Sequence record: PQ850606.1
Length of the DNA stretch: 41,040 nucleotides
Source of the DNA: Escherichia phage HeidiAbel_Bas97
Reading direction: 5' to 3' (one strand)
Part shown: piece after piece, positions 1-41,040 of the stretch
Numbering within the stretch: position 1 is the first letter of the stretch
Layout of the letters: each line of letters starts with the position of its first letter
Notes under the pieces: model-generated
Database searches by the model: none
What the model was told of the DNA's origin: nothing
Seen by the model: only the letters and a program-made list of their open reading frames with translations
Translations under genes and position numbers: made by a program

Positions 1-525
1 TTGGCTAAGACTATTAAGGGCCGAACCGTTAACCGCACCGGCCTGGCGGAAGTTTTCGGGGTGGCATTGCCCACCGTGGATATGTGGAGAAAAGACGGCT
101 GCCCGGTGGTCACGATGGGTGGCCGTGGCAAAGAATGGGAGTTTGACACCGCCGAAGTTGCCAACTGGTTGCGTGACCGCGACGTGCGCGCCGCCACTGG
201 CGACAAGGTGACTGACCAGGAAGAATTGAAGCGCCGCAAGCTGGCAGCCGAAACCGAAAAAGCAGAACTGGAACTGGCCAAAGCCAAAGGCGAAGTGGCA
301 CCACTGGACCAGGTTGAACGCGCCGTTGCCCGCGCCTTCGCGGAAGTGCGCGCCGGTATGCGTAACCTGCCACAGCGCACCGTTTCAATGCTTATCGGTG
401 AAACCGATGAACGCCGGTTCAAATCGGTGATGATGGGCGAAATTGACGAAGTGCTGAAATCGCTGGTGACCGCTTCCCTGCTGGATGGCTATGACGAAGG
501 GGGCGACGGTGACAGCGAAGAATAA
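1..525 (+). CDS. Terminase small subunit (lambda Nu1-like); TTG start at window edge, may be 5' truncated or rotated
   Basis: N-terminal HTH region (TVNRTGLAEVFGVALPTVDMWRKDGCPV) resembles lambda Nu1 N-terminus; sits directly upstream of and overlaps the large terminase gene. Confidence 0.75.
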   Translation: MAKTIKGRTVNRTGLAEVFGVALPTVDMWRKDGCPVVTMGGRGKEWEFDTAEVANWLRDRDVRAATGDKVTDQEELKRRKLAAETEKAELELAKAKGEVAPLDQVERAVARAFAEVRAGMRNLPQRTVSMLIGETDERRFKSVMMGEIDEVLKSLVTASLLDGYDEGGDGDSEE

Positions 526-2533
526 CCCGTTTGCCAACATTGAAGGCATTGACCAGGCCATCCGGCGCGCACAACAACAATTGTTGCCGCCGCCAGACAT
601 GAAGCCATCAGAGTGGGCGCAGGCCAATATCCGCATTCCGTCTGGCAACGCCGTGCCAGGACCGCTGCGCCTGGATAACGCGCCATACCAGCGCGAACCA
701 ATGGACATGCTGGTTGACCCGGATTGCTACCGCGTAACGCTGATGTGGGGCGCGCAGGTGGGCAAAACGATGCTGGCACTGTGCGTGCAGGCGTACAGCG
801 TAGCAGCGGAACCGCGCAGCCAGATGATGATGCAGCCAAGCCAGGATGACTTGCGCACCTGGCTGGAAACGAAATTCAACCCGCTGGCGGAAGAATGCGC
901 GCCGGTAAACAACGCCATTGCGAAGCCGCGAGGCCGCGATGGGGTGAACAACCAGAAAATGAAATCATACCCTGGCGGGTTCCTGATGTTCGCCTGGTCC
1001 GGTTCACCAAAGACCATGCGCGGGCGTTCAGCGCCGCTGATTGTATGTGACGAGGTAGACGGATATGAACGAACCAGCGAAGGGCACCCGGTTGGCCTGC
1101 TGTGGCAGCGTTCTGCCACCTTCGGTGACCAGCGGTTTTTGCTGGAAATCAGCACCCCTACCCTTAAGGGTGAATCGTACATCGAAAAAGCGTATGAAAT
1201 GGGCGACCAGCGGCACTTCTTTGTTTGCTGCCCGCACTGTGACGATCACGTTACGCTTGAATGGGAAAACATCAAATGGGATGGCCAGCGCGAAACCGAC
1301 GCGGAAACGCTGGCGGCCATCGAAGAACAGAAGCCGGAAACCGCGCACCTGTATTGCCCATCGTGCGGCGCGCAGTGGAATGACGGCGAACGGATAGCGG
1401 CTATCCGCCAGGCCGAAGGAAAGGGCGCAGGCTGGAAGGCATCCAGGCCGTTTGAAGGGCACGCCAGCTACCACCTGAACGAACTATACAGCACATTCCG
1501 TAAAGTGCCGGCCATCGTGCGTGACTACCTGGACAAGCTGAAAACCGACGACTTGCAAACCTTCACCAACGTGAGCCTGGCGCGCACCTGGGAAGAAGAA
1601 GGCGACAAGGTTGACCCGGATTCACTGATGGCGCGCCGCGAGGAATACGCAGCGCCGGTGCCTGCTGGTGGGCTGTATATCACCGCAGGCATAGACATGC
1701 AGGTTGACCGCCTGGAATGTGAGGTGGTGGCCTGGGGCGTGGGTGAAGAATCCTGGTCATTGGGTTACCACGTCCTGTGGGGCGACCCGCTGACGCCTGA
1801 CCCCTGGGATGCGCTGGATGACCTGCTGGCGGAAACCTACCAGCACGAAACCGGGGCCATCATGCCGATCATGGCCGCCTGCCTCGATACCGGGGGCACC
1901 AGCGGTTACACACAGGCCGCCTACGAATACGCCAGGGGGCGCACAGGCCGCCGCCTGTTTGCCATCAAAGGCGTGGGCGGATGGGGCCGCCCTATCGTGG
2001 AGAAGCCGCAGCGCAAGCAATCCGGGAAGGATGCCCGAAAGGTGGATTTATTCCTGGTGGGCACCGATGAAGCCAAGCTGATAACCGCAAGGCGTTTAAA
2101 CAAGACGGCACCGGGGCCGGGTTATTGCCACTTCCCTGCCGACCGCGATGAAGAATGGTTCAAGCAAATCACCGCTGAAAAGCTGACCATGCGTTACGTG
2201 AAGGGGCAGCCAATCCGCGAGTGGCGGAAACCGGACAAGGCGCGCAACGAAGCACTGGACTGCCGCAACTATGCGCTGGCCGCGCTGAAAATCATGCAGC
2301 CGTCATTCCGCCGCCTGGCTGAAAGGTTTGGTGTAGCCAACGACAACGCGCCACCGGAACGACGCAAGCGGCTGCCGAACGTAAAACCCATCGTGAAACC
2401 GGTGGAAGTGCCGCAACCGGCCAATGACAAACCCCAAGAAGAAGAAAAACAGCAAGTCACAGAGACTAAGCCCATTAAACGTTCCGCCAGGGCATCCAAA
2501 CGCCGTGGCGGTGGATGGGTTAGCCGCTGGTGA
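485..2533 (+). CDS. Terminase large subunit (lambda gpA-like)
   Basis: 682 aa; C-terminal region (KPDKARNEALDCRNYALAALKI) and overall length and order match the lambda gpA family; overlaps the small subunit gene. Confidence 0.9.
   Translation: MAMTKGATVTAKNNPFANIEGIDQAIRRAQQQLLPPPDMKPSEWAQANIRIPSGNAVPGPLRLDNAPYQREPMDMLVDPDCYRVTLMWGAQVGKTMLALCVQAYSVAAEPRSQMMMQPSQDDLRTWLETKFNPLAEECAPVNNAIAKPRGRDGVNNQKMKSYPGGFLMFAWSGSPKTMRGRSAPLIVCDEVDGYERTSEGHPVGLLWQRSATFGDQRFLLEISTPTLKGESYIEKAYEMGDQRHFFVCCPHCDDHVTLEWENIKWDGQRETDAETLAAIEEQKPETAHLYCPSCGAQWNDGERIAAIRQAEGKGAGWKASRPFEGHASYHLNELYSTFRKVPAIVRDYLDKLKTDDLQTFTNVSLARTWEEEGDKVDPDSLMARREEYAAPVPAGGLYITAGIDMQVDRLECEVVAWGVGEESWSLGYHVLWGDPLTPDPWDALDDLLAETYQHETGAIMPIMAACLDTGGTSGYTQAAYEYARGRTGRRLFAIKGVGGWGRPIVEKPQRKQSGKDARKVDLFLVGTDEAKLITARRLNKTAPGPGYCHFPADRDEEWFKQITAEKLTMRYVKGQPIREWRKPDKARNEALDCRNYALAALKIMQPSFRRLAERFGVANDNAPPERRKRLPNVKPIVKPVEVPQPANDKPQEEEKQQVTETKPIKRSARASKRRGGGWVSRW
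2426..2442 (+). promoter_or_regulatory. Conserved 17-mer GACAAACCCCAAGAAGA, copy 1
   Basis: Exact 17-nt match to three other sites; about 95 nt upstream of the ORF at 2540. Confidence 0.45.
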
Positions 2534-2539
2534 CAAATA

Positions 2540-3079
2540 GTGAAATGCAGCCAATTACCGCAGAAAATTACAGCCGGGTTGACGTTTGAATCACGTCTGA
2601 ACCTGCCAGACTACCCGGCTACTGAATGGGCTGTGCGGCTGCTGCTGCGCGGCCCGCAATCAATCGACGTTCCAGCAGTAGTTGACGGCAAAACCAGCGT
2701 CATCCGCGCCGCTGCTGGCGTTACTGGCACCTGGCCTGCTGGTGAATACTGGTATTCAATCCGCGCAACACGCGGTTCTGACGTTGTGGAAGTGGGCAGC
2801 GGCCAAATCACCATCATGCCGGACCTGGCAGCCGCCGAAGCTGGTTACACCGCAAAAACACACGCGCAACGCACCCTGGAAGCTATTGAAGCCGTCATAG
2901 AAAAGCGCGCGTCAATGGACCAGGAACGCTACCGCATCAATAACCGCGAGTTATACCGCACCCCGATTGCCGATCTGCTGAAACTGCGCGACCTGTACCG
3001 CCTGGAAGTAGCACGCGAACAGCAGGCACAGCGCGGATGCAATCCATTCGGGCGCAAAGTACGGGTGAGCCTTCGCTAA
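2540..3079 (+). CDS. Putative head-tail joining protein (gpW-like C-terminal region); GTG start, exact start uncertain
   Basis: Lies between terminase and portal as lambda W does; C-terminus is basic and Arg-rich like gpW; stop overlaps the portal ATG (TAATG). Confidence 0.4.
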   Translation: MKCSQLPQKITAGLTFESRLNLPDYPATEWAVRLLLRGPQSIDVPAVVDGKTSVIRAAAGVTGTWPAGEYWYSIRATRGSDVVEVGSGQITIMPDLAAAEAGYTAKTHAQRTLEAIEAVIEKRASMDQERYRINNRELYRTPIADLLKLRDLYRLEVAREQQAQRGCNPFGRKVRVSLR

Positions 3080-4635
3080 TGAAACTGTGGCCATTTACCA
3101 GAAATAAGCCTGCCGAACAGGCACAACAGCCGCGCACGCGGCGTTTACCGCTTAACCGCCTGGCTTCCCGCATGTTTACGGGTGCCAGTGTTGACCGGTT
3201 GGGCACCGCGTGGGGCACGCAGCCGCTGACGGCTGACGAGGTAATCAACAAAAATCAACGCATCCTGGTGGCCCGTTCCCGCGAACAGGCCGCCAATAAC
3301 GACTATGCCAAAAAATTCCTGCGCCTGTGCCGCAACAATATTGTTGGGCCAAAAGGCGTTCTGTTGCAGGCCAAAAGCACTGACAACACCGGAAAACTGG
3401 ACACCCTGGCCAACGAAGCCATTGAAACTGCCTTCGATAAGTGGGGGCACAAGTCAAACTGCGACGTGACCGGGAAGTTATCCTGGCGCGCCATCCAGGC
3501 TGCGTGCATCAACAGCGCGGCCAAAGATGGTGAATTCTTCGTGCGCCTGGTGTTCGGTGCCGATGCAGGGCCGTGGGGCTTTGCGCTGCAACTGCTGGAC
3601 CCGCAACGCTGCCCTGTAGACATGGTTGAAGATCGTCTGAATAACGGAAATTTCATTCGCCAGGGCATCGAGTTTAACCGCTACGGGCGGCCTGTTGCGT
3701 ACTATTTCAGCACGGTTGATGAATCCGATGATAATTACCGTTGGTCCGGGCGTGATTTCGTGCGCATTCCCGCTGATGAAATCCTTCACGGCTTCCTGGA
3801 TGACATGGTGGGGCAGAAACGCGGCCTGCCGTGGATGGCCACCAGCCTGTTTCGTATGCGCCACCTGGGTGGCATGGAAGAAGCCGCGCTGGTCAACGCG
3901 CGAGCCGGTGCCAACAAAATGGGTTTCATCGAATGGGATGAAAATTCCGCTGGTCCTGAGTTTGAAGATGATGACGAACTGATCATTGACAGTGAACCGG
4001 GTGAATTCCAGGTGCTGCCACAGGGCGCACGCGTCAAAGACTGGTCGCCACAGTACCCCAACGGCGAATTTGCCGTGTTCACCAAACAAATGCTGCGCGG
4101 CATGGCATCGGGTATGGGCGTTCCGTATAATGACCTTGCCAGCGACCTGGAAGGCGTCAATTTCAGTTCAATCCGCCAGGGAACGCTAGACAGCCGCGAA
4201 AACTGGAAAGAATTGCAGGAATGGTTGATTGAAAACCTGCATCAACCCGTTTTTGAAGCATGGTTGCCGCGTGCCCTGCTTGCTGGTCGCATCACCGTTA
4301 AAGGCCGCAGCCTGAAACCGGAACGCATCGACCGCTACAGCGATATTGAATGGCAGCCACGCCGTTGGGCCTGGATTGACCCGTCATCTGACGTGGCAGC
4401 CGCTGAACGGTCCAAAAACAACATGCTGCAATCGCCTGGCCGCATCATCCGTGAAGGTGGCAGCGACCCTGACACCGTTTGGAAGGAAACCGCCAGCGAC
4501 GTGGCGCGCATGATTGAGGCGTACACGCAGCACGGCATCAGCCGCGAAATGGCGGAAAAACTGGTCATGCAAAGCATGGGCATGGACAAACAACTGTTAA
4601 TGGGGCAGCAAAATGCAGAAAAACCCGCTGAATAG
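3079..4635 (+). CDS. Portal protein (lambda gpB-like)
   Basis: Recalled similarity to lambda gpB; ATG at 3079 overlaps the upstream stop; the track ORF starts 42 nt further upstream in the same frame. Confidence 0.85.
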   Translation: MKLWPFTRNKPAEQAQQPRTRRLPLNRLASRMFTGASVDRLGTAWGTQPLTADEVINKNQRILVARSREQAANNDYAKKFLRLCRNNIVGPKGVLLQAKSTDNTGKLDTLANEAIETAFDKWGHKSNCDVTGKLSWRAIQAACINSAAKDGEFFVRLVFGADAGPWGFALQLLDPQRCPVDMVEDRLNNGNFIRQGIEFNRYGRPVAYYFSTVDESDDNYRWSGRDFVRIPADEILHGFLDDMVGQKRGLPWMATSLFRMRHLGGMEEAALVNARAGANKMGFIEWDENSAGPEFEDDDELIIDSEPGEFQVLPQGARVKDWSPQYPNGEFAVFTKQMLRGMASGMGVPYNDLASDLEGVNFSSIRQGTLDSRENWKELQEWLIENLHQPVFEAWLPRALLAGRITVKGRSLKPERIDRYSDIEWQPRRWAWIDPSSDVAAAERSKNNMLQSPGRIIREGGSDPDTVWKETASDVARMIEAYTQHGISREMAEKLVMQSMGMDKQLLMGQQNAEKPAE

Positions 4636-6661
4636 CATCATTGGGGCCGAATTTACCCGCAAATCTGACAGCAAAACGCTGCCTGATTTCAACAAAGGCG
4701 GGCTGGTGCGCACTATGGAAGTGCGCAAGTTTGACACCGAAAAACGCACCGTAGAACTGGCTTTTTCATCCGAAATCGAGGTTGAACGCTGGTACGGTAT
4801 CGAAATTCTGGACCATTCGCCGGAAAGCGTGCGCCTGGACCGTCTGCGTGACGGTGGGGCGCTGCTGGTTGACCACGATTGGACTGACCAGGTGGGCGTT
4901 GTTGAATCCGTCAGCATTGACGCTGACCGCCGGGGGCGGGCCGTGGTGCGCTTTGGCCGAAGTGCACGCGCTGACGAGATTTTCCAGGACATCGTTGACG
5001 GCATTCGCAAGCATGTTTCCGTGGGCTACCGCGTGTTAGCGGCCAAGCTACAGGAAACGCGTGACGAGTGGCAGGATGTCTATCGCATCACTGAATGGGA
5101 ACCTTACGAAATTTCAATTGTGAGTGTTCCCGCTGACGCCAGCGTTGGCGTTGGGCGTGCGTTTGACAAACCCCAAGAAGAACAACGCGGCAGCAAATCC
5201 GATACTGCGGGCACCGTAGAGGTTCCAGCACCAACAAATATTGCATCTGAGGGCATTAGAATGGAAAAAATTCTGCGCGACGCAGCCGGTAACCTGGTGC
5301 GCGCAATGGTAGACGAAAAAGGCAACATCACGCAGGTTCTGGAAATGCTGGAACGTGCTGGCGATGATGCGCGCAACGCTGAACAGCGTGGCCGTGAAGC
5401 CGAAAAGGCGCGTGTTCGTTCCATCACTGAAATGGGCGAGAAGTACAACGCACGTGACCTGGCTTTGAAAGCTATTGGCGAAGGCACCACCGCCGAAGAT
5501 TTCCAGCGTTCCTTGCTGGACCACCTGAACAAGCCGAAAGACCCGGCACAACCGGCTGATGGCACCCGTTCCGGCAGCAAGCCGCTGTCAGAAATGCCGT
5601 CCAGCGTGATTGGTATGTCTGACAAAGACATCCGCCGCTATAGCATTTTCAACGTGGTTCGCGCGCTGGCTAACCCGAACGATGCAGCCGCACAGCGTGC
5701 CGCAGCGTTTGAAATCGAATGCAGCCACGCAGCGCAACAGCAGTATGGCCGCAGTGCAAAAGGCATCCTGATCCCCGACGATGTTCTGCGCGCATTCAAC
5801 GCTGGTGGCGCACCGAACACCCCGGCAGGTGCACAGACCGGTTCCAACCTGGTTGGCACTGACTTTATGGCCAGTTCGTTCATCGACCTGCTGCGCCCGC
5901 GTACCACCATCATGCGCCTGGCGCGTACTATGGGCGGCCTGGTTGGTAACGTTGAAATTCCGAAACAGACTGGCGGCGCTACTGCCTACTGGATTGGTGA
6001 AGGTGATGACGCAACCGAAACCACGCCGACCATCGGCCAGCTTGGTTTGTCACCGAAAACCGTTGCGGCTTACACCGACATTACCCGCCGCCTGCTGATG
6101 CAATCCACCCCTGACGCGGAAGCTATCGTGCGCGGTGACCTGGTGGCAGCTATCGCGCAGGCGATTGATTACGCTGGTTACTACGGCACCGGCACCAGCA
6201 ACCAGCCGCTGGGCCTGGCGAACTACACCGGCATTAATGCGGTAGACTTCGCAGCAGACAACCCGACTTATGCGGAACTGGTGCAGATGGAAACCGAAAT
6301 TGCGGCAGACAACGCAGACGTGAACAACATGGCGTATGTGTTGAACGCGCGTGGCCGTGGTGCAGCGAAAACCACGCCGAAGTTTGCCAGCGGTTCTTCC
6401 GTTGCTGACGCTGGCGTGATTTGGGAGCCGGGCAACACCCTGAACGGTTACCGCGCCGAAGTTACCAACCAGGTGCAGGATGGTGACGTGTTCTTTGGCA
6501 ACTTCGCTGACCTGGTGGTTGGTATGTGGGGCGGCCTGGACATGACGGTTGACCCGTACAGCCTGAGCAAATCCGGCGGCCTGCGCATCGTGGTGTTCCA
6601 GGACGTGGATTTTGCGGTGCGCCGCGTTGAATCCTTCGCGCTTGGCCGCAACGCAGAATAA
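4613..6661 (+). CDS. Prohead protease, scaffold (delta-like) and major capsid protein (HK97 fold) in one ORF
   Basis: N-terminal ~190 aa resemble an HK97-type prohead protease; central charged coiled-coil segment; C-terminal ~400 aa resemble an HK97-fold capsid protein; internal in-frame ATG at 5261 with a GAGGG RBS. Confidence 0.75.
   Translation: MQKNPLNSIIGAEFTRKSDSKTLPDFNKGGLVRTMEVRKFDTEKRTVELAFSSEIEVERWYGIEILDHSPESVRLDRLRDGGALLVDHDWTDQVGVVESVSIDADRRGRAVVRFGRSARADEIFQDIVDGIRKHVSVGYRVLAAKLQETRDEWQDVYRITEWEPYEISIVSVPADASVGVGRAFDKPQEEQRGSKSDTAGTVEVPAPTNIASEGIRMEKILRDAAGNLVRAMVDEKGNITQVLEMLERAGDDARNAEQRGREAEKARVRSITEMGEKYNARDLALKAIGEGTTAEDFQRSLLDHLNKPKDPAQPADGTRSGSKPLSEMPSSVIGMSDKDIRRYSIFNVVRALANPNDAAAQRAAAFEIECSHAAQQQYGRSAKGILIPDDVLRAFNAGGAPNTPAGAQTGSNLVGTDFMASSFIDLLRPRTTIMRLARTMGGLVGNVEIPKQTGGATAYWIGEGDDATETTPTIGQLGLSPKTVAAYTDITRRLLMQSTPDAEAIVRGDLVAAIAQAIDYAGYYGTGTSNQPLGLANYTGINAVDFAADNPTYAELVQMETEIAADNADVNNMAYVLNARGRGAAKTTPKFASGSSVADAGVIWEPGNTLNGYRAEVTNQVQDGDVFFGNFADLVVGMWGGLDMTVDPYSLSKSGGLRIVVFQDVDFAVRRVESFALGRNAE
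5165..5181 (+). promoter_or_regulatory. Conserved 17-mer GACAAACCCCAAGAAGA, copy 2
   Basis: Exact match; 80 nt upstream of the internal in-frame ATG at 5261. Confidence 0.45.
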
Positions 6662-6666
6662 CGATC

Positions 6667-6694
6667 ATGGCCGCTTCGGCGGCCATAGTCTTTT
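6667..6694 (+). terminator. Terminator/attenuator hairpin after the major capsid gene
   Basis: Perfect palindrome ATGGCCGC-TTCG-GCGGCCAT then a short T tract (TCTTTTCC). Confidence 0.5.
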
Positions 6695-6712
6695 CCGACA
6701 GGAGACAGTTTT

Positions 6713-7015
6713 ATGTCTGGTACTTACGTACTGAAATTGACTTCCGCCATTGCTATCAGCGGCGAAGTCATGAAAGCGGGTTCACTGGTTGAGGTTTCAG
6801 AGCTTGAGGCCAAAAATCTGTTGTCGCGCGGCAAGGCCGAGATGCACGACGAACAACCGGCGCGTGATGACGATGTTGAAATCACGAAAATGAACAAAGA
6901 TCAGCTTATCGCCATTGCAGAACAGATGGAAATTGAAGGCGCGGACAAAATGACCAAAGCGCAGTTGATTGAAGCCATCGAAGCCGCAGGCGAAACCAAA
7001 GAGGGTGACGAATAA
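6713..7015 (+). CDS. Small head-associated protein with Rho-N/HeH-like C-terminal motif
   Basis: AGGAGA RBS; follows the terminator hairpin after the capsid gene; C-terminus KMNKDQLIAIAEQMEIEGADKMTKAQLIEAIEAA resembles a Rho-N/SAP-type helix-extension-helix. Confidence 0.45.
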   Translation: MSGTYVLKLTSAIAISGEVMKAGSLVEVSELEAKNLLSRGKAEMHDEQPARDDDVEITKMNKDQLIAIAEQMEIEGADKMTKAQLIEAIEAAGETKEGDE

Positions 7016-7371
7016 TGCAACACGGCACATCTGTAACGGTTCTGGCCGCGCCAGCAACAATCATAGCCAGCGGCAACGGGGCAGCCGTCAACGTTGGTGA
7101 TTATCACGGCCTGTGCCTGCTGCACATGAACGGCATCGGCACTGCTGGCACCACTACTGTAAGCCTGCAACACAGTGATGACGGTTCAACCAATTGGGTT
7201 GACGTACCAAACACCACGTTTGCGCAGATCGGCACCGCCGCGAAGGCTGACGCTATCCTGTTTAACGCTGACCGATTCAAAAAATTTGTCCGCGTGAAGG
7301 ATGTTTCAGCCAGTTCCGGTTCGGCAATCCGCAGCGTTGTGCTGGTTGGCAATAAGCGGGAATCACAGTAA
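7015..7371 (+). CDS. Hypothetical head/neck structural protein
   Basis: Overlapped start (TAATG) in the head-completion block; no recognisable motif. Confidence 0.4.
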   Translation: MQHGTSVTVLAAPATIIASGNGAAVNVGDYHGLCLLHMNGIGTAGTTTVSLQHSDDGSTNWVDVPNTTFAQIGTAAKADAILFNADRFKKFVRVKDVSASSGSAIRSVVLVGNKRESQ

Positions 7372-7703
7372 TGCCCGCGCCGTCCTGGGAAAACCTGGAC
7401 GACTTTTTTGACCTTGACACCAACGGCGGGTTTGCATTTCCCACCGTTATTCATTCGCAAAAAGGTTGGACCAGAACAATTAACGCCATCTTTGATGATC
7501 CGTACTTCAACGCGCAAATTGGCGAGTATGAAGCGGACACCAGCAGCCCGCGCATCACGGCAAAGGAATCTGACCTGGCTGGCATCCTGCGTGGTGACAC
7601 AATCATTGTGGCCGGTGAAACCTTCGACGTGCTGGCATCCCCGGAACAGGATGGCACAGGCACTGCCGTGGTGAGGATGACGCGCCAAGATGCTGCACTT
7701 TGA
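7371..7703 (+). CDS. Putative head-tail joining / head closure protein
   Basis: Position plus conserved C-terminal pattern (RGDTIIVAGETFDV...DGTGTAVV) typical of phage head-tail joining proteins. Confidence 0.5.
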   Translation: MPAPSWENLDDFFDLDTNGGFAFPTVIHSQKGWTRTINAIFDDPYFNAQIGEYEADTSSPRITAKESDLAGILRGDTIIVAGETFDVLASPEQDGTGTAVVRMTRQDAAL

Positions 7704-8244
7704 CCTGGATTGGCAACAACTGCGCGGCGTAGCCACTGAACTGGAAGCCAGTGAAAAGCAGTTCAAAGCCTCATTAAGCCGCGCATGTAACCGGACGGCG
7801 GCAACCCTGCGCAAAATGTCTGGCCGTGGCCTGAAAGATGAACTGCAACTGCGCACAATGGCAGCTATGCGAAAGCGCCTGAAATCCATCAGGCTGCGCA
7901 CGCGCCAACAGGGCGTTGTGTTGTGGTACGGCTTAAATGATTTGCCGGTGAGTAGCTTTAAGGGCCGCGCCAAGCAGACCAGCGACGGGGCCACGTTCCG
8001 TGACCAGAAATTTGACGGTGCATTTGTGGGCCGCAGCACGGTGAAAGGCAAACGCACAGTGTTTAAACGTGCTGGCAAAGCACGCCTGCCAATCACTGAA
8101 CAGTTGATGCCCATTAAGGACAAAGCCGAAGTCTTCATTGAAGATGAAATCTTCACGCAGGTTGAAGAAATATTCTGGAAGCACTTCGAACGCGATATTA
8201 AGGCGCGCGTAAAATATTTTGATACATCTGACAGGTGGGCATAA
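7690..8244 (+). CDS. Putative virion morphogenesis / tail completion protein
   Basis: Basic 184-aa protein between head-completion and baseplate genes; translationally coupled to neighbours. Confidence 0.4.
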   Translation: MLHFDLDWQQLRGVATELEASEKQFKASLSRACNRTAATLRKMSGRGLKDELQLRTMAAMRKRLKSIRLRTRQQGVVLWYGLNDLPVSSFKGRAKQTSDGATFRDQKFDGAFVGRSTVKGKRTVFKRAGKARLPITEQLMPIKDKAEVFIEDEIFTQVEEIFWKHFERDIKARVKYFDTSDRWA

Positions 8245-8813
8245 TGAACGCCGATACTCACATTGATTTAGAAGTGCTGCACAACGCCATTGTGGCTGAC
8301 ATCAAAGCAGCATTCCCGCAACTGGTCACCGTGGAGTTTTACCAGGATGACCCGGAAGCGCGCAAAACACTGCCAATTCCCGCCTGCCTGCTGACCATCA
8401 GCGAACTGGAGGCAGACAACGAGATTGACCCCGGCACGGAACAGTTGGCCGTTGTGGCGACGTTTGAGGCGCATTTCATCATCAACAGCATCAGGACACC
8501 CCGCGCCGCCCTAGCCATCAGGACGCTGGCCGCTGCCTTCATGGCCTGGCTGCGCAAGCGCCGCTGGACCAACCCGGCAGACCCCGCCAGGAAACTGCCC
8601 ACAGGGCCAGCCAACGTGGTTGGCGGCTTCCCTGACGACTTCACCCCGGAGCTGGACAAATACGAGGTGTGGCGCGTGGAGTGGCAGCAAGTCATCCACC
8701 TGGGCGAAAGCGTGTGGAACGATGACGGCATAACCCCATCAGAGGTTTATTTCAGTTGGTCGCCTGAAATTGGCTTCGGCCATGAACAAGATTACGAAAA
8801 GGTGACACCATGA
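8244..8813 (+). CDS. Putative tail completion / neck protein
   Basis: ATG at 8244 overlaps the upstream stop (TAATG) with a GGTGGG RBS; immediately precedes the baseplate V gene. Confidence 0.4.
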   Translation: MNADTHIDLEVLHNAIVADIKAAFPQLVTVEFYQDDPEARKTLPIPACLLTISELEADNEIDPGTEQLAVVATFEAHFIINSIRTPRAALAIRTLAAAFMAWLRKRRWTNPADPARKLPTGPANVVGGFPDDFTPELDKYEVWRVEWQQVIHLGESVWNDDGITPSEVYFSWSPEIGFGHEQDYEKVTP

Positions 8814-9463
8814 GCGCAGACGTTAGCGAACTGAACCGCCAGCTAAACAACGTTGTGCGCATCGGCACCATTAAGCAACTGGACCTGGCCAACGCGCGTG
8901 CAAAGGTTTCCGTTGCTGGCTGCACCACTGACTGGCTGCCCTGGGGCACTAACCGCGCCGGTAAGCGCCGCGACTGGTCACCGCCTGTCATTGGTGAACA
9001 GGTGGTTTTGTTTGCGCCTTATGGCGATTTAGGCCAGGCGGTCATTGGGCCGTCAATCTTCCAGGAGGACCACGCCGCGCCAGCAGCCAGTGCCGACCAG
9101 GAAACAACCGTTTACCCTGACGGCACAACGGTGGACTACAACAGCGCCAGCAACACGCTGACCATCACCGTGGCTGGTGCTGGTAATGTCATCATCAATT
9201 GCAAACAAGCCAACGTGAACACTGAAACAGCCACCGTGACGGCATCCACCAGCGTCACCCTGGATACGCCTGACACGTTTTGCACCGGCAACCTGACCGT
9301 GGCCAAAAGCCTGACGATGGGCCAGGAGGGCGGAAGCGCGACTATGAAAGGCGCTGTTTCCATCGAAGGGCCAAGCCTGACCCACAACGGCAAAAACGTT
9401 GGCAGCGACCACAGCCACACCGGCGTGCAGCCAGGCGGCGGCAATACCGGCGCACCTGCCTGA
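8810..9463 (+). CDS. V: Baseplate assembly protein V (central spike), P2 gpV-like
   Basis: N-terminal gpV-like domain (VVRIGTIKQLDLANARAKV...DWLPWGT); ATGA overlap with the upstream gene. Confidence 0.8.
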   Translation: MSADVSELNRQLNNVVRIGTIKQLDLANARAKVSVAGCTTDWLPWGTNRAGKRRDWSPPVIGEQVVLFAPYGDLGQAVIGPSIFQEDHAAPAASADQETTVYPDGTTVDYNSASNTLTITVAGAGNVIINCKQANVNTETATVTASTSVTLDTPDTFCTGNLTVAKSLTMGQEGGSATMKGAVSIEGPSLTHNGKNVGSDHSHTGVQPGGGNTGAPA

Positions 9464-9466
9464 CCT

Positions 9467-9483
9467 GACAAACCCCAAGAAGA
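9467..9483 (+). promoter_or_regulatory. Conserved 17-mer GACAAACCCCAAGAAGA, copy 3
   Basis: Exact match in the V-W intergenic gap, 34 nt upstream of the W ATG. Confidence 0.45.
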
Positions 9484-9516
9484 TAAACCACCTACCATGC
9501 GGGCATCATTGCCCGC

Positions 9517-9855
9517 ATGAAAGGTACAAACGCGGCTACAGGCGCGCCGCTGGATGGCATGGACCATCTGCGCCAATCCATAAGAGACATACTCACGACG
9601 CCAATTGGCACGCGGGTGATGCGCCGCGACTACGGCAGCCGCCTGCCCTACCTGGTTGACGCGCCGATGAACCGCAGCACGCTGTTGGACCTGTACGCAG
9701 CGACGGCGGAAGCGTTGGAAACCTGGGAACCACGCATCAGCGTGCAGCAGGTGACAGCCACCGCAGCCGAACCAGGGCGCGTGGAATTGTCGATTTCTGG
9801 CGAATACCTGCCAGACGGCAAACCGATAACTATTGATGGCATAGTGGTGACCTAA
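9517..9855 (+). CDS. W: Baseplate protein W (GPW/gp25 family)
   Basis: 112 aa with the gpW/gp25 signature (MDHLRQSIRDILTTPIGTRVMRRDYGSRLPYLVD). Confidence 0.85.
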   Translation: MKGTNAATGAPLDGMDHLRQSIRDILTTPIGTRVMRRDYGSRLPYLVDAPMNRSTLLDLYAATAEALETWEPRISVQQVTATAAEPGRVELSISGEYLPDGKPITIDGIVVT

Positions 9856-10758
9856 ATGGCCGGTTCTTACACCGTTATTGACTTATCGCAGTTGCCAGCG
9901 CCAACCATCGTTGAACAACTGAGCTTTGAAACAATCCTGGCGGAAATGATTGCTGACCTGCAAGCGCGTGACAGCACGTTTACTGCGCTGGTGGAGTCTG
10001 ACCCCGCTTATAAAATCCTGGAGGTATGCGCGTTTCGTGAACTGCTGGTGCGCCAGCGCGCAAACGAAGAAGCCAAAGCCGTTATGCTGGCCTATGCCAG
10101 CGGCACTGACCTGGACCAGCTAGGGGCCAACGTTGGCGTGAAACGCCTGGTTATCCGACCCGCAGACCCTAACGCGGTGCCGCCAGTTCCGGCAGTCATG
10201 GAAAGTGACAACGAATTCCGCGCACGAATCCAGCTTGCACCGGAAGGCTACACCACGGCAGGTTCCGAAGGCAGTTACGCGTTCCACGCTTTGGGCGCTG
10301 ACGCTGACGTTAAGGACGTGCAGCCCACCAGCCCGACGCCTGGCCACGTGGTCGTTTATGTTCTGTCACGCACTGGCGACGGAGCAGCGCCACAACCATT
10401 GTTGGACAAGGTGAACGCTACGCTGACCAAAGAAGAAGTGCGACCGCTGACCGACAACGTGACGGTCCAATCCGCGCAGATCATCACCTACACCATCAGC
10501 GCGGAACTAACCCTGCTGCCTGGCCCTGATTCAGAAGTGGTGCGCCAGGCCGCGTTTGACGCCGTGGCGGCATACGCCGAAGGCCAGCGCCGCATTGGCT
10601 ATGATGTCACGATGTCGGGCTTGTATCGCGCATTGCATCAGCCAGGTGTGCAGAACGTCAAACTGACTGCGCCAACCGTTTCCCTGGTGTTGGGTGACGG
10701 ACAGGCCAGCTACTGCACTGGCATAACTGTGACCGTGGCAGGTGAAACAGATGTCTGA
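9856..10758 (+). CDS. J: Baseplate protein J
   Basis: 300 aa, P2 gpJ-like, in the conserved W-J-I order. Confidence 0.85.
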   Translation: MAGSYTVIDLSQLPAPTIVEQLSFETILAEMIADLQARDSTFTALVESDPAYKILEVCAFRELLVRQRANEEAKAVMLAYASGTDLDQLGANVGVKRLVIRPADPNAVPPVPAVMESDNEFRARIQLAPEGYTTAGSEGSYAFHALGADADVKDVQPTSPTPGHVVVYVLSRTGDGAAPQPLLDKVNATLTKEEVRPLTDNVTVQSAQIITYTISAELTLLPGPDSEVVRQAAFDAVAAYAEGQRRIGYDVTMSGLYRALHQPGVQNVKLTAPTVSLVLGDGQASYCTGITVTVAGETDV

Positions 10759-11368
10759 CCTGCTGCCACCGAACGCAACCGCGCAGGAACGCGCGCTGGC
10801 TAACACCATCGCCAGAATCAGCGATGTGCCACTGGCTGCGCGCAAGATGTGGAACCCTGACACCATCCCGGCAAACCTGCTGCCGTGGATGGCCTGGGCG
10901 TTCAGCGTTGATGACTGGAACAACAACTGGACCGAACAGGAAAAGCGGAACGTTATCAAAAACTCGCTTTTCGTTCACAAACACAAAGGCACGCTGGCAG
11001 CAATCAAGAGCGCCGTTGAACCGCTTGGCTACATCATTCGCATTGTTGAATGGTGGGAAGATACGCCACAGGCCGAGCCTTACACGTTCCGCCTGGAAGT
11101 TGGCCTGCTTGATAAGGGGGTTGATGAAAGCATTTACGACCAGTTTACAAGGCTGATTGAAACCAACAAAAACCTGCGTTCGCACATGAAGGCGCTGACG
11201 ATTAAATCCGAAATCAACGGCGTGGCTTATTTTGGCGCGGGCATGGTGAGTGGCATCACGACCACTGTTTACCCGTATATTGCAGAAAACCTGGAAAGCA
11301 CTGGCGGAGTGTTTACGGCAGCGGCTGAACAGTCTGTGGATGCGGTTTCTGTTTATCCATTTACTTAA
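10751..11368 (+). CDS. I: Tail/baseplate protein I (start may be 10742)
   Basis: P2 gpI-like; overlaps the J stop; followed by the tail fibre gene. Confidence 0.75.
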   Translation: MSDLLPPNATAQERALANTIARISDVPLAARKMWNPDTIPANLLPWMAWAFSVDDWNNNWTEQEKRNVIKNSLFVHKHKGTLAAIKSAVEPLGYIIRIVEWWEDTPQAEPYTFRLEVGLLDKGVDESIYDQFTRLIETNKNLRSHMKALTIKSEINGVAYFGAGMVSGITTTVYPYIAENLESTGGVFTAAAEQSVDAVSVYPFT

Positions 11369-11384
11369 TATCCGGTGATAATTG

Positions 11385-12656
11385 ATGGCTACTTATTACA
11401 CGCTTTTGACGAAGATTGGCCAGGCGCGCATCGCCAACGCTGTAGCGTTGAATCAGATGGTGAACCTGACCTACATGGCTGTTGGCGACGGTAACGGGAA
11501 CCCTACCACGCCAAATGAAAACCAGACTGCGCTTGTGCGCGAGAAATACCGCGCCACCATCAACCAGTTGACGGTTGACCCTGAAAACCCAAACTATTTG
11601 GTTGCTGAAATGATTGTTCCGACCACTGTTGGTGGCTGGTCAATTTATGAAGTTGGCGTGTTTGACGACCAAAACCAGTTGATCGCGGTGGCCAACTTCC
11701 CTGCGACCTACAAACCTGAACTGGTAGAAGGTTCTGGCCGTGACCTGATTGTGCGCATTATCATTCAGGTTTCAAACACCAGCGTTGTGACGCTTAAAAT
11801 TGACCCTGCTATCACCCTGGCAAGCCAGGCTTGGGTTGCTGCCAACTACGTGAAAAAAATCACGATGGCTGGCGGCACCACCGGCCAGGTGCTGGCGAAG
11901 AAAAGCAACGCCAATGAAGATTTTCAGTGGGTTGACCCGACGGCAGCGGTAAACGTGATCGTTGATTCACAGACTGAAGAACAGACCCTTGCCAGCGGCC
12001 AGACCATCATCAACCTGGCGAAATTGACCACGCAGGCAACGGCTATCTATGTTGAAGGTGTGCGCCTGTACCCGGTCACTCACTACACCATCAACAGTGA
12101 CACGCGGCTGACGCTGAAAACGCCATACCCAAACGGTTCAAAAATCCTGGCCGTTCAGAATGACCCAACCAGCACAATTTCGCTGGCTTCAACCACACAG
12201 AAGGGCTTTACGATTCTGAGCAGCGCCACCAACTCTGACGATGAAACGAAAGCTGCAACACCGAAGGCAGTCAATGATGCTGTAGCTGCACTGGCTTCAA
12301 CGCTAGGGAGCGCTTCCGGTAGAACTGTCGGAAATGGCGCTAACCAGATCCCTGACATGAATTTTTTCACATCAGGAACCAACTGGTTTAAGCAACCAAA
12401 CGGATTCATTGTTCAGCGAGGTGTGTCAGTTGCTGGCGCGATTGGGTCGCCAACATTCATAACTTTCCCGGTGCCGTTCACTGATTATGCCAACGTGCAA
12501 ATCGTGGTTTCATATGACAACGCGGAACCCTATGTGACTTCAATTCCGACATTTGCCGCAACTCCGGTTAACACTGGATCAGGCTTTAGCCTTATGGGTT
12601 CACAGGTTCCCGGTTCAAACACCACTTATGCACGCTGGATAGCAATAGGAAAATAA
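11385..12656 (+). CDS. H: Tail fibre protein (P2 gpH-like N-terminus)
   Basis: N-terminal motifs match P2 gpH (YMAVGDGNGN, LIAVANFPATYKPELVEGSGR, FTILSSATNSDDETKAATPKAV); shorter than P2 H. Confidence 0.8.
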   Translation: MATYYTLLTKIGQARIANAVALNQMVNLTYMAVGDGNGNPTTPNENQTALVREKYRATINQLTVDPENPNYLVAEMIVPTTVGGWSIYEVGVFDDQNQLIAVANFPATYKPELVEGSGRDLIVRIIIQVSNTSVVTLKIDPAITLASQAWVAANYVKKITMAGGTTGQVLAKKSNANEDFQWVDPTAAVNVIVDSQTEEQTLASGQTIINLAKLTTQATAIYVEGVRLYPVTHYTINSDTRLTLKTPYPNGSKILAVQNDPTSTISLASTTQKGFTILSSATNSDDETKAATPKAVNDAVAALASTLGSASGRTVGNGANQIPDMNFFTSGTNWFKQPNGFIVQRGVSVAGAIGSPTFITFPVPFTDYANVQIVVSYDNAEPYVTSIPTFAATPVNTGSGFSLMGSQVPGSNTTYARWIAIGK

Positions 12657-12659
12657 ATA

Positions 12660-13091
12660 ATGAGCAAGTATATGTTTAGTCCATCAACCAACGCGTTCTA
12701 TCCGGTTGCGCTTCAATCAATATACGAAGAAGCAAACATGTGGCCAAATGACGGCGTTGGCTGTGAAGAAGATGTTTTCTCTGAATTTACCGGCGTGCCA
12801 CCAGAAGGAAAGCGGCGCGGGTCTGACAAGGATGGTAACCCGGCATGGGTTGACGTTCCGCCACTTACTAAAGAACAGCAAATAGCCAACGCAAAATCAA
12901 TGCAACAGTATCTGATTGATCAGGCTAATGATTTCATGAATTCAAAACAGTGGCCTGGCAAGGCCGCTATTGGAAGGCTGAAAGATGCAGAGTTGAATCA
13001 ATACAAGATTTGGCTTGATTATCTTGATGCGCTTTACGCTGTAGACACATCGACCGCGCCAGAAATCACCTGGCCAGAACAACCACAATAA
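12660..13091 (+). CDS. G: Tail fibre assembly chaperone (gpG/Tfa family)
   Basis: Immediately downstream of the fibre gene; Tfa-like C-terminus (YKIWLDYLDALYAVDTSTAPEITWPEQP). Confidence 0.75.
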   Translation: MSKYMFSPSTNAFYPVALQSIYEEANMWPNDGVGCEEDVFSEFTGVPPEGKRRGSDKDGNPAWVDVPPLTKEQQIANAKSMQQYLIDQANDFMNSKQWPGKAAIGRLKDAELNQYKIWLDYLDALYAVDTSTAPEITWPEQPQ

Positions 13092-13098
13092 TTATTCA

Positions 13099-13128
13099 GG
13101 CGCTGTTCCCGCAGCGCCATTTTTATTT
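13099..13128 (+). terminator. Rho-independent terminator after the tail fibre assembly gene
   Basis: GGCGCTG-TTCCCG-CAGCGCC then ATTTTTATTT. Confidence 0.6.
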
Positions 13129-13208
13129 GTAATAACCCGTAGTAATAACATGGCCATTACATTATATTAACCTTGCGTTTTCGCATATCATCATAGGTGC
13201 TTCAATGT

Positions 13209-13874
13209 ATGAGTCAGATATTAGAGTTTTGGAAAGGATTGTCGGGCGCTGTTCTTCCATTCGCTGGCGCTAATGCACCGACCGGCTGGCTAATGTGCGA
13301 CGGTTCAGCAGTAAGCCGCACCACATTTGCCGAGTTGTTCGCGTCTATCGGAACCACCTATGGAACTGGTGATGGTTCAACTACTTTCAACCTTCCAGAC
13401 CTGCGCGGGCGCGTAGCGGCTGGCAAAGACAACATGGGCGGAACCCCTGCTAACCGGCTAACAGCAGCAGGCGCAGGAATTACCGGCACGGCACTTGGCG
13501 CAACTGGTGGAAGCCAGACGCACACCATGACAACGGGGCAGATGCCAGCGCATAGCCACGGCGTGAACGACCCTACGCACGCGCATTCTGTTTATGACCC
13601 TACACACACGCACGCCGTCTATGACCCCGGACACGTTCACTCTTATGGCAGGGTTACGACCGGTAACGGGCAGGGTTCTGATATTGGTACGGCAAACAAC
13701 CACGTCACCGCAAACACCGGGGCTGCAACAACTGGCATCAGCCTTTATGCTTCTGCAACTGGCATCGGGATTTATGGAGCCGCAACCGGAATCAGCATCC
13801 AGAACCAGGGCGGTGGGGCGGCACACAACATCACACAGCCAACAATTGTTCTGAATCACATCATCAAGATTTAA
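13209..13874 (+). CDS. Phage tail collar domain protein (MdpB-like) with His-rich tandem repeats
   Basis: Tail-collar signature ([53 protein letters not shown]); bracketed by terminator hairpins. Confidence 0.7.
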
Positions 13875-13896
13875 CCCCTGGTAACTTGTCGCCTTT

Positions 13897-13920
13897 GCCC
13901 GCATCACGCGGGCTTTTTTA
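13897..13920 (+). terminator. Rho-independent terminator after the tail collar gene
   Basis: GCCCGC-ATCAC-GCGGGC then TTTTTTA. Confidence 0.6.
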
Positions 13921-13922
13921 CG

Positions 13923-13939
13923 GACAAACCCCAAGAAGA
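13923..13939 (+). promoter_or_regulatory. Conserved 17-mer GACAAACCCCAAGAAGA, copy 4
   Basis: Exact match just after the terminator at 13897-13920, 73 nt upstream of the sheath ATG. Confidence 0.45.
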
Positions 13940-14011
13940 AGCCACGCACGGTTCCTGCGACCATCACACTGCGAATTTTCACTGTGTGCACAGTCAATAG
14001 GAAACCGAATA

Positions 14012-15439
14012 ATGGCAGGTACTGATTTTTTACATGGCGTGGAGGTGCTGGAAATTGATTCCGGTTCACGCGTCATTCAAACCGTTAAATCGAGCGTCAT
14101 CGGTATTGTTGGCACCGCGCCAAATGCTGACCCTGACGCATTCCCGCTAAACACCCCAACCCTGATTGCAGGCAGCCAGCGCGAAGCGGCCAAACTGGAC
14201 ATGCTTGGCACCGGTGAAGGCACCCTGCCCAAAGCACTGGATGCCATCCTGGACCAGATCGGCGCTGTGGTCATCGTTGTGCGTGTTGAAGAAGGCGAAT
14301 CCGACACCGCAACGCTGGCCAACATTATGGGCGGCGTAAACGCATCAACCGGCAAGTATGAAGGCGTTCACGCACTGCTTGGCGCTGAATCCGTTGTGGG
14401 CTACTCGCCGCGTATTCTGTGCGTGCCTGGCTTCACGCATACCCGCGTTCAGGATGGCGTCACAGCTATCTCCATCGGCAACGGCGGCAGCGGCTACACC
14501 GAAGCGCCTACAATCACCCTGGCTGGTGGCGGTGGCGGTTCTGGTGCAACTGCGCAAGCAACTGTGGTTGGCGGCGTCATCACCAAAATCACCGTCACCA
14601 ACGCGGGTATGGGCTACACCGAAGCGCCAACCGTTACCATCACTGGCGGCAACGGCACCGGCGCAACTGCAACCGCATCCGTTGGCATCGCAGCCAATGC
14701 CGTGGTTTCTGAACTGCTTGGCATCGCCAACCGCCTGCGTGCTGTCATCATCGCTGACGGTCCAAACACCAACGACGCTGACGCCATCGCGTACCGCAAA
14801 GACTTTGGCAGCAAGCGCGTTTATGTGGTTGACCCAAAAGTGCTGGTGCTTGACGAAGACGGCACCACAATTACTGATTGGGCATCGCCGCGCGTGGCTG
14901 GCCTAATTGCCCGCATCGACAACGAGCGCGGTTTCTGGTGGTCACCGTCAAACCAGGAAATCTATGGCATCCAGGGCACAGCCCGAACCATTGATTTCAC
15001 CCTGGGTGACACGTCCAGCCGTGCAAACCTGCTGAACGAAAACGAAGTCACCACCATCATTCGCCAGGACGGTTTTCGCCTGTGGGGCAACCGCACCACT
15101 TCCAGCGATCCGAAATGGGCGTTTCTGTGCGTTGTTCGCACGGCTGACATCATCAATGACAGCCTGCTGCGTGCACACCTGTGGGCCGTAGACCGTGGCA
15201 TCACCAAACAATACGTCAATGACGTGATTGAAGGCGTGAACGCGTACCTGCGTAACCTGGTGAGCCTGGGCGCAATTCTTGGCGGCACGTGTTGGGCTGA
15301 CCCTGACTTAAATACTGCTGACCAAATTGCTGACGGTAAGGTATACTTTGATTTTGATTTCACGCCTGTTTATCCGGCTGAACACATTATCTTCCGCAGC
15401 CAATTGACCAACGATTATATTAGTGAGGTATTCGAATAA
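14012..15439 (+). CDS. FI: Tail sheath protein (P2 FI-like) carrying an internal 40-aa tandem duplication
   Basis: ATG at 14012 with AGGAAA RBS; sheath-like N-terminus ([12 protein letters not shown]) and C-terminus; the track ORF 5' extension is rejected. Confidence 0.9.
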
Positions 15440-15945
15440 TGGCCGCACGTGACGTTTTGAAAAACATCAACTTATTTGTTGATGGCCGTGGTTACGCGGG
15501 CCAGGTGGAGAGCGTCACGCCGCCCACCTTAACCCTGCAAACCGAAGAATTCCGCGCAGGCGGCATGGACGCGCCCATTGATGTGACGTTGGGCATGGAA
15601 AAGCTGGAAGCCAGCTTTGCGCTGCGTGCTTATGATTCTGACGTGCTGGCGCTGTTTGGCCTGTCAGAAGGTGCAAGCGTTCCGCTGACGTTTCGCGGCG
15701 CGCTGGAATCGTATGACGGCAGCGTGAAAGCCGTTGTTATGAACATGCGCGGCAAGATCACCAGCATGGAGCCAGGCACCTGGACGCCTGGGGAGCTAAG
15801 TTCCCTTAACGTGACTGTCAGCCTGAACTACTTCAAACAGCAGCACAACGGAAAAACCATCCACGAAATCGACGTGGAAAACATGGTGCGCATCATCAAC
15901 GGTGTAGACACCCTGGCCGCCATCCGTTCCGCGCTGGCGATGTAA
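15439..15945 (+). CDS. FII: Tail tube protein (P2 FII-like)
   Basis: 168 aa directly after the sheath gene (TAATG overlap); typical tube size. Confidence 0.85.
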   Translation: MAARDVLKNINLFVDGRGYAGQVESVTPPTLTLQTEEFRAGGMDAPIDVTLGMEKLEASFALRAYDSDVLALFGLSEGASVPLTFRGALESYDGSVKAVVMNMRGKITSMEPGTWTPGELSSLNVTVSLNYFKQQHNGKTIHEIDVENMVRIINGVDTLAAIRSALAM

Positions 15946-15952
15946 TTTTTAC

Positions 15953-15977
15953 GGCCAGTCATTTGGCTGGCCATTTT
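15953..15977 (+). terminator. Putative attenuator hairpin after the tail tube gene
   Basis: GGCCAG-TCATTTGG-CTGGCC then ATTTTC; weak T tract. Confidence 0.35.
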
Positions 15978-16005
15978 CAACAATCATTGTTTAAGGCGAT
16001 AAGAA

Positions 16006-16290
16006 ATGGCTAAATTACCGGATTACCTGAAATTCAACCACGAAACCGGCCACTGTGACATCACCCTGTCACGACCGCTGAAAATTGCAGGCGTTGACGT
16101 TCCCGTGCTGCGTATGCGCGAACCAACCGTGGCTGACCAGGAAATTGCAAGCGACATGGGCGGCAGCGATGCTGCGCGAGAAATCCAGACGTTTGCCAAC
16201 CTGTGTGAACAGGCACCCGATGACATCCGCCGCCTGCCGCTGAAAGACTATAAGCGCCTACAGGCTGCCTACGTAAATTTTATCGACTAA
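16006..16290 (+). CDS. E: Tail assembly chaperone E
   Basis: 94-aa ORF immediately upstream of the tape measure gene; ends just after a slippery heptamer. Confidence 0.7.
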   Translation: MAKLPDYLKFNHETGHCDITLSRPLKIAGVDVPVLRMREPTVADQEIASDMGGSDAAREIQTFANLCEQAPDDIRRLPLKDYKRLQAAYVNFID

Positions 16291-16421
16291 GCCCGGAATA
16301 CATCCGCGCGGGAGCTTTGGCACTTGCCAGCCACACCGGCTGGCAACTGTCAGAGATTCAACGGTTGCGGGTTTCCCGCTTTGTCTGGTGGCTTGATGGA
16401 CTACCCAAGAAGCAAAACTAA
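16006..16421 (+). CDS. Tail assembly chaperone E+E' produced by programmed -1 frameshift at AAATTTT (16275-16281)
   Basis: The -1 frame stays open from the slip site to a TAA at 16419-16421, directly abutting the tape measure ATG; encodes ...FYRLSPEYIRAGALALASHTGWQLSEIQRLRVSRFVWWLDGLPKKQN. Confidence 0.55.
16275..16281 (+). promoter_or_regulatory. Programmed -1 ribosomal frameshift slippery heptamer A AAT TTT
   Basis: Canonical X XXY YYZ heptamer in the E frame, 7 nt before the E stop, with an open -1 frame downstream. Confidence 0.55.
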
Positions 16422-18779
16422 ATGGCAAATAAGAAACTAAACGCAACAATTACCATCGGCGGTGCCGTATCGAGTAGCCTTAAGGGCGCATTCGGCACCG
16501 TCAAATCATCTGTGGAACAGGTTGGCGCAGCAATGGCCAAACTGGAACGCGAGCAACGCACACTAACCAACGCCATCCAGACGTTTGGCCGCCAGGGCAA
16601 AAACGTTGATTCACTGCGCGCCAAATACGCCGCCAACGTTGCTGCGGTGGACAAACTGCGCACCGCCACCGAACGCCTGAAACGCGTGGAGGATGCCCGC
16701 GAACGCAACCTGGCGAAGCGTGAACAATACAAAGATGGCATCATGGGCACCATTGCCCTGGGTGCCACTATCGCCGCGCCAATCAAAGCCGCGATGGATT
16801 TTGAAAGCACCGTTGCCGACATCAAAAAGGTGGTGGACGCGCCGAAGGGTGCCGACGAAGATACTTTCTTCAAAGCCATCAGCAAACAGGTTTTGGATAT
16901 GTCCAAAACTCTGCCGATGACCGCCAACGAGATTGGCCGCATCTTCGCGCTTGGCGGCCAGTCTGGCATTGCCACCGAAGATTTGGGCAAGTTCACGGAA
17001 TCCGCAGTCAAAATGGGCGTGGCGTTTGATGTCAGCGCGGAACAGGCTGGCCAGTCAATGGCGGAACTGCGTTCTGCATTCGGCATGACGCAAGACCAGG
17101 TGAACACCCTGGCCGACCAGATGAACTACCTGGACAACAACGGCAGCGCCGCCGCCAAAGACATCATGGAAATTGTCCAGCGCATCGGGCCGCTGGCCAA
17201 AGTGGCTGGCGTTTCTGCTGGCCAGGTGGCCGCCCTGGGTTCAACGCTGCGCGGCATGGGTGTGCAAAACGAAATTGCCGCCACCGGCATCAAAAACCTG
17301 TTCCTGACCCTGGCATCCGGTGACGCTGCGACGAAGAAACAAAAGGAAGTGTTTAAACAGCTTGGCTACACGTCAAAAGAAGTGTCCAAGTCAATGCAGC
17401 TTGACGCAGAAAAGACCATGACGGTCATTCTGAAACAGATTTCCAAACTGCCGAAGCACGCACAGGCGGCAGCACTTACGGAACTGTTTGGCAAAGAGGT
17501 GGTGGGCAGTATCGCGCCGCTGATGACGCGGCTTGGCGAGTTGCAGAAAAACTTTGATGCCGTGGCCGACCGGACGAAATACGCCGGTTCCATGCAGAAA
17601 GAATTTGAAGCGCGCGCGGCCACCACTGCAAACCAGCTTATTTTGTTCCGCAACCAGATCACCGGCCTGGGCGTCACGATTGGTTCAGTCCTTCTGCCTG
17701 CGGTCAACAGCGTCCTGCAAACCGTTGGGCCGTGGATTGGCAAAATCACTGAACTGGCTGACGCGCACCCGGTTGTCACCAAAGCCATTGTGGCCACGGC
17801 TGGCGCACTGATTACCATGCGCATTGCCACGTTTGCTGCTGGCTTCGCTTTCACGTACCTGCGCGGCGGTGCGCTGCGTGTTGTGGGTGCCCTGGCTGGT
17901 GCCCGCGCACAGATGGCACTGACGGCGGTTTCCGCGCGTGCAGTGGGTGCCGCAGCTACCGTGGCCAACGGCGGCCTGGTGGGCATGGCATCGCGTGGAA
18001 TCCCTGCCGTTGTCACTGGCGTGCGCGCCATTGGTGCGGCGTTCATTTCCACCGGCATTGGTGCCCTGATTACCGGCCTGGCGCTTGGCGGCCTGTGGAT
18101 TTACCGCAATTGGGCTGGCGTCAAAGCGTTCATGACCGGCACGTTGCAGGGCATCCAGCAAGGGTTGCAGCCTGTAACGGAGAAATTCCAGGCGCTGTGG
18201 GATAGGTTAGGACCAGTAAAAACCGCATTCCAGTGGGTTGCTGACGCTGCTGGCAAGGCGTGGGATTGGTTCACCAAACTGGCCGAACCTGTGAGCTACA
18301 GCGGCGAAGAACTGAAAAAGGCCGGTGACGCTGGCCAGCAGTTCGGCAAGGCGCTGGCGGCAGGCATTGATTATGTTTTGGGGCCAATTCAGTTCCTGAT
18401 TGATAAGATCATTTGGGTTTCTGACAACATTGGCGCACTGACGCAAAAAGCCGTTGAGTTCAAAAACAGCGTTTCTGACATGGCTGGTGGTGCCTGGCAG
18501 AAAACGAAAGACTTTTTCAGCAACCCGTTTGGCAGTGATGACGTGCCAGAAGGCAACACGCTGGCCACACCGTTGACACCGAACAACGCATTGCCAGCGC
18601 CTGCCCTGGCGAACCGTGGCGGCAGTACATACACCGACAGCAGCACCACCACCATTCAGGTGACGCAGCGCCCTGGTGAGAACAACGCCGACCTGGCCAA
18701 ACGTATTGCCGACGAACAGGAGCGCCGCCGCCAGGTGCGCCAGCGCAGCATGATGAATGATGGAGTGACGGCACCATGA
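16422..18779 (+). CDS. T: Tail tape measure protein
   Basis: 785 aa, Ala/Gly-rich with coiled-coil and hydrophobic segments; follows E/E'. Confidence 0.9.
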   Translation: MANKKLNATITIGGAVSSSLKGAFGTVKSSVEQVGAAMAKLEREQRTLTNAIQTFGRQGKNVDSLRAKYAANVAAVDKLRTATERLKRVEDARERNLAKREQYKDGIMGTIALGATIAAPIKAAMDFESTVADIKKVVDAPKGADEDTFFKAISKQVLDMSKTLPMTANEIGRIFALGGQSGIATEDLGKFTESAVKMGVAFDVSAEQAGQSMAELRSAFGMTQDQVNTLADQMNYLDNNGSAAAKDIMEIVQRIGPLAKVAGVSAGQVAALGSTLRGMGVQNEIAATGIKNLFLTLASGDAATKKQKEVFKQLGYTSKEVSKSMQLDAEKTMTVILKQISKLPKHAQAAALTELFGKEVVGSIAPLMTRLGELQKNFDAVADRTKYAGSMQKEFEARAATTANQLILFRNQITGLGVTIGSVLLPAVNSVLQTVGPWIGKITELADAHPVVTKAIVATAGALITMRIATFAAGFAFTYLRGGALRVVGALAGARAQMALTAVSARAVGAAATVANGGLVGMASRGIPAVVTGVRAIGAAFISTGIGALITGLALGGLWIYRNWAGVKAFMTGTLQGIQQGLQPVTEKFQALWDRLGPVKTAFQWVADAAGKAWDWFTKLAEPVSYSGEELKKAGDAGQQFGKALAAGIDYVLGPIQFLIDKIIWVSDNIGALTQKAVEFKNSVSDMAGGAWQKTKDFFSNPFGSDDVPEGNTLATPLTPNNALPAPALANRGGSTYTDSSTTTIQVTQRPGENNADLAKRIADEQERRRQVRQRSMMNDGVTAP

Positions 18780-19186
18780 CCAGTTTCACGATTTTAACCG
18801 GGCAGACCAACATCATGATGATGTTGGGCGGTTTCCAGTTCTGCATCCTTACTGCGGCATATCAGGAACTGAACCGCCACAGCGAATATAAGTGGCCATC
18901 GCAGCACCGCTTTGGCCAGCGCCCATCATCGCAATTCGTGGGCATCGGAGAGGAAACAATCACCCTGGCTGGCATCATTTACCCTGAATACCGTGGCGGG
19001 TTTCAGCAGGTGGAGCAAATGCGCAGCATGGCTGGCCGTGGTCAGCCGCTGTTGCTGGTTGATGGCCTGGGCAAACTGTGGGGCCGTTGGGTGATTGAAG
19101 TTATTGACGAAAAACAATCATTGTTTGCGGCGTTCGGTGCACCGCGCAAACAGGAATTCAATTTGCAACTGCGGCGGTTCAACTGA
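18776..19186 (+). CDS. U: Tail protein U
   Basis: 136 aa, ATGA overlap with the tape measure gene; P2 T-U-X-D order. Confidence 0.8.
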   Translation: MTSFTILTGQTNIMMMLGGFQFCILTAAYQELNRHSEYKWPSQHRFGQRPSSQFVGIGEETITLAGIIYPEYRGGFQQVEQMRSMAGRGQPLLLVDGLGKLWGRWVIEVIDEKQSLFAAFGAPRKQEFNLQLRRFN

Positions 19187-19395
19187 TGCAAACTTACATT
19201 ACCAAAGACGGTGACACGGCGGATTACATCGCCTGGAAATACTACGGCAACCAGGACGCGGGCACCGTGGAAGCACTGGTGGACGCCAACAAAGGGCTGG
19301 CAGACCGTGGCCCTGTGCTGCCTGCTGGCCTGGTCATCAACCTGCCGGAAATCACGACACCAGCGACCACGCAGGGGGTGAAATTGTGGGATTAA
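19186..19395 (+). CDS. X: Tail protein X (LysM-like)
   Basis: 69 aa resembling P2 gpX (TKDGDTADYIAWKYYG...LWD). Confidence 0.8.
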   Translation: MQTYITKDGDTADYIAWKYYGNQDAGTVEALVDANKGLADRGPVLPAGLVINLPEITTPATTQGVKLWD

Positions 19396-20492
19396 CAGGA
19401 ATTGCGCCAGCGTTTCGCGTGCTGGCCAACGGCGGTGACATCACCGCCAAAATCAATGAACGCCTGATAAGTCTTAGCCTGTCCGATGGCGTGGGGCTGG
19501 AATCTGACACGCTGGAAATTAGCCTGGCGGATGATGAACCGGCTAACCCAATCCAGATGCCGGAAACCGGCGCAGAACTGGAACTGTTCCTGGGTTATGA
19601 CAACTGGACACAGCGCATGGGCCTGTTCATCTGTGACGAAGTTGAACTGGCTGGCTGGCCAGGCACCATGACCATCAGGGCGCGTGCTGCCACCTATGAC
19701 AAGTCAAAGGGCGGCAAAACCGACCTGCAAACGCAGAAATCACGTAGCTGGACCAAAGGCACGAAGTTTGGCGACATGGTGAAGAAGATAGCCAGCGAAC
19801 ACGGCATGGAATCCGCCGTGTCAGAAAGCATGGCCAAAATCACCCTGCCCCATACTGACCAGGCGGATGAATCTGACCTGAACCTGTTGCTGCGCCTGGC
19901 CAAGAAATATGACGGCGTAGTGAAGCCATCAGGCGGCAAAATCACGGTCACGAAGCGTGGCGAAGGCAAGACGGCCAGCGGTGAAGAACTGCCAACCATC
20001 ACGCTGACGGCGCAGGATTGCACCGCATTCAGGCTGACCAGCCAGAAGCGCGAAAACGCAGGCACGGTGGTAGCTTACTACCAGATGACGAAGAAGGCCG
20101 CGCGCAACGAAGTGAAGGTGGGCGAAGGTGAGCCGGTCAAACGGATTGGCAAATACTACCCAACGCAGGCAATGGCCCTGGACGCTGCAAAAGCAGAACT
20201 GGCCAAGCGCCAGCGCAACCAGGTGACCGTTGCCGTGACGCTGCCGGGTGACCCATCCATTGCCGCAGAATGCAAACTGGTGCTGGTTGGGTTCCGTGAT
20301 GGCATTGATGGGGAATGGCTGATTACCCGCGCAGATCACCGGCTGGATGACAACGGTTATTCGTGCGACGTGGAAGCAACAAAGCCGAACAGCGAAGAAG
20401 AACCGAAGGTGGAAGTTATCGAGCGCAAGAAGCCGCAAGAAAGCGACCCGCCTGACGATGATGGACCTGGGCACGTCATTGAAGAAAAATAG
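19386..20492 (+). CDS. D: Late control / tail protein D
   Basis: 368 aa, GTG start overlapping X; last gene of the P2-like tail operon. Confidence 0.85.
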   Translation: MGLTGIAPAFRVLANGGDITAKINERLISLSLSDGVGLESDTLEISLADDEPANPIQMPETGAELELFLGYDNWTQRMGLFICDEVELAGWPGTMTIRARAATYDKSKGGKTDLQTQKSRSWTKGTKFGDMVKKIASEHGMESAVSESMAKITLPHTDQADESDLNLLLRLAKKYDGVVKPSGGKITVTKRGEGKTASGEELPTITLTAQDCTAFRLTSQKRENAGTVVAYYQMTKKAARNEVKVGEGEPVKRIGKYYPTQAMALDAAKAELAKRQRNQVTVAVTLPGDPSIAAECKLVLVGFRDGIDGEWLITRADHRLDDNGYSCDVEATKPNSEEEPKVEVIERKKPQESDPPDDDGPGHVIEEK

Positions 20493-20504
20493 CAACAAAC
20501 ATTG

Positions 20505-20532
20505 TTGCAATCATTCTACATCATCGTATATC
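20505..20532 (+). promoter_or_regulatory. Putative sigma70-like promoter for the cargo operon (TTGCAA, 16-nt spacer, TATATC), overlapped by the palindrome CAACAAACATTGTTG
   Basis: Hexamer match and spacing in the AT-rich gap after gene D; a GAGG RBS precedes the ATG at 20587. Confidence 0.3.
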
Positions 20533-20586
20533 ATTACCTTAACCGGGCGGAATACCTGCCCGGATTAATAACGAGGTAATGCCCAC

Positions 20587-21288
20587 ATGAACACATCAAA
20601 TAAAACCCTGCTGCAAATACTGGTTGAAGAACTGCCGAAGCGCGGCGGGTGGCCGAAAGGTGCTGTAAAAATCCATCAAGACCATGACGGTGAAACTTGG
20701 GCGTGGTTAAATCACGATGGCACAGAACGGCTATTCAAGCTGGACCAGGTAGCAAAAAACGCAAGGCAATTTGCCAAAGATGAAACAGAAGAAAACATGG
20801 TCACCCGCGACCAGTACGAATCCGCGCTGGCAGAAAAAGAACATCCCTTGCCGTGGGACGAGAAAAACACCGACGCTGACGGCTGGATTTCCTGGCCTGG
20901 CGGTGAATGCCCGGTTGATGGTGACGCAATTGTTGAAGTCAAATACCGGAAACCGAATCCGTACCAATTCAATAATGACAGAGCTGGCGATTTTACATGG
21001 TCACATGATGGCTTTGACGGTGACATCATCGCCTACCGCCTACCACATCCGCACGAAGTCAAAACCGCTGGCATTGATGTGCAGCGCGATGCGGTCAAAT
21101 CCAACGATGCGCAGTTAGAAGCCGATCTGAATGATTGCATTGGGCAGCCGCAAAGCAATGACTATGCGCGTGATGAAATACTTTACGAACTGGCTAACTT
21201 TGCGGCCACTACAAAAACCAGTCTTGACATTGGTGTTGCCACAGAAATTGCAATTTGGCTTTCTGGCAAAGGTTATCGTAAACAATGA
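20587..21288 (+). CDS. Hypothetical acidic protein, first cargo gene
   Basis: 233-aa ORF with GAGG RBS in a lower-GC segment after the tail module; no recognisable motif. Confidence 0.6.
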   Translation: MNTSNKTLLQILVEELPKRGGWPKGAVKIHQDHDGETWAWLNHDGTERLFKLDQVAKNARQFAKDETEENMVTRDQYESALAEKEHPLPWDEKNTDADGWISWPGGECPVDGDAIVEVKYRKPNPYQFNNDRAGDFTWSHDGFDGDIIAYRLPHPHEVKTAGIDVQRDAVKSNDAQLEADLNDCIGQPQSNDYARDEILYELANFAATTKTSLDIGVATEIAIWLSGKGYRKQ

Positions 21289-21368
21289 TTGTTAAAAAAC
21301 GCGATCTGCCCATCATTATTGTATGGGCTTCATTTCTAATCACTTCATTTGTATTGGGGTTTATGTAA

Positions 21369-22244
21369 ATGGCTACTATTGGACAACTCTATAAAGCAGG
21401 TGCCACCGAAGCAAAGCCGCGCAAGGTGTTTTTCGTTCCGCTGGCGGAACTGTATGTGGAAGATGGCTACAACATCCGCGACGTGGACCAGGCGCACGTT
21501 GAAGAATTCCGCGATGCGTACCTGGCCGGTGAATATGTGCCGCCGCTGACCGTGGAAGTGACGCAGCAGGGCATCAAGGTGATTGACGGCCACCACCGCT
21601 TTGCCGGTGCCAAGATGGCCGCAGAAACCGGCCTGGAACTGCGCCTGGAAGTGAACGACATCACCGGCACCAGTGAGGCTGACAAAATCGCGCTGATGGT
21701 TACCAGTAGCCAGGGCAAGCCGCTGGAACCGCTGGAACGCGCCAAAGCCTATGCGCGCCTGAAAGCGCAGGGATGGACCAATGACGAGATAGCCAGGAAG
21801 GTGAAGCGCAGCCCGTCAGACGTGGCAAACATGCTGGCCCTGGCTGAATGCCCGGAACCAATCAAAGACATGGTGCGCGGCGGCCAGATGTCCTACGTGA
21901 CCGCCACCGAACTGACCCGCCAGCACGGCACCGAAGCCGAAGCCGTGGCCGCACAGGCGCTGGAAGAAGCCAAAGCCGCCGGAAAGGATAAAGTAACGAA
22001 GAAATTCACCGAACCGAAGGCACCGAAAGCGCCGAAGGCCAAGCCGGAAGCCATCCAGCCACCGTTCGGCAAAGACAAGCTGACGCGCCTGGCTGACCTG
22101 GCTGTGCAAATCGAACTGGTCCACAGCGATGACAGGCTGGAAGATGCCGAGCCTGACGAATCCATGACCCTGCGCGCACCTGCTGGCGTAGTGCGTGAAT
22201 TCATGGCGCTGGTGGCTGACTACGTGGGCGGGGTGCCGGAATGA
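21369..22244 (+). CDS. ParB/Srx-like N-terminal domain protein with central HTH (IDGHHR motif)
   Basis: VIDGHHRFAGAKMA matches the ParB/sulfiredoxin arginine-finger box; HTH-like WTNDEIARKVKRSPSDVANMLAL; Lys/Pro/Ala-rich linker; acidic C-terminus. Confidence 0.7.
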   Translation: MATIGQLYKAGATEAKPRKVFFVPLAELYVEDGYNIRDVDQAHVEEFRDAYLAGEYVPPLTVEVTQQGIKVIDGHHRFAGAKMAAETGLELRLEVNDITGTSEADKIALMVTSSQGKPLEPLERAKAYARLKAQGWTNDEIARKVKRSPSDVANMLALAECPEPIKDMVRGGQMSYVTATELTRQHGTEAEAVAAQALEEAKAAGKDKVTKKFTEPKAPKAPKAKPEAIQPPFGKDKLTRLADLAVQIELVHSDDRLEDAEPDESMTLRAPAGVVREFMALVADYVGGVPE

Positions 22245-22561
22245 AAGGCGAACTGAAAGCCGGTGGCCTGGCGCTGGTTTACGGGTTGCGCGTCAGACCG
22301 GAAGGGAACGGCAAGTGCGTGCGCCTGATTGAGCTTGCCAGTTACCGGCAATCAGAGTTGCTGGCTATGGCGCTAGGTGAACCAGTCGAACGCTGGTGGC
22401 GGGTTTATGGCCTGCTACCTGGTAATGAAGTTGCGCAGGTACGGGCGCAAAACCTGCTGCCAATCGACGGAGACGATCAGTTTCTGGACAGCGCAACAGG
22501 CGAAGGGCTGAACAGACTTGCTGAACAATTTGGATTCAAACCAGCCGAACTGACGGCGTAA
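22241..22561 (+). CDS. Hypothetical protein, cargo operon
   Basis: ATGA translational coupling to the ParB-like gene; 106 aa. Confidence 0.5.
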   Translation: MKGELKAGGLALVYGLRVRPEGNGKCVRLIELASYRQSELLAMALGEPVERWWRVYGLLPGNEVAQVRAQNLLPIDGDDQFLDSATGEGLNRLAEQFGFKPAELTA

Positions 22562-22570
22562 GGGGTAAGC

Positions 22571-22783
22571 GTGAAACTGACCAAAGCAACAGATAACGGC
22601 TTCAACCTGTGGGTGGTTGAGCATAAGGCACCAGGTGGCGGCATCATCAGAAACATGGTGCAGGTTTCCAGCCAGGATTTTCAGCAGGGCGGCCAGGAAG
22701 TGCGTGACGCGGTGGCGCTTAAATTGCTTGAGGCGCGAACACGATGCAGGGCGCTGGCCATGATACTGCCGCCCATCCAGTAA
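22571..22783 (+). CDS. Hypothetical small protein (GTG start), cargo operon
   Basis: 70-aa ORF followed by a strong terminator hairpin; start uncertain. Confidence 0.3.
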   Translation: MKLTKATDNGFNLWVVEHKAPGGGIIRNMVQVSSQDFQQGGQEVRDAVALKLLEARTRCRALAMILPPIQ

Positions 22784-22789
22784 CCAACA

Positions 22790-22812
22790 GCCCGCCACCT
22801 GGCGGGCTTTCT
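22790..22812. terminator. Rho-independent terminator between the cargo operon and the tRNA 3' end
   Basis: GCCCGCC-ACCT-GGCGGGC stem-loop followed by TTTCTGTT. Confidence 0.6.
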
Positions 22813-22818
22813 GTTGGG

Positions 22819-22895
22819 TGGCGACCCCTACAGGAATCGAACCTGTAACCTACAGCTTAGAAGGCTGTCGCTCTATCCGGTTGAGCTAAGGGGCC
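22819..22895 (-). tRNA. tRNA-Arg (anticodon UCU), 77 nt with encoded CCA
   Basis: Reverse complement folds by hand into a full cloverleaf: 7-bp acceptor stem with one G-U pair, D arm, anticodon loop CUUCUAA, T-loop TTCGATT, discriminator G and CCA. Confidence 0.85.
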
Positions 22896-22939
22896 GTGTA
22901 ATTATGTGGCGTTATTCGCGGTTAAGGTTTTGCACTACC

Positions 22940-22963
22940 ATACCCTAAACCATACCCTAAACC
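22940..22963 (+). repeat. Tandem direct repeat ATACCCTAAACC x2 (putative integrase arm-type sites)
   Basis: Exact 12-bp unit repeated in tandem between the tRNA and int; a related pair lies at 23164-23187. Confidence 0.45.
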
Positions 22964-23163
22964 GTTTTGCCTATCGGCTAAGTGCTTGTAATTCCTCGCT
23001 TATTAACACTGTTGCATTCCGCTTAGAAGGCGGTTACAGTGGCATAATCGCAAGTCATCACAAATCACGCGAACAGCCACTAAGCCACTGCGTTTAAACA
23101 TCATTCTGCATCATCCCCGGCTAAGTGTTTGCGTTCAGATCCTGTTTTGACTTGTGCCGAACC

Positions 23164-23187
23164 GTACCCTAAACCGTACCCAAAAAG
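23164..23187 (+). repeat. Direct repeat GTACCCTAAACC / GTACCCAAAAAG (putative arm-type sites)
   Basis: Same TACCCTAAACC core as 22940-22963, 13 bp upstream of the int start. Confidence 0.4.
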
Positions 23188-23199
23188 GGGGCATAAGCC

Positions 23200-24411
23200 A
23201 TGCTGACAGAACGCCAGATACAGGCGGCCATGCGCGCCGTGACCAGTGAAACAGTGTTGAACGATGGGGCCGCAGGACGTGGCAGCGGAAGCCTGCGCCT
23301 GCGCATCCGTGCCGGGGCCAAAGGGCCGAACGCTACCTGGCAGGCCGTCTGGTGGAACGCCGGAAAACAGACCAGCAAGGCGCTTGGCCGCTACCCGGAT
23401 TTGAGCCTGGCCGACGCGCGCCGGAAGTATGAAACCGAAGTGCGCGACGTGCTGACGGCTGGCCGCGACCCAAACGCAGTGGTTGCAATGGCCGAAAGCC
23501 CGACCATTGAAAAACTGTTCCAGGCTTACATCCAGTACCTGCGCGACAAAGAGACGGCGACCACCCACACATCAGAACATCTGCTGCTGACCGGCAAATA
23601 CAACGCCGCTGATTTGCTTGGCCGCAACACCATTGCGTCAACCATCGAACCTGCCGACATCGCCAACGTGCTGGCCAAAGGCGTGAAGCGTGGCGCACGC
23701 CGAACCACCGACATGCAGCGCACCGCCATGATGGCCGCATTTAATTGGGCGATGAAATCGACACACGATTACACGCAGGAAAACCGCATGGATTGGGGGC
23801 TGAAATATAACCCTGTTGCAGCCGTTCCGCGCGACCAGGCAGCCAACCGCACGCTGGATAGGAACCTGTCAGCGGAGGAAATGAAGCACGTATGGGATAA
23901 CGCGCCGGAACAAAGCGGCGACGTGATGCGCCTGGTGATGTGCACCGGCCAGCGCGTCATTGAAGTCATGCGCATAGCTGGTGCTGACGTGGACCTGAAA
24001 GCCAGGCTGTGGACGATGCCAGCCAGGAAAACAAAGGGCCGCAAGCATACCCACATGGTGCCGCTGACCACGCAGGCGGTTGACATCCTGACCACGCTGA
24101 TTGACCTGTACGGTGACGGTTACCTGTTCCCTGCCCGCGCTGGCGCTAAGGGTGACATTATCGGAATCCCAAGCGTCAGCCGTGGTGCCAGCCGCATGGC
24201 AGGCATTAAGCCGTTCACCCCGCGCGACCTGCGCCGCACCTGGAAGTCACGCGCCGGTGACGCTGGCATTGACAGGTTCACGCGTGACCTTATCCAGCAG
24301 CACGCGCAGACTGACACCGGCAGCAAACATTATGACCGGTTTGACTACCTGCCGCAGATGCGCGAGGCGATGAATAAATGGGAAATATGGTTGCGAAATG
24401 CTATAGCGTGA
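23200..24411 (+). CDS. int: Tyrosine-type site-specific integrase (P4-like, with N-terminal arm-binding domain)
   Basis: 403 aa; N-terminus matches the P4-type integrase arm-binding pattern (LTERQIQAA...LNDGAAGRGSGSLRLRIRAGAKGPNATWQAVWW...LGRYPDLSLADARRK); C-terminal catalytic region with R, H..H and Y; adjacent to a tRNA. Confidence 0.85.
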   Translation: MLTERQIQAAMRAVTSETVLNDGAAGRGSGSLRLRIRAGAKGPNATWQAVWWNAGKQTSKALGRYPDLSLADARRKYETEVRDVLTAGRDPNAVVAMAESPTIEKLFQAYIQYLRDKETATTHTSEHLLLTGKYNAADLLGRNTIASTIEPADIANVLAKGVKRGARRTTDMQRTAMMAAFNWAMKSTHDYTQENRMDWGLKYNPVAAVPRDQAANRTLDRNLSAEEMKHVWDNAPEQSGDVMRLVMCTGQRVIEVMRIAGADVDLKARLWTMPARKTKGRKHTHMVPLTTQAVDILTTLIDLYGDGYLFPARAGAKGDIIGIPSVSRGASRMAGIKPFTPRDLRRTWKSRAGDAGIDRFTRDLIQQHAQTDTGSKHYDRFDYLPQMREAMNKWEIWLRNAIA

Positions 24412-24634
24412 TGTAGAGTTATTTTAAGCAGACGGTGGAGGCGCTCCACGCCGGAGACGTAACCGGCACGCACCGTGATGCGCTTTTGCGAACACTTCCA
24501 ACCCCCAGGGTGTTACCTCGCAACGTGAAAGCGCATCGCAGTGCGACATTCGCACAGACTGGAACTTACCCGACAAGTGATTCCAATAAGGCAGGTGATC
24601 TGTATCTCGCATCACAGCGTCACGTGACACAAAA

Positions 24635-24655
24635 CCCCGCTTAGGCGGGGTTTTT
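24635..24655. terminator. Bidirectional rho-independent terminator between int and the convergent leftward operon
   Basis: AAAA-CCCCGC-TTAG-GCGGGG-TTTTTCTTT. Confidence 0.6.
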
Positions 24656-24661
24656 CTTTGG

Positions 24662-25345
24662 TCATTCGTCGCTGCTTTCGTCATCGCCTTCCGGCGTCAT
24701 CGCGCCATGTTCCGGGCAGTGAGGCGGCCCGACTTCCAGCCATTTTTGCGTGACCCGAACCGTGTAGCCACATTCCTGGCATTCACACTTTTTCAGCCTG
24801 GTGGTTTGCTTAGGCTTCGCTGTGGACGCGCCGCCGACCGGTGCAACTTCGATTTCTTCCCCTTCCCCATCGTCACCGCCTTCATCCAGGCCAATGCGCA
24901 GGCGTGGCACCTTTATGGACATGCCACGGTCAAACGTCAGCTTGGCGTGTGGCATCGGGCCAAGTTCGTCCAGGAACGGTTTGACGTACTCTTTGAATTT
25001 CTCGCCAGGCGTGGTGGCGGTCATCGGTCCATTCAGGCCAACAGCCTTGCACACCGTGGCAAACGCACCCTTATGGCCGCAGTCAAAACCAACGGTGGCG
25101 TGCGTCAGTTCGTGCCACAGGTGGTTTGCTACCAGGTACGGTTCCACCTGGTCTGGCATGATGAAAATTTCAAACGTGTTGTCTGAACTGCACTTGCTGT
25201 GCCAGCACTGTGCCGCCGTACTGGAACGCGCGCCGCTGCTGCAAAAGCCAACCGACACGCGGAATTTAGGCATTTCGTAGCCGAATTCTTTAAAGCGCGG
25301 CGCAAACTTCGCCGCCAAAGCATTTAACCAACCTTCACGGTCCAT
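24662..25345 (-). CDS. SprT-like zinc metallopeptidase domain protein with C-terminal zinc ribbon
   Basis: HExxH motif (WHELTHA) in the N-terminal domain; acidic Gly-rich linker; C-terminal CxxC...CPEH zinc-ribbon-like motif. Confidence 0.5.
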   Translation of the reverse strand: MDREGWLNALAAKFAPRFKEFGYEMPKFRVSVGFCSSGARSSTAAQCWHSKCSSDNTFEIFIMPDQVEPYLVANHLWHELTHATVGFDCGHKGAFATVCKAVGLNGPMTATTPGEKFKEYVKPFLDELGPMPHAKLTFDRGMSIKVPRLRIGLDEGGDDGEGEEIEVAPVGGASTAKPKQTTRLKKCECQECGYTVRVTQKWLEVGPPHCPEHGAMTPEGDDESSDE

Positions 25346-25443
25346 ATATATTTCCTCGCAATGCGTTTAAACGTGTTTAGATTATACAAAGCCAAAGAAA
25401 AACCCGCCATAACGGCGGGCTGATTACTTAGAATGATTTGGAA

Positions 25444-25932
25444 TTAAAACGGGATGTCATCGTCAAAATCCATCGGCGGTTCGTTTCCTGCGCCCTGTGC
25501 TGGTGGCCGCTGCTGGCCGCCACCGCTGAACTGCTGGCCGCCACCAGGTTGCTGCTGTTGGCGCTGCCCACCGGCCTGGTTATCGTTGGCCGCTGACAGC
25601 ATCAACAACCGGCCATTCATGCCCACCACGATTTCAGTTGTGTAGCGATCAACGCCAGCCTGGTCCTGCCACTTGCGCGTTTGCAGCGCGCCTTCAATGA
25701 ACACCTTGCTGCCTTTGCGCAGGTACTGGCTGGCGATTTCTGCCAGCTTTCCGAAGATGACCACGCGGTGCCATTCCGTTTTTTCTTTCTTCTCCCCTGT
25801 CTGCTTATCCTTCCAGGTTTCAGACGTGGCGATTGATAACTGTGCCACACCGTTGCCGTTCGGCAGCGTGCGGAATTCTGGATCGTTTCCTAAGTTGCCA
25901 ATGATTTCTACTTTGTTCAATGAACCGGCCAT
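25444..25932 (-). CDS. ssb: Single-stranded DNA-binding protein
   Basis: OB-fold SSB N-terminus, Gly/Gln-rich linker and acidic C-terminal tail ending DFDDDIPF. Confidence 0.9.
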
Positions 25933-25940
25933 AATTGCCC

Positions 25941-26150
25941 CTATTTACGTTTTAAGTGTGCGGCGTGGTCGTTGGCACAATCCGCATCGCAATAAATTTT
26001 CTTGCTGCCTTCCGGGAAATCTTCACCACAGTTCAGGCAGTAACCCCGCGCAACAGCTTTAACCGCTGGTGCCTTCTGCAAGTGCGCGGCAATCATCGCC
26101 GCGCGTTCCTGTTCTTCACGCTCGCAAGCGCGGTCAATATCATCAGCCAT
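25941..26150 (-). CDS. TraR/DksA-family C4 zinc-finger protein
   Basis: CLNCGEDF...CDADC four-cysteine motif in a ~70-aa product starting MADDID; the longer track ORF start is rejected. Confidence 0.6.
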
Positions 26151-26577
26151 TGTGCACCCCGAATTCACCAGGTGCAGCCGTGCACTTTTCGTGGTGGTAA
26201 CCATCCTGGAAACCGCAAACAGGGCAGCAATCGTGCGGCTGTTCGTTGTCATTACCAGCTACCGGCTGGCGGTGACGTTCCAGCCAGATAACCGCGCCAG
26301 ACAGGTAGACGATTGCGCCCAACAGTTCGCGCACTGCGGCGTCAACCTGGCCACGGTTGGCCATGCCCTGCGCTTCTTCGGATTTCTTATCCGCCTGACC
26401 CAAAATGAAGCCAACTCCACGGCGGTCACCAATGGTCTGCATAGGCTGCTGGTGGAATGGCTTGTCATCAGCGTGACGTTCCGCGCCTTTTCCGGTGGCG
26501 GCCTGGTCAAAGGCGCGTTCCAGTACATCAGCCAGACGTTCATAACCACTAACATTCTTCATTGTCGTTTGCCCCAA
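26143..26577 (-). CDS. Conserved hypothetical phage protein (start may be 26562)
   Basis: 144-aa ORF in the early-left operon; C-terminal Cys/His cluster (HDCCPVCG...HHEKC). Confidence 0.45.
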   Translation of the reverse strand: MGQTTMKNVSGYERLADVLERAFDQAATGKGAERHADDKPFHQQPMQTIGDRRGVGFILGQADKKSEEAQGMANRGQVDAAVRELLGAIVYLSGAVIWLERHRQPVAGNDNEQPHDCCPVCGFQDGYHHEKCTAAPGEFGVHNG

Positions 26578-26770
26578 TCATGTGTTTTGCTTCATACGCT
26601 TCCACGCTGGTGATGGAGTAGCGAACGCGTGAGCCAAATTTTGTATAGGCTGGCCCTTTGCCTTTGTTGCGCCAGTTCGCCAGGGTTCCGGTGGTAACTG
26701 CGCCGTTCCAGCGCAGAACCAGTTCCTGTGGCGTCAGATACGTGCTTTGTTTCTGTGCCGGTTGTGCCAT
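26549..26770 (-). CDS. Excisionase / AlpA-like HTH DNA-binding protein
   Basis: LTPQELVLRWNGAVTTGTLANWRNKGKGPAYTKFGSRVRYSITSVEAY matches the Xis/AlpA-type winged-helix pattern. Confidence 0.6.
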   Translation of the reverse strand: MAQPAQKQSTYLTPQELVLRWNGAVTTGTLANWRNKGKGPAYTKFGSRVRYSITSVEAYEAKHMIGANDNEEC

Positions 26771-26783
26771 TTTTTACCCTTTC

Positions 26784-27773
26784 TTACTGTGCGCCGGTGC
26801 CCATCACCTGGCTGTTTAAATCATCAACGTCCTGCGCATCGCCGTTGGCGTTGGCGCGCTGTTCGTCATATGCGCGGGCGGCTTGCAACAATGATTGTTT
26901 GAATTCATCGCCCAGCTTTTTGCGAATTGCTGGTGGTGTTTTGTCCCAGCATTCCTGCGTGTACTGCTCACCCTGTTCTGTAACGCCGCGCAGCTTGTTG
27001 CGGTAGGCTTCCACCTTCGGATCTAACTTGTTGCCACCCTGAACCCACTGACGCAGCGCCAAACCGTCCTGTGCACTGATGTAGCCAGTTTCACGCCCTA
27101 AGATGCCGCGCAACTCTTCCGGGCACTTCATGACCTGCTGCGCGCTGCCAGAATCCCACATCATCAGGCTGGCGGTCATTTCAAACATCACGTTCTTTTC
27201 CGTCACCGGCATGATGCCTTGCGGTTCATATTCCGTTTTACCGTTGACCTTCACCAGTTTCACTTTTTCACGTGCGCGGATGCAGCAGATGATGTGCATG
27301 TTGGATTGCAACAACGCGTTCATGAAGCGTTTGTGTTCAGCCTTCGCACGGTTCCACTGTGGCTTCATCGGGTTGGCCAGGGTGGCGATTTCTTCGCAGC
27401 CGCCTGTTCCTTCCCATTCGTGGCTGATGGAGTCGATCACCAGCACTTCAACGCCTGCCTGTTCAAATTCGCGGATGGCGTCAATGTATCGCTGCGGGCT
27501 GAAAGGCGGTTCTAAATCACCAATCCAAAACGCGTCCGGGCGTTCTTTCAGTCCAAGTGATTCCTGGATTTTGTCATAAGTGTCATCGCTGGCATACAGT
27601 GAGCCACGGCGGTTTTCAGTATCGAGAAACCCAACCTTTGTGCCGTCACCGTTGGCCAGGCCATATGCCAGCATAAGTGCTGACAGGGTTTTGCCACTGC
27701 CGCTGATACCTGCCAGGCCGATGACCAGGCGCGCGCCTTCACGTTCTGCTTTACGAATATTAATTACTGCCAT
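26784..27773 (-). CDS. Sak4-like RecA-fold ATPase (single-strand annealing / recombination)
   Basis: Walker A GISGSGKT near the N-terminus; ~330 aa; sits between an exonuclease and SSB. Confidence 0.6.
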   Translation of the reverse strand: MAVINIRKAEREGARLVIGLAGISGSGKTLSALMLAYGLANGDGTKVGFLDTENRRGSLYASDDTYDKIQESLGLKERPDAFWIGDLEPPFSPQRYIDAIREFEQAGVEVLVIDSISHEWEGTGGCEEIATLANPMKPQWNRAKAEHKRFMNALLQSNMHIICCIRAREKVKLVKVNGKTEYEPQGIMPVTEKNVMFEMTASLMMWDSGSAQQVMKCPEELRGILGRETGYISAQDGLALRQWVQGGNKLDPKVEAYRNKLRGVTEQGEQYTQECWDKTPPAIRKKLGDEFKQSLLQAARAYDEQRANANGDAQDVDDLNSQVMGTGAQ

Positions 27774-27942
27774 TATTGTTGCCCTTAAATGATTTATTGA
27801 ATTTCAGGCCAGCAAACACAATCAAACTGACTGGCCACAGAAGTGCACAAACAAAAGTTACAAAGTAATCCCGCTTATCCTTGTGGAACCAGCACCCATA
27901 GAAAAAGAGCACCAGAACCAGATAGATCAGGGCGTCCATCAC
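27760..27942 (-). CDS. Small hydrophobic membrane protein (hypothetical)
   Basis: 60-aa ORF with two hydrophobic segments, translationally coupled between the exonuclease and Sak4 genes. Confidence 0.3.
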   Translation of the reverse strand: MMDALIYLVLVLFFYGCWFHKDKRDYFVTFVCALLWPVSLIVFAGLKFNKSFKGNNNGSN

Positions 27943-29057
27943 ACCGCACCCAACAGGTGTTGATTCTTGTTGGCGTGCCAGCCTGGCAGGCTGATGGTCT
28001 GGATTTTATCGCCGTAGCCAGGCCAAACACCGGTGCGCACGCATTCAGCGTACACGCGCAAATCGTGCTGGTACTGCGCGCGGCCTAAATCCACGCTTTC
28101 AGAATCCAGAACGTAGACACCAACGCCATAAGGTGGCTTCTTCTCAACCGCGATAAACACAAACGCTTTTGGGCGCTTGCCAGTGGCCTGCTGCACGCCG
28201 TCCAGGTAGTAGGCTGCCTGCACGTCATAGCGCCAGTTGGCGATTGATTTTGCGAACCCTTCCGGGCTGGCATCTTCGGTGGTTTTCAAATCCACAATCA
28301 CGTTGTCATCGCGCCACCAGTCTGGACGGCAGCGGCACAGAACGCCGGTGGTTGCATCAATCCAGTAAACAGACTTTTCCGCTTCTCCAGGGCAACTGGT
28401 CAGCAGTGAGCCAGCAGCAGGGTGCGCATGAACTGCGGCGGCCATCGCGTGCAACTGGTCCCACGTTTCCGGCGTCAGCACCATGCGGCCTGGGTTGTTT
28501 TCGGTCCATTCTGCCAGCACGTCTGACCACAGGGTGACTTTTACGCCGTTGCTGCGCAGCAGGTATGCCAAATCGTGACGGCTGCCGCTGGTAGGTAGCA
28601 GGCCGGTGCGGCTTTCGTTCGCCTTCTCGATAATGGCTTTCAGTTCCGCACCCTTCATGGCTTCCAGTTCACTGGTTTCACCGGTCCAGCCTGTGAATTC
28701 CATGATGCGTGCAATCAGTTCGTTTTTGTTTCCGCTGGTGGGCAGCTTCGCCAGGCGGCCTTCGTTCAGCTTGTTGACCATTTCCACCAGCACTTCGCGG
28801 TCATCAATGGCATCAGGCACATCAGAACGGCGCAGCGCCAGGCAATACGTATCTGCGAACACATCCGGTTCTAAAATCAGCGCGTGCGCTGCGGTGCCGA
28901 GTTCCTGTGCTGCTGTTGGCGTGCGGTCATTCGCAGCCGTCACAACAGCGTGGTAGTGCATCGGGCTGCGGTGCACCAAATCCAGGCCAGATTTACTGAT
29001 GCCTGGGCCGCCGTGGTATTCAGCGTTTGGAATACCTTCGTAAACTCCTGGTTTCAT
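27939..29057 (-). CDS. PD-(D/E)XK exonuclease (RecE/YqaJ-like)
   Basis: Start MKPGVYEGIPNAEYHG with GAGG RBS; catalytic-like IVDLKTT; the track ORF extension to 29114 is rejected. Confidence 0.7.
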   Translation of the reverse strand: MKPGVYEGIPNAEYHGGPGISKSGLDLVHRSPMHYHAVVTAANDRTPTAAQELGTAAHALILEPDVFADTYCLALRRSDVPDAIDDREVLVEMVNKLNEGRLAKLPTSGNKNELIARIMEFTGWTGETSELEAMKGAELKAIIEKANESRTGLLPTSGSRHDLAYLLRSNGVKVTLWSDVLAEWTENNPGRMVLTPETWDQLHAMAAAVHAHPAAGSLLTSCPGEAEKSVYWIDATTGVLCRCRPDWWRDDNVIVDLKTTEDASPEGFAKSIANWRYDVQAAYYLDGVQQATGKRPKAFVFIAVEKKPPYGVGVYVLDSESVDLGRAQYQHDLRVYAECVRTGVWPGYGDKIQTISLPGWHANKNQHLLGAV

Positions 29058-29113
29058 TATGTTACCTCGCAATTGACTGATGATATAACGTGATACAGCG
29101 TGAAGATGAAGCA

Positions 29114-29143
29114 AGTATAATTAAGTAATATCGTTGCTGTCAA
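29114..29143 (-). promoter_or_regulatory. Putative sigma70 promoter for the leftward recombination operon (TTGACA, 18-nt spacer, TATACT on the minus strand)
   Basis: Near-consensus hexamers about 50 nt upstream of the exonuclease ATG, overlapping the repressor gene stop. Confidence 0.4.
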
Positions 29144-29682
29144 ATCTTTCTGTTCAGTCCAATTACTTTGCCGATTACTTCCAGATCGTCATCTGTGCAG
29201 ACTTCATCAAATTTATACAGTTCGTTGTCACAAAGGACGCGCACATTGCCATCAATCCTGCGCTGACACCTTACCATCCTGGCTTCGCCATTCATTGCAA
29301 TGGCGTATATCCCGGCGTTGTCTATCCACGAAATTGACTTGTCGATGACACAGCTATCACCATTCAACAATGTGGGTTCCATCGAGTCAGTCACGACCTT
29401 TACAACGGCCAGGCTTTCCGCTGGCAGGCCGTAAAAAGCCGACATTGTTGACATCACGCCGTCATTGAAAAAAAGCGCGTTTGCAGTGACTGCGGTTGCG
29501 CTCAGTAATTCTTCTTTACGGCAACCAATAGCGTCAGCCAGCCTGTCGAGAATGGGCAGCGTTACGCGCTGCGGTTCACGTTCCCACCGGCTGACCGTCA
29601 CGGCGGTGGTTCCGAGCTTTTCAGCCACGTCCTGCAACGTCATTCCTGCCGCCTGGCGGCGCTCCCTTATGCGGTTTGGCAT
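29140..29682 (-). CDS. CI-like repressor (HTH-XRE plus S24 LexA-like peptidase domain)
   Basis: N-terminal HTH (MTLQDVAEKLGTTAVTVSRWE); C-terminal S24-like domain with Ser in DSMEPT and a downstream Lys; divergent from the rightward operon. Confidence 0.8.
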   Translation of the reverse strand: MPNRIRERRQAAGMTLQDVAEKLGTTAVTVSRWEREPQRVTLPILDRLADAIGCRKEELLSATAVTANALFFNDGVMSTMSAFYGLPAESLAVVKVVTDSMEPTLLNGDSCVIDKSISWIDNAGIYAIAMNGEARMVRCQRRIDGNVRVLCDNELYKFDEVCTDDDLEVIGKVIGLNRKI

Positions 29683-29851
29683 CGCTGCAAATCCTTAACA
29701 ATCACGCTGAATGGACGGTTACCGATACGGTTGATTCGAGTCAATCCAGAGTCTATTTTCCTGACCGGTGTGGAAACTCGCAGACGTTCTGGTGTATGAT
29801 TATGTAAATCAATTAACCGTTACAGATAATGAATAACCGTGAAGGGTAATT

Positions 29852-31267
29852 ATGGGCGTTGTGCTGCGTGACTATCAACAGGACATTATTGACAAGGGCC
29901 GCCAGGCGATGCGGCGGCATAAAAGAATACTTCTCCAGGCACCGACCGGCGCGGGCAAAACGGCCCTGGCGTCATTCATGGCCGCGCAGACTTCACAGAA
30001 GGGCCAGCAGGTTTGGTTCATTTGTCACCGCGCAGAACTGGTGCTGCAAACCAGCCTGACGTTTCGCAAGTTCGGCATTGACCACGGCTTTATTGCAGCA
30101 GGCTACCCCATGAACCTGCGCGCCGGGGTGCAGGTGTGCAGCATCGACACCCTGAAAAACCGCCTGCATACCCTGCCCGCACCTAAGCTGGCCATCATGG
30201 ACGAAGCGCACCACTGTGGCGCGGCTGGTTGGGCGCGCGTCAACGCCTGGCTGTTTGAAAATGGCGCGTATGTCATCGGCCTGTCAGCTACGCCAAAGCG
30301 CCTGGACGGCACCGGCCTGGATGACCACTTTGATGACATCGTGCTGGGGCCATCGGTGCGCTGGCTGATGGATAACGGCCACCTGTCTGATTATCGCATG
30401 TTCTGCCCGGACATCCCTGACATGAAGGGTGTACGCAAACAGATGGGCGATTTCTCAAAAGGCGAAACCGCCGAGAAGATGGATAAGCCGAAACTAACCG
30501 GCAACATCATCAGCCACTGGCTGAAATACGCCAAAGGGATGAAAACGGTTGGCTTTGCGGTCAACATTGCGCACAGCCGCCACTTAACGCAGGCATTCAT
30601 TGATTCAGGCATCCGCGCCGCACACCTGGACGGCGGCACCGATAAGGCGGAACGCAAGCGCATCATCCAGGACTACGCCAACGACAACCTGGATGTGATT
30701 TTCAACGTGTCGCTGTTCGGTGAAGGTTTCGACCTGTCAGCCATCGCACAGACTGACGTGACGATTGACTGCCTGATTGACGCACAGCCCACACAATCAT
30801 TGTCGCTGGTGTTGCAGAAAGATGGCCGCGTGTTGCGACCGTCGAAAGGCAAAACCGCTATCATCCTGGACCACGCAGGCAATGCGCTGCGTCATGGCTT
30901 CCCTGACGATGAACGGGAATGGTCACTGGCTGGCGATGACAGCGGCAGCAAATCCAGCAGTGCTGGTGGTCCACCGCCGCCAGTCATCTGCAAAGGCTGT
31001 TTCAACGCCATCCGCCGACCACTGCCGCCGAAGTGCCCGCACTGCCAGAAGGAACTACAGGCTGAAGCCAAAGAAATTGAAGTGGCAGAAGGCGAACTGC
31101 GCGAAATGGACGAACGCGCCAAAGAAAGCCTGCGCGCCAAGATGAGGCGCGAAGAAGATGCGTGCAAAGACATTGGCGCACTGACCGCCCTGGCGATGAA
31201 ACGCGGGCTGCCGAACCCATCAGGGTGGGCCATAGCGAAGATGGGCGGAAGAAGATTTAAGCGATGA
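29852..31267 (+). CDS. SF2 DEAH-box helicase with C-terminal zinc ribbon
   Basis: Motif I QAPTGAGKT, motif II MDEAHH, motif III GLSATP; C-terminal CKGC...CPHC. Confidence 0.8.
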   Translation: MGVVLRDYQQDIIDKGRQAMRRHKRILLQAPTGAGKTALASFMAAQTSQKGQQVWFICHRAELVLQTSLTFRKFGIDHGFIAAGYPMNLRAGVQVCSIDTLKNRLHTLPAPKLAIMDEAHHCGAAGWARVNAWLFENGAYVIGLSATPKRLDGTGLDDHFDDIVLGPSVRWLMDNGHLSDYRMFCPDIPDMKGVRKQMGDFSKGETAEKMDKPKLTGNIISHWLKYAKGMKTVGFAVNIAHSRHLTQAFIDSGIRAAHLDGGTDKAERKRIIQDYANDNLDVIFNVSLFGEGFDLSAIAQTDVTIDCLIDAQPTQSLSLVLQKDGRVLRPSKGKTAIILDHAGNALRHGFPDDEREWSLAGDDSGSKSSSAGGPPPPVICKGCFNAIRRPLPPKCPHCQKELQAEAKEIEVAEGELREMDERAKESLRAKMRREEDACKDIGALTALAMKRGLPNPSGWAIAKMGGRRFKR

Positions 31268-31356
31268 ATTGCAGTTGATTAATAGGTTTAAACATTTGGA
31301 GTATTTACCTAAGTAAAGGTATTATTATTTCAACGACAACAAACAGGGGCAGCAAA

Positions 31357-31515
31357 ATGAATACTACACACGACATGGGCAACAACGAAACCATCAAAAC
31401 TGGCGTATTCCCGAACACTGACGGCACTTTCACTGCCCTGACTTTTACCAAAAGCAAGACATTCAAAACCGAAGCTGGCGCGCTGAAATGGTTCAACCGC
31501 CAGATGGCTGACTAA
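31357..31515 (+). CDS. Small hypothetical protein (52 aa)
   Basis: ATG with AGGGG RBS; below the ORF-track size cutoff. Confidence 0.3.
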   Translation: MNTTHDMGNNETIKTGVFPNTDGTFTALTFTKSKTFKTEAGALKWFNRQMAD

Positions 31516-31564
31516 GACACGATGCCCCGTAACAGGGGCCAACAACAAAAGAGGAAACACCCAA

Positions 31565-32212
31565 ATGGCACGTTTAACCGCTGCAATCCGTGACGGCATC
31601 ATTGCCAACGCAATCAAAACTAAAGACTTTGCAGGCCGTGATTTGGCAATCGTTCAAAAGCGCGCTGATTTTGCTGAACGTCTGCGCAAGTACGCGCTTG
31701 CACAATATGGCCTTACTGATGCGCGCCTTACTGAAATTAAAAAGCAGATTGAAGAACTGCAAAACGAAGTTAAGCACGAAGGCGCAAGGTTCGTTCGAAT
31801 TACTTTTGACTCAACTAACCGGGCTTGGGATGTGAACCTGGCAGGACAGACGCGCAGGCTTTATCTTGATGGTACTTGTTCGGGTGAAAGCGTAAAACCG
31901 CTTTATGGTGATTCACGCGTAGAATACAGCGACGATAAAATTACTCCGCATTTCCATGAATCTGATTTCACAGTGCGCGATCCTAAATGGCGCGAAGAAC
32001 TGGACGCCATTGACCTGGAAGCGGCGCAACTGCGTGAAGAATATAACACGCTGAAATCAACGCTACGGGCCACAATTTCAGCATTCACGACTGTGGAAAA
32101 ATTGCTGGAAGCATGGCCAGACGTAAAAGAACTGATTCCAGAAACAACGCCGATTGCTAAACAACCTGGCACCGGCATTGCGCTGTCAGTCGCTGACCTG
32201 AACGCTCTGTGA
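31565..32212 (+). CDS. Hypothetical protein
   Basis: 215-aa ORF with coiled-coil-like segments. Confidence 0.5.
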   Translation: MARLTAAIRDGIIANAIKTKDFAGRDLAIVQKRADFAERLRKYALAQYGLTDARLTEIKKQIEELQNEVKHEGARFVRITFDSTNRAWDVNLAGQTRRLYLDGTCSGESVKPLYGDSRVEYSDDKITPHFHESDFTVRDPKWREELDAIDLEAAQLREEYNTLKSTLRATISAFTTVEKLLEAWPDVKELIPETTPIAKQPGTGIALSVADLNAL

Positions 32213-32276
32213 GGGATTCCGACCGGCAAATAACAAACCATGCCCGGTGCGCCGGGCAGTTCTCACAGGTGACACC

Positions 32277-32669
32277 ATGAAAAAACTTATCATCGCCGCG
32301 TTCATCCTGGCGGCCACCAGCGCAGCAGCACAGGCGCGCGAATGCCTGCCAGGCATGGACCCGGCAAAGGACAACTGCCAGGTGACGGAAGAACAGGAAC
32401 CGGCACCACAGCCGGAATTGCAGGACGTTGACCAGGTTTACTACTGCCTGGAACTGCAAAAAATCGCCGTCAAAATCGCTGAACTGCGAGACAAAGGCGC
32501 AGGCGAACAGGGCGTGGTCACCCTGCTGGCCAACAACAACCAGAACCGCATCATTTGGGTGGCGCGCCAGGTGTTCTGGCCACAATCGGCAAGCCTTCGC
32601 CCTGAACAAGTTGGCCTGCGTGTGTGGATGCGCTGCAATTCTGGTGAATATCCGGGGGCCGTCAAATGA
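32277..32669 (+). CDS. Secreted/periplasmic protein with N-terminal signal peptide
   Basis: MKKLIIAAFILAATSAAAQA then a predicted AxA cleavage site; four Cys in the mature part. Confidence 0.55.
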   Translation: MKKLIIAAFILAATSAAAQARECLPGMDPAKDNCQVTEEQEPAPQPELQDVDQVYYCLELQKIAVKIAELRDKGAGEQGVVTLLANNNQNRIIWVARQVFWPQSASLRPEQVGLRVWMRCNSGEYPGAVK

Positions 32670-32773
32670 AACTGATGCTGCGTGGCATCCTGGCGATGCT
32701 GAAAGATGAATTATTCTGGCTGCTGGTGGTTCTGGCTGCTTGCGCTGTCCTGGTGGGGGTTATCTATGGCTAA
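32666..32773 (+). CDS. Small hydrophobic peptide (35 aa)
   Basis: ATGA-coupled to the upstream gene; one predicted transmembrane helix. Confidence 0.3.
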   Translation: MKLMLRGILAMLKDELFWLLVVLAACAVLVGVIYG

Positions 32774-33176
32774 CAAAGAACACGCGTTGCAGAACGCAAT
32801 CCGCAACGCCCTGGCAGGCCGCTGCCTGCTGTTTCGCGCTAACGTGGGCAAGGCGTACACCAGCAATGACGTGGTGAAGGTGCCGCGCCAGATGCCGGTT
32901 GTGATGGGGCCGCGTGACATCCTGCTGAAAAACGCCAGGCCGTTTGACACCGGTCTGCCGCCAGGGTTTTCCGACCTGTTCGGAATGGTCAGCGTCGAAA
33001 TCACGCCTGACATGGTGGGGCAGAAAGTGGCAATCTTCACCGGCCTGGAAGTCAAAGACGGTGCCCGCGTGTCACCATTGCAGCGCAACTTCATCAACGC
33101 GGTGAACGATAACGGGGGCCGCGCCGGTGTTGTGCGGTCAGTGGATGACGCTGAAAAACTGGTATTCGGTAAATGA
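32766..33176 (+). CDS. VRR-NUC domain nuclease (PD-(D/E)XK)
   Basis: GFSDLFGMV...TGLEVKDG...QRNFI pattern matches VRR-NUC D...E-x-K...Q. Confidence 0.6.
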   Translation: MANKEHALQNAIRNALAGRCLLFRANVGKAYTSNDVVKVPRQMPVVMGPRDILLKNARPFDTGLPPGFSDLFGMVSVEITPDMVGQKVAIFTGLEVKDGARVSPLQRNFINAVNDNGGRAGVVRSVDDAEKLVFGK

Positions 33177-33251
33177 GCATAAAACACATAGCAGCCGACG
33201 CACTGCGCTACAGCGTCGAAACCGGACGATCAATGATGGAGTGGCTAAACC

Positions 33252-33416
33252 ATGATGACAATCGAAAGCATTCGCAGACTGTTTGCAGAAGCACTGGTGA
33301 CCAGGAACCACATCACGTCCCTGGCAGCGAAAACGGCAATGTGGAATCTGAACCGTTACGGCATGTTGACGCCGCTGGACATTGAAAACCTGAAAAAGAC
33401 GTGGGGTGTTGAATGA
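33252..33416 (+). CDS. Small hypothetical protein (54 aa); the overlapping track ORF 33173-33385 is an alternative
   Basis: Ends in an ATGA overlap with the next gene; plausible helical sequence. Confidence 0.3.
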   Translation: MMTIESIRRLFAEALVTRNHITSLAAKTAMWNLNRYGMLTPLDIENLKKTWGVE

Positions 33417-33649
33417 ATATTTTCAAAGTAGCAGTGCAGCGGCTGGTTGACGCCTGGAAGTTATCAGCCAGGGAAATCAGCCTGGGTTTTCAAATGGCGC
33501 TGGTGCGCGCTGGATGGCGTCCAAAGGTGCGGTCAGTGCAAGTTGTTCTGGATTACCCGAAGCCAGGGCCGCGCCGTTCACGCTTCACCGGCATTGCAGC
33601 TATGCGCCGCAAGGCACGAAAGGAGCGCAACCGGAGGGCGGCAGCATGA
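33413..33649 (+). CDS. Hypothetical basic protein
   Basis: 78 aa with Arg/Lys-rich C-terminus, ATGA-coupled. Confidence 0.4.
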   Translation: MNIFKVAVQRLVDAWKLSAREISLGFQMALVRAGWRPKVRSVQVVLDYPKPGPRRSRFTGIAAMRRKARKERNRRAAA

Positions 33650-33870
33650 ACCCGGTAGACTTCATCAAAAAACAAGTGATGGCCGAACTGGTAAAGCAAG
33701 GCGCATCACCTGGCACAGCGCAGCACGCGGCTGACTACGCGGCGCAACAGTACCGCACCACATCAGCCATCGGAAAAGACCCGTTCGCTGAACTGATACG
33801 CCTGGCCGGTGCAATGGCCATGAAGCACCAGGCCGGTTTCCGTTTCGTGATGCCGCAATCATCAAGATGA
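33646..33870 (+). CDS. Hypothetical protein
   Basis: 74 aa, GGAGGG RBS, ATGA-coupled. Confidence 0.4.
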   Translation: MNPVDFIKKQVMAELVKQGASPGTAQHAADYAAQQYRTTSAIGKDPFAELIRLAGAMAMKHQAGFRFVMPQSSR

Positions 33871-33892
33871 CGTAAGATTATTTCAAAAGATA

Positions 33893-33927
33893 TTTACTTT
33901 CGGAAATGCGCCCTGTACTATGGGCGC
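33893..33927 (+). promoter_or_regulatory. Putative promoter (TTTACT, 17-nt spacer, TACTAT) with overlapping dyad GCGCCC-N8-GGGCGC
   Basis: Hexamers and spacing immediately upstream of the HTH gene at 33951; inverted repeat spans the -10. Confidence 0.4.
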
Positions 33928-33950
33928 ATTGTTATTACGAGGCTATTACT

Positions 33951-34139
33951 ATGGACGAAAGGACAGAACGACTTCACAACATTATGGCTGAACATGGCTT
34001 AACCTGCCGCGATGTTGGCCGTTTACTTGGCCGCACTGAACAAACGGTGCTTATCTGGCGCTGTAAGGGCGGGAAAGTCATTCCAACCCACCAGCTTGAA
34101 TTGCTTGAACTGAAACTGAACGCGCAGGCAGCGCAATGA
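33951..34139 (+). CDS. Small HTH DNA-binding regulator
   Basis: 62 aa; HTH-like LTCRDVGRLLGRTEQTVLIWRCKGG. Confidence 0.5.
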   Translation: MDERTERLHNIMAEHGLTCRDVGRLLGRTEQTVLIWRCKGGKVIPTHQLELLELKLNAQAAQ

Positions 34140-34366
34140 ACGCCTGCACCTGGCAGCCAACCACAGTGACGCTGCAAGATGGGCGCGAAGTGTTGAGCGA
34201 TAGCCGGGAATGGTTGCTGGAATGCGAAGCCAAATACGTTCTGAATCAGCCAACCATTGAAGCACGGCGCACCCTGCTGGCAGCGATAGAAAAACGGCGC
34301 GGAGCAACGGCCCGCGAAGAACTAGAACAACGCGCACTGGCCATATGGCGCGCTAACAGGCCATAA
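34136..34366 (+). CDS. Hypothetical protein
   Basis: 76 aa, ATGA-coupled, immediately upstream of the primase. Confidence 0.4.
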   Translation: MNACTWQPTTVTLQDGREVLSDSREWLLECEAKYVLNQPTIEARRTLLAAIEKRRGATAREELEQRALAIWRANRP

Positions 34367-34378
34367 AATCGGGGTTCT

Positions 34379-36688
34379 ATGAGTGCACAACAAAACTATA
34401 AGGATTTGACCGAACAGGAAATTGCAGAAGCACTTTCCTACATTGACGCCGGTTGCGACCGTGAAGCATGGGTGCGCATGGCGATGGCGGTCAAATCAGA
34501 ATTAGGCGACGGCGGTTTCACCGTCTGGAATGACTGGTCACGCCAGTCTGACAAGTACAACAGCAAAGACGCGCGCGACACCTGGAAATCAGTGAAGCGT
34601 CACGGCGGCATTGGCATTGGCACCCTGATTGGTGAGGCGCAGCAGTTCGGCTTTTCCCTGAACGATGAAGAACGCACCCCGCTGTCAGCGGAAGAAATCG
34701 AAGCACGCAAGCGCAAGCGCGAAGCCGAAGAAAAGGCAGAGCAGCAGCGCCGTGCCGAACGTATGGCGCAGGCAGCCGAACAGGCGCGCAACATATGGGA
34801 ATCAGCCACCGAACTGGAAGGCGATGAACACCCCTATTTGCAGCGCAAGAAGGTGCAGGCGTTTGGCCTTCGCGTTGGGCGGTTCTGGACAGAAAACCGC
34901 AGCATTGATGGCGCGCTGCTGGTTCCTGTGCGTAACATTGACGGGCAGATCACCAGTTTGCAGGCCATCTTCCCGAACGAAAACCCACAGCTAGGGCGTG
35001 ACCGTGATTATTTGCCTGGCGGCCAGAAGCGTGGATGCTTCCACGTCATCGGCGGCAAGCCGACTGGCGCAAACCCGGTCATTGTCATCTGTGAAGGCTA
35101 TTCAACCGGCGCGTCAATCCACCAGGCAACAGGCTACTGCGTTGTAGTGGCGTTTGATGCCGGTAACGTGCCGACCGTGGCCAAGCTGATGCGCCAGCAG
35201 TTCGGACGCGCAACAATTGTTGTGGCAGCCGATAACGACCAGTGGCACGAAGATGGCAAGCAAAATGATGGCGTTCACTACGCGCGCCAGGCCGCAACCA
35301 CTTGCGGCGGCCTGCTGGTGGTTCCGAAGTTCGCCGCACTGAGCGACAAGCCGACCGACTTCAACGACCTGCACAACCTGCAAGGGCTGGCAGAAGTTAA
35401 GCGCCAGATTAACGCCGCGATACCTGAACCGGCAAATGACAACTTTCTGCCGCTGGATGCCACGGTCAACCCGTTCATGTACCCGCACATGAGCCACCAG
35501 CAAAAGCCATTAAGCACCTGGGAAAACCTGGAATGGCTGCTGGACCAGTACGGCATCACGGCGCGTTATAACGAAATCAGCAAAGATGTGGTGGTGACCA
35601 TTCCAGGGCGTGACTATGGCGTTGACGCTTCGGCCAACTGTTCCCTGGCGGAAGTTTCCAGCCTGTGTGCCCGCAACGGTATGCCAAAAGGTGACGTGGG
35701 CGATTACATCAAGCTGATTGGCGTGGCCAACCGTTACAACCCGGCTGCTGAATTCATCACGTCACGGCCCTGGGATGGCGTCAGCCGCATTTATGACCTG
35801 GTTGACACCCTGGCCACACCTGCAGGCTTTGACCGTGGCCTGGTGCTGATGATGGTGCGCCGCTGGCTGATTTCTGCCGTGGCTGCCGTTATGAAGCCAA
35901 CCGGGTTCTGGTCCAAAGGCGTGCTGGTGTTACAGGGTGACCAGTCATTGGGGAAAACGTCCTGGTTCAAAGCACTGCTGCCGCCGACCATGCGCGACCT
36001 GGTGAAAGATGGCGCGACCATCGACCCTAGCAACAAAGACAGCGTGACCACCGCGATTGGCCACTGGATGGTTGAACTAGGCGAGCTTGACGCGACATTC
36101 CGCAAATCTGACATTGCCAGGCTGAAATCCTTCATCAGTTCTGACGTTGATATGCTGCGCCGCCCTTATGACCGGCTTGAATCGAAGTACCAGCGCCGCA
36201 CGGTGTTTTTTGCGTCAGTGAACCCCAAACACTTCCTGGCGGATGACACCGGGAACGTTCGCTGGTGGACCATTCCGGTGACCGGTGTGAACTATGCCCA
36301 CGACATCGACACGCAACAGCTATGGGCCGAAGTGGCGCAACTGTACCGTGACGGCGAACGCTGGTGGCTGGACCGTGACGAAGAAGCCATGCTGGAAGGC
36401 GTCAACAAGGAACACGAATCCATTGACCCGGTAGAGGAAATGATACTGGCGCGCTTTGAGTGGGGCAGCGAACGCATCAGCGCCTACCGAGAACATACCG
36501 CCAGCCAGGTGTTGCAGGAAATTGGCTTTGATAAGCCGAACAAGTCACAGGCCACGCATTGCAGCAACGTGCTGCGCAAGCTGACCGGGCAGGAACCGCG
36601 CAAGACGAAAAACGGGCGGTTCTTCAACCTGCCGCCAAAGGTGTTGCAGCCAGACTACCGGCGACCAGATGACGACAAGCCATTTTGA
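34379..36688 (+). CDS. DNA primase/helicase (P4 alpha-like: PriCT-2, TOPRIM, P-loop NTPase)
   Basis: N-terminal PriCT-2-like region, TOPRIM-like core (VIVICEGYSTGASI...VVAADNDQ) and P-loop GDQSLGKTS in a VirE/D5-like C-terminal half. Confidence 0.85.
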   Translation: MSAQQNYKDLTEQEIAEALSYIDAGCDREAWVRMAMAVKSELGDGGFTVWNDWSRQSDKYNSKDARDTWKSVKRHGGIGIGTLIGEAQQFGFSLNDEERTPLSAEEIEARKRKREAEEKAEQQRRAERMAQAAEQARNIWESATELEGDEHPYLQRKKVQAFGLRVGRFWTENRSIDGALLVPVRNIDGQITSLQAIFPNENPQLGRDRDYLPGGQKRGCFHVIGGKPTGANPVIVICEGYSTGASIHQATGYCVVVAFDAGNVPTVAKLMRQQFGRATIVVAADNDQWHEDGKQNDGVHYARQAATTCGGLLVVPKFAALSDKPTDFNDLHNLQGLAEVKRQINAAIPEPANDNFLPLDATVNPFMYPHMSHQQKPLSTWENLEWLLDQYGITARYNEISKDVVVTIPGRDYGVDASANCSLAEVSSLCARNGMPKGDVGDYIKLIGVANRYNPAAEFITSRPWDGVSRIYDLVDTLATPAGFDRGLVLMMVRRWLISAVAAVMKPTGFWSKGVLVLQGDQSLGKTSWFKALLPPTMRDLVKDGATIDPSNKDSVTTAIGHWMVELGELDATFRKSDIARLKSFISSDVDMLRRPYDRLESKYQRRTVFFASVNPKHFLADDTGNVRWWTIPVTGVNYAHDIDTQQLWAEVAQLYRDGERWWLDRDEEAMLEGVNKEHESIDPVEEMILARFEWGSERISAYREHTASQVLQEIGFDKPNKSQATHCSNVLRKLTGQEPRKTKNGRFFNLPPKVLQPDYRRPDDDKPF

Positions 36689-36694
36689 TTAATA

Positions 36695-36720
36695 ACCCGC
36701 TTCGGCGGGTTTTGTTTTTA
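36695..36720 (+). terminator. Rho-independent terminator after the primase
   Basis: ACCCGC-TTCG-GCGGGT then TTTTGTTTTTATT. Confidence 0.6.
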
Positions 36721-36979
36721 TTGATAGGTAGAAACGATTATGTATTTACCAAAGTAAAGGTGTAGTATTTATCACATAGGGCGGCGGCAGGATGCAGCCG
36801 GAGAGGAGCAACGCAGGGGCTTGATCGTAGTGTCAGGATTCCCAACCGTGAGGCCAGAACGCACACACTACCGGAAACGGAGAACGCTAGTGCGGTTACT
36901 GAACCGAGGCTACCGACGAAGCACGACGCCCGCCAATTAACCAACCTACCCCACCAGCGTGGGGCCACTGGTGAACACC

Positions 36980-37057
36980 ATGAACAACATCATTTTCATC
37001 TACGCCATCGGCGCACTGCTGGTGGCATATGCACTGATTGAATCGGGGGTTTTATGA
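36980..37057 (+). CDS. Putative leader / small hydrophobic peptide (25 aa)
   Basis: MNNIIFIYAIGALLVAYALIESGVL; stop overlaps the next ATG (ATGA). Confidence 0.25.
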   Translation: MNNIIFIYAIGALLVAYALIESGVL

Positions 37058-38106
37058 AACAGGTAACGATTGACACCGTGCGCGAGCGCATAGCGGAACT
37101 GGAAATGGTCAACAGTCACGGCGAACTGTCATTGCGCGGCGAATTCGAACTGGCGTGTTTGCGGATGCTGGCCGATTCAATGGGCGGCGTTGACGATGAC
37201 GTGCGCAACGTGGTGGTCCTGCTGGAAAACAACGAATGGGCAGAGCATTGCACCAACACGGTTTTAGGTTCACGCCTGGAAAGCGAAATAACCCGCCTGG
37301 TTGGCCACGTGCAGCCAGCGCCGGTAGCAAGCGATGCGGAACCATCATTTGACGCCATGATGCGCGCGCTTGATGCGTTCTATGCTGATGACGATGTGCC
37401 GGAACTTGCCATGCTGGCGGCGTTCAGAATCCTGCTGGCTGATGTGCGTAACCAGCCAGCGCCGGTTGTGATCGATGACGTTATGGAAGAAATCAACAGG
37501 TGGGCTACTGACCGCAGTTTGGTTGGTCGTAATAACTACACGCAGCAGCAAAACGCACTTATTGATGTTTACATTGGCCTGACTGAGCCGCAAGTGCCCG
37601 TGGCTGTGCCTGACGAAGTCACCAGCGAGCAGGCTTATCAAATTGGTGACTACTATGGCGACCCAATAGATGTATTCGCACGTGGGGCAAACTGGATGCG
37701 ATCAAAGATTATCGGCAACATGCTCCTGGCTGACATGGACCGCGCAGCAACGCGCAAGGTGCAGGAACTGACAACATGCAACACAGCGCAGCAGTTTGAA
37801 GCGTTGACCACCAACGGCAAGAGTGAAGACCTGTTGAATGCGGAACGGATAGCCAGGGAAGCAAAGGCGTTGTCTGACCGGCTGAACGACACCAGCGCGG
37901 TTCATCCTCGCGTCAGTGGTTGGTCAAAGCGTCAGCAGAAAGTGATTTCATATTCACTGTGGCGTTTCATGCACTCCGCTTATGAAATGGCAAAAGATGC
38001 AGCGCAGAAAGGCACAAAGGAAGATTTTGACAGGTTCATGCAGGATGCAAAATGCGCGGAGGAAATCAGGGAGGAATTCACCAGCGCGGGAAGCGGCAAG
38101 CCATGA
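37054..38106 (+). CDS. Hypothetical acidic protein
   Basis: 350-aa ORF with no recognisable motif. Confidence 0.55.
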   Translation: MKQVTIDTVRERIAELEMVNSHGELSLRGEFELACLRMLADSMGGVDDDVRNVVVLLENNEWAEHCTNTVLGSRLESEITRLVGHVQPAPVASDAEPSFDAMMRALDAFYADDDVPELAMLAAFRILLADVRNQPAPVVIDDVMEEINRWATDRSLVGRNNYTQQQNALIDVYIGLTEPQVPVAVPDEVTSEQAYQIGDYYGDPIDVFARGANWMRSKIIGNMLLADMDRAATRKVQELTTCNTAQQFEALTTNGKSEDLLNAERIAREAKALSDRLNDTSAVHPRVSGWSKRQQKVISYSLWRFMHSAYEMAKDAAQKGTKEDFDRFMQDAKCAEEIREEFTSAGSGKP

Positions 38107-38426
38107 GCCTGGCAACCGATATTCTGTGGCGCGCTTTTGTTACGCAGGCGAAACAGAAGCAGAAGCCAAAACCAGCACCAGTGGTGGCAAAACCAAAACC
38201 GGAAGTCACTGCAATCAGCAACCGCAACCTGCACCTTGCGCGCGTCCCTGGATGTCAGCGATTGGCGTGGGGTTGGCAGGTGACGTGCGGTGATGGCAAG
38301 AAGCAACACACCCTGGGAACATTCAAAACAATGCCACGCGCACGCATCGCATGGCGACTTTGGCACCTGTGGAAGCGCAGAGGATTTGCCGACATCCCCA
38401 CCGGTCCAACCACGCTTGAACACTAA
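38103..38426 (+). CDS. Putative AP2-like DNA-binding protein
   Basis: ATGA-coupled; segment WQVTCGDGKKQHTLGTFKTMPRARIAWRLW resembles the AP2 beta-sheet DNA-binding motif. Confidence 0.4.
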   Translation: MSLATDILWRAFVTQAKQKQKPKPAPVVAKPKPEVTAISNRNLHLARVPGCQRLAWGWQVTCGDGKKQHTLGTFKTMPRARIAWRLWHLWKRRGFADIPTGPTTLEH

Positions 38427-38449
38427 CCGCCTTCGGGCGGTTTTTTATT
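38427..38449 (+). terminator. Rho-independent terminator
   Basis: CCGCC-TTCG-GGCGG then TTTTTTATT directly after the stop. Confidence 0.65.
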
Positions 38450-38451
38450 GC

Positions 38452-38773
38452 GGTGACTAAAGTTGGTCACCTTGTCACCTAGTTGGTCACCTAGTTGGTC
38501 ACCACTTAAACCCCTGATATGACTATATAAATGACTAAAGGTGACTAAGGGTGACAAGGATTTATAAAGTTTAGATTGGGGGAAATACAAGGTGATAGGT
38601 ACAGCCTATCAATAGTGCGCACAGAGGGCAGAATGACATTAATATAGGAAATTGTTGTCACCTTAGTCACCCAAACCCAAAAACGCGCATTTTGTCTTTA
38701 TAAATCAAGATGATTGACGGGTGACAAGCGGGTGACCAACTCTTTGCCACCTTGTCACCCTTTTCTGGTCACC
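38452..38773. repeat. Iteron-like array: at least 14 copies of GGTGAC/GTCACC (including TTGGTCACC x4 and TTGTCACC x3) with AT-rich spacers
   Basis: Counted directly, both orientations, between the terminator at 38427 and the Mor-like gene. Confidence 0.7.
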
Positions 38774-38832
38774 GTTCATCTTTTCGGCTACAATCCCCAC
38801 ATTGACTTTTATTTATAATTATTGGGGGTTAC

Positions 38833-39267
38833 ATGGAATTACCGCGCACTGTGCAGGAAATAGCTGACGTTATTGGCCGTGAACGTGCGCTTTTTCTTAT
38901 CGGACAACTGCCAAAACTGTGGGTGCCATCGCAGCAGTACCACAAAGTCATCCTGTATGTACCAAAGCGGATTCGACCCAATGACCCGCTGGTGCAAATC
39001 CTGGGGTGGCAGGATGCCAGTAAGATGGTGCAGCACTTCGGGGGTGAAATGCTTCACCCTGCTAACTGTGAATACATTTACCGCCATTTCATTCACCGCA
39101 GCATTAAGCGGATGCACAGCGAAGGAATGGACGCAAAAGCCATTGCGGAACTGCTGGACGTGTCAGAACGCACCGTTAAGCGCCATTGCACTGACAAACC
39201 CCACAAAGACACATCACCTGCAAATGATAACACTCCGCAACGACTACTAACGGCTATGGGGCAATGA
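38833..39267 (+). CDS. Mor/C-family transcription activator (putative late-gene activator)
   Basis: C-terminal HTH (GMDAKAIAELLDVSERTVKRH) and upstream GGEMLHP segment resemble Mu Mor; sits just before the lysis cassette where lambdoid Q sits. Confidence 0.5.
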   Translation: MELPRTVQEIADVIGRERALFLIGQLPKLWVPSQQYHKVILYVPKRIRPNDPLVQILGWQDASKMVQHFGGEMLHPANCEYIYRHFIHRSIKRMHSEGMDAKAIAELLDVSERTVKRHCTDKPHKDTSPANDNTPQRLLTAMGQ

Positions 39268-39271
39268 CCAA

Positions 39272-39592
39272 ATGGAGTTCTTCCAGAAATTTCTAGATAA
39301 CATTGGGTGGGGCATCGCTGGCATAATGGGTTCGTTGGTTTCGCTCCCTTTCCACGATGACATCAAATCGGTGAAAGCGCGCATCTGGTTTGTGTGTACC
39401 GGTGCAATTTGCGCTTACTTCCTGACAGACCTGGTTTCTTTGTACTTCAAAATAGATCGCGGGCTGGCTGGTAGTGTTGGCTTTCTCCTGGGGGCGTTTG
39501 GCGGTTCGCTGCTTGCTGCTGTCATCCGGGCAATCAAAGCAGCAGACATCTGGCAACTCCTGAAAAACCGCTTCGGTGGGGGTAATGCATAA
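39272..39592 (+). CDS. Holin
   Basis: 106 aa with two or three hydrophobic segments and a charged C-terminus; first gene of the lysis cassette. Confidence 0.65.
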   Translation: MEFFQKFLDNIGWGIAGIMGSLVSLPFHDDIKSVKARIWFVCTGAICAYFLTDLVSLYFKIDRGLAGSVGFLLGAFGGSLLAAVIRAIKAADIWQLLKNRFGGGNA

Positions 39593-39870
39593 TGCTGTTA
39601 ACGGTCATCAATTTCATTTCCGTACTGGTTATATTCTGTTGGTCAACGTGGTGCGTACTTCACCACGGCGTGCGGGATGGCATTGTGGGAAAGATTCTAT
39701 TTTCCTGCGTGGCCATTTCCGCGCTGGCCGTAATTCTTCACGAGGTTCAGGGCGAGTATTTGACTCGCTCAACGGTGACATTGCACGCCACCATTGCTGC
39801 CGTGGCTGTCAGACATTTCTTTGTGAACACCGTCTGGAAGCCTTTTTTTTCAAAATATTTTCATGAGTGA
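39592..39870 (+). CDS. Second small membrane protein of the lysis cassette (holin/antiholin-like)
   Basis: 92 aa, two hydrophobic helices, TAATG overlap with the holin gene. Confidence 0.45.
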   Translation: MLLTVINFISVLVIFCWSTWCVLHHGVRDGIVGKILFSCVAISALAVILHEVQGEYLTRSTVTLHATIAAVAVRHFFVNTVWKPFFSKYFHE

Positions 39871-39878
39871 GGATTGAT

Positions 39879-40358
39879 ATGAAAATTTCATCCAACGGGA
39901 TTGCTGTTCTCAAATACTTTGAGGATTGCCACCTTAAGGCATATCCAGACCCTGCCACCGGTGGTGCGCCGTGGACGATTGGATGGGGCCACACAGGGCC
40001 AGAAGTAAAACGCGGCCTGGTGTGGACACAAAAGCAGGCTGATGATGCGCTGGTGTCCGACCTGGCACGATTTGAAAGCGCAGTGAGTGCCGCCGTTCGT
40101 GTTCCGCTGAACCAGGGCCAGTTTGATGCGCTGGTTTCGTTCACTTACAACCTGGGTGAAGGCAATCTGAAATCCAGCACGCTGCTGAAAATGGTCAACG
40201 CTGGCAACTTTGCCGGTGCCGCTGAACAGTTCAAACGCTGGAACAAGGCGAACGGCAAGACGATGCGCGGCCTGACCCGACGCCGTGCCGCTGAACAATG
40301 CTTGTTCCTGGGCATGGGTGGTGCGTCAGCTATTGAACGCGGCGTGGCAGCAGCATGA
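39879..40358 (+). CDS. Phage lysozyme (glycoside hydrolase family 24, T4 lysozyme-like)
   Basis: GH24-like E...D...T pattern (LKYFEDCHLKAYPDPATGGAPWTIGWGHT); ATG 39879 with GAGGA RBS. Confidence 0.9.
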   Translation: MKISSNGIAVLKYFEDCHLKAYPDPATGGAPWTIGWGHTGPEVKRGLVWTQKQADDALVSDLARFESAVSAAVRVPLNQGQFDALVSFTYNLGEGNLKSSTLLKMVNAGNFAGAAEQFKRWNKANGKTMRGLTRRRAAEQCLFLGMGGASAIERGVAAA

Positions 40359-40876
40359 TGGATAAATACGCTACTCCTGTGAAACTCATTGTGGCGATAA
40401 TCATCGCCTTTGCGCTGGTAGCCTTTGGGTATGTATCAGGGTTCAGCAAATCAGATCGTGAGTGGCAGGCCAAATGGTCTGCCCGCGATGCTGCTGACGC
40501 ACAGGCACACCAGCAATTTACCGAACAACAACGCCGCATTGAACAAGAGCGGCAGGGGGCTATTGATGCAATTCAGGAACAAGCACAGCAGGACATTGCT
40601 ACAGCGCAGCGTAATGCTGCCATTGCTGCTGCTGAGTCTAAGCGCCTGCAAGACGGTATCGCAGACGCCATCACCAGACTACAGGCAGATAGCGGCAATC
40701 CCGGCGCTACCATCAGCAGCAAGACAAGGGCCAGCAACAGCAGCCTGCTTGCCGAGTTGTTCAGAGAGATTGACACAGCAGCGGGCATCTATGCATCAGA
40801 GGCTGACAGGGCAAGAGCCGCAGGGCTGACGTGTGAACGGGCTTACGACGCAGTGAGAGCGACATCACAACAATGA
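40355..40876 (+). CDS. Rz-like i-spanin
   Basis: N-terminal transmembrane helix then a long coiled-coil periplasmic domain; ATGA-coupled to the lysozyme gene. Confidence 0.7.
   Translation: MMDKYATPVKLIVAIIIAFALVAFGYVSGFSKSDREWQAKWSARDAADAQAHQQFTEQQRRIEQERQGAIDAIQEQAQQDIATAQRNAAIAAAESKRLQDGIADAITRLQADSGNPGATISSKTRASNSSLLAELFREIDTAAGIYASEADRARAAGLTCERAYDAVRATSQQ
40614..40829 (+). CDS. Rz1-like o-spanin (lipoprotein) embedded in the +1 frame of Rz
   Basis: MLPLLLLSLSAC lipobox (LSAC), Pro-rich mature part, entirely within the Rz gene. Confidence 0.55.
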   Translation: MLPLLLLSLSACKTVSQTPSPDYRQIAAIPALPSAARQGPATAACLPSCSERLTQQRASMHQRLTGQEPQG

Positions 40877-41040
40877 AAATATTTTCACGCACGACGCAAA
40901 TAATGCTTGACATCGACCGAAGTCGAAAAAGTCAAGGTACTTCCGGAGGGGGTACAGCCTGCGGGGGCATTGGTCCCGCGTAATTCGCGTTGTGCGTGGA
41001 TAATCAAAATCGATTTTACAATTACATTTAGGCGGATTGA

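Follow-up and report, generated by a model that had tools for sequence, protein, structure and literature searches.

An asymmetric 17-mer as the putative activator-binding element of five predicted late promoters in Escherichia phage HeidiAbel_Bas97

In phage Mu, the C protein activates Plys, PI, PP, and Pmom by the same binding-and-recruitment mode that we propose below for a different phage. Related arrangements exist in other phages: the Ogr/B/Delta sites of P2 are TGT-N12-ACA dyads centered near −55, while T4 middle promoters combine a MotA box at −30 with a sigma-70 −10 element and are served by MotA/AsiA sigma appropriation. The late promoters of Mu possess a recognizable −10 element, no −35 element, and a 16-bp C site centered at −43.5, with the region from −52 to −34 being required (PMC2582627). 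The sites of Mor and C are imperfect dyads, which the proteins bind in dimeric or tetrameric form (PMC2582627; bioRxiv 10.1101/2025.05.02.651988).

The Iiscvirinae/Jilinvirus group has been described as poorly characterized (PMC11990801), and we found no transcript, footprint, or reporter data for these phages in the searchable literature. The DNA analyzed here, referred to as the window, is the whole 41,040-nt stretch of Escherichia phage HeidiAbel_Bas97 (PQ850606.1), a myophage of the Jilinvirus type that shares about 92% identity with Escherichia phage ep3. We hold with good confidence that a 17-mer repeated in this genome constitutes the activator-binding half of five late promoters; promoter activity, transcript starts, binder, and activation mode are all inferred from sequence comparison. 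Each promoter would consist of the 17-mer (about −48 to −32), a 19–20 nt spacer, and a weak sigma-70-type −10 element, which host RNA polymerase by itself would use poorly. A phage protein made earlier in infection would occupy the 17-mer, which overlaps the −35 position, and either recruit RNA polymerase or remodel it; the leading candidate is a 144-residue helix-turn-helix (HTH) protein (38833–39267) encoded directly ahead of the lysis genes.

Motif copies in the window and in related phages

A search of the window located four exact copies of GACAAACCCCAAGAAGA on the + strand, at 2426–2442, 5165–5181, 9467–9483, and 13923–13939, along with a two-mismatch copy, GACAAACCCCACAAAGA, at 39193–39209 on the same strand. 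The initial annotation had reported these five copies, and the set is upheld: in shuffled sequence, matches with up to three mismatches averaged 0.10, and none of 100 shuffles reached five. Three of the five copies are inside coding sequence, including one in the activator's own gene. The copy at 2426 falls within terL (485–2533), and that at 5165 within the protease-capsid ORF (4613–6661), 80 nt upstream of an in-frame ATG (5261); both encode D-K-P-Q-E-E, the former in the terL frame. The copy at 9467 lies 4 nt past the stop codon of a gpV-like ORF and 34 nt ahead of the gpW ATG (9517). Located directly 3′ of an intrinsic terminator, the copy at 13923 precedes the sheath ATG (14012) by 73 nt. 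This agrees with the earlier division of the exact copies into two intergenic (before W and before the sheath gene) and two coding (at the terL end, and in the protease-capsid gene before an RBS and ATG). The variant copy encodes D-K-P-H-K-D and lies 63 nt ahead of the holin ATG (39272).

A further, weaker copy had been proposed before the tape measure ATG, but this one was dropped. The sequence in question, CCCAAGAAG at 16404, lacks the 5′ half of the motif and falls within codons of the tail-chaperone frameshift extension, and the relatives' own motif is absent from the homologous place before the tape measure gene.

The initial annotation had also recommended searching related phages for the motif at homologous positions. 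A portal-anchored scan, limited to one genome per bacterial species, yielded 59 prophage loci, which together with the window and eight phages gave 68 sources. In 51 of these, copies of a 16–20 nt motif form a repeat family at homologous places. Two of the places are at gene 3′ ends (terL, and the activator gene that precedes the holin gene), one is in the interior of the protease-capsid gene, and two are upstream of baseplate gene W and of the sheath gene. The sources hold 221 matches on the late-gene strand and 3 on the opposite strand. The motif is identical and occupies the same five places in ep3, ECO1230-10, and PT1. Elsewhere its sequence is locus-specific and differs by lineage, as in Arya (GACACCCCGCACGAAGA), KA2-1 (GACAAGCCGCACGAAGA), MQ-4 (GACAAACCCAAAGAAGA), Mano (GAAAA-N-CCGCAAGAGGA), and PPpW-3 (GGCAAACCCACAAGAGGA), all at homologous places. 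A short CCNC-N2-GNGG core is present only in some relatives, for example CCGCCAGCGG and CCACGTGG. Across these genomes, the layout is found in some fifty relatives, phages as well as prophages, of alpha-, beta-, and gammaproteobacteria.

Asymmetric sites that are co-oriented with transcription and located at operon boundaries could also represent "stoperator"-type sites, the numerous asymmetric repressor-bound sites that the immunity repressor maintains in cluster A mycobacteriophages, or else sequences that serve recombination or mark module boundaries. The window does encode a cI-like repressor (29140–29682, − strand), and the orientation of the copies fits the stoperator class. We nonetheless regard this explanation as exceedingly improbable, as the copies number just five and are confined to late operon starts; the window search returned no copies in the early region, and no mosaic sequence flanks the sites. 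A fixed −10 partner, described below, is not expected of stoperators. Moreover, all five copies are intact in ep3 and ECO1230-10, two phages from which the integrase and the cI-like repressor have been lost (PMC11990801; also seen in our gene comparison).

Architecture of the predicted promoters

The 221 motif sites share a second element. An A-N3-T pattern falls within 1 nt of a locus-specific fixed offset at 218 of them, versus a background of 12.6%. It belongs to a −10-like hexamer (A at −11, T at −7; consensus [C/G]-A-N-A-[A/C]-T) situated 19–20 nt downstream of the motif. Within each locus, conservation is limited to the motif and to the A and T of the hexamer, and the 19–20 nt spacer is not conserved. 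Only 3% of sites carry T at −12, which is unusual for a sigma-70 −10 element. No TTGACA-like −35 hexamer is present 16–18 nt upstream of the −10 hexamers, and when the late region was scanned for consensus sigma-70 promoters, hits did not exceed chance and none fell at the motif sites. Counted from the predicted transcript starts, the 17-mer spans about −48 to −32, with its center at about −40. The view that the repeat is a late-promoter or activator-binding element, raised in the initial annotation, is thus supported by the homologous operon starts, the fixed −10 element, the missing −35 element, and co-occurrence with the activator gene.

The promoter at the 3′ end of terL (P1) has its −10-like hexamer, GAGACT, at 2462–2467 (+ strand), 19 nt after the motif, with a predicted start near 2474; it would drive the genes for head-tail joining (2540) and the portal. 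Every one of the 51 motif-bearing sources has a homologous site, about 650 nt ahead of the portal start. For P2, inside the protease-scaffold-capsid fusion ORF, the hexamer GATACT (5201–5206, + strand) follows at a spacing of 19 nt, and the start is predicted near 5213. Homologous sites were found in 47 of the 51 sources, about 2.1 kb past the portal start. Pfam places Peptidase_S78 at residues 84–176 and Phage_capsid at residues 410–678 of the fusion ORF. The nested in-frame ORF (5261–6661, + strand; M217 to the stop, 466 residues) is preceded by the RBS GAGGG at 5249–5253, excludes the S78 protease domain, and comprises a scaffold-like region and an HK97-type capsid domain. This scaffold-capsid protein is the predicted product of the P2 transcript, and a separate capsid protein is probably made from the internal promoter of the "major head protein" fusion ORF.

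P4 would transcribe the sheath, tube, and tape measure genes. Its hexamer, GACCAT, lies at 13959–13964 (+ strand), with a predicted start near 13971, upstream of the sheath ATG. The preceding terminator (GCCCGC-ATCAC-GCGGGC followed by TTTTTT; 13897–13919, + strand) ends the tail-fiber operon and abuts P4, and the same terminator-then-motif arrangement is found in ep3, Arya, KA2-1, MQ-4, Mano, and PPpW-3. A homologous site occurs in 34 of the 51 sources, a count to be read with many loci stopping short of the P4 position. At the lysis promoter P5, for which a homologous variant copy is found in 41 of the 51 sources, the hexamer AACACT (39229–39234, + strand) gives a predicted start near 39241, ahead of the holin ATG; this promoter would serve the lysis genes and probably the terminase genes as well. 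The P5 hexamer codes for part of the activator's conserved A-N-D-N-T tail. Together with the D-K-P-x-x-D segment, the A-N-D-N tail makes up a fifth of the activator sequence that appears to be conserved as promoter and not for protein function.

P3, in the gpV/gpW intergenic region (homologous site in 40 of the 51 sources), would drive the baseplate and tail-fiber genes. Its hexamer, CATCAT (9504–9509, + strand), lies at a spacing of 20 nt, and the ATG of gpW, a gp25-like baseplate wedge protein (9517–9855, + strand; 112 residues; Pfam GPW_gp25), is 8 nt past the last T. Across about 45 loci this distance is 6–8 nt, almost always 7–8, with an ORF of 111–114 codons. Such a fixed distance is hard to explain unless the hexamer sets the transcript start. 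The gpW mRNA is accordingly predicted to be leaderless, beginning on the ATG at 9517. The same segment forms a hairpin, CATGCGGGCA-TCAT-TGCCCGCATG (9496–9519, + strand; fold energy −20 to −25 kcal/mol), whose 5′ arm and loop share sequence with the −10 hexamer and whose 3′ arm contains the gpW start codon. The arms vary among relatives with complementarity kept, and the mean fold energy at P3 is −15.8 kcal/mol versus −7.3 kcal/mol at the other sites.

With a conserved hairpin adjoining the third copy, all copies on the transcribed strand, and three in coding sequence, the motif might instead work in RNA, for instance by marking where a long late transcript is processed, by signaling antitermination, or by influencing translation. 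We consider this very unlikely. Rfam returned no family at the motif copies, its sole match in the window being a tRNA; folding revealed no structure common to the five copies; and the sites apart from P3 have, on average, the fold energy of shuffled sequence (median z = 0.07). One copy directly follows a terminator, and the invariant A-N3-T and the gpW ATG, both at fixed distances, fit a DNA promoter.

The candidate activator

The initial annotation had named a Mor-like protein at 38833 as a possible binder of the motif. This 144-residue protein (38833–39267, + strand) matches PHROG 836, "late transcriptional activator," at E = 1e-30. It has a conserved N-terminal domain, a C-terminal HTH at residues 90–119, and a disordered tail at residues 124–144, and its AlphaFold2 model has a pLDDT of 83.6. 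Mu C and Mor also match PHROG 836 (2e-11 and 1e-10, respectively). In Pfam, the protein reaches generic HTH families only and not the Mor model (PF08765), which 19 of 34 family members match at E ≤ 1 (best, 8e-6). An hhalign comparison with Mor gave E = 0.0036 and a probability of 9%, and fold comparison with the Mor crystal structure, which comprises an N-terminal dimerization domain, a beta-strand linker, and a C-terminal HTH, produced no match. The kinship of the protein to Mu Mor and C is remote.

The activator gene heads the late region in all relatives, directly ahead of the lysis promoter. It is present in 44 of the 47 motif-bearing sources with enough upstream sequence and absent from 7 of the 11 motif-less sources (Fisher p = 1e-4, uncorrected for relatedness). 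Co-occurrence with the motif favors the earlier proposal, and the 38833 protein, a remote Mor/C relative, is the most likely binder of the 17-mer.

Several observations would suit a different reader of otherwise genuine late promoters, which we judge unlikely. Arya and the window share the recognition helix SERTVKRHC, but their motifs differ in the 5′ half, so something beyond this helix must contribute to specificity. Motif divergence correlates with activator divergence (Spearman 0.35–0.47) no better than with portal divergence (0.39). Three motif-bearing loci have no detectable activator homolog in the stretch examined, and four loci with a homolog lack a motif family of at least three copies. 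Further HTH proteins are conserved in the group, and candidates include a ParB-like HTH protein (21369–22244), a small early HTH protein (33906–34139 or 26549–26770, − strand), or a host factor. However, the ParB-like gene shifts position between genera and lies in the early region in Mano and PPpW-3, and phages of related hosts carry different motifs, which makes a host factor unlikely. Also against these alternatives are the PHROG 836 match that the 38833 protein shares with Mor and C, the constant position of its gene, and its co-occurrence with the motif.

With the 38833 protein as the preferred binder, a more far-reaching version may be sketched tentatively, although we rate it as somewhat improbable. 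PHROG 836 proteins and their asymmetric 17–20 bp sites would form a late-transcription system mechanistically distinct from Mor/C, with two different protein surfaces reading the non-palindromic site over the −35 position. Contacts to the 3′ half would come from the C-terminal HTH, resembling LuxR and sigma region 4, and those to the 5′ half from a helix-hairpin-helix-like domain conserved at the N terminus, such that the protein in effect replaces sigma region 4. The regulon would be widespread, extending over alpha-, beta-, and gammaproteobacterial prophages, and would include the leaderless gpW mRNA and the promoter in the activator's coding tail.

Comparison with described late-transcription systems

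Our analysis supplies a predicted transcription map of five late units, with starts to within a few nucleotides, for Iiscvirinae/Jilinvirus and about fifty prophages in three proteobacterial classes. Lineage-specific motifs, each paired with its own activator, offer a natural set for studying the evolution of specificity in this branch of the Mor/C superfamily, and the variants could supply orthogonal late-promoter/activator pairs. Leaderless late mRNAs are rare in proteobacterial phages, and gpW, with its ATG conserved in position at the predicted start, would contribute one.

The predicted arrangement resembles that of P2, 186, and P4, where a conserved site for the zinc-finger activators Ogr, B, and Delta stands upstream of a sigma-70 −10 element at each late operon, of which a P2-type tail module has four or five. 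The initial annotation set the 17-mer apart from the P2 Ogr site and saw no dyad in it, and both points are supported: GACAAACCCCAAGAAGA itself shows no inverted symmetry, no TGT-N12-ACA dyad or other conserved sequence was found upstream of the 17-mer copies, and no Ogr-type zinc-finger protein was present among the window ORFs scanned. T4 middle promoters likewise place a phage-specific element where the −35 hexamer would be and keep the sigma-70 −10, but the element described here is longer and further upstream than the MotA box, and neither MotA nor AsiA homologs were found among the proteins scanned.

The resemblance to Mu covers several late promoters with a −10 and no −35 element, a conserved 16–19 bp element over the −35 region (common to all five predicted promoters here), and an activator gene immediately ahead of the lysis genes. 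It extends to the order seen at Plys, in which a terminator is followed by the activator site and then a TAGACT-like −10, and to a small activator with a C-terminal HTH and a PHROG 836 match. Unlike the sites of Mu C and Mor, the window element lacks a dyad and is about 3–4 bp closer to the −10 element. The protein belongs to PHROG 836 and not 532, and has neither a Pfam Mor match nor a Mor fold match. Where Mu has a Mor-then-C cascade, the window has a single candidate activator gene; three of its five sites fall within coding sequence, and the phage, with its lambda-type head and P2-type tail, is not transposable. The kind of system, Mu-like activator-dependent late promoters, is already known, and the set predicted in this phage would be a new member of it.

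Copies of the repeat in the window and its relatives

The 17-mer GACAAACCCCAAGAAGA occurs exactly at 2426, 5165, 9467 and 13923, and a two-mismatch copy, GACAAACCCCACAAAGA, is found at 39193, all on the + strand. Matches with up to three mismatches averaged 0.10 in shuffled sequence, and five were reached in 0 of 100 shuffles, bearing out the four identical copies and one two-mismatch copy reported in the initial annotation. The gene contexts described there also hold on ORF and domain reading. Copy 1 (putative promoter P1) is located at the 3′ end of terL (485–2533), and copy 2 (P2) within a 682-codon ORF (4613–6661), between its S78 protease and HK97-type capsid domains. Copy 3 (P3) begins 4 nt past a gpV-like stop codon, copy 4 (P4) directly follows an intrinsic terminator, and copy 5 (P5) occupies the 3′ end of a helix-turn-helix (HTH) gene (38833–39267), with the holin ATG 63 nt further on. 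Alignment of the flanks revealed conservation of only a preceding T. A weak copy had also been proposed before the tape measure gene; this 9-mer, CCCAAGAAG at 16404, does not belong to the set, as it lacks the 5′ half, is coding, and has no counterpart of the relatives' own motifs at that place. The three coding copies all read in frame as D-K-P-Q/H-E/K-E/D. We rejected retention of the motif merely as D-K-P-Q-E-E coding sequence, since two copies lie between genes and, from phage to phage, all five sites change jointly.

The sheath ORF itself contains a 63-nt direct repeat (14468–14530 and 14588–14650; 73% identical, 120 nt apart); elsewhere in the window, weaker copies occur at 9148 and 18943. 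In the sheath frame, read by eye, it encodes segments resembling G-Y-T-E-A-P-T-(I/V)-T-(L/I)-(A/T)-G-G, which suggests a duplicated insertion domain.

The late region is ~92% identical to those of Escherichia phages vB_EcoM-ep3, ECO1230-10 and ECOO78 and Salmonella phage PT1, and ~78% identical to those of Enterobacter phage Arya and Klebsiella phage KA2-1; Serratia phage MQ-4, Achromobacter phage Mano and Pseudomonas phage PPpW-3 are more remote kin. The relatives belong to genus Jilinvirus, subfamily Iiscvirinae, a phage group termed poorly characterised, of which temperate-type members, PT1 and BASEL phage HeidiAbel, have been described (PMC11990801). Given its integrase, adjoining tRNA and S24-type cI-like repressor, the window resembles these temperate-type members. 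Between the tRNA gene (22822–22895, − strand) and the adjoining integrase gene (23200–24411) are two direct repeats (22928–22961 and 23152–23185), each with a doubled CC(A/G)TACCC(T/A)AAA unit, possibly arm-type integrase-binding sites of attP.

Examination of related phages at homologous positions, as the initial annotation had proposed, revealed the window's motif unchanged at all five places in close relatives (ep3, ECO1230-10 and PT1) and a different, lineage-specific motif at those places in more distant ones: GACACCCCGCACGAAGA in Arya, GACAAACCCAAAGAAGA in MQ-4, GACAAGCCGCACGAAGA in KA2-1, GAAAA-N-CCGCAAGAGGA in Mano and GGCAAACCCACAAGAGGA in PPpW-3. Degeneracy is usually highest in the lysis copy, which has two mismatches in the window, ~3 in KA2-1 and ~5 in Arya. 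A stoperator-like repressor site is an unlikely reading of the 17-mer, since ep3 and ECO1230-10 have no repressor yet keep all five copies.

To this phage set we added 59 prophage loci collected by portal alignment, one genome per bacterial species, from hosts including Acinetobacter, Halomonadaceae, Rhodobacteraceae, Burkholderiaceae and Limnohabitans. Motifs were sought without bias by taking, per locus, the most often recurring 16-mer of the terL 3′ region. A locus-specific repeat family of three to five copies was present in 51 of the 68 sources. Relative to the portal start, copies were located at ~−650 (51/51), at ~+2100 (47/51), at ~+6000 before gpW (40/51), beyond +9000 before the sheath gene (34/51, many loci ending earlier), and at ~−5000, where the activator gene ends (41/51). 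Across sources, 221 copies fall on the late-gene strand versus 3 on the other, and the 206 distinct sites together give the global consensus gGaAAaaCCgCcAgaGGAa.

Probable promoter architecture and predicted transcripts

Among the copies within each locus, only the motif and a downstream A and T, four bases apart and at a fixed distance, are conserved. This A-N3-T falls within 1 nt of the locus offset at 218 of 221 sites against a background of 12.6%; picking the offset per locus inflates the count somewhat, although it cannot account for it. The resulting −10-like hexamer, [C/G]-A-N-A-[A/C]-T, still has the pair of bases that matter most in a sigma-70 −10 element. The window's own hexamers, GAGACT, GATACT, CATCAT, GACCAT and AACACT (+ strand), each lie 19–20 nt past the motif, which would span ~−48 to −32 if transcription starts 7 nt past the hexamer. 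Predicted transcript starts fall at or near 2474, 5213, 9517 (the A of the gpW start codon), 13971 and 39241. No −35-like hexamer was found 16–18 nt upstream of the window's hexamers, and a consensus promoter scan of 1–20000 gave 12 matches versus 9.7 expected, none at the sites. Across the 206 distinct sites, position −12 is T in just 3% (otherwise C, G or A) and −6 favours G (50%). This is an atypical −10 profile for sigma-70, perhaps characteristic of this activator class. GGAAC is found at ~−34 in some relatives, which raised a host alternative sigma factor as a candidate; we rejected it because the window's motif lacks GGAAC and its −10 is sigma-70-like.

At P3, the gpW ATG (ORF 9517–9855) lies 8 nt past the T of the predicted −10 element, so a leaderless mRNA is predicted; we saw no Shine-Dalgarno sequence before gpW in the window or Arya. 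In ~45 loci from three proteobacterial classes, with gpW ORFs of 111–114 codons, this distance is 6–8 nt and almost always 7–8, a precision expected if the hexamer sets transcription to begin at the A of the start codon. Together, the homologous placement of the motifs, the fixed A-N3-T spacing and the gpW ATG position support the late-promoter or activator-element role that the initial annotation had suggested for the repeat.

A hairpin (9496–9519) overlaps the P3 −10 hexamer with its 5′ arm and loop, and its 3′ arm holds the gpW ATG. When sequences were folded singly, many relatives showed it too, their arms varying from phage to phage while staying complementary. RNAalifold predicted no consensus structure for it, owing to a 5′ arm that shifts register between phages. 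Only RNA that reads through from upstream would contain the hairpin. For the 17-mer itself, action at the RNA level is unlikely: the motif has no Rfam match, no structure is common to the copies, and the −10 geometry is of DNA type.

P2 has a separate potential consequence. In the surrounding ORF, which carries the annotation "major head protein", an S78 protease is fused with a scaffold-like region and a capsid domain of the HK97 type. The motif lies 80 nt upstream of an in-frame ATG (5261) that has a good ribosome-binding site and is 48 nt past the predicted start, and this internal promoter is kept in 47 of 51 relatives. Its transcript should encode a 466-aa scaffold–capsid protein without the protease domain, making two nested products likely. 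If so, far more capsid protein could be made than protease–capsid fusion.

The candidate activator

The gene at 38833–39267 stands first in the late region of all relatives compared. Its product matches PHROG 836, "late transcriptional activator", at 1e-30, whereas Pfam assigns residues 90–119 only to generic HTH families (HTH_7, GerE, Sigma70_r4_2). Mu C and Mor are assigned to PHROG 532, and each hits the C-terminal two-thirds of the PHROG 836 profile as well (2e-11 and 1e-10, respectively); Pfam Mor was detected at E ≤ 1 in 19 of 34 homologues of the 38833 protein. Single-sequence and profile searches of Protein Data Bank sequences did not recover Mor, returning only generic LuxR/GerE HTH proteins and a designed repeat protein, and hhalign of the family alignment against the single Mu C and Mor sequences was not significant. 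Combining these matches and negatives, we regard the protein as a putative remote and separate branch of the Mor/C superfamily. The phage P2 Ogr model, based on a zinc-finger activator, fails on both site and protein (among the window ORFs scanned), in agreement with the initial annotation's view that the repeat is not an Ogr site.

Of the 47 motif-bearing sources that extend 7 kb or more upstream, 44 have an activator homologue, and 7 of the 11 sources without a motif family have none; although the sources are not independent, this co-occurrence supports a motif–activator link. In a covariation test on pairwise distances with portal as control, motif distance tracked the activator about as well as portal, and because the correlations are similar and the pairs not independent, this does not point to one protein as the binder. 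The proposal that the Mor-like protein binds the 17-mer is favored by co-occurrence and PHROG 836, while its Mor/C kinship is remote and covariation is not specific; we consider a different binder improbable.

The recognition helix SERTVKRHC is the same in Arya as in the window, although the 5′ halves of the two motifs differ; this helix and the 3′ half-site GAAGA are common to all Jilinvirus members. This suggests, speculatively, that the recognition helix reads the 3′ half and something else the 5′ half, possibly the highly conserved N-terminal domain. In Halomonadaceae prophages, a Trp in the recognition helix is associated with CAGCGGA motifs, which may reflect mere shared ancestry. Three Caballeronia/Paraburkholderia prophage motifs have a palindromic or near-palindromic core (CCACACGTGG in L037, CCACGTGG in L060 and CTCATGTGG in L038). 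The activator homologues of these loci match only the N-terminal 83 profile positions, and their C-terminal DNA-binding part appears to be replaced.

The P5 motif and −10 hexamer (39193–39240) encode D-K-P-H-K-D and N-D-N-T within activator residues 121–136, and AlphaFold2 predicts the tail (residues 124–144) to be disordered (pLDDT below 50). Protein alignment shows D-K-P-x-x-D and A-N-D-N to be conserved family-wide in this tail. Because the predicted promoter elements encode these residues in a predicted disordered segment, their conservation is probably a by-product of selection on promoter DNA, not of protein function.

Between a terminator (38428–38450) and the activator gene lies a 400-nt intergenic region that contains 13 copies of GTCACC/GGTGAC (38452–38773), often as TTGGTCACC, in both orientations around AT-rich stretches. 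Counted as exact hexamers, they compare with ~0.55 expected and at most three in other 330-nt windows; a one-mismatch GGTCACC search of the window was too loose to inform. The region looks like an iteron array and is a candidate replication origin for the PriCT_2–Toprim–VapE/D5-like primase-helicase (34379–36688), or a candidate regulator array controlling the activator gene.

Comparison with Mu late promoters

Full-text literature searches returned no description of these promoters or their motif. Late promoters of the Mu C type, several per phage and dependent on an activator, are a well-known kind, to which the window's set would add a new case. Mu late promoters have a −10 element, no −35 element, and a 16-bp C-binding site centred at −43.5 within a required region from −52 to −34 (PMC2582627). 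At Mu Plys the C site comes immediately after a terminator and is itself followed by a TAGACT hexamer, and P4 has the same terminator-then-site-then-hexamer layout. The window's set differs from the Mu C type in its asymmetric site, coding-embedded copies, self-encoded lysis promoter and predicted leaderless start.

What the first reader, a model, noticed from the sequence alone, without database searches (positions are those of the whole stretch)
4613..6661. Protease, scaffold and HK97-fold capsid in one reading frame, with an internal RBS and start at 5261
One 682-aa ORF combines a prohead protease domain, a coiled-coil segment and a capsid domain. An in-frame ATG at 5261 with a GAGGG RBS, 80 nt after a copy of the conserved 17-mer, could give a separate scaffold-capsid product, as with the nested C/Nu3 genes of lambda.
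Basis: partly seen in the sequence, partly recalled or inferred. Interest (0 to 1): 0.45.

Follow-up and report, generated by a model that had tools for sequence, protein, structure and literature searches.

The report
Capsid gene nested inside protease-capsid gene
This phage makes its head protease, scaffold and shell protein from one long gene, and comparison with about 160 relatives indicates that a second promoter, ribosome-binding site and start codon hidden in the linker produce the scaffold-shell part separately, probably in larger amounts.

Summary
ORF 4613-6661 (682 aa) joins an HK97-type prohead protease (Pfam S78), a disordered linker, a helical scaffold segment and an HK97-fold capsid domain. 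ATG 5261 is in frame, with GAGGG 7 nt upstream and the 17-mer ending 80 nt upstream. The window is a Jilinvirus-type myophage.

The fusion itself is already known: phrog_617, and published for the relative Murka and, with another protease type, for MD8 and Gifsy-2.

What appears undescribed is the internal expression unit.
- **Start codon.** In 157 distinct homologous genes, 126 keep an ATG at this boundary. Of these, 90% carry a Shine-Dalgarno core, although the upstream peptide is only 12% conserved. Three lineages without Met use GTG or TTG.
- **Promoter.** The "17-mer" is part of a 19-bp element that changes from genome to genome but matches within each genome. A -10 hexamer (nAnAmT) follows exactly 18 nt later, which is the layout of an activator-dependent late promoter. 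One copy lies inside this gene in at least 75 genomes.

Predicted start of transcription is about 5213, giving a 48-nt leader, the ribosome-binding site, ATG 5261 and a terminator at 6667-6686. The arrangement resembles lambda C/Nu3 and, more closely, herpesvirus UL26/UL26.5. No experiment has tested it.

The parts
4613..6661 (+). Full-length ORF (682 aa): protease, linker, scaffold and major capsid protein. Its start overlaps the end of the portal gene (3037-4635) by 23 nt.
   Evidence: full-length match to phrog_617 (E 1.8e-211)
4718..5122 (+). Prohead protease domain (aa 36-170), HK97 gp4 type (Pfam Peptidase_S78)
   Evidence: Pfam aa 84-176; folded beta-rich block at aa 36-170 in the model
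5126..5260 (+). Disordered, hypervariable linker (aa 172-216) whose codons carry the promoter, leader and ribosome-binding site
   Evidence: pLDDT about 27; variable in length and sequence among relatives
5164..5182 (+). It would span about -49 to -31 and is the presumed binding site of the late activator.
   Evidence: specific to each genome, matching within a genome, at the same gene positions in 75 loci
5201..5206 (+). -10 hexamer GATACT, 18 nt after the element
   Evidence: A2 in 100% and T6 in 97% of internal copies; A2 and T6 together in 91% of 112 non-internal copies at this offset, and at most 12% at any other offset
5213..5213 (+). Predicted transcription start (A after C, 7 nt after the -10). 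It gives a 48-nt leader.
   Evidence: C/A enrichment at +48/+49 of the aligned copies; inferred, not mapped
5249..5253 (+). Shine-Dalgarno sequence GAGGG, 7 nt before the ATG
5261..5263 (+). Internal in-frame start codon (Met217). Predicted product is 466 aa: scaffold plus capsid protein.
5261..5812 (+). Scaffold (delta-like) region, aa 217-400: small beta unit, long helices at 251-306, second helical block at 337-396
   Evidence: this domain occurs mostly at positions about 200-390 of 600-690-aa fused proteins
5840..6646 (+). HK97-fold major capsid protein domain (aa 410-678). The mature shell protein probably begins near aa 410.
   Evidence: Pfam PF05065; aa 411-678 align with residues 2-265 of the 268-residue deposited capsid-protein chain of roseophage R4C, PDB 8GTA, E 3.8e-54
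6667..6696 (+). Intrinsic-terminator-like hairpin (UUCG loop) with a weak T tail, directly after the ORF
   Evidence: z-score -4.35
2425..2467 (+). Sister late-promoter unit (element plus GAGACT) inside the 3' end of the large terminase gene, upstream of the W-like gene (2540), the portal gene and the protease start. It is the likely source of the long mRNA.
9466..9509 (+). Sister late-promoter unit after the baseplate-V gene. Its -10 hexamer, CATCAT at 9504-9509, lies 19 nt after the element rather than 18.
13922..13964 (+). Sister late-promoter unit (element plus GACCAT) directly after the terminator at 13897-13913 and before the sheath gene (ATG 14012)
39192..39234 (+). Sister late-promoter unit (element with mismatches, plus AACACT) upstream of the holin gene (39272)
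38833..39267 (+). Candidate late transcriptional activator (144 aa, C-terminal helix-turn-helix), presumed to recognise the 19-bp element
   Evidence: phrog_836, E 1e-30; weak HTH and sigma-70 region 4 Pfam hits; Arya gp38 is annotated as late activator. The link to the element is inferred.

Best explanation
The gene is a two-in-one head-assembly gene.

A long late mRNA, probably from the promoter unit at 2425-2467, is translated from ATG 4613. It gives a minor 682-aa protease-scaffold-capsid polyprotein.

A second late-promoter unit is written into the codons of the disordered linker. It consists of the 19-bp activator element (5164-5182), an 18-nt gap and the -10 hexamer GATACT (5201-5206), with a predicted transcript start near 5213. 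It would give a roughly 1.5-kb mRNA that ends at the hairpin at 6667-6686. Its first start site, GAGGG followed 7 nt later by ATG 5261, yields a 466-aa scaffold-capsid protein. The same site can also be used internally on the long mRNA.

The abundant short protein would build the procapsid shell. The few full-length copies would co-assemble through the shared scaffold-capsid part and so carry the protease inside. The protease would then remove itself and the scaffold, leaving a mature capsid protein that starts near aa 410.

Shown here: the ORF and its domains; family-wide conservation of the ATG (or GTG/TTG) and the ribosome-binding site; the matching element with a fixed-distance -10 hexamer; and the terminator hairpin. 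Inferred: that the promoter fires, which activator it uses, the ratio of the two proteins and the cleavage site.
For: **Internal start**
- Of 157 distinct homologous ORFs (37-99% identity), 126 have an in-frame ATG within 3 aligned residues of Met217.
- 97 of them pair it with an anti-SD duplex energy of -5 kcal/mol or better. This is the strongest such peak in the whole alignment. The figure is 75% of boundary ATGs against 19% of other internal ATGs.
- The six residues upstream take 100 different forms (12% mean identity), yet 90% carry GGAG, GAGG, AGGA or AAGG. At the conserved control Met559 the figure is 14%.
- Three E. coli and Salmonella prophage homologs without Met have TTG, GTG and GTG, each with GAGGT 7 nt upstream.
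- VP882 and R4C (35-38% identity) have AGAGGTG/ATG and GGAGGA/ATG right after the protease domain.

**Internal promoter**
- Arya and KA2-1 carry their own versions of the 17-mer at the same gene positions.
- In 75 loci a 19-mer from the linker recurs about 2.75 kb upstream, 3.5-4.7 kb downstream, or both. Copies differ by 1.05 mismatches on average within a genome, against 6.5 between the 48 variants.
- Aligned on the element, 183 copies show A at +38 in 96% and T at +42 in 93%.
- In the 112 copies outside this gene, A2 and T6 occur together in 91% at that offset, and in at most 12% at any other offset.
- The first in-frame ATG follows the predicted transcript start by 30-54 nt in most loci, median 48.
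- In the window, one copy directly follows a terminator (13897-13913) and precedes the sheath gene.

**Other support**
- A terminator-like hairpin follows the ORF.
- The fusion stays in frame in 164 of the 165 loci held at that step, so the long protein is also under selection.
- The deposited capsid-protein chain of the homolog R4C (PDB 8GTA) has 268 residues, while its gene encodes 629 aa.
Against: - There are no transcript or protein data for any member, and Jilinviruses are described as poorly characterised (PMC11990801).
- M to V or L is also a conservative amino-acid change, and only three such cases were checked. They are related to one another.
- The generic sigma-70 scan does not flag the site, because it lacks a -35 hexamer. 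Promoter activity would therefore depend on an activator whose link to the element is only inferred.
- The E. coli and Salmonella prophage lineage, VP882 and R4C show no recognisable repeated element. The internal promoter is thus not universal in the family.
- The T tail of the terminator is weak (AGTCTTTTCC).
- The structure model has low overall confidence (pLDDT 58).
Confidence: 0.75

Rival explanations
1. Internal translation start only, in the lambda C/Nu3 style. Ribosomes start at ATG 5261 on the long late mRNA. The 19-bp element with its hexamer is not a promoter here; it could be a protein-binding or RNA-level signal with another role.
For: The ATG and ribosome-binding site are more widespread than the element. 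VP882, R4C and the E. coli and Salmonella prophages have the start site without a recognisable element. Lambda shows that internal initiation alone can set the ratio (knowledge of lambda C/Nu3; Shaw and Murialdo 1980, cited in PMC8508860).
Against: An nAnnnT hexamer sits exactly 18 nt after the element in 91% of copies in unrelated coding and non-coding contexts. One copy directly follows a terminator and precedes a gene block. All copies lie on the sense strand upstream of late gene blocks, with variable distance to the next start codon (34-100 nt in the window, from the copy and start-codon coordinates). This fits a promoter better than an RNA signal.
Confidence: 0.15
2. Only the full-length polyprotein is made. 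Met217 and the purine-rich stretch are kept for protein or other reasons. If the element is a promoter, it only boosts transcription of the 3' part and of downstream genes, without a separate protein.
For: Published descriptions of relatives treat the gene as a single propeptide (Murka, PMC10892653; MD8, PMC8508860). The fusion is kept in frame throughout the family.
Against: A transcript starting near 5213 would present GAGGG followed 7 nt later by ATG as its first start site, in frame. The SD core is kept in 90% of sequences despite 12% peptide identity upstream. Substitutions of the Met codon are GTG or TTG. If all of the roughly 415 subunits of a T=7 shell carried a protease plus a 180-aa scaffold, the load inside the procapsid would be very heavy (inference).
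Confidence: 0.08
3. Chance: an ordinary internal Met with a fortuitous GAGGG, next to a repeat with no bearing on this gene.
For: About 19% of internal ATGs in these genes have a comparable anti-SD match by chance.
Against: The site is conserved in 126 of 157 diverged genes and gives the strongest peak in the alignment. The repeat is expected 0.10 times in the window and is found 5 times.
Confidence: 0.02

Closest known systems
Herpes simplex virus 1 UL26 / UL26.5 (protease-scaffold gene with a nested scaffold gene)
   Same: The shorter product is read in frame from an internal Met and shares its C-terminus with the protease fusion. Here, as in HSV-1 (my knowledge of that system; the HFTV1 preprint, cites it as a nested pair), a separate promoter appears to lie inside the longer ORF, giving 3'-coterminal mRNAs. 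The abundant short form builds the structure and the rare long form delivers the protease.
   Different: No sequence relationship was tested. The phage protease is Pfam S78. The short product here also contains the capsid protein itself. The promoter is a bacterial activator-dependent type. The phage case is prediction only.
Lambda C / Nu3 nested genes
   Same: An in-frame internal start inside the protease gene gives a scaffold that shares the protease's C-terminus. The neighbouring genes are lambda-like: GpA-type terminase, W-like gene and lambda-family portal.
   Different: From my knowledge of lambda, Nu3 is made by internal initiation on the same mRNA, with no known internal promoter, the C protease belongs to a different protease family from S78, and the capsid protein E is a separate gene.
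Tripartite capsid genes: Gifsy-2 (Effantin et al. 2010), Pseudomonas phage MD8 gp5 (PMC8508860), Xanthomonas phage Murka (PMC10892653)
   Same: Protease, scaffold and HK97-fold capsid protein in one ORF. [quoted passage not shown]
   Different: MD8 has a ClpP-like protease, and so does Gifsy-2 as I recall it. The Murka and MD8 papers treat the gene as a single product, and in the passages I retrieved from them I found no mention of an internal start or promoter in that gene. The Gifsy-2 paper could not be read.
HK97 gp4 protease plus gp5 (delta domain fused to the capsid protein)
   Same: The same protease family (S78) and the same capsid family (PF05065), with the scaffold function fused to the N-terminus of the capsid protein and removed by the protease.
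   Different: In HK97 the protease is a separate gene. Here it is fused in frame upstream, and the scaffold region is about 180-190 aa rather than 102.
Haloferax tailed virus 1 gp17 / gp17.5 (bioRxiv 10.64898/2026.09.13.751334)
   Same: A recently shown nested protease/scaffold pair, with an internal translation start found by ribosome profiling. This indicates that the scheme is widespread among tailed viruses.
   Different: It is an archaeal virus. The capsid protein is not part of the ORF. The excerpts I read describe the regulation as post-transcriptional.

Membership tests
Pfam PF04586 Peptidase_S78 (HK97 gp4-type prohead protease) | Profile match above the curated cut-off | tested here: met
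   38.6 bits against a cut-off of 21, aa 84-176
Pfam PF04586 Peptidase_S78 (HK97 gp4-type prohead protease) | Catalytic His/Ser residues present | not tested
   H68, H88 and S136 are invariant in 37 homologs, but they were not mapped onto the HK97 gp4 catalytic residues
HK97-fold major capsid protein (Pfam PF05065) | Profile match, and homology to a solved HK97-fold shell protein | tested here: met
   E 1.4e-46; PDB 8GTA E 3.8e-54 over aa 411-678; R4C MCP is described as HK97-fold (PMC10276861)
phrog_617 (fused protease-capsid 'major head protein') | Full-length match covering both halves | tested here: met
   aa 30-681 against profile positions 8-624 of 626, E 1.8e-211; the top 120 database relatives all carry both Pfam domains
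Tripartite capsid gene of Gifsy-2 / MD8 type | Protease, scaffold and capsid protein in one ORF | tested here: met
Tripartite capsid gene of Gifsy-2 / MD8 type | ClpP-like N-terminal protease | tested here: not met
   Pfam reports only Peptidase_S78 for the N-terminal part at E <= 0.01
Nested protease/scaffold genes (lambda C/Nu3 type) | In-frame internal start with a ribosome-binding site inside the protease ORF, giving a C-terminally identical shorter product | tested here: met
   Met at sequence level and by conservation. The product itself has not been observed.
Nested protease/scaffold genes (lambda C/Nu3 type) | Both polypeptides demonstrated in infected cells or proheads | not testable with these tools
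   Needs protein analysis
Nested protease/scaffold genes (lambda C/Nu3 type) | Capsid protein encoded by a separate gene | tested here: not met
   The capsid domain is part of the same ORF
Herpesvirus UL26/UL26.5-type nesting | Separate promoter inside the long ORF | tested here: inconclusive
   A promoter-like unit (matching 19-bp element, 18-nt gap, -10 hexamer) is present and conserved, but no transcript start has been mapped
Herpesvirus UL26/UL26.5-type nesting | 3'-coterminal long and short mRNAs observed | not testable with these tools
   Needs RNA mapping

The most novel reading that the evidence does not exclude
A large family of phages and prophages of Proteobacteria, from enterobacterial Jilinviruses to Pseudomonas, Burkholderia, Halomonas and roseobacter elements, has independently arrived at the herpesvirus UL26/UL26.5 solution and taken it one step further. 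A complete expression unit is encoded within the codons of a disordered linker of a protease-scaffold-capsid polyprotein: an activator-dependent late promoter, a leader, a ribosome-binding site and a start codon. The few conserved linker residues ([DE]KPQEE, xT, SE[GDE], M) would then be imprints of DNA and RNA signals rather than of protein function. The ratio of protease to shell subunit would be set by the choice of promoter.
Probability: 0.6. Interest if true: 0.7.

Novelty: new variant of a known kind. Interest (0 to 1): 0.6.

Why it matters
If every shell subunit were made as the full polyprotein, it is hard to see how one protease per capsid subunit could be tolerated inside a T=7 procapsid. 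A nested, separately transcribed scaffold-capsid gene gives a simple answer that can be tested. It would also change how these genes should be annotated, as two products rather than one "major head protein", in thousands of phage and prophage genomes. The family includes studied phages such as VP882, phiHAP-1 and R4C.

The same analysis yields a defined late-promoter architecture for this poorly characterised group: a 19-bp genome-specific element, an 18-nt gap and a -10 hexamer. That is useful for engineering these phages and for reading their late gene blocks. It is also a clear case of regulatory signals constraining the sequence of a disordered protein linker.

Tried and rejected
- **E. 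coli genomes.** A megablast of the gene against complete E. coli genomes found no match. Close relatives are free phages, and the prophage relatives are more distant.
- **Natural split versions.** I looked for a scaffold-capsid gene starting at the internal Met with a separate protease gene. The roughly 450-aa representatives I checked (P0125, P0221) sit at contig ends and are truncation artefacts, so they are not evidence.
- **Generic sigma-70 scan.** It does not report the internal unit. I had first read TTGACA at 5163-5168 as a -35 hexamer and rejected that, because no -10 follows at 16-18 nt and the other copies have TGACA or GGACA. The conserved -10 lies 18 nt after the whole 19-mer instead.
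- **RNA structure.** The predicted leader is no more structured than shuffles (z 0.25). Rfam finds nothing in the region, only a tRNA elsewhere.
- **Element as a peptide signal.** The coding copies all read [DE]KPQEE. I set this idea aside because two copies are non-coding, lying after stop codons and after a terminator.
- **Element in VP882 and R4C.** No repeated word and no convincing pattern match upstream of their internal ATG.
- **Activator family.** The candidate late activator has no Mor-family Pfam hit and no informative relative of solved structure.
- **Gifsy-2 paper.** Effantin 2010 is not held in the library, so whether it discusses internal initiation could not be checked.
- **Fold search.** Not run, because the model confidence is low (pLDDT 58).
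Full report
**What is there**

The window is a Jilinvirus-type (Iiscvirinae) myophage genome. The region is 95-97% identical to Escherichia phages vB_EcoM-ep3, ECOO78, ECO1230-10 and Alux-21 and to Salmonella phage PT1. It is 87% identical to Enterobacter phage Arya and 84.5% to Klebsiella phage KA2-1. No complete E. coli genome holds it.

ORF 4613-6661 (682 aa) lies in a lambda-like head block: GpA-type large terminase at 485-2533, a W-like head-tail joining gene at 2540-3079, and a lambda-family portal gene at 3037-4635.

Pfam finds Peptidase_S78 at aa 84-176 and Phage_capsid at aa 410-678. phrog_617 matches the protein end to end (E 1.8e-211).

An AlphaFold model has a mean pLDDT of only 58, so I use it for domain borders only. 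It shows a folded protease at aa 36-170, a disordered linker at 172-216, a small beta unit at 217-247, confident helices at 251-306, more helices at 337-396, and then the capsid domain.

**The fusion is real, conserved and already known**

The protein database search found 5,045 relatives with E <= 1e-10 among the 8,000 candidates scored. All of the best 120 carry both Pfam domains.

I fetched 160 related loci from genomes and viral contigs at 37-99% identity. In 164 of the 165 loci held at that step, one uninterrupted ORF covers protease, scaffold and capsid.

Named phages with this gene include PPpW-3, Persinger, Mano, Mica, phiRSP, the Xanthomonas FoX phages and Murka, the RcCronus group, the cyanophages S-CBS1 and S-CBS3, VP882, phiHAP-1 and R4C.

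[quoted passage not shown] MD8, and Gifsy-2 as I recall it, have the same layout with a ClpP-like protease (PMC8508860). This half of the finding is therefore not new.

**The internal start codon is conserved as a start codon**

I aligned the 157 distinct ORFs and scored every in-frame ATG for pairing with the 3' end of 16S rRNA.
- The strongest peak in the whole alignment is at the linker/scaffold boundary. 126 of 157 sequences have an ATG within 3 residues of Met217.
- 97 of 157 have both the ATG and a duplex of -5 kcal/mol or better.
- 75% of boundary ATGs pass that threshold, against 19% of the 2,393 other internal ATGs.

The six residues before this ATG occur in 100 different versions with 12% mean identity. 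Even so, 90% of the sequences have GGAG, GAGG, AGGA or AAGG at -18 to -5. At the invariant control Met559 inside the capsid domain the figure is 14%. The purine tract is thus kept at the nucleotide level, not the protein level.

Among close relatives the Met sits 1 or 2 residues before the conserved EKILRD motif. The exceptions have V or L there. The three I checked are GTG, GTG and TTG, each with GAGGT 7 nt upstream.

VP882 and R4C, at 35-38% identity, have AGAGGTG-ATG and GGAGGA-ATG (about -9.5 kcal/mol) just after the protease domain.

**The 17-mer is half of a late-promoter-like unit**

- **Same places, different sequence.** Arya has TGACACCCCGCACGAAGA at four sites: the terminase 3' end, this linker, after the baseplate-V gene and before the sheath gene. 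These match four of the window's five sites. KA2-1 has GACAAGCCGCACGAAGA.
- **Family-wide.** In 75 loci a 19-mer from the linker recurs on the same strand about 2.75 kb upstream, 3.5-4.7 kb downstream, or both. There are 48 different versions. The family pattern is GGAAAaCCCrCmAGAGGAa. Copies within a genome differ by 1.05 mismatches on average; different versions differ by 6.5.
- **A second block at fixed distance.** Aligning 183 non-identical copies on the element shows A at +38 in 96%, A at +40 in 73%, C or A at +41, and T at +42 in 93%. This is a -10 hexamer, nAnAmT, exactly 18 nt after the element, followed by C/A at +48/+49.
- **Independent of this gene.** In the 112 distinct copies that lie outside this gene, A2 and T6 occur together in 91% at that offset. 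At every other offset from 25 to 59 the figure is 12% or less.
- **Likely mechanism (inferred).** The element would span about -49 to -31. That is where an activator replacing the -35 contact would sit.
- **Candidate activator.** ORF 38833-39267 matches phrog_836, "late transcriptional activator", and has a C-terminal helix-turn-helix. Its link to the element is inferred.

**The five units in the window**

| 19-mer start | -10 hexamer | Position |
|---|---|---|
| 2425 | GAGACT | Inside the terminase 3' end, before the W-like, portal and protease genes |
| 5164 | GATACT, 5201-5206 | Inside this gene |
| 9466 | CATCAT, one base further along | After the baseplate-V gene |
| 13922 | GACCAT | Directly after terminator 13897-13913, before sheath ATG 14012 |
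| 39192 | AACACT | Before the holin gene |

**Putting it together**

Across the 75 loci with an internal element, A2 of the hexamer is present in 100% and T6 in 97%. The first in-frame ATG after the predicted transcript start lies 30-54 nt downstream in most, with a median of 48. In 92% it has an anti-SD duplex of -4 kcal/mol or better.

For the window this predicts:
- a transcript start near A5213;
- a 48-nt leader with no special structure (z 0.25);
- GAGGG, then ATG 5261;
- a 466-aa scaffold-capsid product;
- a terminator-like hairpin at 6667-6686 (z -4.35).

The few conserved linker residues are then explained as imprints of these signals: [DE]KPQEE from the element, D/N-T from the -10 hexamer, SE[GDE] from the ribosome-binding site, and M from the start codon.

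The long ORF stays in frame everywhere, so the full-length protein must also matter. The obvious role is to bring the protease into the shell through the part it shares with the short product. This is the logic of lambda C/Nu3, herpesvirus UL26/UL26.5 and the recently described HFTV1 gp17/gp17.5.

The deposited capsid-protein chain of roseophage R4C (PDB 8GTA) has 268 residues. The R4C gene encodes 629 aa, and residues 2-265 of the chain align with window aa 411-678. This supports removal of protease and scaffold, with a mature N-terminus near aa 410. I cannot tell whether the deposited chain begins at the true N-terminus.

**Limits**

- Everything about expression is inferred from sequence. 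No transcript or protein data exist for this group as far as the searchable library shows.
- The internal promoter is not universal. The E. coli and Salmonella prophage lineage, VP882 and R4C have the start site but no recognisable element, so they may rely on internal initiation alone.
- The related loci were retrieved with two conserved peptide patterns, which biases the sample towards that part of the family.

**Verdict**

- The fusion is already known.
- The conserved nested expression unit appears undescribed. It is best classed as a new variant of the known nested protease/scaffold arrangement.
- I put about 0.75 on a separately initiated scaffold-capsid product combined with an active internal promoter, and about 0.9 on a separately initiated product by either route.

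Noticed in passing
window 2425-2467, 9466-9509, 13922-13964, 39192-39234: Four further late-promoter-like units (19-bp element, gap, -10 hexamer), all on the + strand. Together with the internal one they divide the late region into blocks: lysis and terminase; W-like, portal and protease; scaffold-capsid, head completion and baseplate V; baseplate and fibres; sheath, tube and the rest of the tail.
   Followed up: partly
window 9504-9519: The unit after the baseplate-V gene predicts a transcript start at about 9516, right at ATG 9517 of the gp25/W-like baseplate gene. That mRNA would be nearly leaderless. The start codon also lies in the hairpin CATGCGGGCA-TCAT-TGCCCGCATG.
   Followed up: no
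window 13886-14014: The mechanical ORF for the tail sheath starts at TTG 13886, upstream of a terminator and the promoter unit. The real start is probably ATG 14012, which has AGGAA 8 nt upstream.
   Followed up: partly
window 2426-2442 and 5165-5181: In both coding copies the element is read in the same frame as D-K-P-Q-E-E, in the terminase C-terminal tail and in the capsid-gene linker. The two non-coding copies are also in frame with the preceding ORF. This is probably common descent of the copies. A peptide-level role seems unlikely but was not excluded.
   Followed up: partly
window 6713-7015: The 100-aa ORF directly after the capsid-gene terminator is labelled 'endonuclease VII' by PHROGs and in RefSeq relatives. 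Pfam sees only a Rho_N (SAP-like) domain and DUF7210, so the label looks doubtful. Its position suggests a head-associated protein.
   Followed up: no
window 22822-22895 (- strand) and 22936-23177: A tRNA gene lies next to three copies of an 18-nt repeat, AACC(A/G)TACCCTAAACC(A/G)T. This could be an origin, iterons or an attachment-site region.
   Followed up: no
L175 (roseophage R4C, MK882925) 2923-4812; PDB 8GTA: The R4C 'major capsid protein' gene encodes 629 aa with the same protease-scaffold-capsid layout, but the solved chain has 268 residues. The structure paper does not contain the words protease or cleavage. R4C has a strong internal GGAGGA-ATG at codon 189.
   Followed up: partly
proteins P0135, P0169, P0175, P0182, P0189: Some representatives are 830-960 aa long and carry the scaffold domain at about residues 430-650. 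This suggests still larger fusions with an extra N-terminal domain ahead of the protease.
   Followed up: no

Follow-up and report, generated by a model that had tools for sequence, protein, structure and literature searches.

In Escherichia phage HeidiAbel_Bas97 (PQ850606.1), the window analysed here is the whole stretch of 41,040 nucleotides. Upstream of the tail sheath the gene order is fibre (PF12571, PF03406 and Gp53-like_C), Caudo_TAP chaperone, gp17 and sheath, all within a region whose features are collected in Table 1. Gp15, with a published length of 423 aa, is the first half of the receptor-binding module, and its distal part is exchanged between close relatives. The sequence of Gp16 is that of the published HeidiAbel CDS_0016, and its gene has a GC content of 0.461. 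An open reading frame on the plus strand at 13197-13874, beginning with GTG, has a length of 225 aa. The likely start of gp17 is the ATG at 13209, preceded by the ribosome-binding site AGGTG, and this choice matches both the PT1 annotation and the published CDS_0017 of HeidiAbel (Bas97, Jilinvirus), to which Gp17 is 100% identical. The original prediction of a tail-collar-domain protein at this locus is confirmed by a match of Pfam PF07484 to residues 13-69 with 88.2 bits and E=3.5e-25 (curated cut-off 24 bits), but the product has 221 aa and not 222 aa as first given. The GC content of gp17 is 0.556, compared to a genome and window mean of 0.553. An antisense open reading frame of 203 aa (13458-14069) overlaps gp17 in this GC-rich coding region and was taken as a chance occurrence.

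Table 1. Coordinates of the genes, regulatory elements and Gp17 segments between the main tail fibre gene and the sheath gene.
Feature	Position	Strand	Basis
Gp15, main P2 gpH-like tail fibre	11385..12656	+	Pfam Phage_tail_fib PF12571 (residues 2-149), Phage_fiber_2, Gp53-like_C
Gp16, Caudo_TAP tail fibre assembly chaperone for Gp15	12660..13091	+	Pfam PF02413, E=1.9e-28
Intrinsic terminator after the fibre/chaperone pair	13099..13128	+	Hairpin 13099-13118 and T-run AUUUUUAUUU
AT-rich conserved spacer with RBS AGGTG (13194-13198)	13119..13208	+	GC content, alignment to PT1
gp17 CDS including stop, 221-aa Collar-needle protein (probable receptor-binding protein)	13209..13874	+	Sequence, profiles, homologues
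N-terminal 13 residues, candidate docking peptide	13209..13247	+	AF2 helix 2-10, pLDDT about 76
Collar domain core, residues 13-69	13245..13415	+	PF07484, 88.2 bits; aligns to T4 gp12 collar (1OCY)
Outgoing needle strand, four HxH motifs	13542..13649	+	Residues 115, 124, 133 and 142, exact 9-residue period
Distal tip, residues 148-173, putative receptor-contacting end	13650..13727	+	Lies between the two repeat ladders
Returning needle strand, three TGI-x-I/L-Y repeats and Gly-rich turn	13731..13823	+	Residues 175, 184 and 193
C-terminal closing strand, 17 residues, completes the Collar fold	13821..13871	+	Invariant H206, Q210, P211, T212, N216 and I219
Intrinsic terminator closing the fibre module	13897..13919	+	Hairpin 13897-13913 and UUUUUU
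Conserved leader of the sheath-tube operon	13920..14011	+	GGACAAACCCCAAGAAGAA ... CCTGCGACCAT ... palindrome ACTGTGTGCACAGT at 13981-13994; from alignment

The gene had been predicted to lie between two rho-independent terminators and behind an AT-rich gap, and all three elements are borne out. The upstream hairpin has a folding energy of -15.2 kcal/mol (z=-4.4), with an equally good fold in none of 200 shuffled sequences, and is kept in PT1, L169 and L170 despite their different fibre cassettes. The downstream hairpin (about -13 kcal/mol, z=-2.25) is kept, with pairing-preserving changes in the stem, in Alux-21, Persinger, PPpW-3, Mano, MQ-4, Mica, L008 and ep3; the sequence record of Mano labels the element as a terminator. 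The GC content of the whole intergenic spacer (13092-13208, 117 nt) is 0.385 against 0.553 for the window, and the aligned segment across it is 96% identical to PT1, compared to 86.8% in the wider region. No sigma-70-like promoter on the plus strand was found in the spacer upstream of gp17. The conserved spacer motif ATTACATTATATTAAC occurs once in the window, and no shared late-promoter motif could be defined. The combination of a strong upstream terminator with no detected promoter makes the route of gp17 expression puzzling.

The His-rich repeat (residues 121-147, nt 13569-13649) and the Gly-rich repeat (residues 175-205, nt 13731-13823) of the original prediction are both present, and their 9-residue period in the protein corresponds to 27-nt repeats in the DNA. 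Tandem Repeats Finder reports arrays of this period at 13569-13627 (2.2 copies, 81% matches) and at 13729-13798 (2.6 copies, 74%). All eight histidines of the HxH motifs are kept in 28 of the 29 homologues of 221 aa, and across 108 homologues the number of HxH rungs co-varies with the number of TG[IV] repeats (r=0.75). The closing strand is the most conserved region of the protein. At the other end, the consensus MSxxLxLWxGxTG is conserved among the homologues, and a similar N-terminus also precedes non-Collar proteins found at the same genomic position, such as L115. There is no recognisable N-terminal anchor domain in Gp17, in which about 12 residues, predicted to be helical, precede the Collar domain, and there is no shaft.

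Structure prediction of the repeat region had been suggested originally as a check, and the resulting model was used for the N-terminal helix and the collar alone. The AF2 monomer has pLDDT values of 81-88 across the Collar core but low confidence in the needle (mean pLDDT 64.8, with values under 50 for residues 73-104). A β-hairpin formed by residues 144-150 and 164-170 is modelled in the tip, within this low-confidence needle model. Because of this weakness of the monomer, the trimer geometry discussed below is taken from homology and from the multimer model in the literature.

Gp17 matches PHROG tail-fibre families, with the matches falling at the C-terminal parts of longer fibres. The best solved homologue is the arm of gp34, the long tail fibre (LTF) of Anabaena myophage A-1(L) (8KEC). 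The family profile aligns residues 24-220 to residues 176-378 of this protein with E=3.1e-25, and the Collar start, the HxH motifs, the TG[IV]-type return repeats and the closing strand all find their counterparts, the last of these through residue 220 at the gp34 C-terminus. Three HxH motifs of Gp17 align to HxH motifs of gp34. The two proteins differ at the N-terminus, where a 155-residue shoulder anchors gp34 to the baseplate wedge (PMC10966104) and Gp17 has 12 residues. The isolated gp34 arm was among the GFP- and BFP-tagged constructs tried on host cells by the same authors, who conclude that the A-1(L) LTF is a receptor-binding protein and cite the O-antigen as its target (PMC10966104).

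A Foldseek search ranked 8KEC first (E=3e-7), together with the T4 gp37 tip (2XGF, E=1e-3) and gp12, at TM scores of 0.29-0.36 and with a query model of low confidence outside the collar, which makes the search supportive at best. The likeness to gp37 consists of a collar-needle-head architecture with HxH motifs, which in gp37 coordinate ions along the trimer axis; it is seen by fold search alone, from a low-confidence model (E about 1e-3). With seven HxH rungs and a larger head, T4 gp37 forms the distal segment of a four-protein fibre and requires the chaperones gp57A and gp38, whereas Gp17 has four rungs and stands alone. T4 gp12 (1OCY, 5IV5) shares a homologous Collar domain, which the family profile detects with E=1.6e-6, and its role as a second, short receptor-binding fibre is analogous to the one proposed here. 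However, the 527 aa of gp12 include a long shaft and, at the N-terminus, a region that binds the baseplate, both missing from the 221 aa of Gp17; the head between its collar strands differs, and the homology is limited to Gp17 residues 11-118.

Humolli et al. (PLoS Biol 2025, PMC11990801) recently described Gp17, from an AlphaFold-Multimer model of the trimer with a pLDDT of 92.8, as a homotrimer that makes up a tail fibre of its own and ends in a truncated T4 gp37-like tip. They speculate that its function is that of a short tail fibre in irreversible adsorption. Their treatment consists of structure prediction and speculation and leaves the slot across relatives unanalysed. The protein, its family and the HxH needle are therefore already described, and the present analysis changes no current concept. 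The literature searched yielded no virion proteomics, host-binding data, structures or genetics for Gp17 or any Iiscvirinae homologue.

To describe the slot upstream of the sheath gene, roughly 35 closest relatives, with sheaths at least 66% identical, were surveyed. The slot is usually occupied by a fibre-type receptor-binding domain; in a few relatives the open reading frame nearest the sheath is chaperone-like or unclassified. In about 12 non-redundant relatives, drawn from Jilinvirus, Harrisonburgvirus, Hiroshimavirus, Manovirus and unclassified phages, the slot lies 125-141 nt ahead of the sheath gene and contains a Collar protein; in others it contains Gp53-like_C or a Gly-rich domain that scores below the Pfam threshold. 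Where the sheath is 96-99% identical, and gpJ and gpI likewise (96-99%) as far as they were compared, the slot protein behaves like a host-range cassette: its identity to Gp17 is 98%, 84%, 81% or 60%, or another receptor-binding domain takes its place. The ep3 clade has no Collar protein in the slot, which shows that the lineage can do without this domain, yet ep3 retains the downstream terminator together with about 100 nt of leader. In Persinger and MQ-4 the start of the slot gene overlaps the preceding gene, which indicates co-transcription.

With dN/dS values of 0.09-0.28, gp17 is under purifying selection. Relative to PT1 and L169, dS is 0.11-0.17 in residues 1-113 and 1.2-1.8 in residues 114-200. 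This pattern indicates that the needle half has been exchanged as a block and that the gene is internally mosaic with respect to its close relatives. Diversification focused on the tip was considered and set aside, mean pairwise identity being alike in all regions (0.58-0.82 among the 221-aa homologues). We also rejected a Mu- or P1-like cassette with invertible or alternative tips: the inverted pairs in 10700-14100 are weak and scattered, and gp17 is co-oriented with the fibre gene.

We propose, with a probability of about 0.8, that Gp17 is a virion tail protein forming a homotrimeric mini-fibre that is almost entirely receptor-binding tip and serves as a second recognition protein. An extra receptor-binding or host-range protein, one of the roles originally suggested for it, is the best reading of the gp34-arm profile match, the HxH/TGI geometry, the dN/dS values and the needle mosaicism. 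The basis for the proposal in this analysis is homology, motif geometry, selection and slot conservation, to which the literature adds a confident trimer prediction. In the proposed arrangement, a short needle would rise from the Collar domain, which residues 13-69 form and the last 17 residues close. Each chain would run outward through the four HxH motifs, spaced 9 residues apart, turn at the 26-residue tip and return through the three TGI repeats of the same period. The tip would bind a cell-surface structure, possibly LPS or another envelope component, adding a second step of recognition to the one by the Gp15/Gp16 fibre. The conserved helix formed by about 12 N-terminal residues may attach the protein to the baseplate.

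The His-rich repeat had also been suggested to make Gp17 a metal-binding accessory factor. Ion coordination is the role given to HxH motifs in fibre tips of the gp37 type (PMC8174754, PMC11990801), and metal binding by the repeat is plausible. By analogy with the T4 gp37 needle, the six histidines that the trimer contributes to each HxH rung would hold a single Fe or Zn ion and thereby staple the needle. A role as an accessory factor is unlikely, because the His motifs appear to form a structural ladder, the rungs of which co-vary with the opposing TG[IV] repeats.

One variant of this best explanation, different in the attachment step alone, deserves to be weighed first. Gp17 could be a receptor-binding protein docked by its N-terminal helix on the conserved proximal part of Gp15, giving a branched fibre like those of the CBA120/G7C systems and not a T4-style short fibre on the baseplate. 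The lack of an anchor domain, with just 12 residues before the Collar, would fit such docking. So would the retention of the N-terminal roughly 260-330 residues of Gp15 in relatives with a Gp17, while the Gp15 tip and the chaperone vary, and the frequent occurrence in relatives of a PF12571 N-terminus and a Collar tip in one polypeptide (the L168 fibre, ep3_0042). However, gpJ and gpI are equally conserved in L169, L170 and PT1 and are thus equally good candidate docking partners, and the published view favours a separate short fibre (PMC11990801). We regard docking on Gp15 as rather doubtful.

It is improbable that Gp17 is a non-structural helper that does not remain in the particle, whether as a factor for fibre assembly or as a soluble metal binder. 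The protein is small, His-rich and without an anchor, and its gene adjoins the fibre gene; entries in the reference list of PMC8174754 indicate that some fibre chaperones bind host cells too. Against this, Gp15 has its own Caudo_TAP chaperone, and in relatives a small, distinct chaperone gene lies between the genes for the fibre and the slot protein. Gp17 is 98% identical in L170 even though the Gp15 tip and the chaperone are unrelated there, which indicates that it is not paired with a client fibre. Moreover, it aligns over its whole length to the arm of a virion fibre of known structure.

The original prediction also presented gp17 as a self-contained unit at the position where P2 carries Z/fun, which would make it a moron: independently transcribed, horizontally acquired and acting outside the virion in lysogenic conversion or defence. 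The terminators on both sides and the AT-rich gap in front suggested as much. By gene order, the position is that of the G-FI interval in P2. The likeness to Z/fun is confined to this position between fibre-assembly and sheath genes; Fun/Z is a defence system to which Gp17 has no relation in sequence or function. A PADLOC scan of Gp17 returned no family at E<=1 and an NCBIfam scan gave no match, and the defence reading was dropped on these grounds. The GC content of gp17 is not atypical, the AT-rich signature being that of the neighbouring Tfa gene and the spacer. The gene is under purifying selection, all of its homology is to fibre tips, and where it is replaced, the replacements are other fibre domains, Gp53-like_C or Gly-rich. 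The same slot is filled across several genera, with co-transcription in two of the phages, and the downstream terminator is a feature of the lineage, present in ep3 even without the gene. The claim of a moron-like unit thus finds no support, and we consider a moron very improbable; gp17 is most likely an ordinary conserved part of the tail module of this phage group and not an imported extra gene.

Hardly any weight can be given to the idea that gp17 is a decaying remnant, the C-terminal end of an ancestral fibre with a Collar tip that was left behind on replacement of the Gp15 tip/chaperone cassette: Gp17 does correspond to the C-terminal part of longer fibres, and relatives do have a Collar-tipped main fibre plus a short protein, but the dN/dS values are low, all predicted metal-ligand histidines are retained, and the intact reading frame, start, ribosome-binding site and N-terminal peptide are conserved across genera whose sheaths are 67-76% identical.

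The second receptor-binding protein proposed here may belong to a wider class. It is possible, and we suggest it tentatively, that the slot upstream of the sheath in Iiscvirinae-like myoviruses holds anchor-less mini-fibres consisting of a receptor-binding domain only, which have as their one common element an amphipathic helix at the N-terminus (about 12 residues, MSxxLxLxxxLxG) and plug interchangeable folds into one socket on the baseplate or proximal fibre. The folds would include the collar-needle, a Gp53-like knob and a Gly-rich domain. If such a class exists, it would constitute a minimal plug-and-play second receptor-binding system.

This small, O-antigen-dependent E. coli myovirus of therapeutic type has two candidate host-range determinants, of which Gp17 is one. 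A receptor role for Gp17, together with its ligand and mode of attachment, would show how minimal P2-like tails perform two-step recognition. A conserved slot in conserved flanking DNA, in which receptor-binding folds are exchanged, would also be a natural site for host-range engineering.

The gene of the Collar-domain protein Gp17 is real, and from its probable start it encodes 221 aa, one residue fewer than the 222 of the original prediction. A tail-collar domain is matched at residues 13-69 by Pfam PF07484 (Collar) with 88.2 bits, the threshold being 24 bits. Hairpins followed by T-runs are present on both sides of the gene, as expected for two rho-independent terminators, and the AT-rich gap ahead of it is a 117-nt spacer with a GC of 0.385. 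The His-rich repeat consists of three copies of DPxHxHxVY (residues 121-147) and the Gly-rich repeat of three TGIxIY-type units, starting within residues 175-205; both are visible in the DNA with a 27-nt period. The arrangement was correctly spotted and is ordinary in kind.

Features of the window and of related loci (window coordinates unless a locus is named)
Feature	Coordinates	Properties
Gp17 ORF	13197-13874 (+)	probable start ATG 13209; AGGTG upstream at 13194-13198
Upstream terminator hairpin	13099-13118	dG -15.2 kcal/mol, z=-4.4
Downstream terminator hairpin	13897-13913	dG about -13 kcal/mol, z=-2.25
27-nt-period tandem repeats	13569-13627; 13729-13798	
Region compared for fibre/chaperone exchange	11385-13128	
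Tfa gene initiation context	12643-12662	CAATAGGAAAATAAATAATG
Sheath gene initiation context	13995-14014	CAATAGGAAACCGAATAATG
Leader, terminator to sheath start	13920-14011	GGACAAACCCCAAGAAGAA…CCTGCGACCAT
Perfect palindrome in leader	13981-13994	ACTGTGTGCACAGT
Sheath internal insertion	14447-14725	sheath residues about 146-238
682-aa ORF	4613-6661	presumed protease/capsid gene
Strong bidirectional hairpin	6666-6687	ATGGCCGCTTCGGCGGCCAT
tRNA-Arg(TCT)	22819-22895 (-)	sole tRNA gene of window
PT1 match to HeidiAbel Tfa	L001 3458-3880	tblastn
PT1 annotated "tail fiber assembly protein" CDS	L001 3770-3883 (region 3458-3883)	114 nt
L170 slot protein		98% identical to Gp17; main fibre tip and chaperone unrelated
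PT1 slot protein		84% identical to Gp17
L169 slot protein		81% identical to Gp17
Alux-21 slot protein		60% identical to Gp17
ep3 slot protein (ep3_0044)	L002 4637-4999	stand-alone Gp53-like_C knob, 120 aa, in place of Gp17

In PHROG, the profiles that match Gp17 are those of longer tail fibres, and the match falls in their C-terminal parts (in one 303-position family, at positions 142-300). Among solved structures, the best match in a single-sequence search is gp34, the long tail fibre (LTF) of cyanophage A-1(L) (8KEC, E=1.5e-19). A profile built from 67 family sequences aligns Gp17 residues 24-220 with gp34 residues 176-378, the arm domain (E=3.1e-25), and the profile match of T4 gp12 is confined to the collar part. 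Host cells have been probed with fluorescent gp34 constructs, the arm by itself among them, and the authors' conclusion is that the LTF works as a receptor-binding protein (PMC10966104). Structure prediction had been proposed as a check; in the AF2 monomer, the helix at residues 2-10 and the collar are confident and the rest is poor (mean pLDDT 64.8), the low confidence beyond the collar being expected for an intertwined trimer. Foldseek with this monomer, poor as it is outside the helix and collar, ranks 8KEC, the T4 gp37 tip (2XGF) and gp12 first.

Four HxH motifs at residues 115, 124, 133 and 142 are spaced by exactly 9 residues, and three TGI motifs at 175, 184 and 193 follow with the same period after a 26-residue segment. 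All eight HxH histidines are retained in 28 of the 29 homologues of 221 aa, and across 108 homologues of up to 265 aa the HxH count (1 to 6) co-varies with the TG[IV] count (r=0.75). The pattern fits an out-and-back needle that would grow or shrink rung by rung. At the sequence level, Gp17 carries the marks of the Collar-needle fibre-tip family, namely the Collar HMM, the closing strand and the in-register HxH. In gp37-type tips, metal ions along the fibre axis are coordinated by HxH motifs that all three chains contribute (PMC8174754, PMC11990801), which makes the earlier idea of metal binding reasonable as a structural staple, not as an accessory function; by this analogy, the Gp17 motifs may bind metal as well. 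That Gp17 is instead a non-structural assembly or metal-binding factor is improbable in view of the homology, the needle and the slot, the gene position just upstream of the sheath gene.

Slot contents were compared on backbones with 96-99% identical sheaths, and gpJ and gpI baseplate proteins 96-99% identical where compared (table). In other relatives (slot ORFs of L090, L115, L105 and L106 examined), the slot holds Gp53-like_C proteins of 139-243 aa, and in L106 a 278-aa protein with a weak match to the Gly-rich domain PF21722 (20.6 bits, below the 24.3-bit cut-off). The non-Collar slot genes, in ep3-type Jilinviruses and other relatives, are annotated as "hypothetical". Within gp17, dS against PT1 and L169 is 0.11-0.17 in residues 1-113 and 1.2-1.8 in residues 114-200, so the needle half was swapped in one block. 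Evolution of this kind is that of receptor-binding proteins and not of conserved mechanical parts.

The original prediction also put the gene at the position of the P2 Z/fun moron; the two have the map position in common and nothing else. The GC of gp17 is 0.556 against a genome mean of 0.553, and the AT-rich signal sits in the adjoining chaperone gene (GC 0.461) and the spacer. No match to Gp17 was obtained in scans of defence families and NCBIfam, and dN/dS values of 0.09-0.28 against five relatives indicate purifying selection. About 12 non-redundant relatives have a Collar protein (162-254 aa) in the slot, including Alux-21, MQ-4, Persinger, PPpW-3, Mano, Mica and metagenomic contigs, with sheaths only 67-76% identical to that of HeidiAbel. 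Their Collar genes end 90-141 nt before the sheath start, mostly 125-141 nt (137 nt here). In Persinger and MQ-4 the slot gene and the one before it share 4 nt, and the slot gene is thus co-transcribed with the fibre genes there. GC, selection, slot conservation and the absent defence match leave a moron or defence gene very improbable, and a decaying fibre fragment is no better placed against the same homology, selection and slot data.

The slot-Collar phages all keep the downstream terminator, with stem changes preserving the pairing, and roughly 100 nt of leader; ep3, which has no Collar gene, keeps them too. This terminator is punctuation separating the fibre module from the sheath-tube operon. 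The leader is conserved across genera, and in enterobacterial members it carries the palindrome right before the sheath ribosome-binding site. RNA folding of the palindrome-bearing leader gave no stable fold; a role in protein binding or as a late-promoter element is therefore possible. The sheath insertion holds a Gly/Thr-rich unit of roughly 40 residues twice over; in PHROG this unit matches repeat domains found in large structural, fibre and baseplate proteins of virions. The insertion is probably a surface-exposed decoration domain. Elsewhere, the hairpin directly 3' of the presumed protease/capsid gene is probably a terminator or attenuator punctuating the head operon.

Comparison with L168, L169, L170 and PT1 showed that the distal part of Gp15, the main P2 gpH-like tail fibre, is swapped together with its chaperone as a cassette on near-identical backbones, beginning beyond residue about 260-330 (about 370 in PT1 and L169). 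The downstream boundary is the conserved 3' end of the chaperone gene with the terminator and spacer; these last two are kept in PT1, L169 and L170 despite different main-fibre tips and chaperones, which suggests that the spacer bounds the exchangeable cassette. The Tfa and sheath genes have near-identical initiation contexts. HeidiAbel Tfa, the Gp16 chaperone, is matched in PT1 over essentially its full length, and the much shorter annotated PT1 CDS is probably a mis-annotation or frameshift.

The tail genes place the phage in genus Jilinvirus, subfamily Iiscvirinae, and the nearest deposited relative for gp17 is Salmonella phage PT1, whose protein is annotated as tail fiber protein. Numbered from the small terminase, the fibre, chaperone and Collar genes are 15, 16 and 17. 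CDS_0017 of HeidiAbel (Bas97) in the supplementary annotation of the BASEL completion paper (PMC11990801) is identical to our ORF. Full-length agreement with ORFs of the window was also seen for the sequences given there for CDS_0014 (counted from its ATG), CDS_0016, CDS_0019 and CDS_0020, and CDS_0013 agrees over the part that is given, which identifies the window as Escherichia phage HeidiAbel and the protein as its Gp17. In that paper, Gp17 is presented as a homotrimer forming a tail fibre of its own, with a distal tip like a truncated T4 gp37 tip (AlphaFold-Multimer pLDDT 92.8), and HeidiAbel is shown to be fully dependent on O16 O-antigen. Its authors speculate that the lateral fibre is made by Gp15, whereas Gp17 would serve as a short tail fibre in irreversible adsorption. 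One tRNA is shown there for HeidiAbel, consistent with the single tRNA gene here. The finding is thus not new, this very protein having been published before and its structure interpreted in the same way. The present analysis adds that the moron framing is to be rejected, that the slot is conserved and exchangeable, that the gene is internally mosaic, that the rung numbers co-vary and that an N-terminal helix is shared.

We propose, with a probability of roughly 0.8, that Gp17 is a virion-borne homotrimer in which the collar would form the base, a short, metal-stapled needle of four rungs would follow, and a small distal tip would touch a surface receptor, adding a second recognition step beside Gp15/Gp16. 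The N-terminal anchor domain by which fibres are usually recognized is lacking. Whereas a separate 155-residue shoulder domain anchors gp34 of A-1(L) (PMC10966104), only 12 residues, predicted as an amphipathic helix, precede the collar of Gp17, and its architecture also differs from that of a T4 gp12-type short fibre. This helix is conserved in stand-alone Collar proteins (consensus MSxxLxLWxGxTG), and slot proteins of other folds begin with similar helices: MSRVLELISSLAG in L115 (compared with MSRVLTLWAGMTG in MQ-4), MSLASRLIKAIF in L090 and MSEVLRGI in ep3. From this we tentatively infer a constant docking element with an exchangeable receptor-binding domain behind it. Its docking site may be the gpJ/gpI wedge, as in a short-fibre model, or the conserved proximal part of Gp15, as in a branched-fibre model. 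Of mild interest is the way in which such a mini-fibre, a receptor-binding protein with no anchor, would be attached to the tail.

Follow-up and report, generated by a model that had tools for sequence, protein, structure and literature searches.

KorB of the IncP plasmid RK2, a ParB-CTPase that acts as a global repressor, combines an N-terminal domain of the ParB type with a downstream HTH, and its operator, TTTAGCSGCTAAA, is 13 bp long with a central G/C (PMC11790492, PMC13584720). In the ParB fold, the arginine of the GxxR motif is required for NTP binding, and a 2025 survey lists orphan ParB-fold genes of phages without an assigned function (PMC12704722). Spo0J and Noc go together with dispersed, partly intragenic palindromes that cluster near their own gene. 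Among phages, the linear phage-plasmid N15 encodes SopB, a ParB-type protein with scattered centromere-like palindromes; according to Ravin et al. (2008), it reportedly serves in partition and, in addition, promotes the expression of late genes. Orphan ParB-HTH proteins also occur in lambdoid prophages and Skatevirus phages, where their genes either separate the cII-like gene from the replication genes or belong to a small divergent unit within the structural module. Here, we analyzed an orphan ParB gene of HeidiAbel (Bas97), a Jilinvirus, within the whole 41,040-nucleotide stretch of record PQ850606.1 (the window). Such genes are common in phages, and HeidiAbel, which is cultivable and grows on E. 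coli K-12, offers a tractable case with one conserved gene and nine candidate sites.

The ParB gene belongs to a string of four ORFs which, like the tRNA-Arg gene and the terminator next to it, lie where the first-pass annotation of this DNA had placed them (Table 1). From our comparison with related phages, this segment is the conserved post-tail slot of Iiscvirinae phages, in which one core gene is accompanied by fast-evolving accessory genes. Tentatively, we read the core gene as encoding an orphan ParB regulator or genome organizer that would work like KorB, with the variable accessory genes alongside. If the link between this protein and the candidate sites holds, the KorB/Noc type of ParB function extends from plasmids and chromosomes to lytic phages, which might bear on the unexplained Jilinvirus lifestyle; if it fails, the region consists of ordinary, poorly annotated phage genes.

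Table 1. Features of the post-tail slot, dispersed palindrome copies and neighboring landmarks in the window
Feature	Position	Strand	Description
Palindrome	7599..7609		exact; ACAATCATTGT
Palindrome	10392..10402		one mismatch; orthologous copy in MQ-4
Palindrome	15980..15990		exact; intergenic; a terminator-like hairpin lies 8 nt before it, and a start codon follows after 15 nt
Palindrome	19114..19124		exact; in tail gene U; also kept in ECOO78 and KA2-1, one mismatch in MQ-4
Tail gene D	ends 20492		precedes the four-ORF segment
Inverted repeat	20492..20508		GCAACAAACATTGTTGC; directly 3' of the tail D stop; overlaps the -35 of the promoter-like match
Palindrome	20495-20505		one mismatch; within the inverted repeat
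Sigma-70-like match	20505..20534	+	TTGCAA-18-TATCAT (9/12); second hexamer inside invariant block ATATCATTA
GC-rich hairpin	20543..20563	+	CCGGGCGG-AATAC-CTGCCCGG; upstream of 233-aa gene; -18 kcal/mol, z = -3.1
233-aa protein	20587..21288	+	acidic (pI 4.8), mosaic, fast-evolving
Palindrome	21282..21292		exact; ACAATGATTGT; overlaps the 233-aa stop codon, upstream of ParB gene; candidate operator/parS-like site
Terminator-like hairpin	21308..21328	+	GCCCATCA-TTAT-TGTATGGGC then TTCATTTCT; downstream of 233-aa gene
291-aa protein	21369..22244	+	orphan ParB family; N-terminal ParB/Srx-type domain, ParB HTH, lineage-specific C-terminal region
106-aa protein	22241..22561	+	SH3-like barrel of KOW/Tudor type, acidic tail; translationally coupled to ParB gene
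70-aa protein	22571..22783	+	basic, no family
Intrinsic-terminator-like hairpin	22789..22808	+	ends the gene string; -23.1 kcal/mol, z = -4.5
tRNA-Arg(TCT)	22819-22895	-	
Integrase	23200-24411		
Palindrome	26888..26898		exact; in AAA_24 gene (- strand)
Palindrome	30793..30803		exact; in helicase gene; no mismatch in any of the four genomes despite diverged flanks
Likely late activator	38833-39267		own candidate motif GACAAACCCCAAGAAGA
Palindrome	40295..40305		one mismatch; lysis region; weakest; orthologous copy not found

In P2, the corresponding slot is taken by the late regulator ogr (D - ogr - attP - int); in both phages it follows tail gene D and precedes the attachment region with the integrase. 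However, none of the slot proteins of the window has an Ogr/Delta zinc finger: its small proteins show no Pfam match to the four-cysteine PF04606 and contain a single cysteine each. MQ-4 does encode a true Ogr/Delta zinc finger in its post-D slot (1.8e-19), and the likely late activator of HeidiAbel sits elsewhere in the window. In a search of Rfam over 20000-23600, the tRNA was the sole match. The premise that this is a temperate phage is doubtful, as HeidiAbel forms clear plaques, lysogens have never been observed, and no integrated relative was found in E. coli. Megablast with 19400-24500 yielded no match in either 5,426 complete E. coli genomes or 72,556 PLSDB plasmid records and thus gave no sign of a prophage or a plasmid.

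Are the four genes one unit? They had been proposed to form a single cargo operon and, as an accessory system for superinfection exclusion, anti-phage defense or anti-defense, to ride where temperate phages usually carry their morons. Three of the four do vary strongly among near-identical phages, between flanks that are 97-99% identical; the 233-aa protein is acidic and mosaic, with modules that other phages fuse to different proteins; and the cassette would sit at a prophage end if integration adjoined the tRNA. The ParB gene, however, is core and not cargo. A ParB-like gene occupies the slot in every Iiscvirinae-type genome examined, with 97-99% identity in Alux-21, PT1, ECOO78 and ep3, and Arya, MQ-4 and KA2-1 keep the order D - (X) - ParB - 106-aa-like with a ParB that is 50-59% identical. 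Homologs of the ParB and 233-aa genes are, moreover, unlinked in Skatevirus-type phages, lying ~11 kb apart. Searches with PADLOC-DB v2 models gave no meaningful match for any of the four proteins, the lone hit being ParB residues 126-156 against PDC-M64B (E = 0.015), a generic HTH stretch, and PADLOC, Pfam and NCBIfam profiles found nothing for the 233-aa, 106-aa and 70-aa proteins. Together with the lack of observed lysogens, the absence of prophage copies from 5,426 E. coli genomes and the strong sensitivity of HeidiAbel to restriction-modification, this makes one accessory system an improbable explanation.

What remains of that earlier description is gene specific. Accessory is apt for the 233-aa gene and, less so, for the strongly diverged 106-aa and 70-aa genes, but not for ParB, and the expected pattern of a variable cassette between conserved flanks is seen for the three small genes only. 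No virion role had been recognized, and indeed none of the four proteins has an assigned structural role. Within the segment, only the 233-aa gene with its flanks is low in GC (GC 0.49; GC3 of the gene 0.47 vs. 0.65-0.70 in its neighbors), while the ParB gene has a GC of 0.60 and a GC3 of 0.70. Similarly, translational coupling is real between ParB and the 106-aa gene, which overlap (ATGA), but the four genes are not all coupled because 9 nt separate the 106-aa and 70-aa genes and 80 nt, containing a palindrome and a hairpin, separate the 233-aa gene from ParB.

The description of the 291-aa protein as ParB/Srx-like, with an IDGHHR box and an HTH, proved accurate. Its HTH domain matches PF17762 (HTH_ParB) with an E value of 7.5e-13 (48.9 bits, for a cut-off of 22.6), and IDGHHR replaces the GERR box in an alignment with Spo0J/ParB. 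The box II GxxR motif is present, with G74-H-H-R77 aligned to GERR of Spo0J; its arginine is invariant in 32 homologs, and D73, G74, H76 and R77 are invariant in homologs. The protein aligns with the structures of Spo0J (1vz0, 8e-11) and Noc (7ol9, 8e-6), its best matches, which span the N-terminal domain and the HTH, and shows local sequence matches to KorB (8qa8 and 1r71). In hmmscan, there was no match to PF02195 (ParBc) at E <= 1, and TIGR00180 scored below its curated cut-off (47.9 vs. 58.45 bits); a published GAPS report on the same 291-aa protein lists an HHblits match to ParBc. Box III, the ENxxR motif of CTP hydrolysis, is not kept: in the window and in lambdoid homologs the segment reads MVTSSQGKPL, with TSSQG replacing ENLQR, and in MQ-4 and Arya it reads RANDGT. 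The canonical C-terminal dimerization domain of ParB is unmatched.

DGHHR is the form of the box that is generic to ParB/Srx proteins of the nuclease type, and the box III residues seen in partition ParBs are missing. The domain could instead be a nuclease or NTPase under NTP control, comparable to Osa, DdrB-like ParB or ParB-methylase, acting on host or competitor DNA or on nucleotide pools while the HTH only targets it. Such ParB domains often adjoin phage late or virion genes (PMC5512222), and the fold is able to bind ATP, GTP or CTP (PMC12704722). We consider this very unlikely, as the best matches extend over the N-terminal domain as well as the HTH and are to Spo0J, Noc and KorB rather than to nuclease-type members, DdrB-like ParB domains are without this HTH architecture, and the palindromes, conserved and cognate in appearance, suggest binding at specific sites.

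These palindromes form part of the case for a KorB-like regulator. ACAATSATTGT occurs in nine copies in the genome, six exact and three with one mismatch, vs. 0.98 expected, and MQ-4 has 12 matches vs. 0.8 expected. In an unbiased scan of four complete subfamily genomes, this palindrome ranks top in three (the window, ECOO78 and KA2-1). Four of the nine sites fall within 5.3 kb around the ParB gene, two of them flanking the 233-aa gene. Counting against the regulator reading, most sites are intragenic, away from recognizable promoters. Orthologous copies outlast the divergence of their flanks, and although sites turn over, their number is steady at ~9 to 12. Alignment of six genomes shows a near-invariant copy just upstream of the ParB gene, with a central base that is either G or C and, in KA2-1, a single mismatch. 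Four or five sites encode Q-S-L in one frame; therefore, protein coding contributes to keeping individual orthologous copies.

Which protein binds these sites is a matter of weighing. The palindromes could belong to another HTH protein of the phage or to a host protein, with ParB acting only locally or in replication, as may be the case for its lambdoid homologs. All eight genomes or loci with a recognition helix of the type RS(P/A)SDVxNxLALA have the palindrome, vs. none of ~70 loci with RSxxDV(D/E/N)xH, but this co-occurrence is confounded with lineage, and another Iiscvirinae protein could therefore be the binder. A genome-contig search with ParB returned lambdoid-type homologs only. The lambdoid and Skatevirus proteins are true homologs, 44-60% identical over residues 1-210 up to 1-290 and with DGHHR invariant as in HeidiAbel, yet they carry the helix RSxADVDxHLQLL. 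Lambdoid homologs are encoded directly upstream of replication genes, and neither the lambdoid loci nor the Skatevirus genomes (ParB homologs ~50% identical in both) contain ACAATSATTGT or any other dispersed palindrome; consequently, cross-lineage co-occurrence cannot tie ParB to the palindrome. The window also encodes several further small HTH proteins. Set against this, the site immediately upstream of the ParB gene is kept in all six genomes, and there is already a separate candidate motif for the late activator. We could eliminate the CI repressor because ECOO78, which is without CI and integrase, retains ParB and the sites. To our knowledge, neither the sites of the host factors Fur, NrdR and LexA nor the P2 Ogr dyad fits the palindrome. 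Proteins of the ParB family typically have such a 13-bp palindrome, scattered and for the most part within genes, which is atypical of Cro- or excisionase-type regulators. On balance, another binder is unlikely.

ParB, which combines an NTP-pocket domain with an HTH, most likely binds the 13-bp AACAAT(G/C)ATTGTT (candidate site AACAATSATTGTT) as a dimer, and would clamp in an NTP-dependent manner. From these sites, it would regulate or organize phage DNA, as KorB or Noc do, rather than partition it, and would autoregulate its own gene string. The likeness to KorB lies in a 13-bp palindrome with a central G/C, present in ~9-12 copies over a 40-60 kb replicon with one copy before its own operon, whereas the phage differs by having no IncC/ParA, no conserved box III and the nature of a virulent-behaving myovirus rather than a plasmid. 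No KorA/TrbA-type HTH co-repressor that locks the clamp was identified, and the ParB-coupled gene encodes an SH3-like barrel. With Spo0J and Noc, the phage protein shares the GxxR arginine and the dispersed, partly intragenic palindromes near its gene, but it differs from them in the absence of ParA, the ParA-binding motif and ENLQR, and in its subthreshold TIGR00180 score. A bolder version, in which the ParB NTP switch organizes the genome globally or times transcription in a small, virulent-behaving myovirus, with about nine 13-bp loading sites, a KOW-like partner in place of ParA or KorA and a hypervariable gene under its control, is speculative and, in our estimation, unlikely to be correct as a whole; if true, no KorB-type clamp regulator would have been described in lytic phages before it.

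Dispersed 13-bp palindromes clustering around parB are also the classical parS layout, which raises the possibility that ParB and its sites, with no ParA from the phage, provide centromere-like maintenance of an unintegrated genome in dividing cells; the genome would then exist as a plasmid prophage or in a pseudolysogenic or carrier state. The only E. coli assembly with such a phage has it as a stand-alone 42.4-kb contig whose attP side is intact, but this contig could be a contaminating lytic phage, and the search of 72,556 plasmid records was negative. In N15, SopA is present and the prophage is a proven plasmid, whereas HeidiAbel shows neither. No ParA-type ATPase was detected among the scanned ORFs of the window or in annotated complete relatives, and the ParA-binding motif (L/F/I)G(K/R)G(L/F/I), LG[KR]GL, is absent from the N terminus of ParB, MATIGQLYKAGATEAKPRK. 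Furthermore, ECOO78 and ep3 have lost their lysogeny genes and yet keep a ParB of 97% identity; therefore, ParB is needed in lytic growth. Maintenance is thus a rather improbable role.

Returning to the KorB-like regulator, its probable partner is the 106-aa protein, an SH3/KOW-like barrel whose gene is translationally coupled to ParB. Both ends of this protein are invariant while the middle is variable, and the gene is 38-79% identical in relatives. The "ATPase" label carried by homologs in ECOO78, ep3, Alux-21 and KA2-1 finds no basis in a P-loop or nucleotide-binding fold. The 70-aa protein has homologs in PT1, Alux-21 and MQ-4 (40-93% identity).

The 233-aa gene, which is 57-79% identical in relatives and absent from phage MQ-4, looks moron-like because of its low GC3, its mosaic structure and the conserved hairpins on either side of it. 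In its alignment, the modules of the mosaic recur in other phages fused to SaV-like/DUF3310, Lar-type and DUF551 proteins. Its foreign GC3, flanking hairpins and variable presence recall the morons of lambdoid phages, and it has a terminator-like hairpin at its 3' end, while the match to a promoter is only 9/12. We propose that it may be a moron-like insertion, built from promiscuous phage modules, between the upstream palindrome site and the ParB gene. Sequence searches of the PDB gave no match for the 233-aa or 106-aa proteins. A DNA-mimic or broad anti-restriction function of the 233-aa protein is unlikely because restriction-modification systems hit HeidiAbel hard. This hypervariable protein probably serves a host- or competitor-directed role, for which it is a reasonable but unproven candidate.

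The intergenic elements around these genes are themselves conserved. For the proposed promoter of the segment, the evidence is divided: the sigma-70-like match is at chance level (one promoter-like match found vs. 1.5 expected), but the intergenic region is conserved across the subfamily, and block ATATCATTA is invariant in six genomes, including MQ-4. The GCAACAAACATTGTTGC repeat is conserved in ECOO78, PT1 and Arya and is variant in KA2-1. The hairpin upstream of the 233-aa gene shows compensatory changes (CCGGGC/GCCCGG <-> CCCGGC/GCCGGG), and its copy in MQ-4, being followed by TTTTT, is an intrinsic terminator of the tail operon. The hairpin downstream of the 233-aa gene, within a 70-nt stretch folding at -15.2 kcal/mol (z = -3.1), likewise shows compensatory changes in KA2-1 and Arya. 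Finally, the strong terminator noted beside the tRNA is confirmed, its hairpin being the most stable among the four that were folded.

The open reading frames of the window are the published coding sequences of HeidiAbel (Bas97 of the BASEL collection), alike in coordinates and sequence upon comparison with Data S2 of that paper, and the four genes, the tail gene D, the integrase gene and the minus-strand tRNA-Arg(TCT) all lie where the first-pass annotation had placed them (see the table). Other traits of the single operon proposed there hold in part. Low GC content is a property of the 233-aa gene (GC3 0.47) but not of D, the gene for the ParB-like protein (hereafter ParB) or the integrase gene (GC3 0.65-0.70). 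Similarly, translational coupling is plausible for ParB and the 106-aa gene, which form the sole overlap (ATGA), but not for the 233-aa gene, separated from ParB by an 80-nt gap. The promoter-like sequence is a 9/12 match, which is at chance level, although the intergenic block around it is conserved throughout the subfamily. The terminator suggested near the tRNA corresponds to a terminator-like hairpin, the most stable of the four hairpins folded. A published 35-aa CDS overlapping the conserved block and a 127-aa ORF overlapping the 106-aa and 70-aa genes have no support as genes.

Features of the window and their coordinates
Feature	Window position	Strand	Published position	Remark
CDS_0027	20587-21288	+	20586-21288	identical 233-aa sequence
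CDS_0028	21369-22244	+	21368-22244	291-aa ParB gene
CDS_0029	22241-22561	+	22240-22561	106-aa gene
CDS_0030	22571-22783	+	22570-22783	70-aa gene
35-aa CDS	20460-20568			annotated in the published genome
127-aa ORF	22415-22798	-
Terminator-like hairpin by tRNA	22789-22808
ACAATSATTGT copies	7599, 10392, 15980, 19114, 20495, 21282, 26888, 30793, 40295			start positions
Hairpin followed by palindrome	15953-15990
GACAAACCCCAAGAAGA copies	2426-2442, 5165-5181, 9467-9483, 13923-13939, 39193-39209	+
Likely late activator	38833-39267
Nmad5 protein	31565-32212			215 aa
Doubled 13-mers	22928-22961, 23152-23185			224 bp apart

HeidiAbel is a Jilinvirus of the subfamily Iiscvirinae, with Alux-21, Salmonella phage PT1, ECOO78, ep3 and ECO1230-10 as close DNA relatives, and Arya, KA2-1 and Serratia phage MQ-4 as remoter ones. 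Where the tail proteins U, X and D of the phages share 96-99% identity, ParB is 97-99% identical, whereas identity drops to 57-79% for the 233-aa protein, 38-79% for the 106-aa protein (unrecognisable in PT1) and 40-93% for the 70-aa protein. Three of the four genes are variable, whereas ParB is a core gene, conserved like the tail genes. ParB is also retained, at 97% identity, in ECOO78 (locus L052), where the cI-like repressor and the integrase are missing. Arya and KA2-1 have the same gene order (D - X - ParB - 106-aa-like), while MQ-4 is devoid of the 233-aa gene. Since ParB is conserved, and slot and order are kept across the subfamily, it is a backbone gene rather than cargo, which makes it unlikely that the four genes form a single defence or anti-defence system. 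The initial observation was largely correct and its interpretation half right. In this region, fast-evolving accessory genes lie around a conserved orphan gene for a ParB-type DNA-binding protein, for which the site array is probably cognate. In MQ-4, the post-tail slot harbors, two genes after ParB, a gene for a true Ogr/Delta zinc finger (PF04606, 1.8e-19; 25115-25357 in its locus, L053). In P2, ogr occupies this slot, which follows D and comes ahead of the attachment region and integrase.

As for the ParB-like protein, its HTH_ParB domain scores above the Pfam cut-off, the TIGR00180 score stays under the family cut-off, and ParBc is not matched in hmmscan. The structures of Spo0J, Noc and KorB align with it, and the alignment covers the N-terminal domain as well as the HTH. 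Its GxxR box is G74-H-H-R77, with an arginine invariant in 32 homologues, box III has changed from ENLQR to TSSQG, and the ParA-binding motif is absent. A role as a nuclease or NTPase would agree with the DGHHR box but not with an architecture that resembles those of ParB, Noc and KorB. Orphan ParB-fold proteins, which bind CTP, ATP or GTP via the GxxR arginine, are widespread in phages and were assigned no function in a 2025 survey (PMC12704722). Homologues with 44-60% identity are encoded in lambdoid phages, with a cII-like gene on one side and the replication genes on the other, and in Skatevirus phages within a small divergent unit of the structural module. In 31 loci among the lambdoid viral contigs L068-L143, a single GTGACA-N4-TGTCAC palindrome is found ~430 nt downstream of the homologue; this palindrome could be bound by the homologue or belong to an origin.

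The window contains a different, dispersed palindrome, ACAATSATTGT (extended form AACAATSATTGTT), with six exact and three one-mismatch copies (0.98 expected, shuffle maximum 4). When all 5+N+5 palindromes were scanned without bias, it ranked first in the window, ECOO78 (six exact copies) and KA2-1, while MQ-4 has 12 matches within one mismatch versus 0.8 expected. Orthologous copies in gene U and the helicase and AAA_24 genes outlast their diverging flanks, and the remaining copies turn over with a steady count of ~9 to 12 per genome. In one frame, four or five of the intragenic copies encode Q-S-L, so coding helps keep individual copies, but it cannot account for the enrichment across unrelated genes. 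Each of the six aligned genomes has a copy just upstream of ParB (in MQ-4, 31 nt from the start codon). In the window, four of the nine lie within 5.3 kb around ParB, and those at 20495 and 21282 flank the 233-aa gene. Immediately upstream of the tail chaperone gene, an exact copy comes 8 nt after a terminator-like hairpin (GGCCAGTC-ATTT-GGCTGGCC), and the same order of hairpin and palindrome is seen upstream of ParB in MQ-4.

Which protein binds this palindrome? It is present in 8/8 genomes or loci in which ParB has the recognition helix RS(P/A)SDVxNxLALA, and ~70 loci in which the helix reads RSxxDV(D/E/N)xH have no exact copy; with the lambdoid and Skatevirus homologues, the dispersed array is absent altogether. 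This match would agree with ParB as the binder, yet phage lineage is a confounder. ECOO78 has the sites but no CI, which excludes CI, and the likely late activator has its own candidate motif. KorB operators (PMC11790492), parS and Noc sites are scattered, partly intragenic 13-bp palindromes with a central G/C, features that the window palindrome shares. The palindromes may be the target of another factor, but these observations lead us to propose, with moderate confidence, that ParB is the most likely binder, with AACAATCATTGTT as candidate site. What merits testing is the array and its link to ParB, for which phage and host are available.

Among the neighbors, the 233-aa protein has no match in Pfam, NCBIfam, PADLOC or PDB, and the suggested profile and fold searches returned neither a family nor a fold. 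It has 1,341 homologues in a 5.8-billion-protein collection (best match 75% identical), and most of these lie on contigs of 40-43 kb. In its alignment, conserved motifs and alternative cassettes form a mosaic, with DUF3310 ending some variants, and the middle module is fused to DUF551, SaV-like, KOW and Lar-type proteins in other phages. Two conserved hairpins with compensatory changes, at 20543-20563 and 21308-21328, lie on either side of the gene, which by these comparisons is a moron-like accessory gene. A broad anti-restriction function is argued against by the high sensitivity of HeidiAbel to restriction-modification systems reported by its authors. In 38 homologues of the 106-aa protein, the ends (MKGELKAGGLALV..., NLLPIDGDD, KPAELTA) are nearly invariant and the middle is replaced, which would allow cassette exchange by recombination. 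The 70-aa protein belongs to no family.

The HeidiAbel authors, who saw clear plaques and no lysogens, termed the Jilinvirus lifestyle enigmatic. Neither 5,426 complete E. coli genomes nor 72,556 plasmid records contained related DNA. What the literature lists as an E. coli "prophage" of the group, from USECESBL382 (AATBGZ010000031.1, 42,429 bp), is a phage-sized contig that stands alone, with tail genes, ParB and integrase contiguous, so the phage is unintegrated in that assembly. This stand-alone 42.4-kb contig, intact on its attP side and from the one E. coli assembly with such a phage, lends some support to a centromere-like maintenance role for ParB and the palindromes, against which argue the absence of ParA from the window and the complete relatives, and the retention of ParB in relatives without integrase and CI. 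The stretch from the tRNA-Arg to the integrase gene contains doubled 13-mers ACC(A/G)TACCCTAAA, likely integrase arm-type sites of an attP region. Downstream of the helicase gene, a protein matches Nmad5 (nucleotide modification associated domain 5; Pfam, 1.3e-34). Finally, GACAAACCCCAAGAAGA has four exact copies and one with two mismatches (0.1 expected), all on the late-gene strand and none ahead of the post-tail cassette. The copy at 13923 comes after a terminator hairpin and that at 39193 ahead of the lysis genes. This motif, whose orthologous copies are lineage-specific variants (GACAAGCCGCACGAAGA in KA2-1, GACAAACCCAAAGAAGA in MQ-4), is probably a late promoter or activator site.

Follow-up and report, generated by a model that had tools for sequence, protein, structure and literature searches.

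Why should a phage that has never been seen to form a lysogen carry a complete tRNA gene next to a divergent integrase gene? The stretch of DNA analysed here (the window, 41,040 nt) is the genome of a Jilinvirus-like myovirus, HeidiAbel; over positions 22000-25000 its best deposited match, Salmonella phage PT1, is 90% identical. Plaques of Jilinvirus isolates are clear and yield no lysogens, and the BASEL study called the lifestyle of these phages 'enigmatic' because they have intact integrase and cI genes but have never been observed as lysogens (PMC11990801). It was reported in the announcement of phage Arya that a tRNA-Arg adjoins the integrase or its pseudogene (PMC5754474), and the announcement of the related phage Mano offered the guess that attachment takes place at such a tRNA (PMC7849712). 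An earlier note on this DNA described an attP-like region in which arm sites flank a core related to the tRNA anticodon loop. It left undrawn a conclusion that the comparisons below support, namely that integration may destroy the host tRNA gene and put the phage tRNA in its place, as in tRNA-dependent lysogeny. We put at roughly 0.7 the probability that positions 22819-24411 form an attP-int-tRNA lysogeny module of this tRNA-dependent type, with tRNA-Arg(UCU) as its target (Table 1). We are less confident that HeidiAbel itself forms lysogens in its known hosts than we are of the architecture and the mechanism.

Table 1. Positions of the attachment-region features and associated genes in the window
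Feature	Position	Strand	Basis
ParB-like gene	21369-22244		Pfam
GC-rich terminator-like hairpin just past the tRNA 3′ end, after the upstream plus-strand ORF	22789-22808	.	Terminator scan and inverted repeat
Complete phage tRNA-Arg(UCU), 77 nt including CCA	22819-22895	-	ARAGORN; covariation in 9 distinct relatives
P-arm pair of putative arm-type integrase sites, 2 x ATACCCTAAACC, 12-nt period	22940-22963	+	Repeat scan; same place in relatives
CTAAGTGCTTG, IHF-like accessory site, ~40 nt left of the core	22978-22988	+	Motif copies; IHF role putative
Putative attP core that mimics the tRNA-Arg(UCU) anticodon arm outside any tRNA	23019-23033	-	Repeats, position, conservation
CTAAGCCACTG, second IHF-like motif, P′ arm	23080-23090	+	Kept at -120 to -123 in relatives
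CTAAGTGTTTG, third IHF-like motif, P′ arm	23121-23131	+	Motif copies; relatives
P′-arm pair, GTACCCTAAACC then degenerate GTACCCAAAAAG	23164-23187	+	Repeat scan; relatives' pairs at -54 to -23
Tyrosine integrase, 403 aa, P4-like N-terminal arm-binding domain	23200-24411	+	Pfam; PHROG 1 integrase
Core-like sequence inside int, TGCCAGCCGCATGGCAGGC, right-hand parent of the Arya deletion	24186-24204	+	14/19 positions match the Arya core region
CI-like repressor, HTH_3 and Peptidase_S24, intact	29140-29682	-	Pfam; PHROGs

The integrase matches PF13356 (Arm-DNA-bind_3; 38.6 bits, E = 1.2e-9, above the cutoff) at its N terminus and PF00589 (Phage_integrase; E = 2.1e-10) in its C-terminal catalytic domain, with a weak match to PF22022, and this combination of domains is the one that defines the P4-like (DUF4102 / Arm-DNA-bind_3) group. 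All residues invariant in the family are present, including R252, K277/K279, R345, H368 and Y378. In the whole integrase family, box II reads RDLRR rather than HxLRR. The gene lies on the 5′ side of the tRNA and points away from it, and the two Pfam domains bear out the earlier description of a divergent P4-type integrase upstream of the tRNA 5′ end. That arrangement had been considered unusual, but it is the norm in this integrase family. Compared with diverged relatives, int has a dN/dS of 0.19-0.24 at a dS of 0.5-0.6. Where int has reached this dS, the non-coding P′ arm is still 87-96% identical, such that attP is far better conserved than synonymous sites. The dN/dS of about 0.2 together with the conserved upstream DNA indicates that integrase and attP are under purifying selection. 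Judged by its domains, the CI-like repressor is the probable remainder of the lysogeny module. The small ORFs near int gave no Pfam or PHROG match that would mark a recombination directionality factor, and a search with Pfam and PHROGs revealed no ParA partner for the ParB-like gene.

ARAGORN calls a single tRNA in the window, a tRNA-Arg(tct) whose extent agrees with the full 77-nt minus-strand gene recognized earlier. Over nine distinct relatives its cloverleaf pairs are kept without exception (100%), and eight of them show compensatory changes. These include all five pairs of the anticodon stem, each with compensatory double changes, whereas the other helices are nearly constant. The tRNA is thus under purifying selection, as are int and attP. 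Its anticodon stem (ACAGC/GCTGT) is unlike that of the proposed attP core, and the gene as a whole is only 78% identical to argU of E. coli. The hairpin just past its 3′ end is kept in relatives. A scan of positions 22500-23400 for the sigma-70 consensus returned no promoter-like site, and therefore no promoter is predicted for the tRNA; the idea that it captures a promoter stays speculation. The phage uses AGA at 2.0 per 1000 codons (3.1% of its arginine codons), a frequency that implies no special translational demand and gives no support to a translational role for the tRNA.

The proposed attP spans about 250 bp (22940-23187) between the tRNA and int; the tRNA falls beyond the two pairs of arm repeats, at a distance of 348 nt from int. 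Both tandem copies of ATACCCTAAACC listed in the earlier note were found in the P arm. The second pair that it listed is likewise present in the P′ arm, where it ends 12 nt ahead of the int start codon, but the fourth repeat copy proved to be degenerate. Three exact copies of TACCCTAAACC occur in the 41 kb, all of them in the attachment region, and the 34-nt blocks that carry the two repeat pairs are 79% identical to one another. Additional motifs had gone unmentioned. The sequence CTAAGTG[C/T]TTG has exact copies in the 41 kb only at 22978 and 23121, and CTAAGCCACTG at 23080 is a further motif. The corresponding motif in relatives of the standard design described below is TAAGTCATTGATT, which complements the IHF consensus WATCAANNNNTTR; IHF may bind at the CTAAG-type motifs.

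The 11-bp copy of the anticodon stem-loop sequence, GCTTAGAAGGC, was found at both of the places given for it, within the tRNA (22855-22865) and between the arm repeats (23021-23031), and there are no other exact copies in the window. With one mismatch allowed, 0.45 copies per window would be expected by chance. The copy between the repeats lies in a 15-nt hairpin that reads CCGC-CTTCTAA-GCGG on the tRNA strand (CCGC-TTAGAAG-GCGG on the window strand) and presents the anticodon loop of tRNA-Arg(UCU). We propose that this pseudo-arm is the attP core, located 182 nt ahead of the int start codon, with its 7-nt loop (23023-23029) as the candidate overlap region. ARAGORN finds no tRNA at this position. 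The DNA left of the core was considered as a decayed tRNA 3′ half. This origin was rejected because global alignments of the 32 nt left of the core with three tRNA 3′ parts scored no better than shuffles (p > 0.6); the 26-nt similarity noted among the repeats is founded on the 11-mer.

The core is conserved independently of the tRNA. In six of seven close relatives the 15-nt core is 100% identical although their tRNAs differ. An intergenic alignment of five genomes with identical or near-identical integrases gives the same picture, with differing tRNAs (one has the stem ACTGA/TCAGT) next to a pseudo-arm that, together with the ~170 bp leading to int, is almost invariant. The tRNAs of close relatives are quite different (79% identity) and have different anticodon stems, yet the pseudo-arm is the same. 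To place the core in a wider context, we read 400 nt upstream of int at 80 IMG/VR loci, at 5 loci from GTDB genomes and on several contigs from metagenomes or the SRA. The integrase has many homologues, and more than 80 clusters are of full length. Each of the 16 elements examined has an anticodon-arm core between -182 and -198 relative to the int start; in most of them the core is flanked by two repeat pairs with a 12-nt period, and a CTAAG-type motif is found 40-50 nt to its left. The recurrent order is a repeat pair at -290 to -247 (a 12-nt-period pair of GTGCACCC, GGGCACCC or GTACACCC), the CTAAG-type motif, the anticodon arm, and a second repeat pair at -54 to -23. Because the repeat features keep their positions across relatives, they are not the product of chance.

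The majority of the family has what we term the standard design, in which a tRNA 3′ part reaching from the CCA end to the anticodon arm sits between the motif and the core. This part derives from tRNA-Arg(UCU) in L106 (integrase 59% identical) and L065, from tRNA-Gly(UCC) in Burkholderia phage Mica (L024) and about 15 others, and from tRNA-Lys(UUU) in the L061-L074 group. The anticodon arm of L065 equals the window core over 16 nt (CCGCTTAGAAGGCGGT). Element order and spacing are the same in the window as in Mica, L106 and L065, and int is divergent in each. However, these three have the full tRNA 3′ part beside the core and no complete tRNA, whereas in the window unrelated DNA about 10 nt shorter replaces the 3′ part, and a whole tRNA lies outside the P arm. 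The pseudo-arm at -182 therefore holds the family core position with no tRNA 3′ part adjoining it. This positional homology upholds the earlier view of an attP whose arms flank an anticodon-loop-related core, and the standard relatives give meaning to the observation that the phage bears a whole tRNA and not a 3′ part.

The window is not alone in having its own tRNA and a short core. The same layout is found in PT1, Alux-21, Pseudomonas phage PPpW-3, L016-L022, L107 and L111 (integrase at least 56% identical) and in the E. coli contig L109 (likewise at least 56%). In these relatives the core and the element's own tRNA have different stems. In all own-tRNA elements examined, the tRNA accompanies the integrase and a core of the same isotype, and its place and orientation are constant. 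L054 exhibits the own-tRNA and pseudo-arm design for tRNA-Lys(UUU), which suggests that the design may have arisen independently there. L005, L011, L012 and L013 are located at anticodon arms of tRNA genes, and the genes so occupied by relatives other than L005 are those for tRNA-Arg(UCU), in Microvirga alba, tRNA-Lys(UUU) and tRNA-Arg(ACG).

One of these integrated relatives, L005, reveals what becomes of the host gene. The element is a 9.6-kb P4-like island that carries int, AlpA and a PriCT primase, and copies of it (L005-L008) occur in 80-kb bacterial contigs from at least four metagenome samples. Its integrase (P0103) is only 55% identical to that of the window, which calls for caution in using it as the integrated comparator. 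The host tRNA-Arg(UCU) gene is split, with its 3′ part (9780-9831) beside int and its 5′ half (19444-19484) at the far end of the island. The halves have in common only the 16-bp core GCTTAGAAGGCTGTTG. ARAGORN calls no tRNA at either junction, and joining the flanks in silico yields a perfect 77-nt tRNA-Arg(tct). The island has a complete tRNA-Arg(tct) of its own (19235-19310), co-oriented with the severed gene and 133 bp downstream of the cut, with a different stem (CCGC/GCGG). The reconstructed attP of L005 consists of its own tRNA, a spacer of ~130 bp, the core, ~170 bp and int, an order and spacing that match those of the window, and CTAAGTGCTTG is present at the same 43-nt start-to-start offset from GCTTAGAAGG. 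These junctions indicate that recombination took place at the pseudo-arm, that the host gene was destroyed and that the tRNA of the element was left in its stead. An element of the same design as the window has thus recombined at the pseudo-arm rather than at its own tRNA, in agreement with the earlier attP reading.

If the phage uses its site as L005 has done, integration would proceed as follows. The N-terminal domain of the integrase would bind the four arm-type sites at 22940-22963 and 23164-23187, the integrase would also bind the core (23019-23033), which copies the anticodon stem-loop only, and IHF-like bends at the three CTAAG-type motifs would assist complex formation. Strand exchange with a host tRNA-Arg(UCU) gene would occur in or beside the 7-nt CTTCTAA anticodon loop, within an expected common core of about 9-16 bp, and the cleavage positions are probably to be sought there. 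Since attP has no tRNA 3′ half beside the core, the host gene would be cut in two and not rebuilt. The phage tRNA, which abuts the P arm and points in the same direction as the target, would land downstream of the host gene's severed 5′ half, at a distance of ~130 bp, and take over the decoding of AGA. We propose that it stands in for the host gene severed on integration, and it would presumably be needed for lysogen survival.

The concrete target would be the anticodon loop of argU or of another tRNA-Arg(UCU) gene. For argU, the predicted junctions on the tRNA strand are 5′-GGATAGAGCAACGAC-CTTCTAA-GCGGAATGCAACAGTGTT-3′, which would join the host 5′ half to the P arm, and 5′-ATGCCACTGTAACCGC-CTTCTAA-GTCGTGGGCCGCAGG-3′, which would join the P′ arm to the host 3′ part. 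The signatures expected of an integrant are TTGCA[T/A]TCCGCTTAGAAG joined to a tRNA D-arm and a tRNA T-arm joined to TTAGAAGGCGGTTA[C/A]AGTGG. In E. coli K-12, argU (dnaY) is the only known tRNA-Arg(UCU) gene and is essential; some E. coli strains have extra, prophage-borne copies of tRNA-Arg(UCU). The core and argU have 9 contiguous bp in common (C-CTTCTAA-G), and the anticodon stems differ (ACGAC/GTCGT in argU versus ACCGC/GCGGA in the core). There are two ways to read this: the integrase may put up with mismatches in the stem, or lysogens may naturally form in some other organism. The mismatch is a possible reason why laboratory hosts give no lysogens.

Searches for an integrated copy of the phage, or of a relative with an integrase more than 60% identical, detected none in 5,426 complete E. 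coli genomes (megablast), in the GTDB species representatives (protein-pattern scans), in IMG/VR (attR- and attP-specific DNA patterns) or in JGI metagenomes (DNA pattern). The attR pattern matched only unrelated phage tRNA genes in IMG/VR. The 83 closest integrase clusters (71-100% identical) reside on contigs of up to ~44 kb, and those inspected are all in attP form. Exact-protein look-ups of six integrase clusters gave phage-type contigs that are likewise all attP, and only the island with the 55%-identical integrase is integrated. An E. coli 'prophage' of the literature (AATBGZ010000031, strain USECESBL382) proved to be a 42.4-kb contig with int in mid-contig and attP undivided, and is therefore not evidence of integration. 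Actual lysogeny by the phage is unproven because close relatives have yielded no integrated copy and the match to argU extends over only 9 bp.

Relatives that have lost int bear deletion scars. Arya runs through the core to GCTTAGAAGGC and then directly into the 3′ part of int, with loss of the P′ arm and most of the gene. In ep3, ECO1230-10 and ECOO78, a tRNA remnant that ends in or at the edge of the anticodon loop (...GCTTA at the break) is fused to the last ~70 nt of int. There have been two independent deletions, then, each beginning at one of the two TTAGAAG loops. This pattern, recognized post hoc, suggests that the integrase may act at these loops, the scars being such as aberrant integrase recombination would yield; microhomology-mediated deletion is a possible alternative. 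It is a tentative and rather doubtful extension that the integrase also acts on the phage's own anticodon-arm sequences and that such self-recombination spawns obligately virulent Jilinviruses. Were this so, the rapid compensatory turnover of the tRNA's anticodon stem would reflect selection against a replacement tRNA that is an integrase substrate, and the short core would free the module from having to match host tRNA 3′ halves. A short core would, if real, ease movement of the module between Pseudomonas, enterobacteria and alphaproteobacteria. Members of Jilinvirus and the Iiscvirinae have been proposed for therapy as 'lytic' phages, and the module bears on their safety assessment; the scars show which relatives have lost it irreversibly and are relevant to the same question.

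Several other explanations of the locus must be weighed against a functional tRNA-dependent module. The module could have the origin described here and yet be a relic, the phage being functionally virulent in its present hosts (E. coli, Salmonella) and int, attP and tRNA being out of use for integration and in the course of loss. The clear plaques of HeidiAbel, which gives no lysogens, and relatives that have never behaved as temperate phages (PMC11990801) are as expected of a relic, as are repeated loss of the module (Arya, ep3, ECO1230-10 and ECOO78), core stems that do not match argU of E. coli, and the lack of integrated copies of close relatives in any collection searched. A decaying module is nevertheless hard to reconcile with a dN/dS near 0.2 at a dS of 0.5-0.6, with an attP better conserved than synonymous sites and an invariant core, with tRNA pairing kept perfect through compensatory change, or with an intact CI-like repressor and more than 80 full-length integrase clusters. 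Purifying selection on int and attP, along with the low use of AGA, argues against a dead relic, and we regard this explanation as unlikely. A tRNA kept for lytic growth, either to supply a rare AGA decoder or to evade anticodon nucleases, and only by coincidence beside attP, would account for the presence of tRNA-Arg(UCU) in many phages (among them unrelated AT-rich phages and lambdoid prophages), for its retention in Arya despite the loss of a functional integrase, and for its hypervariable anticodon stem. But AGA amounts to only 3.1% of arginine codons (2.0 per 1000 codons), every own-tRNA element examined combines the tRNA, in a fixed place and orientation, with this integrase and a core of matching isotype, L054 of the same integrase family pairs a Lys(UUU) tRNA of its own with a Lys-type pseudo-arm, and the ep3 lineage lost tRNA and int together. 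This makes a purely lytic function very unlikely.

In a classical attP the phage tRNA itself would be the core, integration would result in two intact tRNA copies, and the 11-mer would be incidental. The proposal in the Mano announcement that the intact tRNA beside int is the attachment site (PMC7849712) amounts to this, and one end of the ep3-type deletion indeed lies inside the anticodon loop of the tRNA. Against it, the tRNA falls outside both repeat pairs and 348 nt from int when the family core is near -185, and crossover in L005 was at the pseudo-arm and not at the island's own tRNA. Moreover, the tRNAs of close relatives are only 79% identical, with different anticodon stems, when the pseudo-arm is identical, and the phage tRNA is only 78% identical to argU. 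We therefore hold a classical attP to be highly improbable. Scarcely credible, finally, is that int and attP serve for multimer resolution or genome cyclisation in a ParB-encoding episomal prophage that does not integrate into the chromosome. The ParB-like gene at 21369-22244 and the separate 42-kb contig in attP form from an E. coli isolate assembly, never seen integrated, are compatible with an episome. Such a function leaves unexplained why the core is a tRNA-Arg(UCU) arm and why a tRNA sharing its isotype is attached to it; in addition, elements with related integrases do occur as insertions in tRNA genes, and no ParA was detected with Pfam or PHROGs.

The tRNA-dependent module that we favour has its model in mycobacteriophages such as Fionnbharth (subcluster K4) and those of cluster L, in which tRNA-dependent lysogeny has been genetically proven (Guerrero-Bustamante and Hatfull, mBio 2024; PMC10865867). 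In these phages attB falls within a host tRNA gene, the host tRNA is not rebuilt because the common core is short (~10 bp), and lysogens are viable only with a phage tRNA of matching isotype; according to the authors, the prevalence outside actinobacteriophages is unknown (PMC10865867). The window has the corresponding parts at the level of sequence, namely an arm-binding tyrosine integrase, an adjacent attP in which pairs of arm-type sites flank the core, and a phage-borne tRNA-Arg(tct) supported by covariation. It also has a short core that would leave no tRNA rebuilt, an outcome seen directly in L005. Core lengths are comparable (10 bp in mycobacteriophages, 16 bp in L005, with an expected length of about 9-16 bp in the window), and in both settings a related integrase works on a standard long core (Boilgate among mycobacteriophages, L106 here). 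There are also clear differences. The hosts are Proteobacteria, the phage is a P2-tailed myovirus of the Iiscvirinae, the integrase is P4-like with an Arm-DNA-bind_3 domain, the target would be tRNA-Arg(UCU), and the core reproduces the entire anticodon arm symmetrically. Here the phage tRNA directly adjoins the P arm and has the orientation of the target; the tRNA of Fionnbharth is located elsewhere, in overlap with gene 37, and is served by a promoter of its own. The mycobacteriophage system is experimentally established, whereas the module in the window is known from sequence alone and lysogeny has never been seen.

Closer at hand, satellite phage P4 resembles the window in its PF13356 and PF00589 domains, its repeated arm sites around a core and its tRNA target. 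P4, however, uses the 3′ end of leuX for recombination and leaves that gene restored, whereas the family of the window recombines at the anticodon arm. An anticodon-loop class of tRNA integration sites was reportedly defined by Williams in 2002. Like members of this class, the window would have the boundary of attP/attB identity at the anticodon stem-loop, where the symmetric stem could be the core-type site pair and the 7-nt loop the overlap. The classical anticodon-loop cases differ in that identity continues to the tRNA 3′ end and the gene is restored, whereas the attP of the window lacks the stretch of tRNA that would lead from the crossover as far as the 3′ end.

Replacement of an inactivated tRNA gene by one borne on the element has been described bioinformatically for phage-related sequences of S. 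meliloti (PMC11476347), and Lactobacillus johnsonii prophage Lj965, as cited in PMC10865867, is a bioinformatic split-and-replace case outside Actinobacteria. These cases involve other elements, integrases and tRNAs and have no link to Jilinvirus. An attP-int-tRNA cassette of the kind described here could become an integration vector that carries its own selection. What is new is a probable tRNA-dependent lysogeny module in a new phage group and phylum, the kind itself having been described already. If our reading is correct, the module would provide a clear Gram-negative case of a lifestyle whose demonstration was confined in 2024 to actinobacteriophages (PMC10865867).

The tRNA-integrase module has been lost in part from several relatives. 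In Enterobacter phage Arya, what is called an integrase 'pseudogene' (locus L112, 1613-1690) is the product of a 1.15-kb deletion whose end points correspond to positions 23031 and 24183 of the window. The left end lies directly past the attP core GCTTAGAAGGC. On the right, the parent is a core-like stretch within int; 14 of its 19 positions match the core region of Arya. On these junction sequences, the deletion looks like an aberrant exchange by the integrase. Three 'lytic' E. coli Jilinviruses that lack int, ep3 (L113, 1520-1590), ECO1230-10 (L115) and ECOO78 (L116), retain a tRNA remnant that stops in the anticodon loop or at the loop edge and is joined to the final ~70 nt of int (window equivalents ~22855-22859 and ~24335-24344). 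Because the remnant is fused to the end of int, one deletion, starting at the anticodon loop, took both the tRNA and the integrase gene in these phages.

The box II motif of the integrase, usually HxLRR, is R-D-L-R-R in the window (residues 342-346), with Arg at the usual His position. In our integrase alignment this motif is invariant across the family, and the island that is demonstrably integrated encodes it too. Also, a TTGACT sequence occupies the place where a TTTGAC motif is kept across the integrase family. This sequence may be the -35 element of an int promoter overlapped by the arm sites, an arrangement that would imply autoregulation; no promoter was called at this position by a consensus scan.

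Features of the window outside the tRNA gene and attP core
Feature	Position	Strand	Remark
Tape-measure gene parts	16665-18616		
ParB-like HTH protein	21369-22244	+	PF17762; just upstream of the tRNA module
TTGACT, candidate -35 element	23147-23152		shortly before the P' arm repeats
Core-like sequence within int	24186-24204		right parent of the Arya deletion

No ParA partner was found in the window for the ParB-like protein. The tape-measure gene parts are 80-90% identical to prophage tape-measure genes in 26 complete E. coli genomes, and this is the only region within the first 25 kb of the window with matches in such genomes. The BASEL paper cites an E. coli 'prophage' for the phage group of HeidiAbel (PMC11990801). 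Across attP, the cited sequence (L109, AATBGZ010000031.1, from E. coli USECESBL382) shares 97% identity with the window. It is a phage-length contig of 42,429 nt with an attP configuration, and we therefore rejected it as an integrated prophage. The phage could have been carried as an episome or been present in a carrier state, or the contig could be a contaminant.

The combination of a whole tRNA and a short core appears to have arisen independently in a member of the same integrase family (L054, IMGVR_UViG_3300046507_000289; integrase 49% identical), judging from the 420 nt upstream of its int gene. There, a whole tRNA-Lys(UUU) within the P arm adjoins a pseudo anticodon arm of the Lys type that is not part of a tRNA (AACTGTTTAAAAGTCAGTT).

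Among the element-borne tRNA-Arg genes, seven different anticodon stems occur in nine aligned sequences, with compensatory changes between columns 28-32 and 40-44; there is hardly any variation in the acceptor, D and T stems. A lambdoid prophage of E. coli DY612 (L105, 2915-3074) carries tRNA-Ile and tRNA-Arg(UCU) genes downstream of Q. Such prophage-borne tRNA-Arg(UCU) copies could serve as alternative targets or complement a disrupted argU, the E. coli tRNA-Arg(UCU) gene. The DY612 copy has the full 11-mer of the window core, GCCTTCTAAGC, whereas argU has only 9 bp of it, and argU also differs from the acceptor stem common to all aligned elements (GGCCCC.../...GGGGTCGCCA).

Follow-up and report, generated by a model that had tools for sequence, protein, structure and literature searches.

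A candidate small RNA family of Jilinvirus phages, encoded downstream of the integrase gene and complementary to the exonuclease VIII start region

Several described RNAs share features with the element reported here. In phage lambda, sib/tI acts in cis on the int mRNA through RNase III, and OOP and the sar RNA of P22 are cis-encoded antisense RNAs overlapping their targets. Phage T4 RNAs C and D are stable RNAs of about 140 nt found in a tRNA cluster. MicL and DapZ are type I 3′-UTR-derived sRNAs, which are host-encoded, Hfq-dependent and shorter than the RNA considered below, and in S. aureus the RNAs RNAIII and RsaE mask Shine-Dalgarno (SD) sequences by means of C-rich loops. The c4 RNA of phages P1 and P7 is associated with tRNA-type processing. 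This phage RNA acts in trans, masking a ribosome-binding region with its loops, and constitutes a second immunity layer over the protein repressor (PMC8198154). Among phages of the genus Jilinvirus, some have an intact integrase gene together with one for a CI-like repressor, no lysogeny having ever been seen, and others lack the two genes through loss (bioRxiv 10.1101/2024.09.12.612763). Among the papers found on Jilinvirus-type phages, none mentions the RNA described here.

The locus described here lies in a 41,040-nt stretch of phage DNA, analysed over its whole length and called the window. Its central feature is an inverted repeat downstream of int, for which a role as the helix of a phage sRNA directed at a ribosome-binding site is proposed below.

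Position and architecture of the element

The window phage is a Jilinvirus (Iiscvirinae), and the records nearest to it are Salmonella phage PT1, Escherichia phages ep3, ECOO78, ECO1230-10 and Alux-21, Enterobacter phage Arya, Klebsiella phage KA2-1 and Serratia phage MQ-4. The element lies in the 250-nt gap between int and an intrinsic terminator, the presence of which agrees with an earlier reading made from the sequence only. The features of the surroundings are as follows.

22819-22895, minus strand: tRNA-Arg(tct), called by ARAGORN and also the sole gathering-level Rfam match in the window
23200-24411, plus strand: tyrosine integrase gene (int), stop codon 24409-24411
24391-24396, plus strand: −35-like hexamer TTGCGA, within the last codons of int
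24414-24419, plus strand: −10-like hexamer TAGAGT, 2 nt past the int stop codon
24427-24660, plus strand: predicted primary transcript of about 234 nt, its 5′ end placed from the promoter position and its 3′ end being the terminator U-tract
24631-24659, plus strand: intrinsic terminator with a 10-bp G+C-rich stem (24631-24654) and a U-tract, abutting the stop codon of the SprT-like gene (24662)
24662-25345, minus strand: SprT-like gene, convergent with int, start codon 25345-25343
27939-29057, minus strand: exonuclease VIII gene, at the head of the leftward block
29140-29682: CI-like repressor gene, at the head of the leftward block

Beyond the SprT-like gene the minus strand carries ssb, helicase and other genes, and the leftward early operon opens with exonuclease VIII, just downstream of the CI-like repressor gene. 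A near-consensus promoter driving this operon (TTGACA-18-TATACT, 29114-29143, minus strand) overlaps the repressor stop codon; in ep3 and KA2-1, which have no repressor, a different strong promoter (TTGACA-18-CATAAT) is joined to the same exo start region. The sequence CGTTTAAAC is over-represented in the window, with 5 matches against 0.31 expected (5 being attained by 0 of 100 shuffles), positions 2093, 8061, 23091 and 25364 among them. One copy is upstream of int and another, a palindromic one, just upstream of the SprT-like start region; the latter is kept in nearly all relatives having the SprT-like gene, as a one-base variant in KA2-1. CGTTTAAAC may be an operator. The tRNA-Arg(tct) gene, divergent from int, is a possible attP partner, although its identity to the tRNA-Arg genes of E. 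coli is only about 80-84%.

A promoter motif composed of TTGCGA, TTGCAG or TTGCGC, a 17-nt spacer and TAGAGT, TAGGAT or TACAGT was found in 11 of 11 homologs, the int-less phages and the metagenomic locus L135 included. The copy in the window (TTGCGA-17-TAGAGT) matches the sigma70 consensus at only 8 of 12 positions, for which reason it was not called by a generic consensus scan; the case for a promoter is accordingly one of conservation. The int stub retained by the int-deleted phages always contains the motif, and in L135 the int remnant is approximately the promoter alone, behind an unrelated gene. In the more distant L199, Persinger and L193, TTGCAG/TTGCGC-17/18-TAnnnT is similarly placed, ahead of unrelated RNAs. 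The RNA thus appears to be served by a conserved sigma70-like promoter within the end of int, and the location of this promoter in the stub would account for the persistence of “integrase pseudogene” stubs in lytic relatives. At the other end, the terminator stem is followed by TCTTTGG and shows compensatory changes in L130 and L131.

The sequence-only reading had pointed to two decamers, GATGCGCTTT and AAAGCGCATC, able to pair across about 40 nt. The repeat and its pairing stand, but the coordinates given (24475-24484 and 24525-24534) were 2-3 nt too low, since GATGCGCTTT is located at 24477-24486 and AAAGCGCATC at 24528-24537, and the arms are longer than 10 nt: the decamers are the centre of two 18-nt arms (24469-24486 and 24528-24545), 89% complementary and separated by 41 nt. 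When G·U pairs are counted the resulting helix, P1, comprises 21 pairs with one single-nucleotide bulge per strand (C24474 and A24540). The 16 matches in 18 arm positions were attained by 0 of 300 dinucleotide shuffles of the intergenic region (shuffle maximum 15), and a census of the entire window identified P1 as the sole inverted repeat of such quality with a loop of 3-80 nt. The predicted 234-nt transcript showed a minimum free energy (MFE) of −92 kcal/mol, with z = −4.6 against shuffles, and the fold z-scores obtained ranged from −4.5 to −4.6. The inverted repeat is most likely the main stem of a conserved non-coding RNA, a chance hairpin being disfavoured. The parts of this RNA, and the reading frames that cross it, are listed below.

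24435-24467, plus strand: variable leader with two short 5′ hairpins (24435-24449 and 24450-24467), where relatives insert hairpin modules of about 130-350 nt or a tRNA
24469-24490, plus strand: 5′ arm of P1, including GATGCGCTTT
24491-24523, plus strand: apical region of P1, with helix H2, a C-rich loop and the putative anti-SD seed
24491-24495 and 24510-24514, plus strand: small helix H2, in the apical region
24496-24509, plus strand: C-rich loop UUCCAACCCCCAGG, in the apical region
24511-24523, plus strand: putative anti-SD seed UGUUACCUCGCAA, unpaired in the MFE and centroid structures
24524-24545, plus strand: 3′ arm of P1, including AAAGCGCATC
24541-24555, plus strand: hairpin H3 (GUGCGA-CAU-UCGCAC), competing with the lowest 5 bp of P1
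24561-24584, plus strand: hairpin H4, with conserved loop CCGACAA (24570-24576)
24587-24608, plus strand: invariant single-stranded segment UAAGGcAGGUGAUC-ug-UAUCUC, complementary to the 16S rRNA 3′ tail
24435-24644 (plus strand), 69 aa; 24424-24684 (minus strand), 86 aa; and a third of 34 aa (minus strand): open reading frames crossing the region

Conservation in related phages

A core of about 150 nt (24464-24611) is carried by 11 enterobacterial Jilinvirus-like phages at 74-99% identity. In PT1, ep3 and ECOO78 the core is 98-99% identical, compared with 90-95% across the flanking 4 kb. The similarity of the relatives starts abruptly at about position 24466 and extends to the terminator, whatever sits upstream. 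What precedes the core is an intact int in PT1, KA2-1, Alux-21, MQ-4, L130 and L131, an int stub fused to a tRNA fragment in ep3, ECOO78 and ECO1230-10, an int pseudogene in Arya (also described in PMC5754474), and another gene in L135. In the five int-less members (ep3, ECOO78, ECO1230-10, Arya and L135) the element is kept at 89-99% identity together with a promoter-bearing int stub. In ep3, ECOO78 and ECO1230-10 (L002, L003 and L005) all that is left of int is its last ~50 nt, joined to a 3′ fragment of tRNA-Arg, and a single deletion may thus have removed the gene.

Conservation peaks in three unpaired segments and not in the stems: GGUGUUACCUCGC, the H4 loop CCGACAA, and the segment that reads UAAGGcAGGUGAUC-nn-UAUCUC in the alignment. 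The longest invariant alignment block, GGUGUUACCUCGC / GGTGTTACCTCGC, lies at the tip of P1, where it is unpaired. No homolog, MQ-4 included, departs from AGGTGATC and TATCTC, and the KA2-1 and MQ-4 variant of the 3′ segment reads GGAGGTGATCC.

Fold conservation in related phages was, beside RNA-seq coverage, a check that the sequence-only reading had proposed, with the lack of a transcript and of conservation as the refutation, and the element is clearly conserved. With the hand-drawn structure (P1, H2, H3 and H4), standard pairs occupy 95% of cells, compared with 26-53% after shifting the 3′ partners 1-3 columns out of register. Double changes in the close family were limited to two pairs, G-C/A-U in P1 and A-U/C-G in H3, and the double-change measure was not above shuffles (375/500) in this family, which is too shallow for a formal covariation test (effective number of sequences 1.21, few independent lineages); many more covarying pairs are added if MQ-4 is taken to be a homolog. 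In KA2-1 and Arya, H3 shows the A-U to C-G exchange and G·U changes; the H4 stem differs in KA2-1, Arya and MQ-4, with the loop unchanged. When MQ-4 is aligned by the model, 14 of the 16 P1 pairs are retained although both partners differ at 7 positions. Double changes likewise leave H3 and the inner portion of H4 paired, and the CCGACAA loop and AGGUGAUC..UAUCUC are identical. Across the helices, 56 G·U cells at 11 positions were counted against 5 A·C cells at 2 positions, and pairing is therefore maintained on the plus strand only. Such a bias favours a plus-strand RNA over a DNA palindrome or a minus-strand RNA.

Between promoter and core, Alux-21 carries on the same strand an Rfam tRNA match of 40.9 bits (L007, 2645-2718), and ep3, ECOO78 and ECO1230-10 carry extra long hairpins of about 130-270 nt relative to the window. 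With a same-strand tRNA and hairpins inserted at one point, the unit behaves as a stable-RNA transcription unit with exchangeable modules. By eye, the Alux-21 tRNA has the anticodon loop CUCAUAA; it was not called by ARAGORN. The extra modules were located in L002 (ep3) at 2100-2500, in L003 (ECOO78) and in L005 (ECO1230-10) at 2380-2850. The first is a long stem, CACAAC-GGUAAGAGCA/UGCUCUU-CC-GUUGUG, which in MQ-4, with compensatory changes, is also the equivalent of P1; the second is a domain closed by GUUGUGGUG...CACCACAAC, or by GUUGUGGUU/AACCACAAC in ECO1230-10. This second closing stem recurs between two tRNAs (4563-4700) in the unrelated contig L214 (IMGVR_UViG_3300035670_000279), where, within 4491-4890, the hairpin CUUCC-ACCCGACAG-GGAAG and GGAGGTGATCCTATCTC come immediately after a tRNA and a tRNA-Pro. 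In this 53-kb viral contig an H4-type hairpin and the 3′ module thus stand directly after tRNA-Pro, which hints at a separate function for the 3′ module.

A covariance model of the 150-nt core recovered 11 full-length members at 140-180 bits and the distant MQ-4 at 21 bits, and nothing further among 80 loci (421 kb) collected via neighbouring proteins. Among metagenome loci anchored on the SprT-like protein, one new member (L135) was found, along with many relatives having unrelated RNAs or none; in L136, L206 and L207 the terminator directly follows int, without the RNA. The region gave no blastn match in 5,426 complete E. coli genomes or in PLSDB plasmids, and a 20-base pattern scan of GTDB representative genomes gave 0 matches. 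A 14-base pattern scan of viral contigs gave more than 120 matches, almost all due to chance, and a stricter pattern retrieved the known members and L214 only, besides a false match in a coding region (L212). A protein-anchored GTDB scan yielded a single Caballeronia contig, bearing a different RNA. This contig (L193, Caballeronia fortuita, 42,413 bp) was the only GTDB match for the SprT-like protein and is as large as a complete phage genome; downstream of its SprT-like gene an RNA-like segment about 180 nt long, with a sub-threshold isrK match (26 bits), is flanked by TTGCGC-17-TAAAAT and a terminator. In the more distant L132, L133, L137 and L138, the space between int and the SprT-like gene is filled over 250-600 nt by densely packed GNRA-type hairpins, of which CAGCCGGAAAGACGGCA is an example, and contains a T-arm-like GGTTCGATTCC; these elements showed no sequence kinship to the core and no Rfam match.

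No Rfam 15 family matched the element at gathering threshold. In E-value mode, region 24380-24700 gave only terminator-driven sub-threshold matches (rimP, RsmY, Leu leader), and ten related loci gave tRNA matches only, apart from the isrK match in L193. The C4 covariance model (RF01695) had no match in the region at E ≤ 10. ARAGORN called no tRNA or tmRNA in the element, and Rfam tRNA/tmRNA models found none in 24380-24700. The RNA would represent a new sRNA family, absent from Rfam and carried in GenBank as “hypothetical protein” or without a label.

The sequence-only reading had proposed a small RNA or a structured 3′ UTR, and both descriptions find support: the element occupies the position of an int 3′ UTR, has a conserved promoter-like motif and a terminator of its own, and is kept where int is lost. 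On the computational evidence we consider it quite probable that it is a structured and independently expressed non-coding RNA.

Start-region complementarity and the proposed function

The window was searched for complements of the RNA, and two translation start regions are relevant here.

29055-29072, minus strand: proposed main target, the exonuclease VIII initiation region, with UUGCGAGGUAACA (29072-29060), UA, and then AUG (29057-29055)
25354-25361, minus strand: possible secondary target, the SprT-like initiation region, UUGCGAGG, with 8 nt complementary in the window

The seed (24511-24523) is complementary to UUGCGAGGUAACA at 13 of 13 positions, and this is the sole 13-mer among the complements of the RNA in the window. 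UUGCGAGGUAACA is the SD region of exonuclease VIII and ends 3 nt ahead of the AUG; in the GenBank record of Arya, GAGG at the exo start site is annotated as the RBS. Among 57 putative start regions in the window the exo start ranked first, with 13 nt against at most 8 elsewhere. A 13-nt match was attained by 1 of 500 shuffled RNAs (p approximately 0.002), and the corresponding value for the match of KA2-1 taken alone was about 0.04; both p-values are optimistic, since an anti-SD-like sequence matches SD regions more readily than a random one. RNAduplex energies were weakly better than those of shuffles (p 0.01-0.1), so perfect-match lengths were used instead.

The complementarity between seed and exo start amounts to 13 nt in the window, Arya, ep3 and ECOO78 (L204) and to 11 nt in KA2-1, L198 and L208, and the sequence immediately 5′ of the site is unrelated between the ep3/KA2-1 and window/Arya groups. 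For the SprT-like start the match to the seed extends to 9 nt in KA2-1 and, as read by eye, to 11 nt in Arya (UUGCGAGGUAA). TGCGAGG has three occurrences only in the window, one in the RNA gene itself and one at each of the exo and SprT-like starts. When the 51 start regions annotated in ep3 were ranked, the best two were exonuclease VIII and ep3_0018 (CGAGGUAACACCC), both with 13 nt and the same seed, and the next reached 9 nt. The second cassette is also present in ECOO78 and KA2-1, and the top three starts of KA2-1 (exo, gp52 and SprT-like) all match the seed. This portable cassette, AAAACGAGGTAACA(CCC), stands ahead of different small genes in each phage with 10-13 nt complementary to the same seed; its sites are 11579-11591 in L211 (ep3), about 5216 in L204 (ECOO78) and 39601-39610 in L217 (KA2-1). 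In the distant phage Mano the corresponding position is occupied by another RNA, which contains an 11-nt complement to Mano's own exo start, in a GC-rich genome giving several other 11-12-mers by chance.

Seed and target showed no co-variation: the exo start region of PT1 has diverged to only 8 complementary nt, and the KA2-1 seed has lost 2 nt without compensation. MQ-4, Persinger and L199 gave no convincing match to a start region. An alternative explanation for the unchanging seed may be intramolecular: UUACCU(C) can form 6-7 bp with (G)AGGUGA, which is invariant in the 3′ segment. Two other candidates were rejected: a second, intragenic target (24484-24499 against 28248-28263, 15/16), of which neither position nor complementarity is conserved, and the ACACCCTGG-type matches to the C-rich loop, which are located in coding sequence and reflect codon usage.

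The best reading of these comparisons is that the RNA belongs to a new family of trans-acting antisense sRNAs that would repress translation. A sigma70-type promoter in the last int codons would give rise to a plus-strand RNA of about 230 nt ending at the terminator shared with the convergent SprT-like gene. The long stem P1 would display an unpaired C/U-rich tip, with GGUGUUACCUCGC(AA) as anti-SD seed, and this seed would pair with the ribosome-binding site of exonuclease VIII and, more weakly, with other GAGGUAAC start regions, such as that of the SprT-like gene and that of a small gene in ep3, ECOO78 and KA2-1. Pairing would block binding of the 30S subunit and lower translation. We infer that the RNA is made, that its 5′ end lies where the promoter places it, that pairing occurs in vivo and that repression is the effect. 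To the reading of P1 as the helix of such a phage sRNA, with its seed masking the exonuclease VIII ribosome-binding site, we assign a probability of roughly 0.5; that antisense control of exo and related start regions is the main job of the RNA is held more tentatively, at slightly under even odds. The RNA gene outlasts all int and repressor deletions at near-identity, and the ribosome-binding site that its seed matches is the first one encountered downstream of the gene for the CI-like repressor. The match between seed and exo offers a concrete handle on how Jilinvirus phages might tune their early recombination/replication operon.

The main rival to the antisense reading is a ribosome-directed or other role, in which a stable-RNA cassette would address the ribosome or a host factor and not phage mRNAs. 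UAAGGcAGGUGAUC could act on the 16S 3′ tail as a 30S sponge, as a STAB-SD-like stabiliser, or as an SD:anti-SD mimic paired with UUACCUC; alternatively, the RNA could be an anti-defence decoy processed alongside tRNAs. AGGUGAUC..UAUCUC and the CCGACAA loop are the only features common to all members, MQ-4 included, they recur right after tRNA-Pro in L214, and no conserved ORF lies behind the 3′ segment. In MQ-4 the GUUACCUC motif is relocated to a different hairpin loop, so both motifs travel together. In KA2-1 and MQ-4, GGAGGUGAUCC is an 11-nt complement of the 16S 3′ end. Against these points, the single occurrence of AGGTGATC in the window is, by itself, not beyond chance, we know of no precedent for stoichiometric titration of 16S rRNA by a phage RNA, and the 13-nt matches to specific start regions are left unexplained. 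This role is judged unlikely.

Less likely still is a purely cis-acting structured 3′ UTR of int, without an independent RNA, in which P1 would set int mRNA stability as an RNase III or exonuclease-blocking structure, on the model of lambda sib/tI retroregulation. The element does stand directly after the int stop codon and ahead of the terminator, P1 is a long, near-perfect helix of the type cleaved by RNase III, and the loci where the terminator directly follows int (L136, L206 and L207) make the element an optional add-on to int. Retention of the element with its promoter-bearing stub in the int-less phages, the tRNA within the unit of Alux-21, and the location of the most conserved bases outside the stem, unpaired, argue against it. 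Doubtful to a similar degree is a modular “translation-initiation mimic” RNA that would engage both 30S subunits and GAGGUAAC start regions and reprogram initiation during infection; anti-SD-like loops would be borne by an array of long hairpins open to exchange, among them P1, the X/Y modules found in ep3, ECO1230-10 and ECOO78, and even tRNAs, and an invariant 3′ module would provide a near-complete complement of the 16S rRNA 3′ tail.

A DNA-level site beside int (attP arm, replication origin, packaging site or palindromic protein-binding site) is very improbable. attP usually adjoins int and the region lies at a point of convergent transcription, but a DNA cruciform or dyad-symmetric site would not need the one-strand pairing revealed by the G·U excess, the element persists in int-less phages, and the probable attP partner, tRNA-Arg(tct), is on the opposite side of int. 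No attP core identical to host sequence was found in the 5,426 E. coli genomes or plasmids and no tRNA-like segment in the region; its absence from these genomes, PLSDB and the GTDB scan leaves no attB-like match. Arya packages circularly permuted, terminally redundant DNA (PMC5754474), so no cos site is expected. A small protein can be practically dismissed: the 69-aa and 86-aa ORFs are mechanically present and a 45-aa CDS is annotated in the variable leader of PT1, but, in line with the earlier opinion that no ORF is convincing, indels of 1-2 nt (not multiples of three) among the homologs disrupt all three crossing frames, no ORF is conserved, neither of the longer two has a PHROG match, the minus-strand ORF would traverse the terminator and overlap the SprT-like gene, and substitutions keep base pairs and not codons.

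Comparison with known systems

As a structured RNA beside int, or as an antisense RNA controlling early or lysogeny genes of a temperate phage, the Jilinvirus RNA resembles sib, OOP and sar. It differs from them in lying about 4.4 kb from its proposed target and in being kept without int; because it outlives int, its behaviour is not that of a cis-only, sib-like element. With MicL and DapZ it would share a promoter within the 3′ end of the upstream coding sequence, a terminator shared with the upstream mRNA and a seed that is the most conserved part, whereas in the Jilinvirus phages deletion of the upstream gene can leave the promoter stub and the RNA in place. The likeness to RNAIII and RsaE consists in unpaired C/U-rich motifs (AACCCCC, UUACCUC) at the tips of stable hairpins, complementary to the SD sequences of several mRNAs; sequence, host and context are unrelated, and the Jilinvirus RNA also bears an SD-like segment of its own. 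T4 RNAs C and D are comparable in their co-location with tRNAs, which are found in or beside the unit in Alux-21 and L214, but no homology was detected and the T4 RNAs have no proposed antisense seed.

The functionally closest known system would be the c4 RNA of P1/P7 (immI), likewise a trans-acting phage sRNA with exposed loops directed against the ribosome-binding region of a phage operon, the likeness being a functional analogy only. The c4 RNA is about 77 nt long and shares an operon with its target, which it precedes, whereas the Jilinvirus RNA is about 230 nt long and sits at the opposite end of the genome segment, where it faces the target operon's 3′ end, and its proposed target is a recombination exonuclease instead of an antirepressor.
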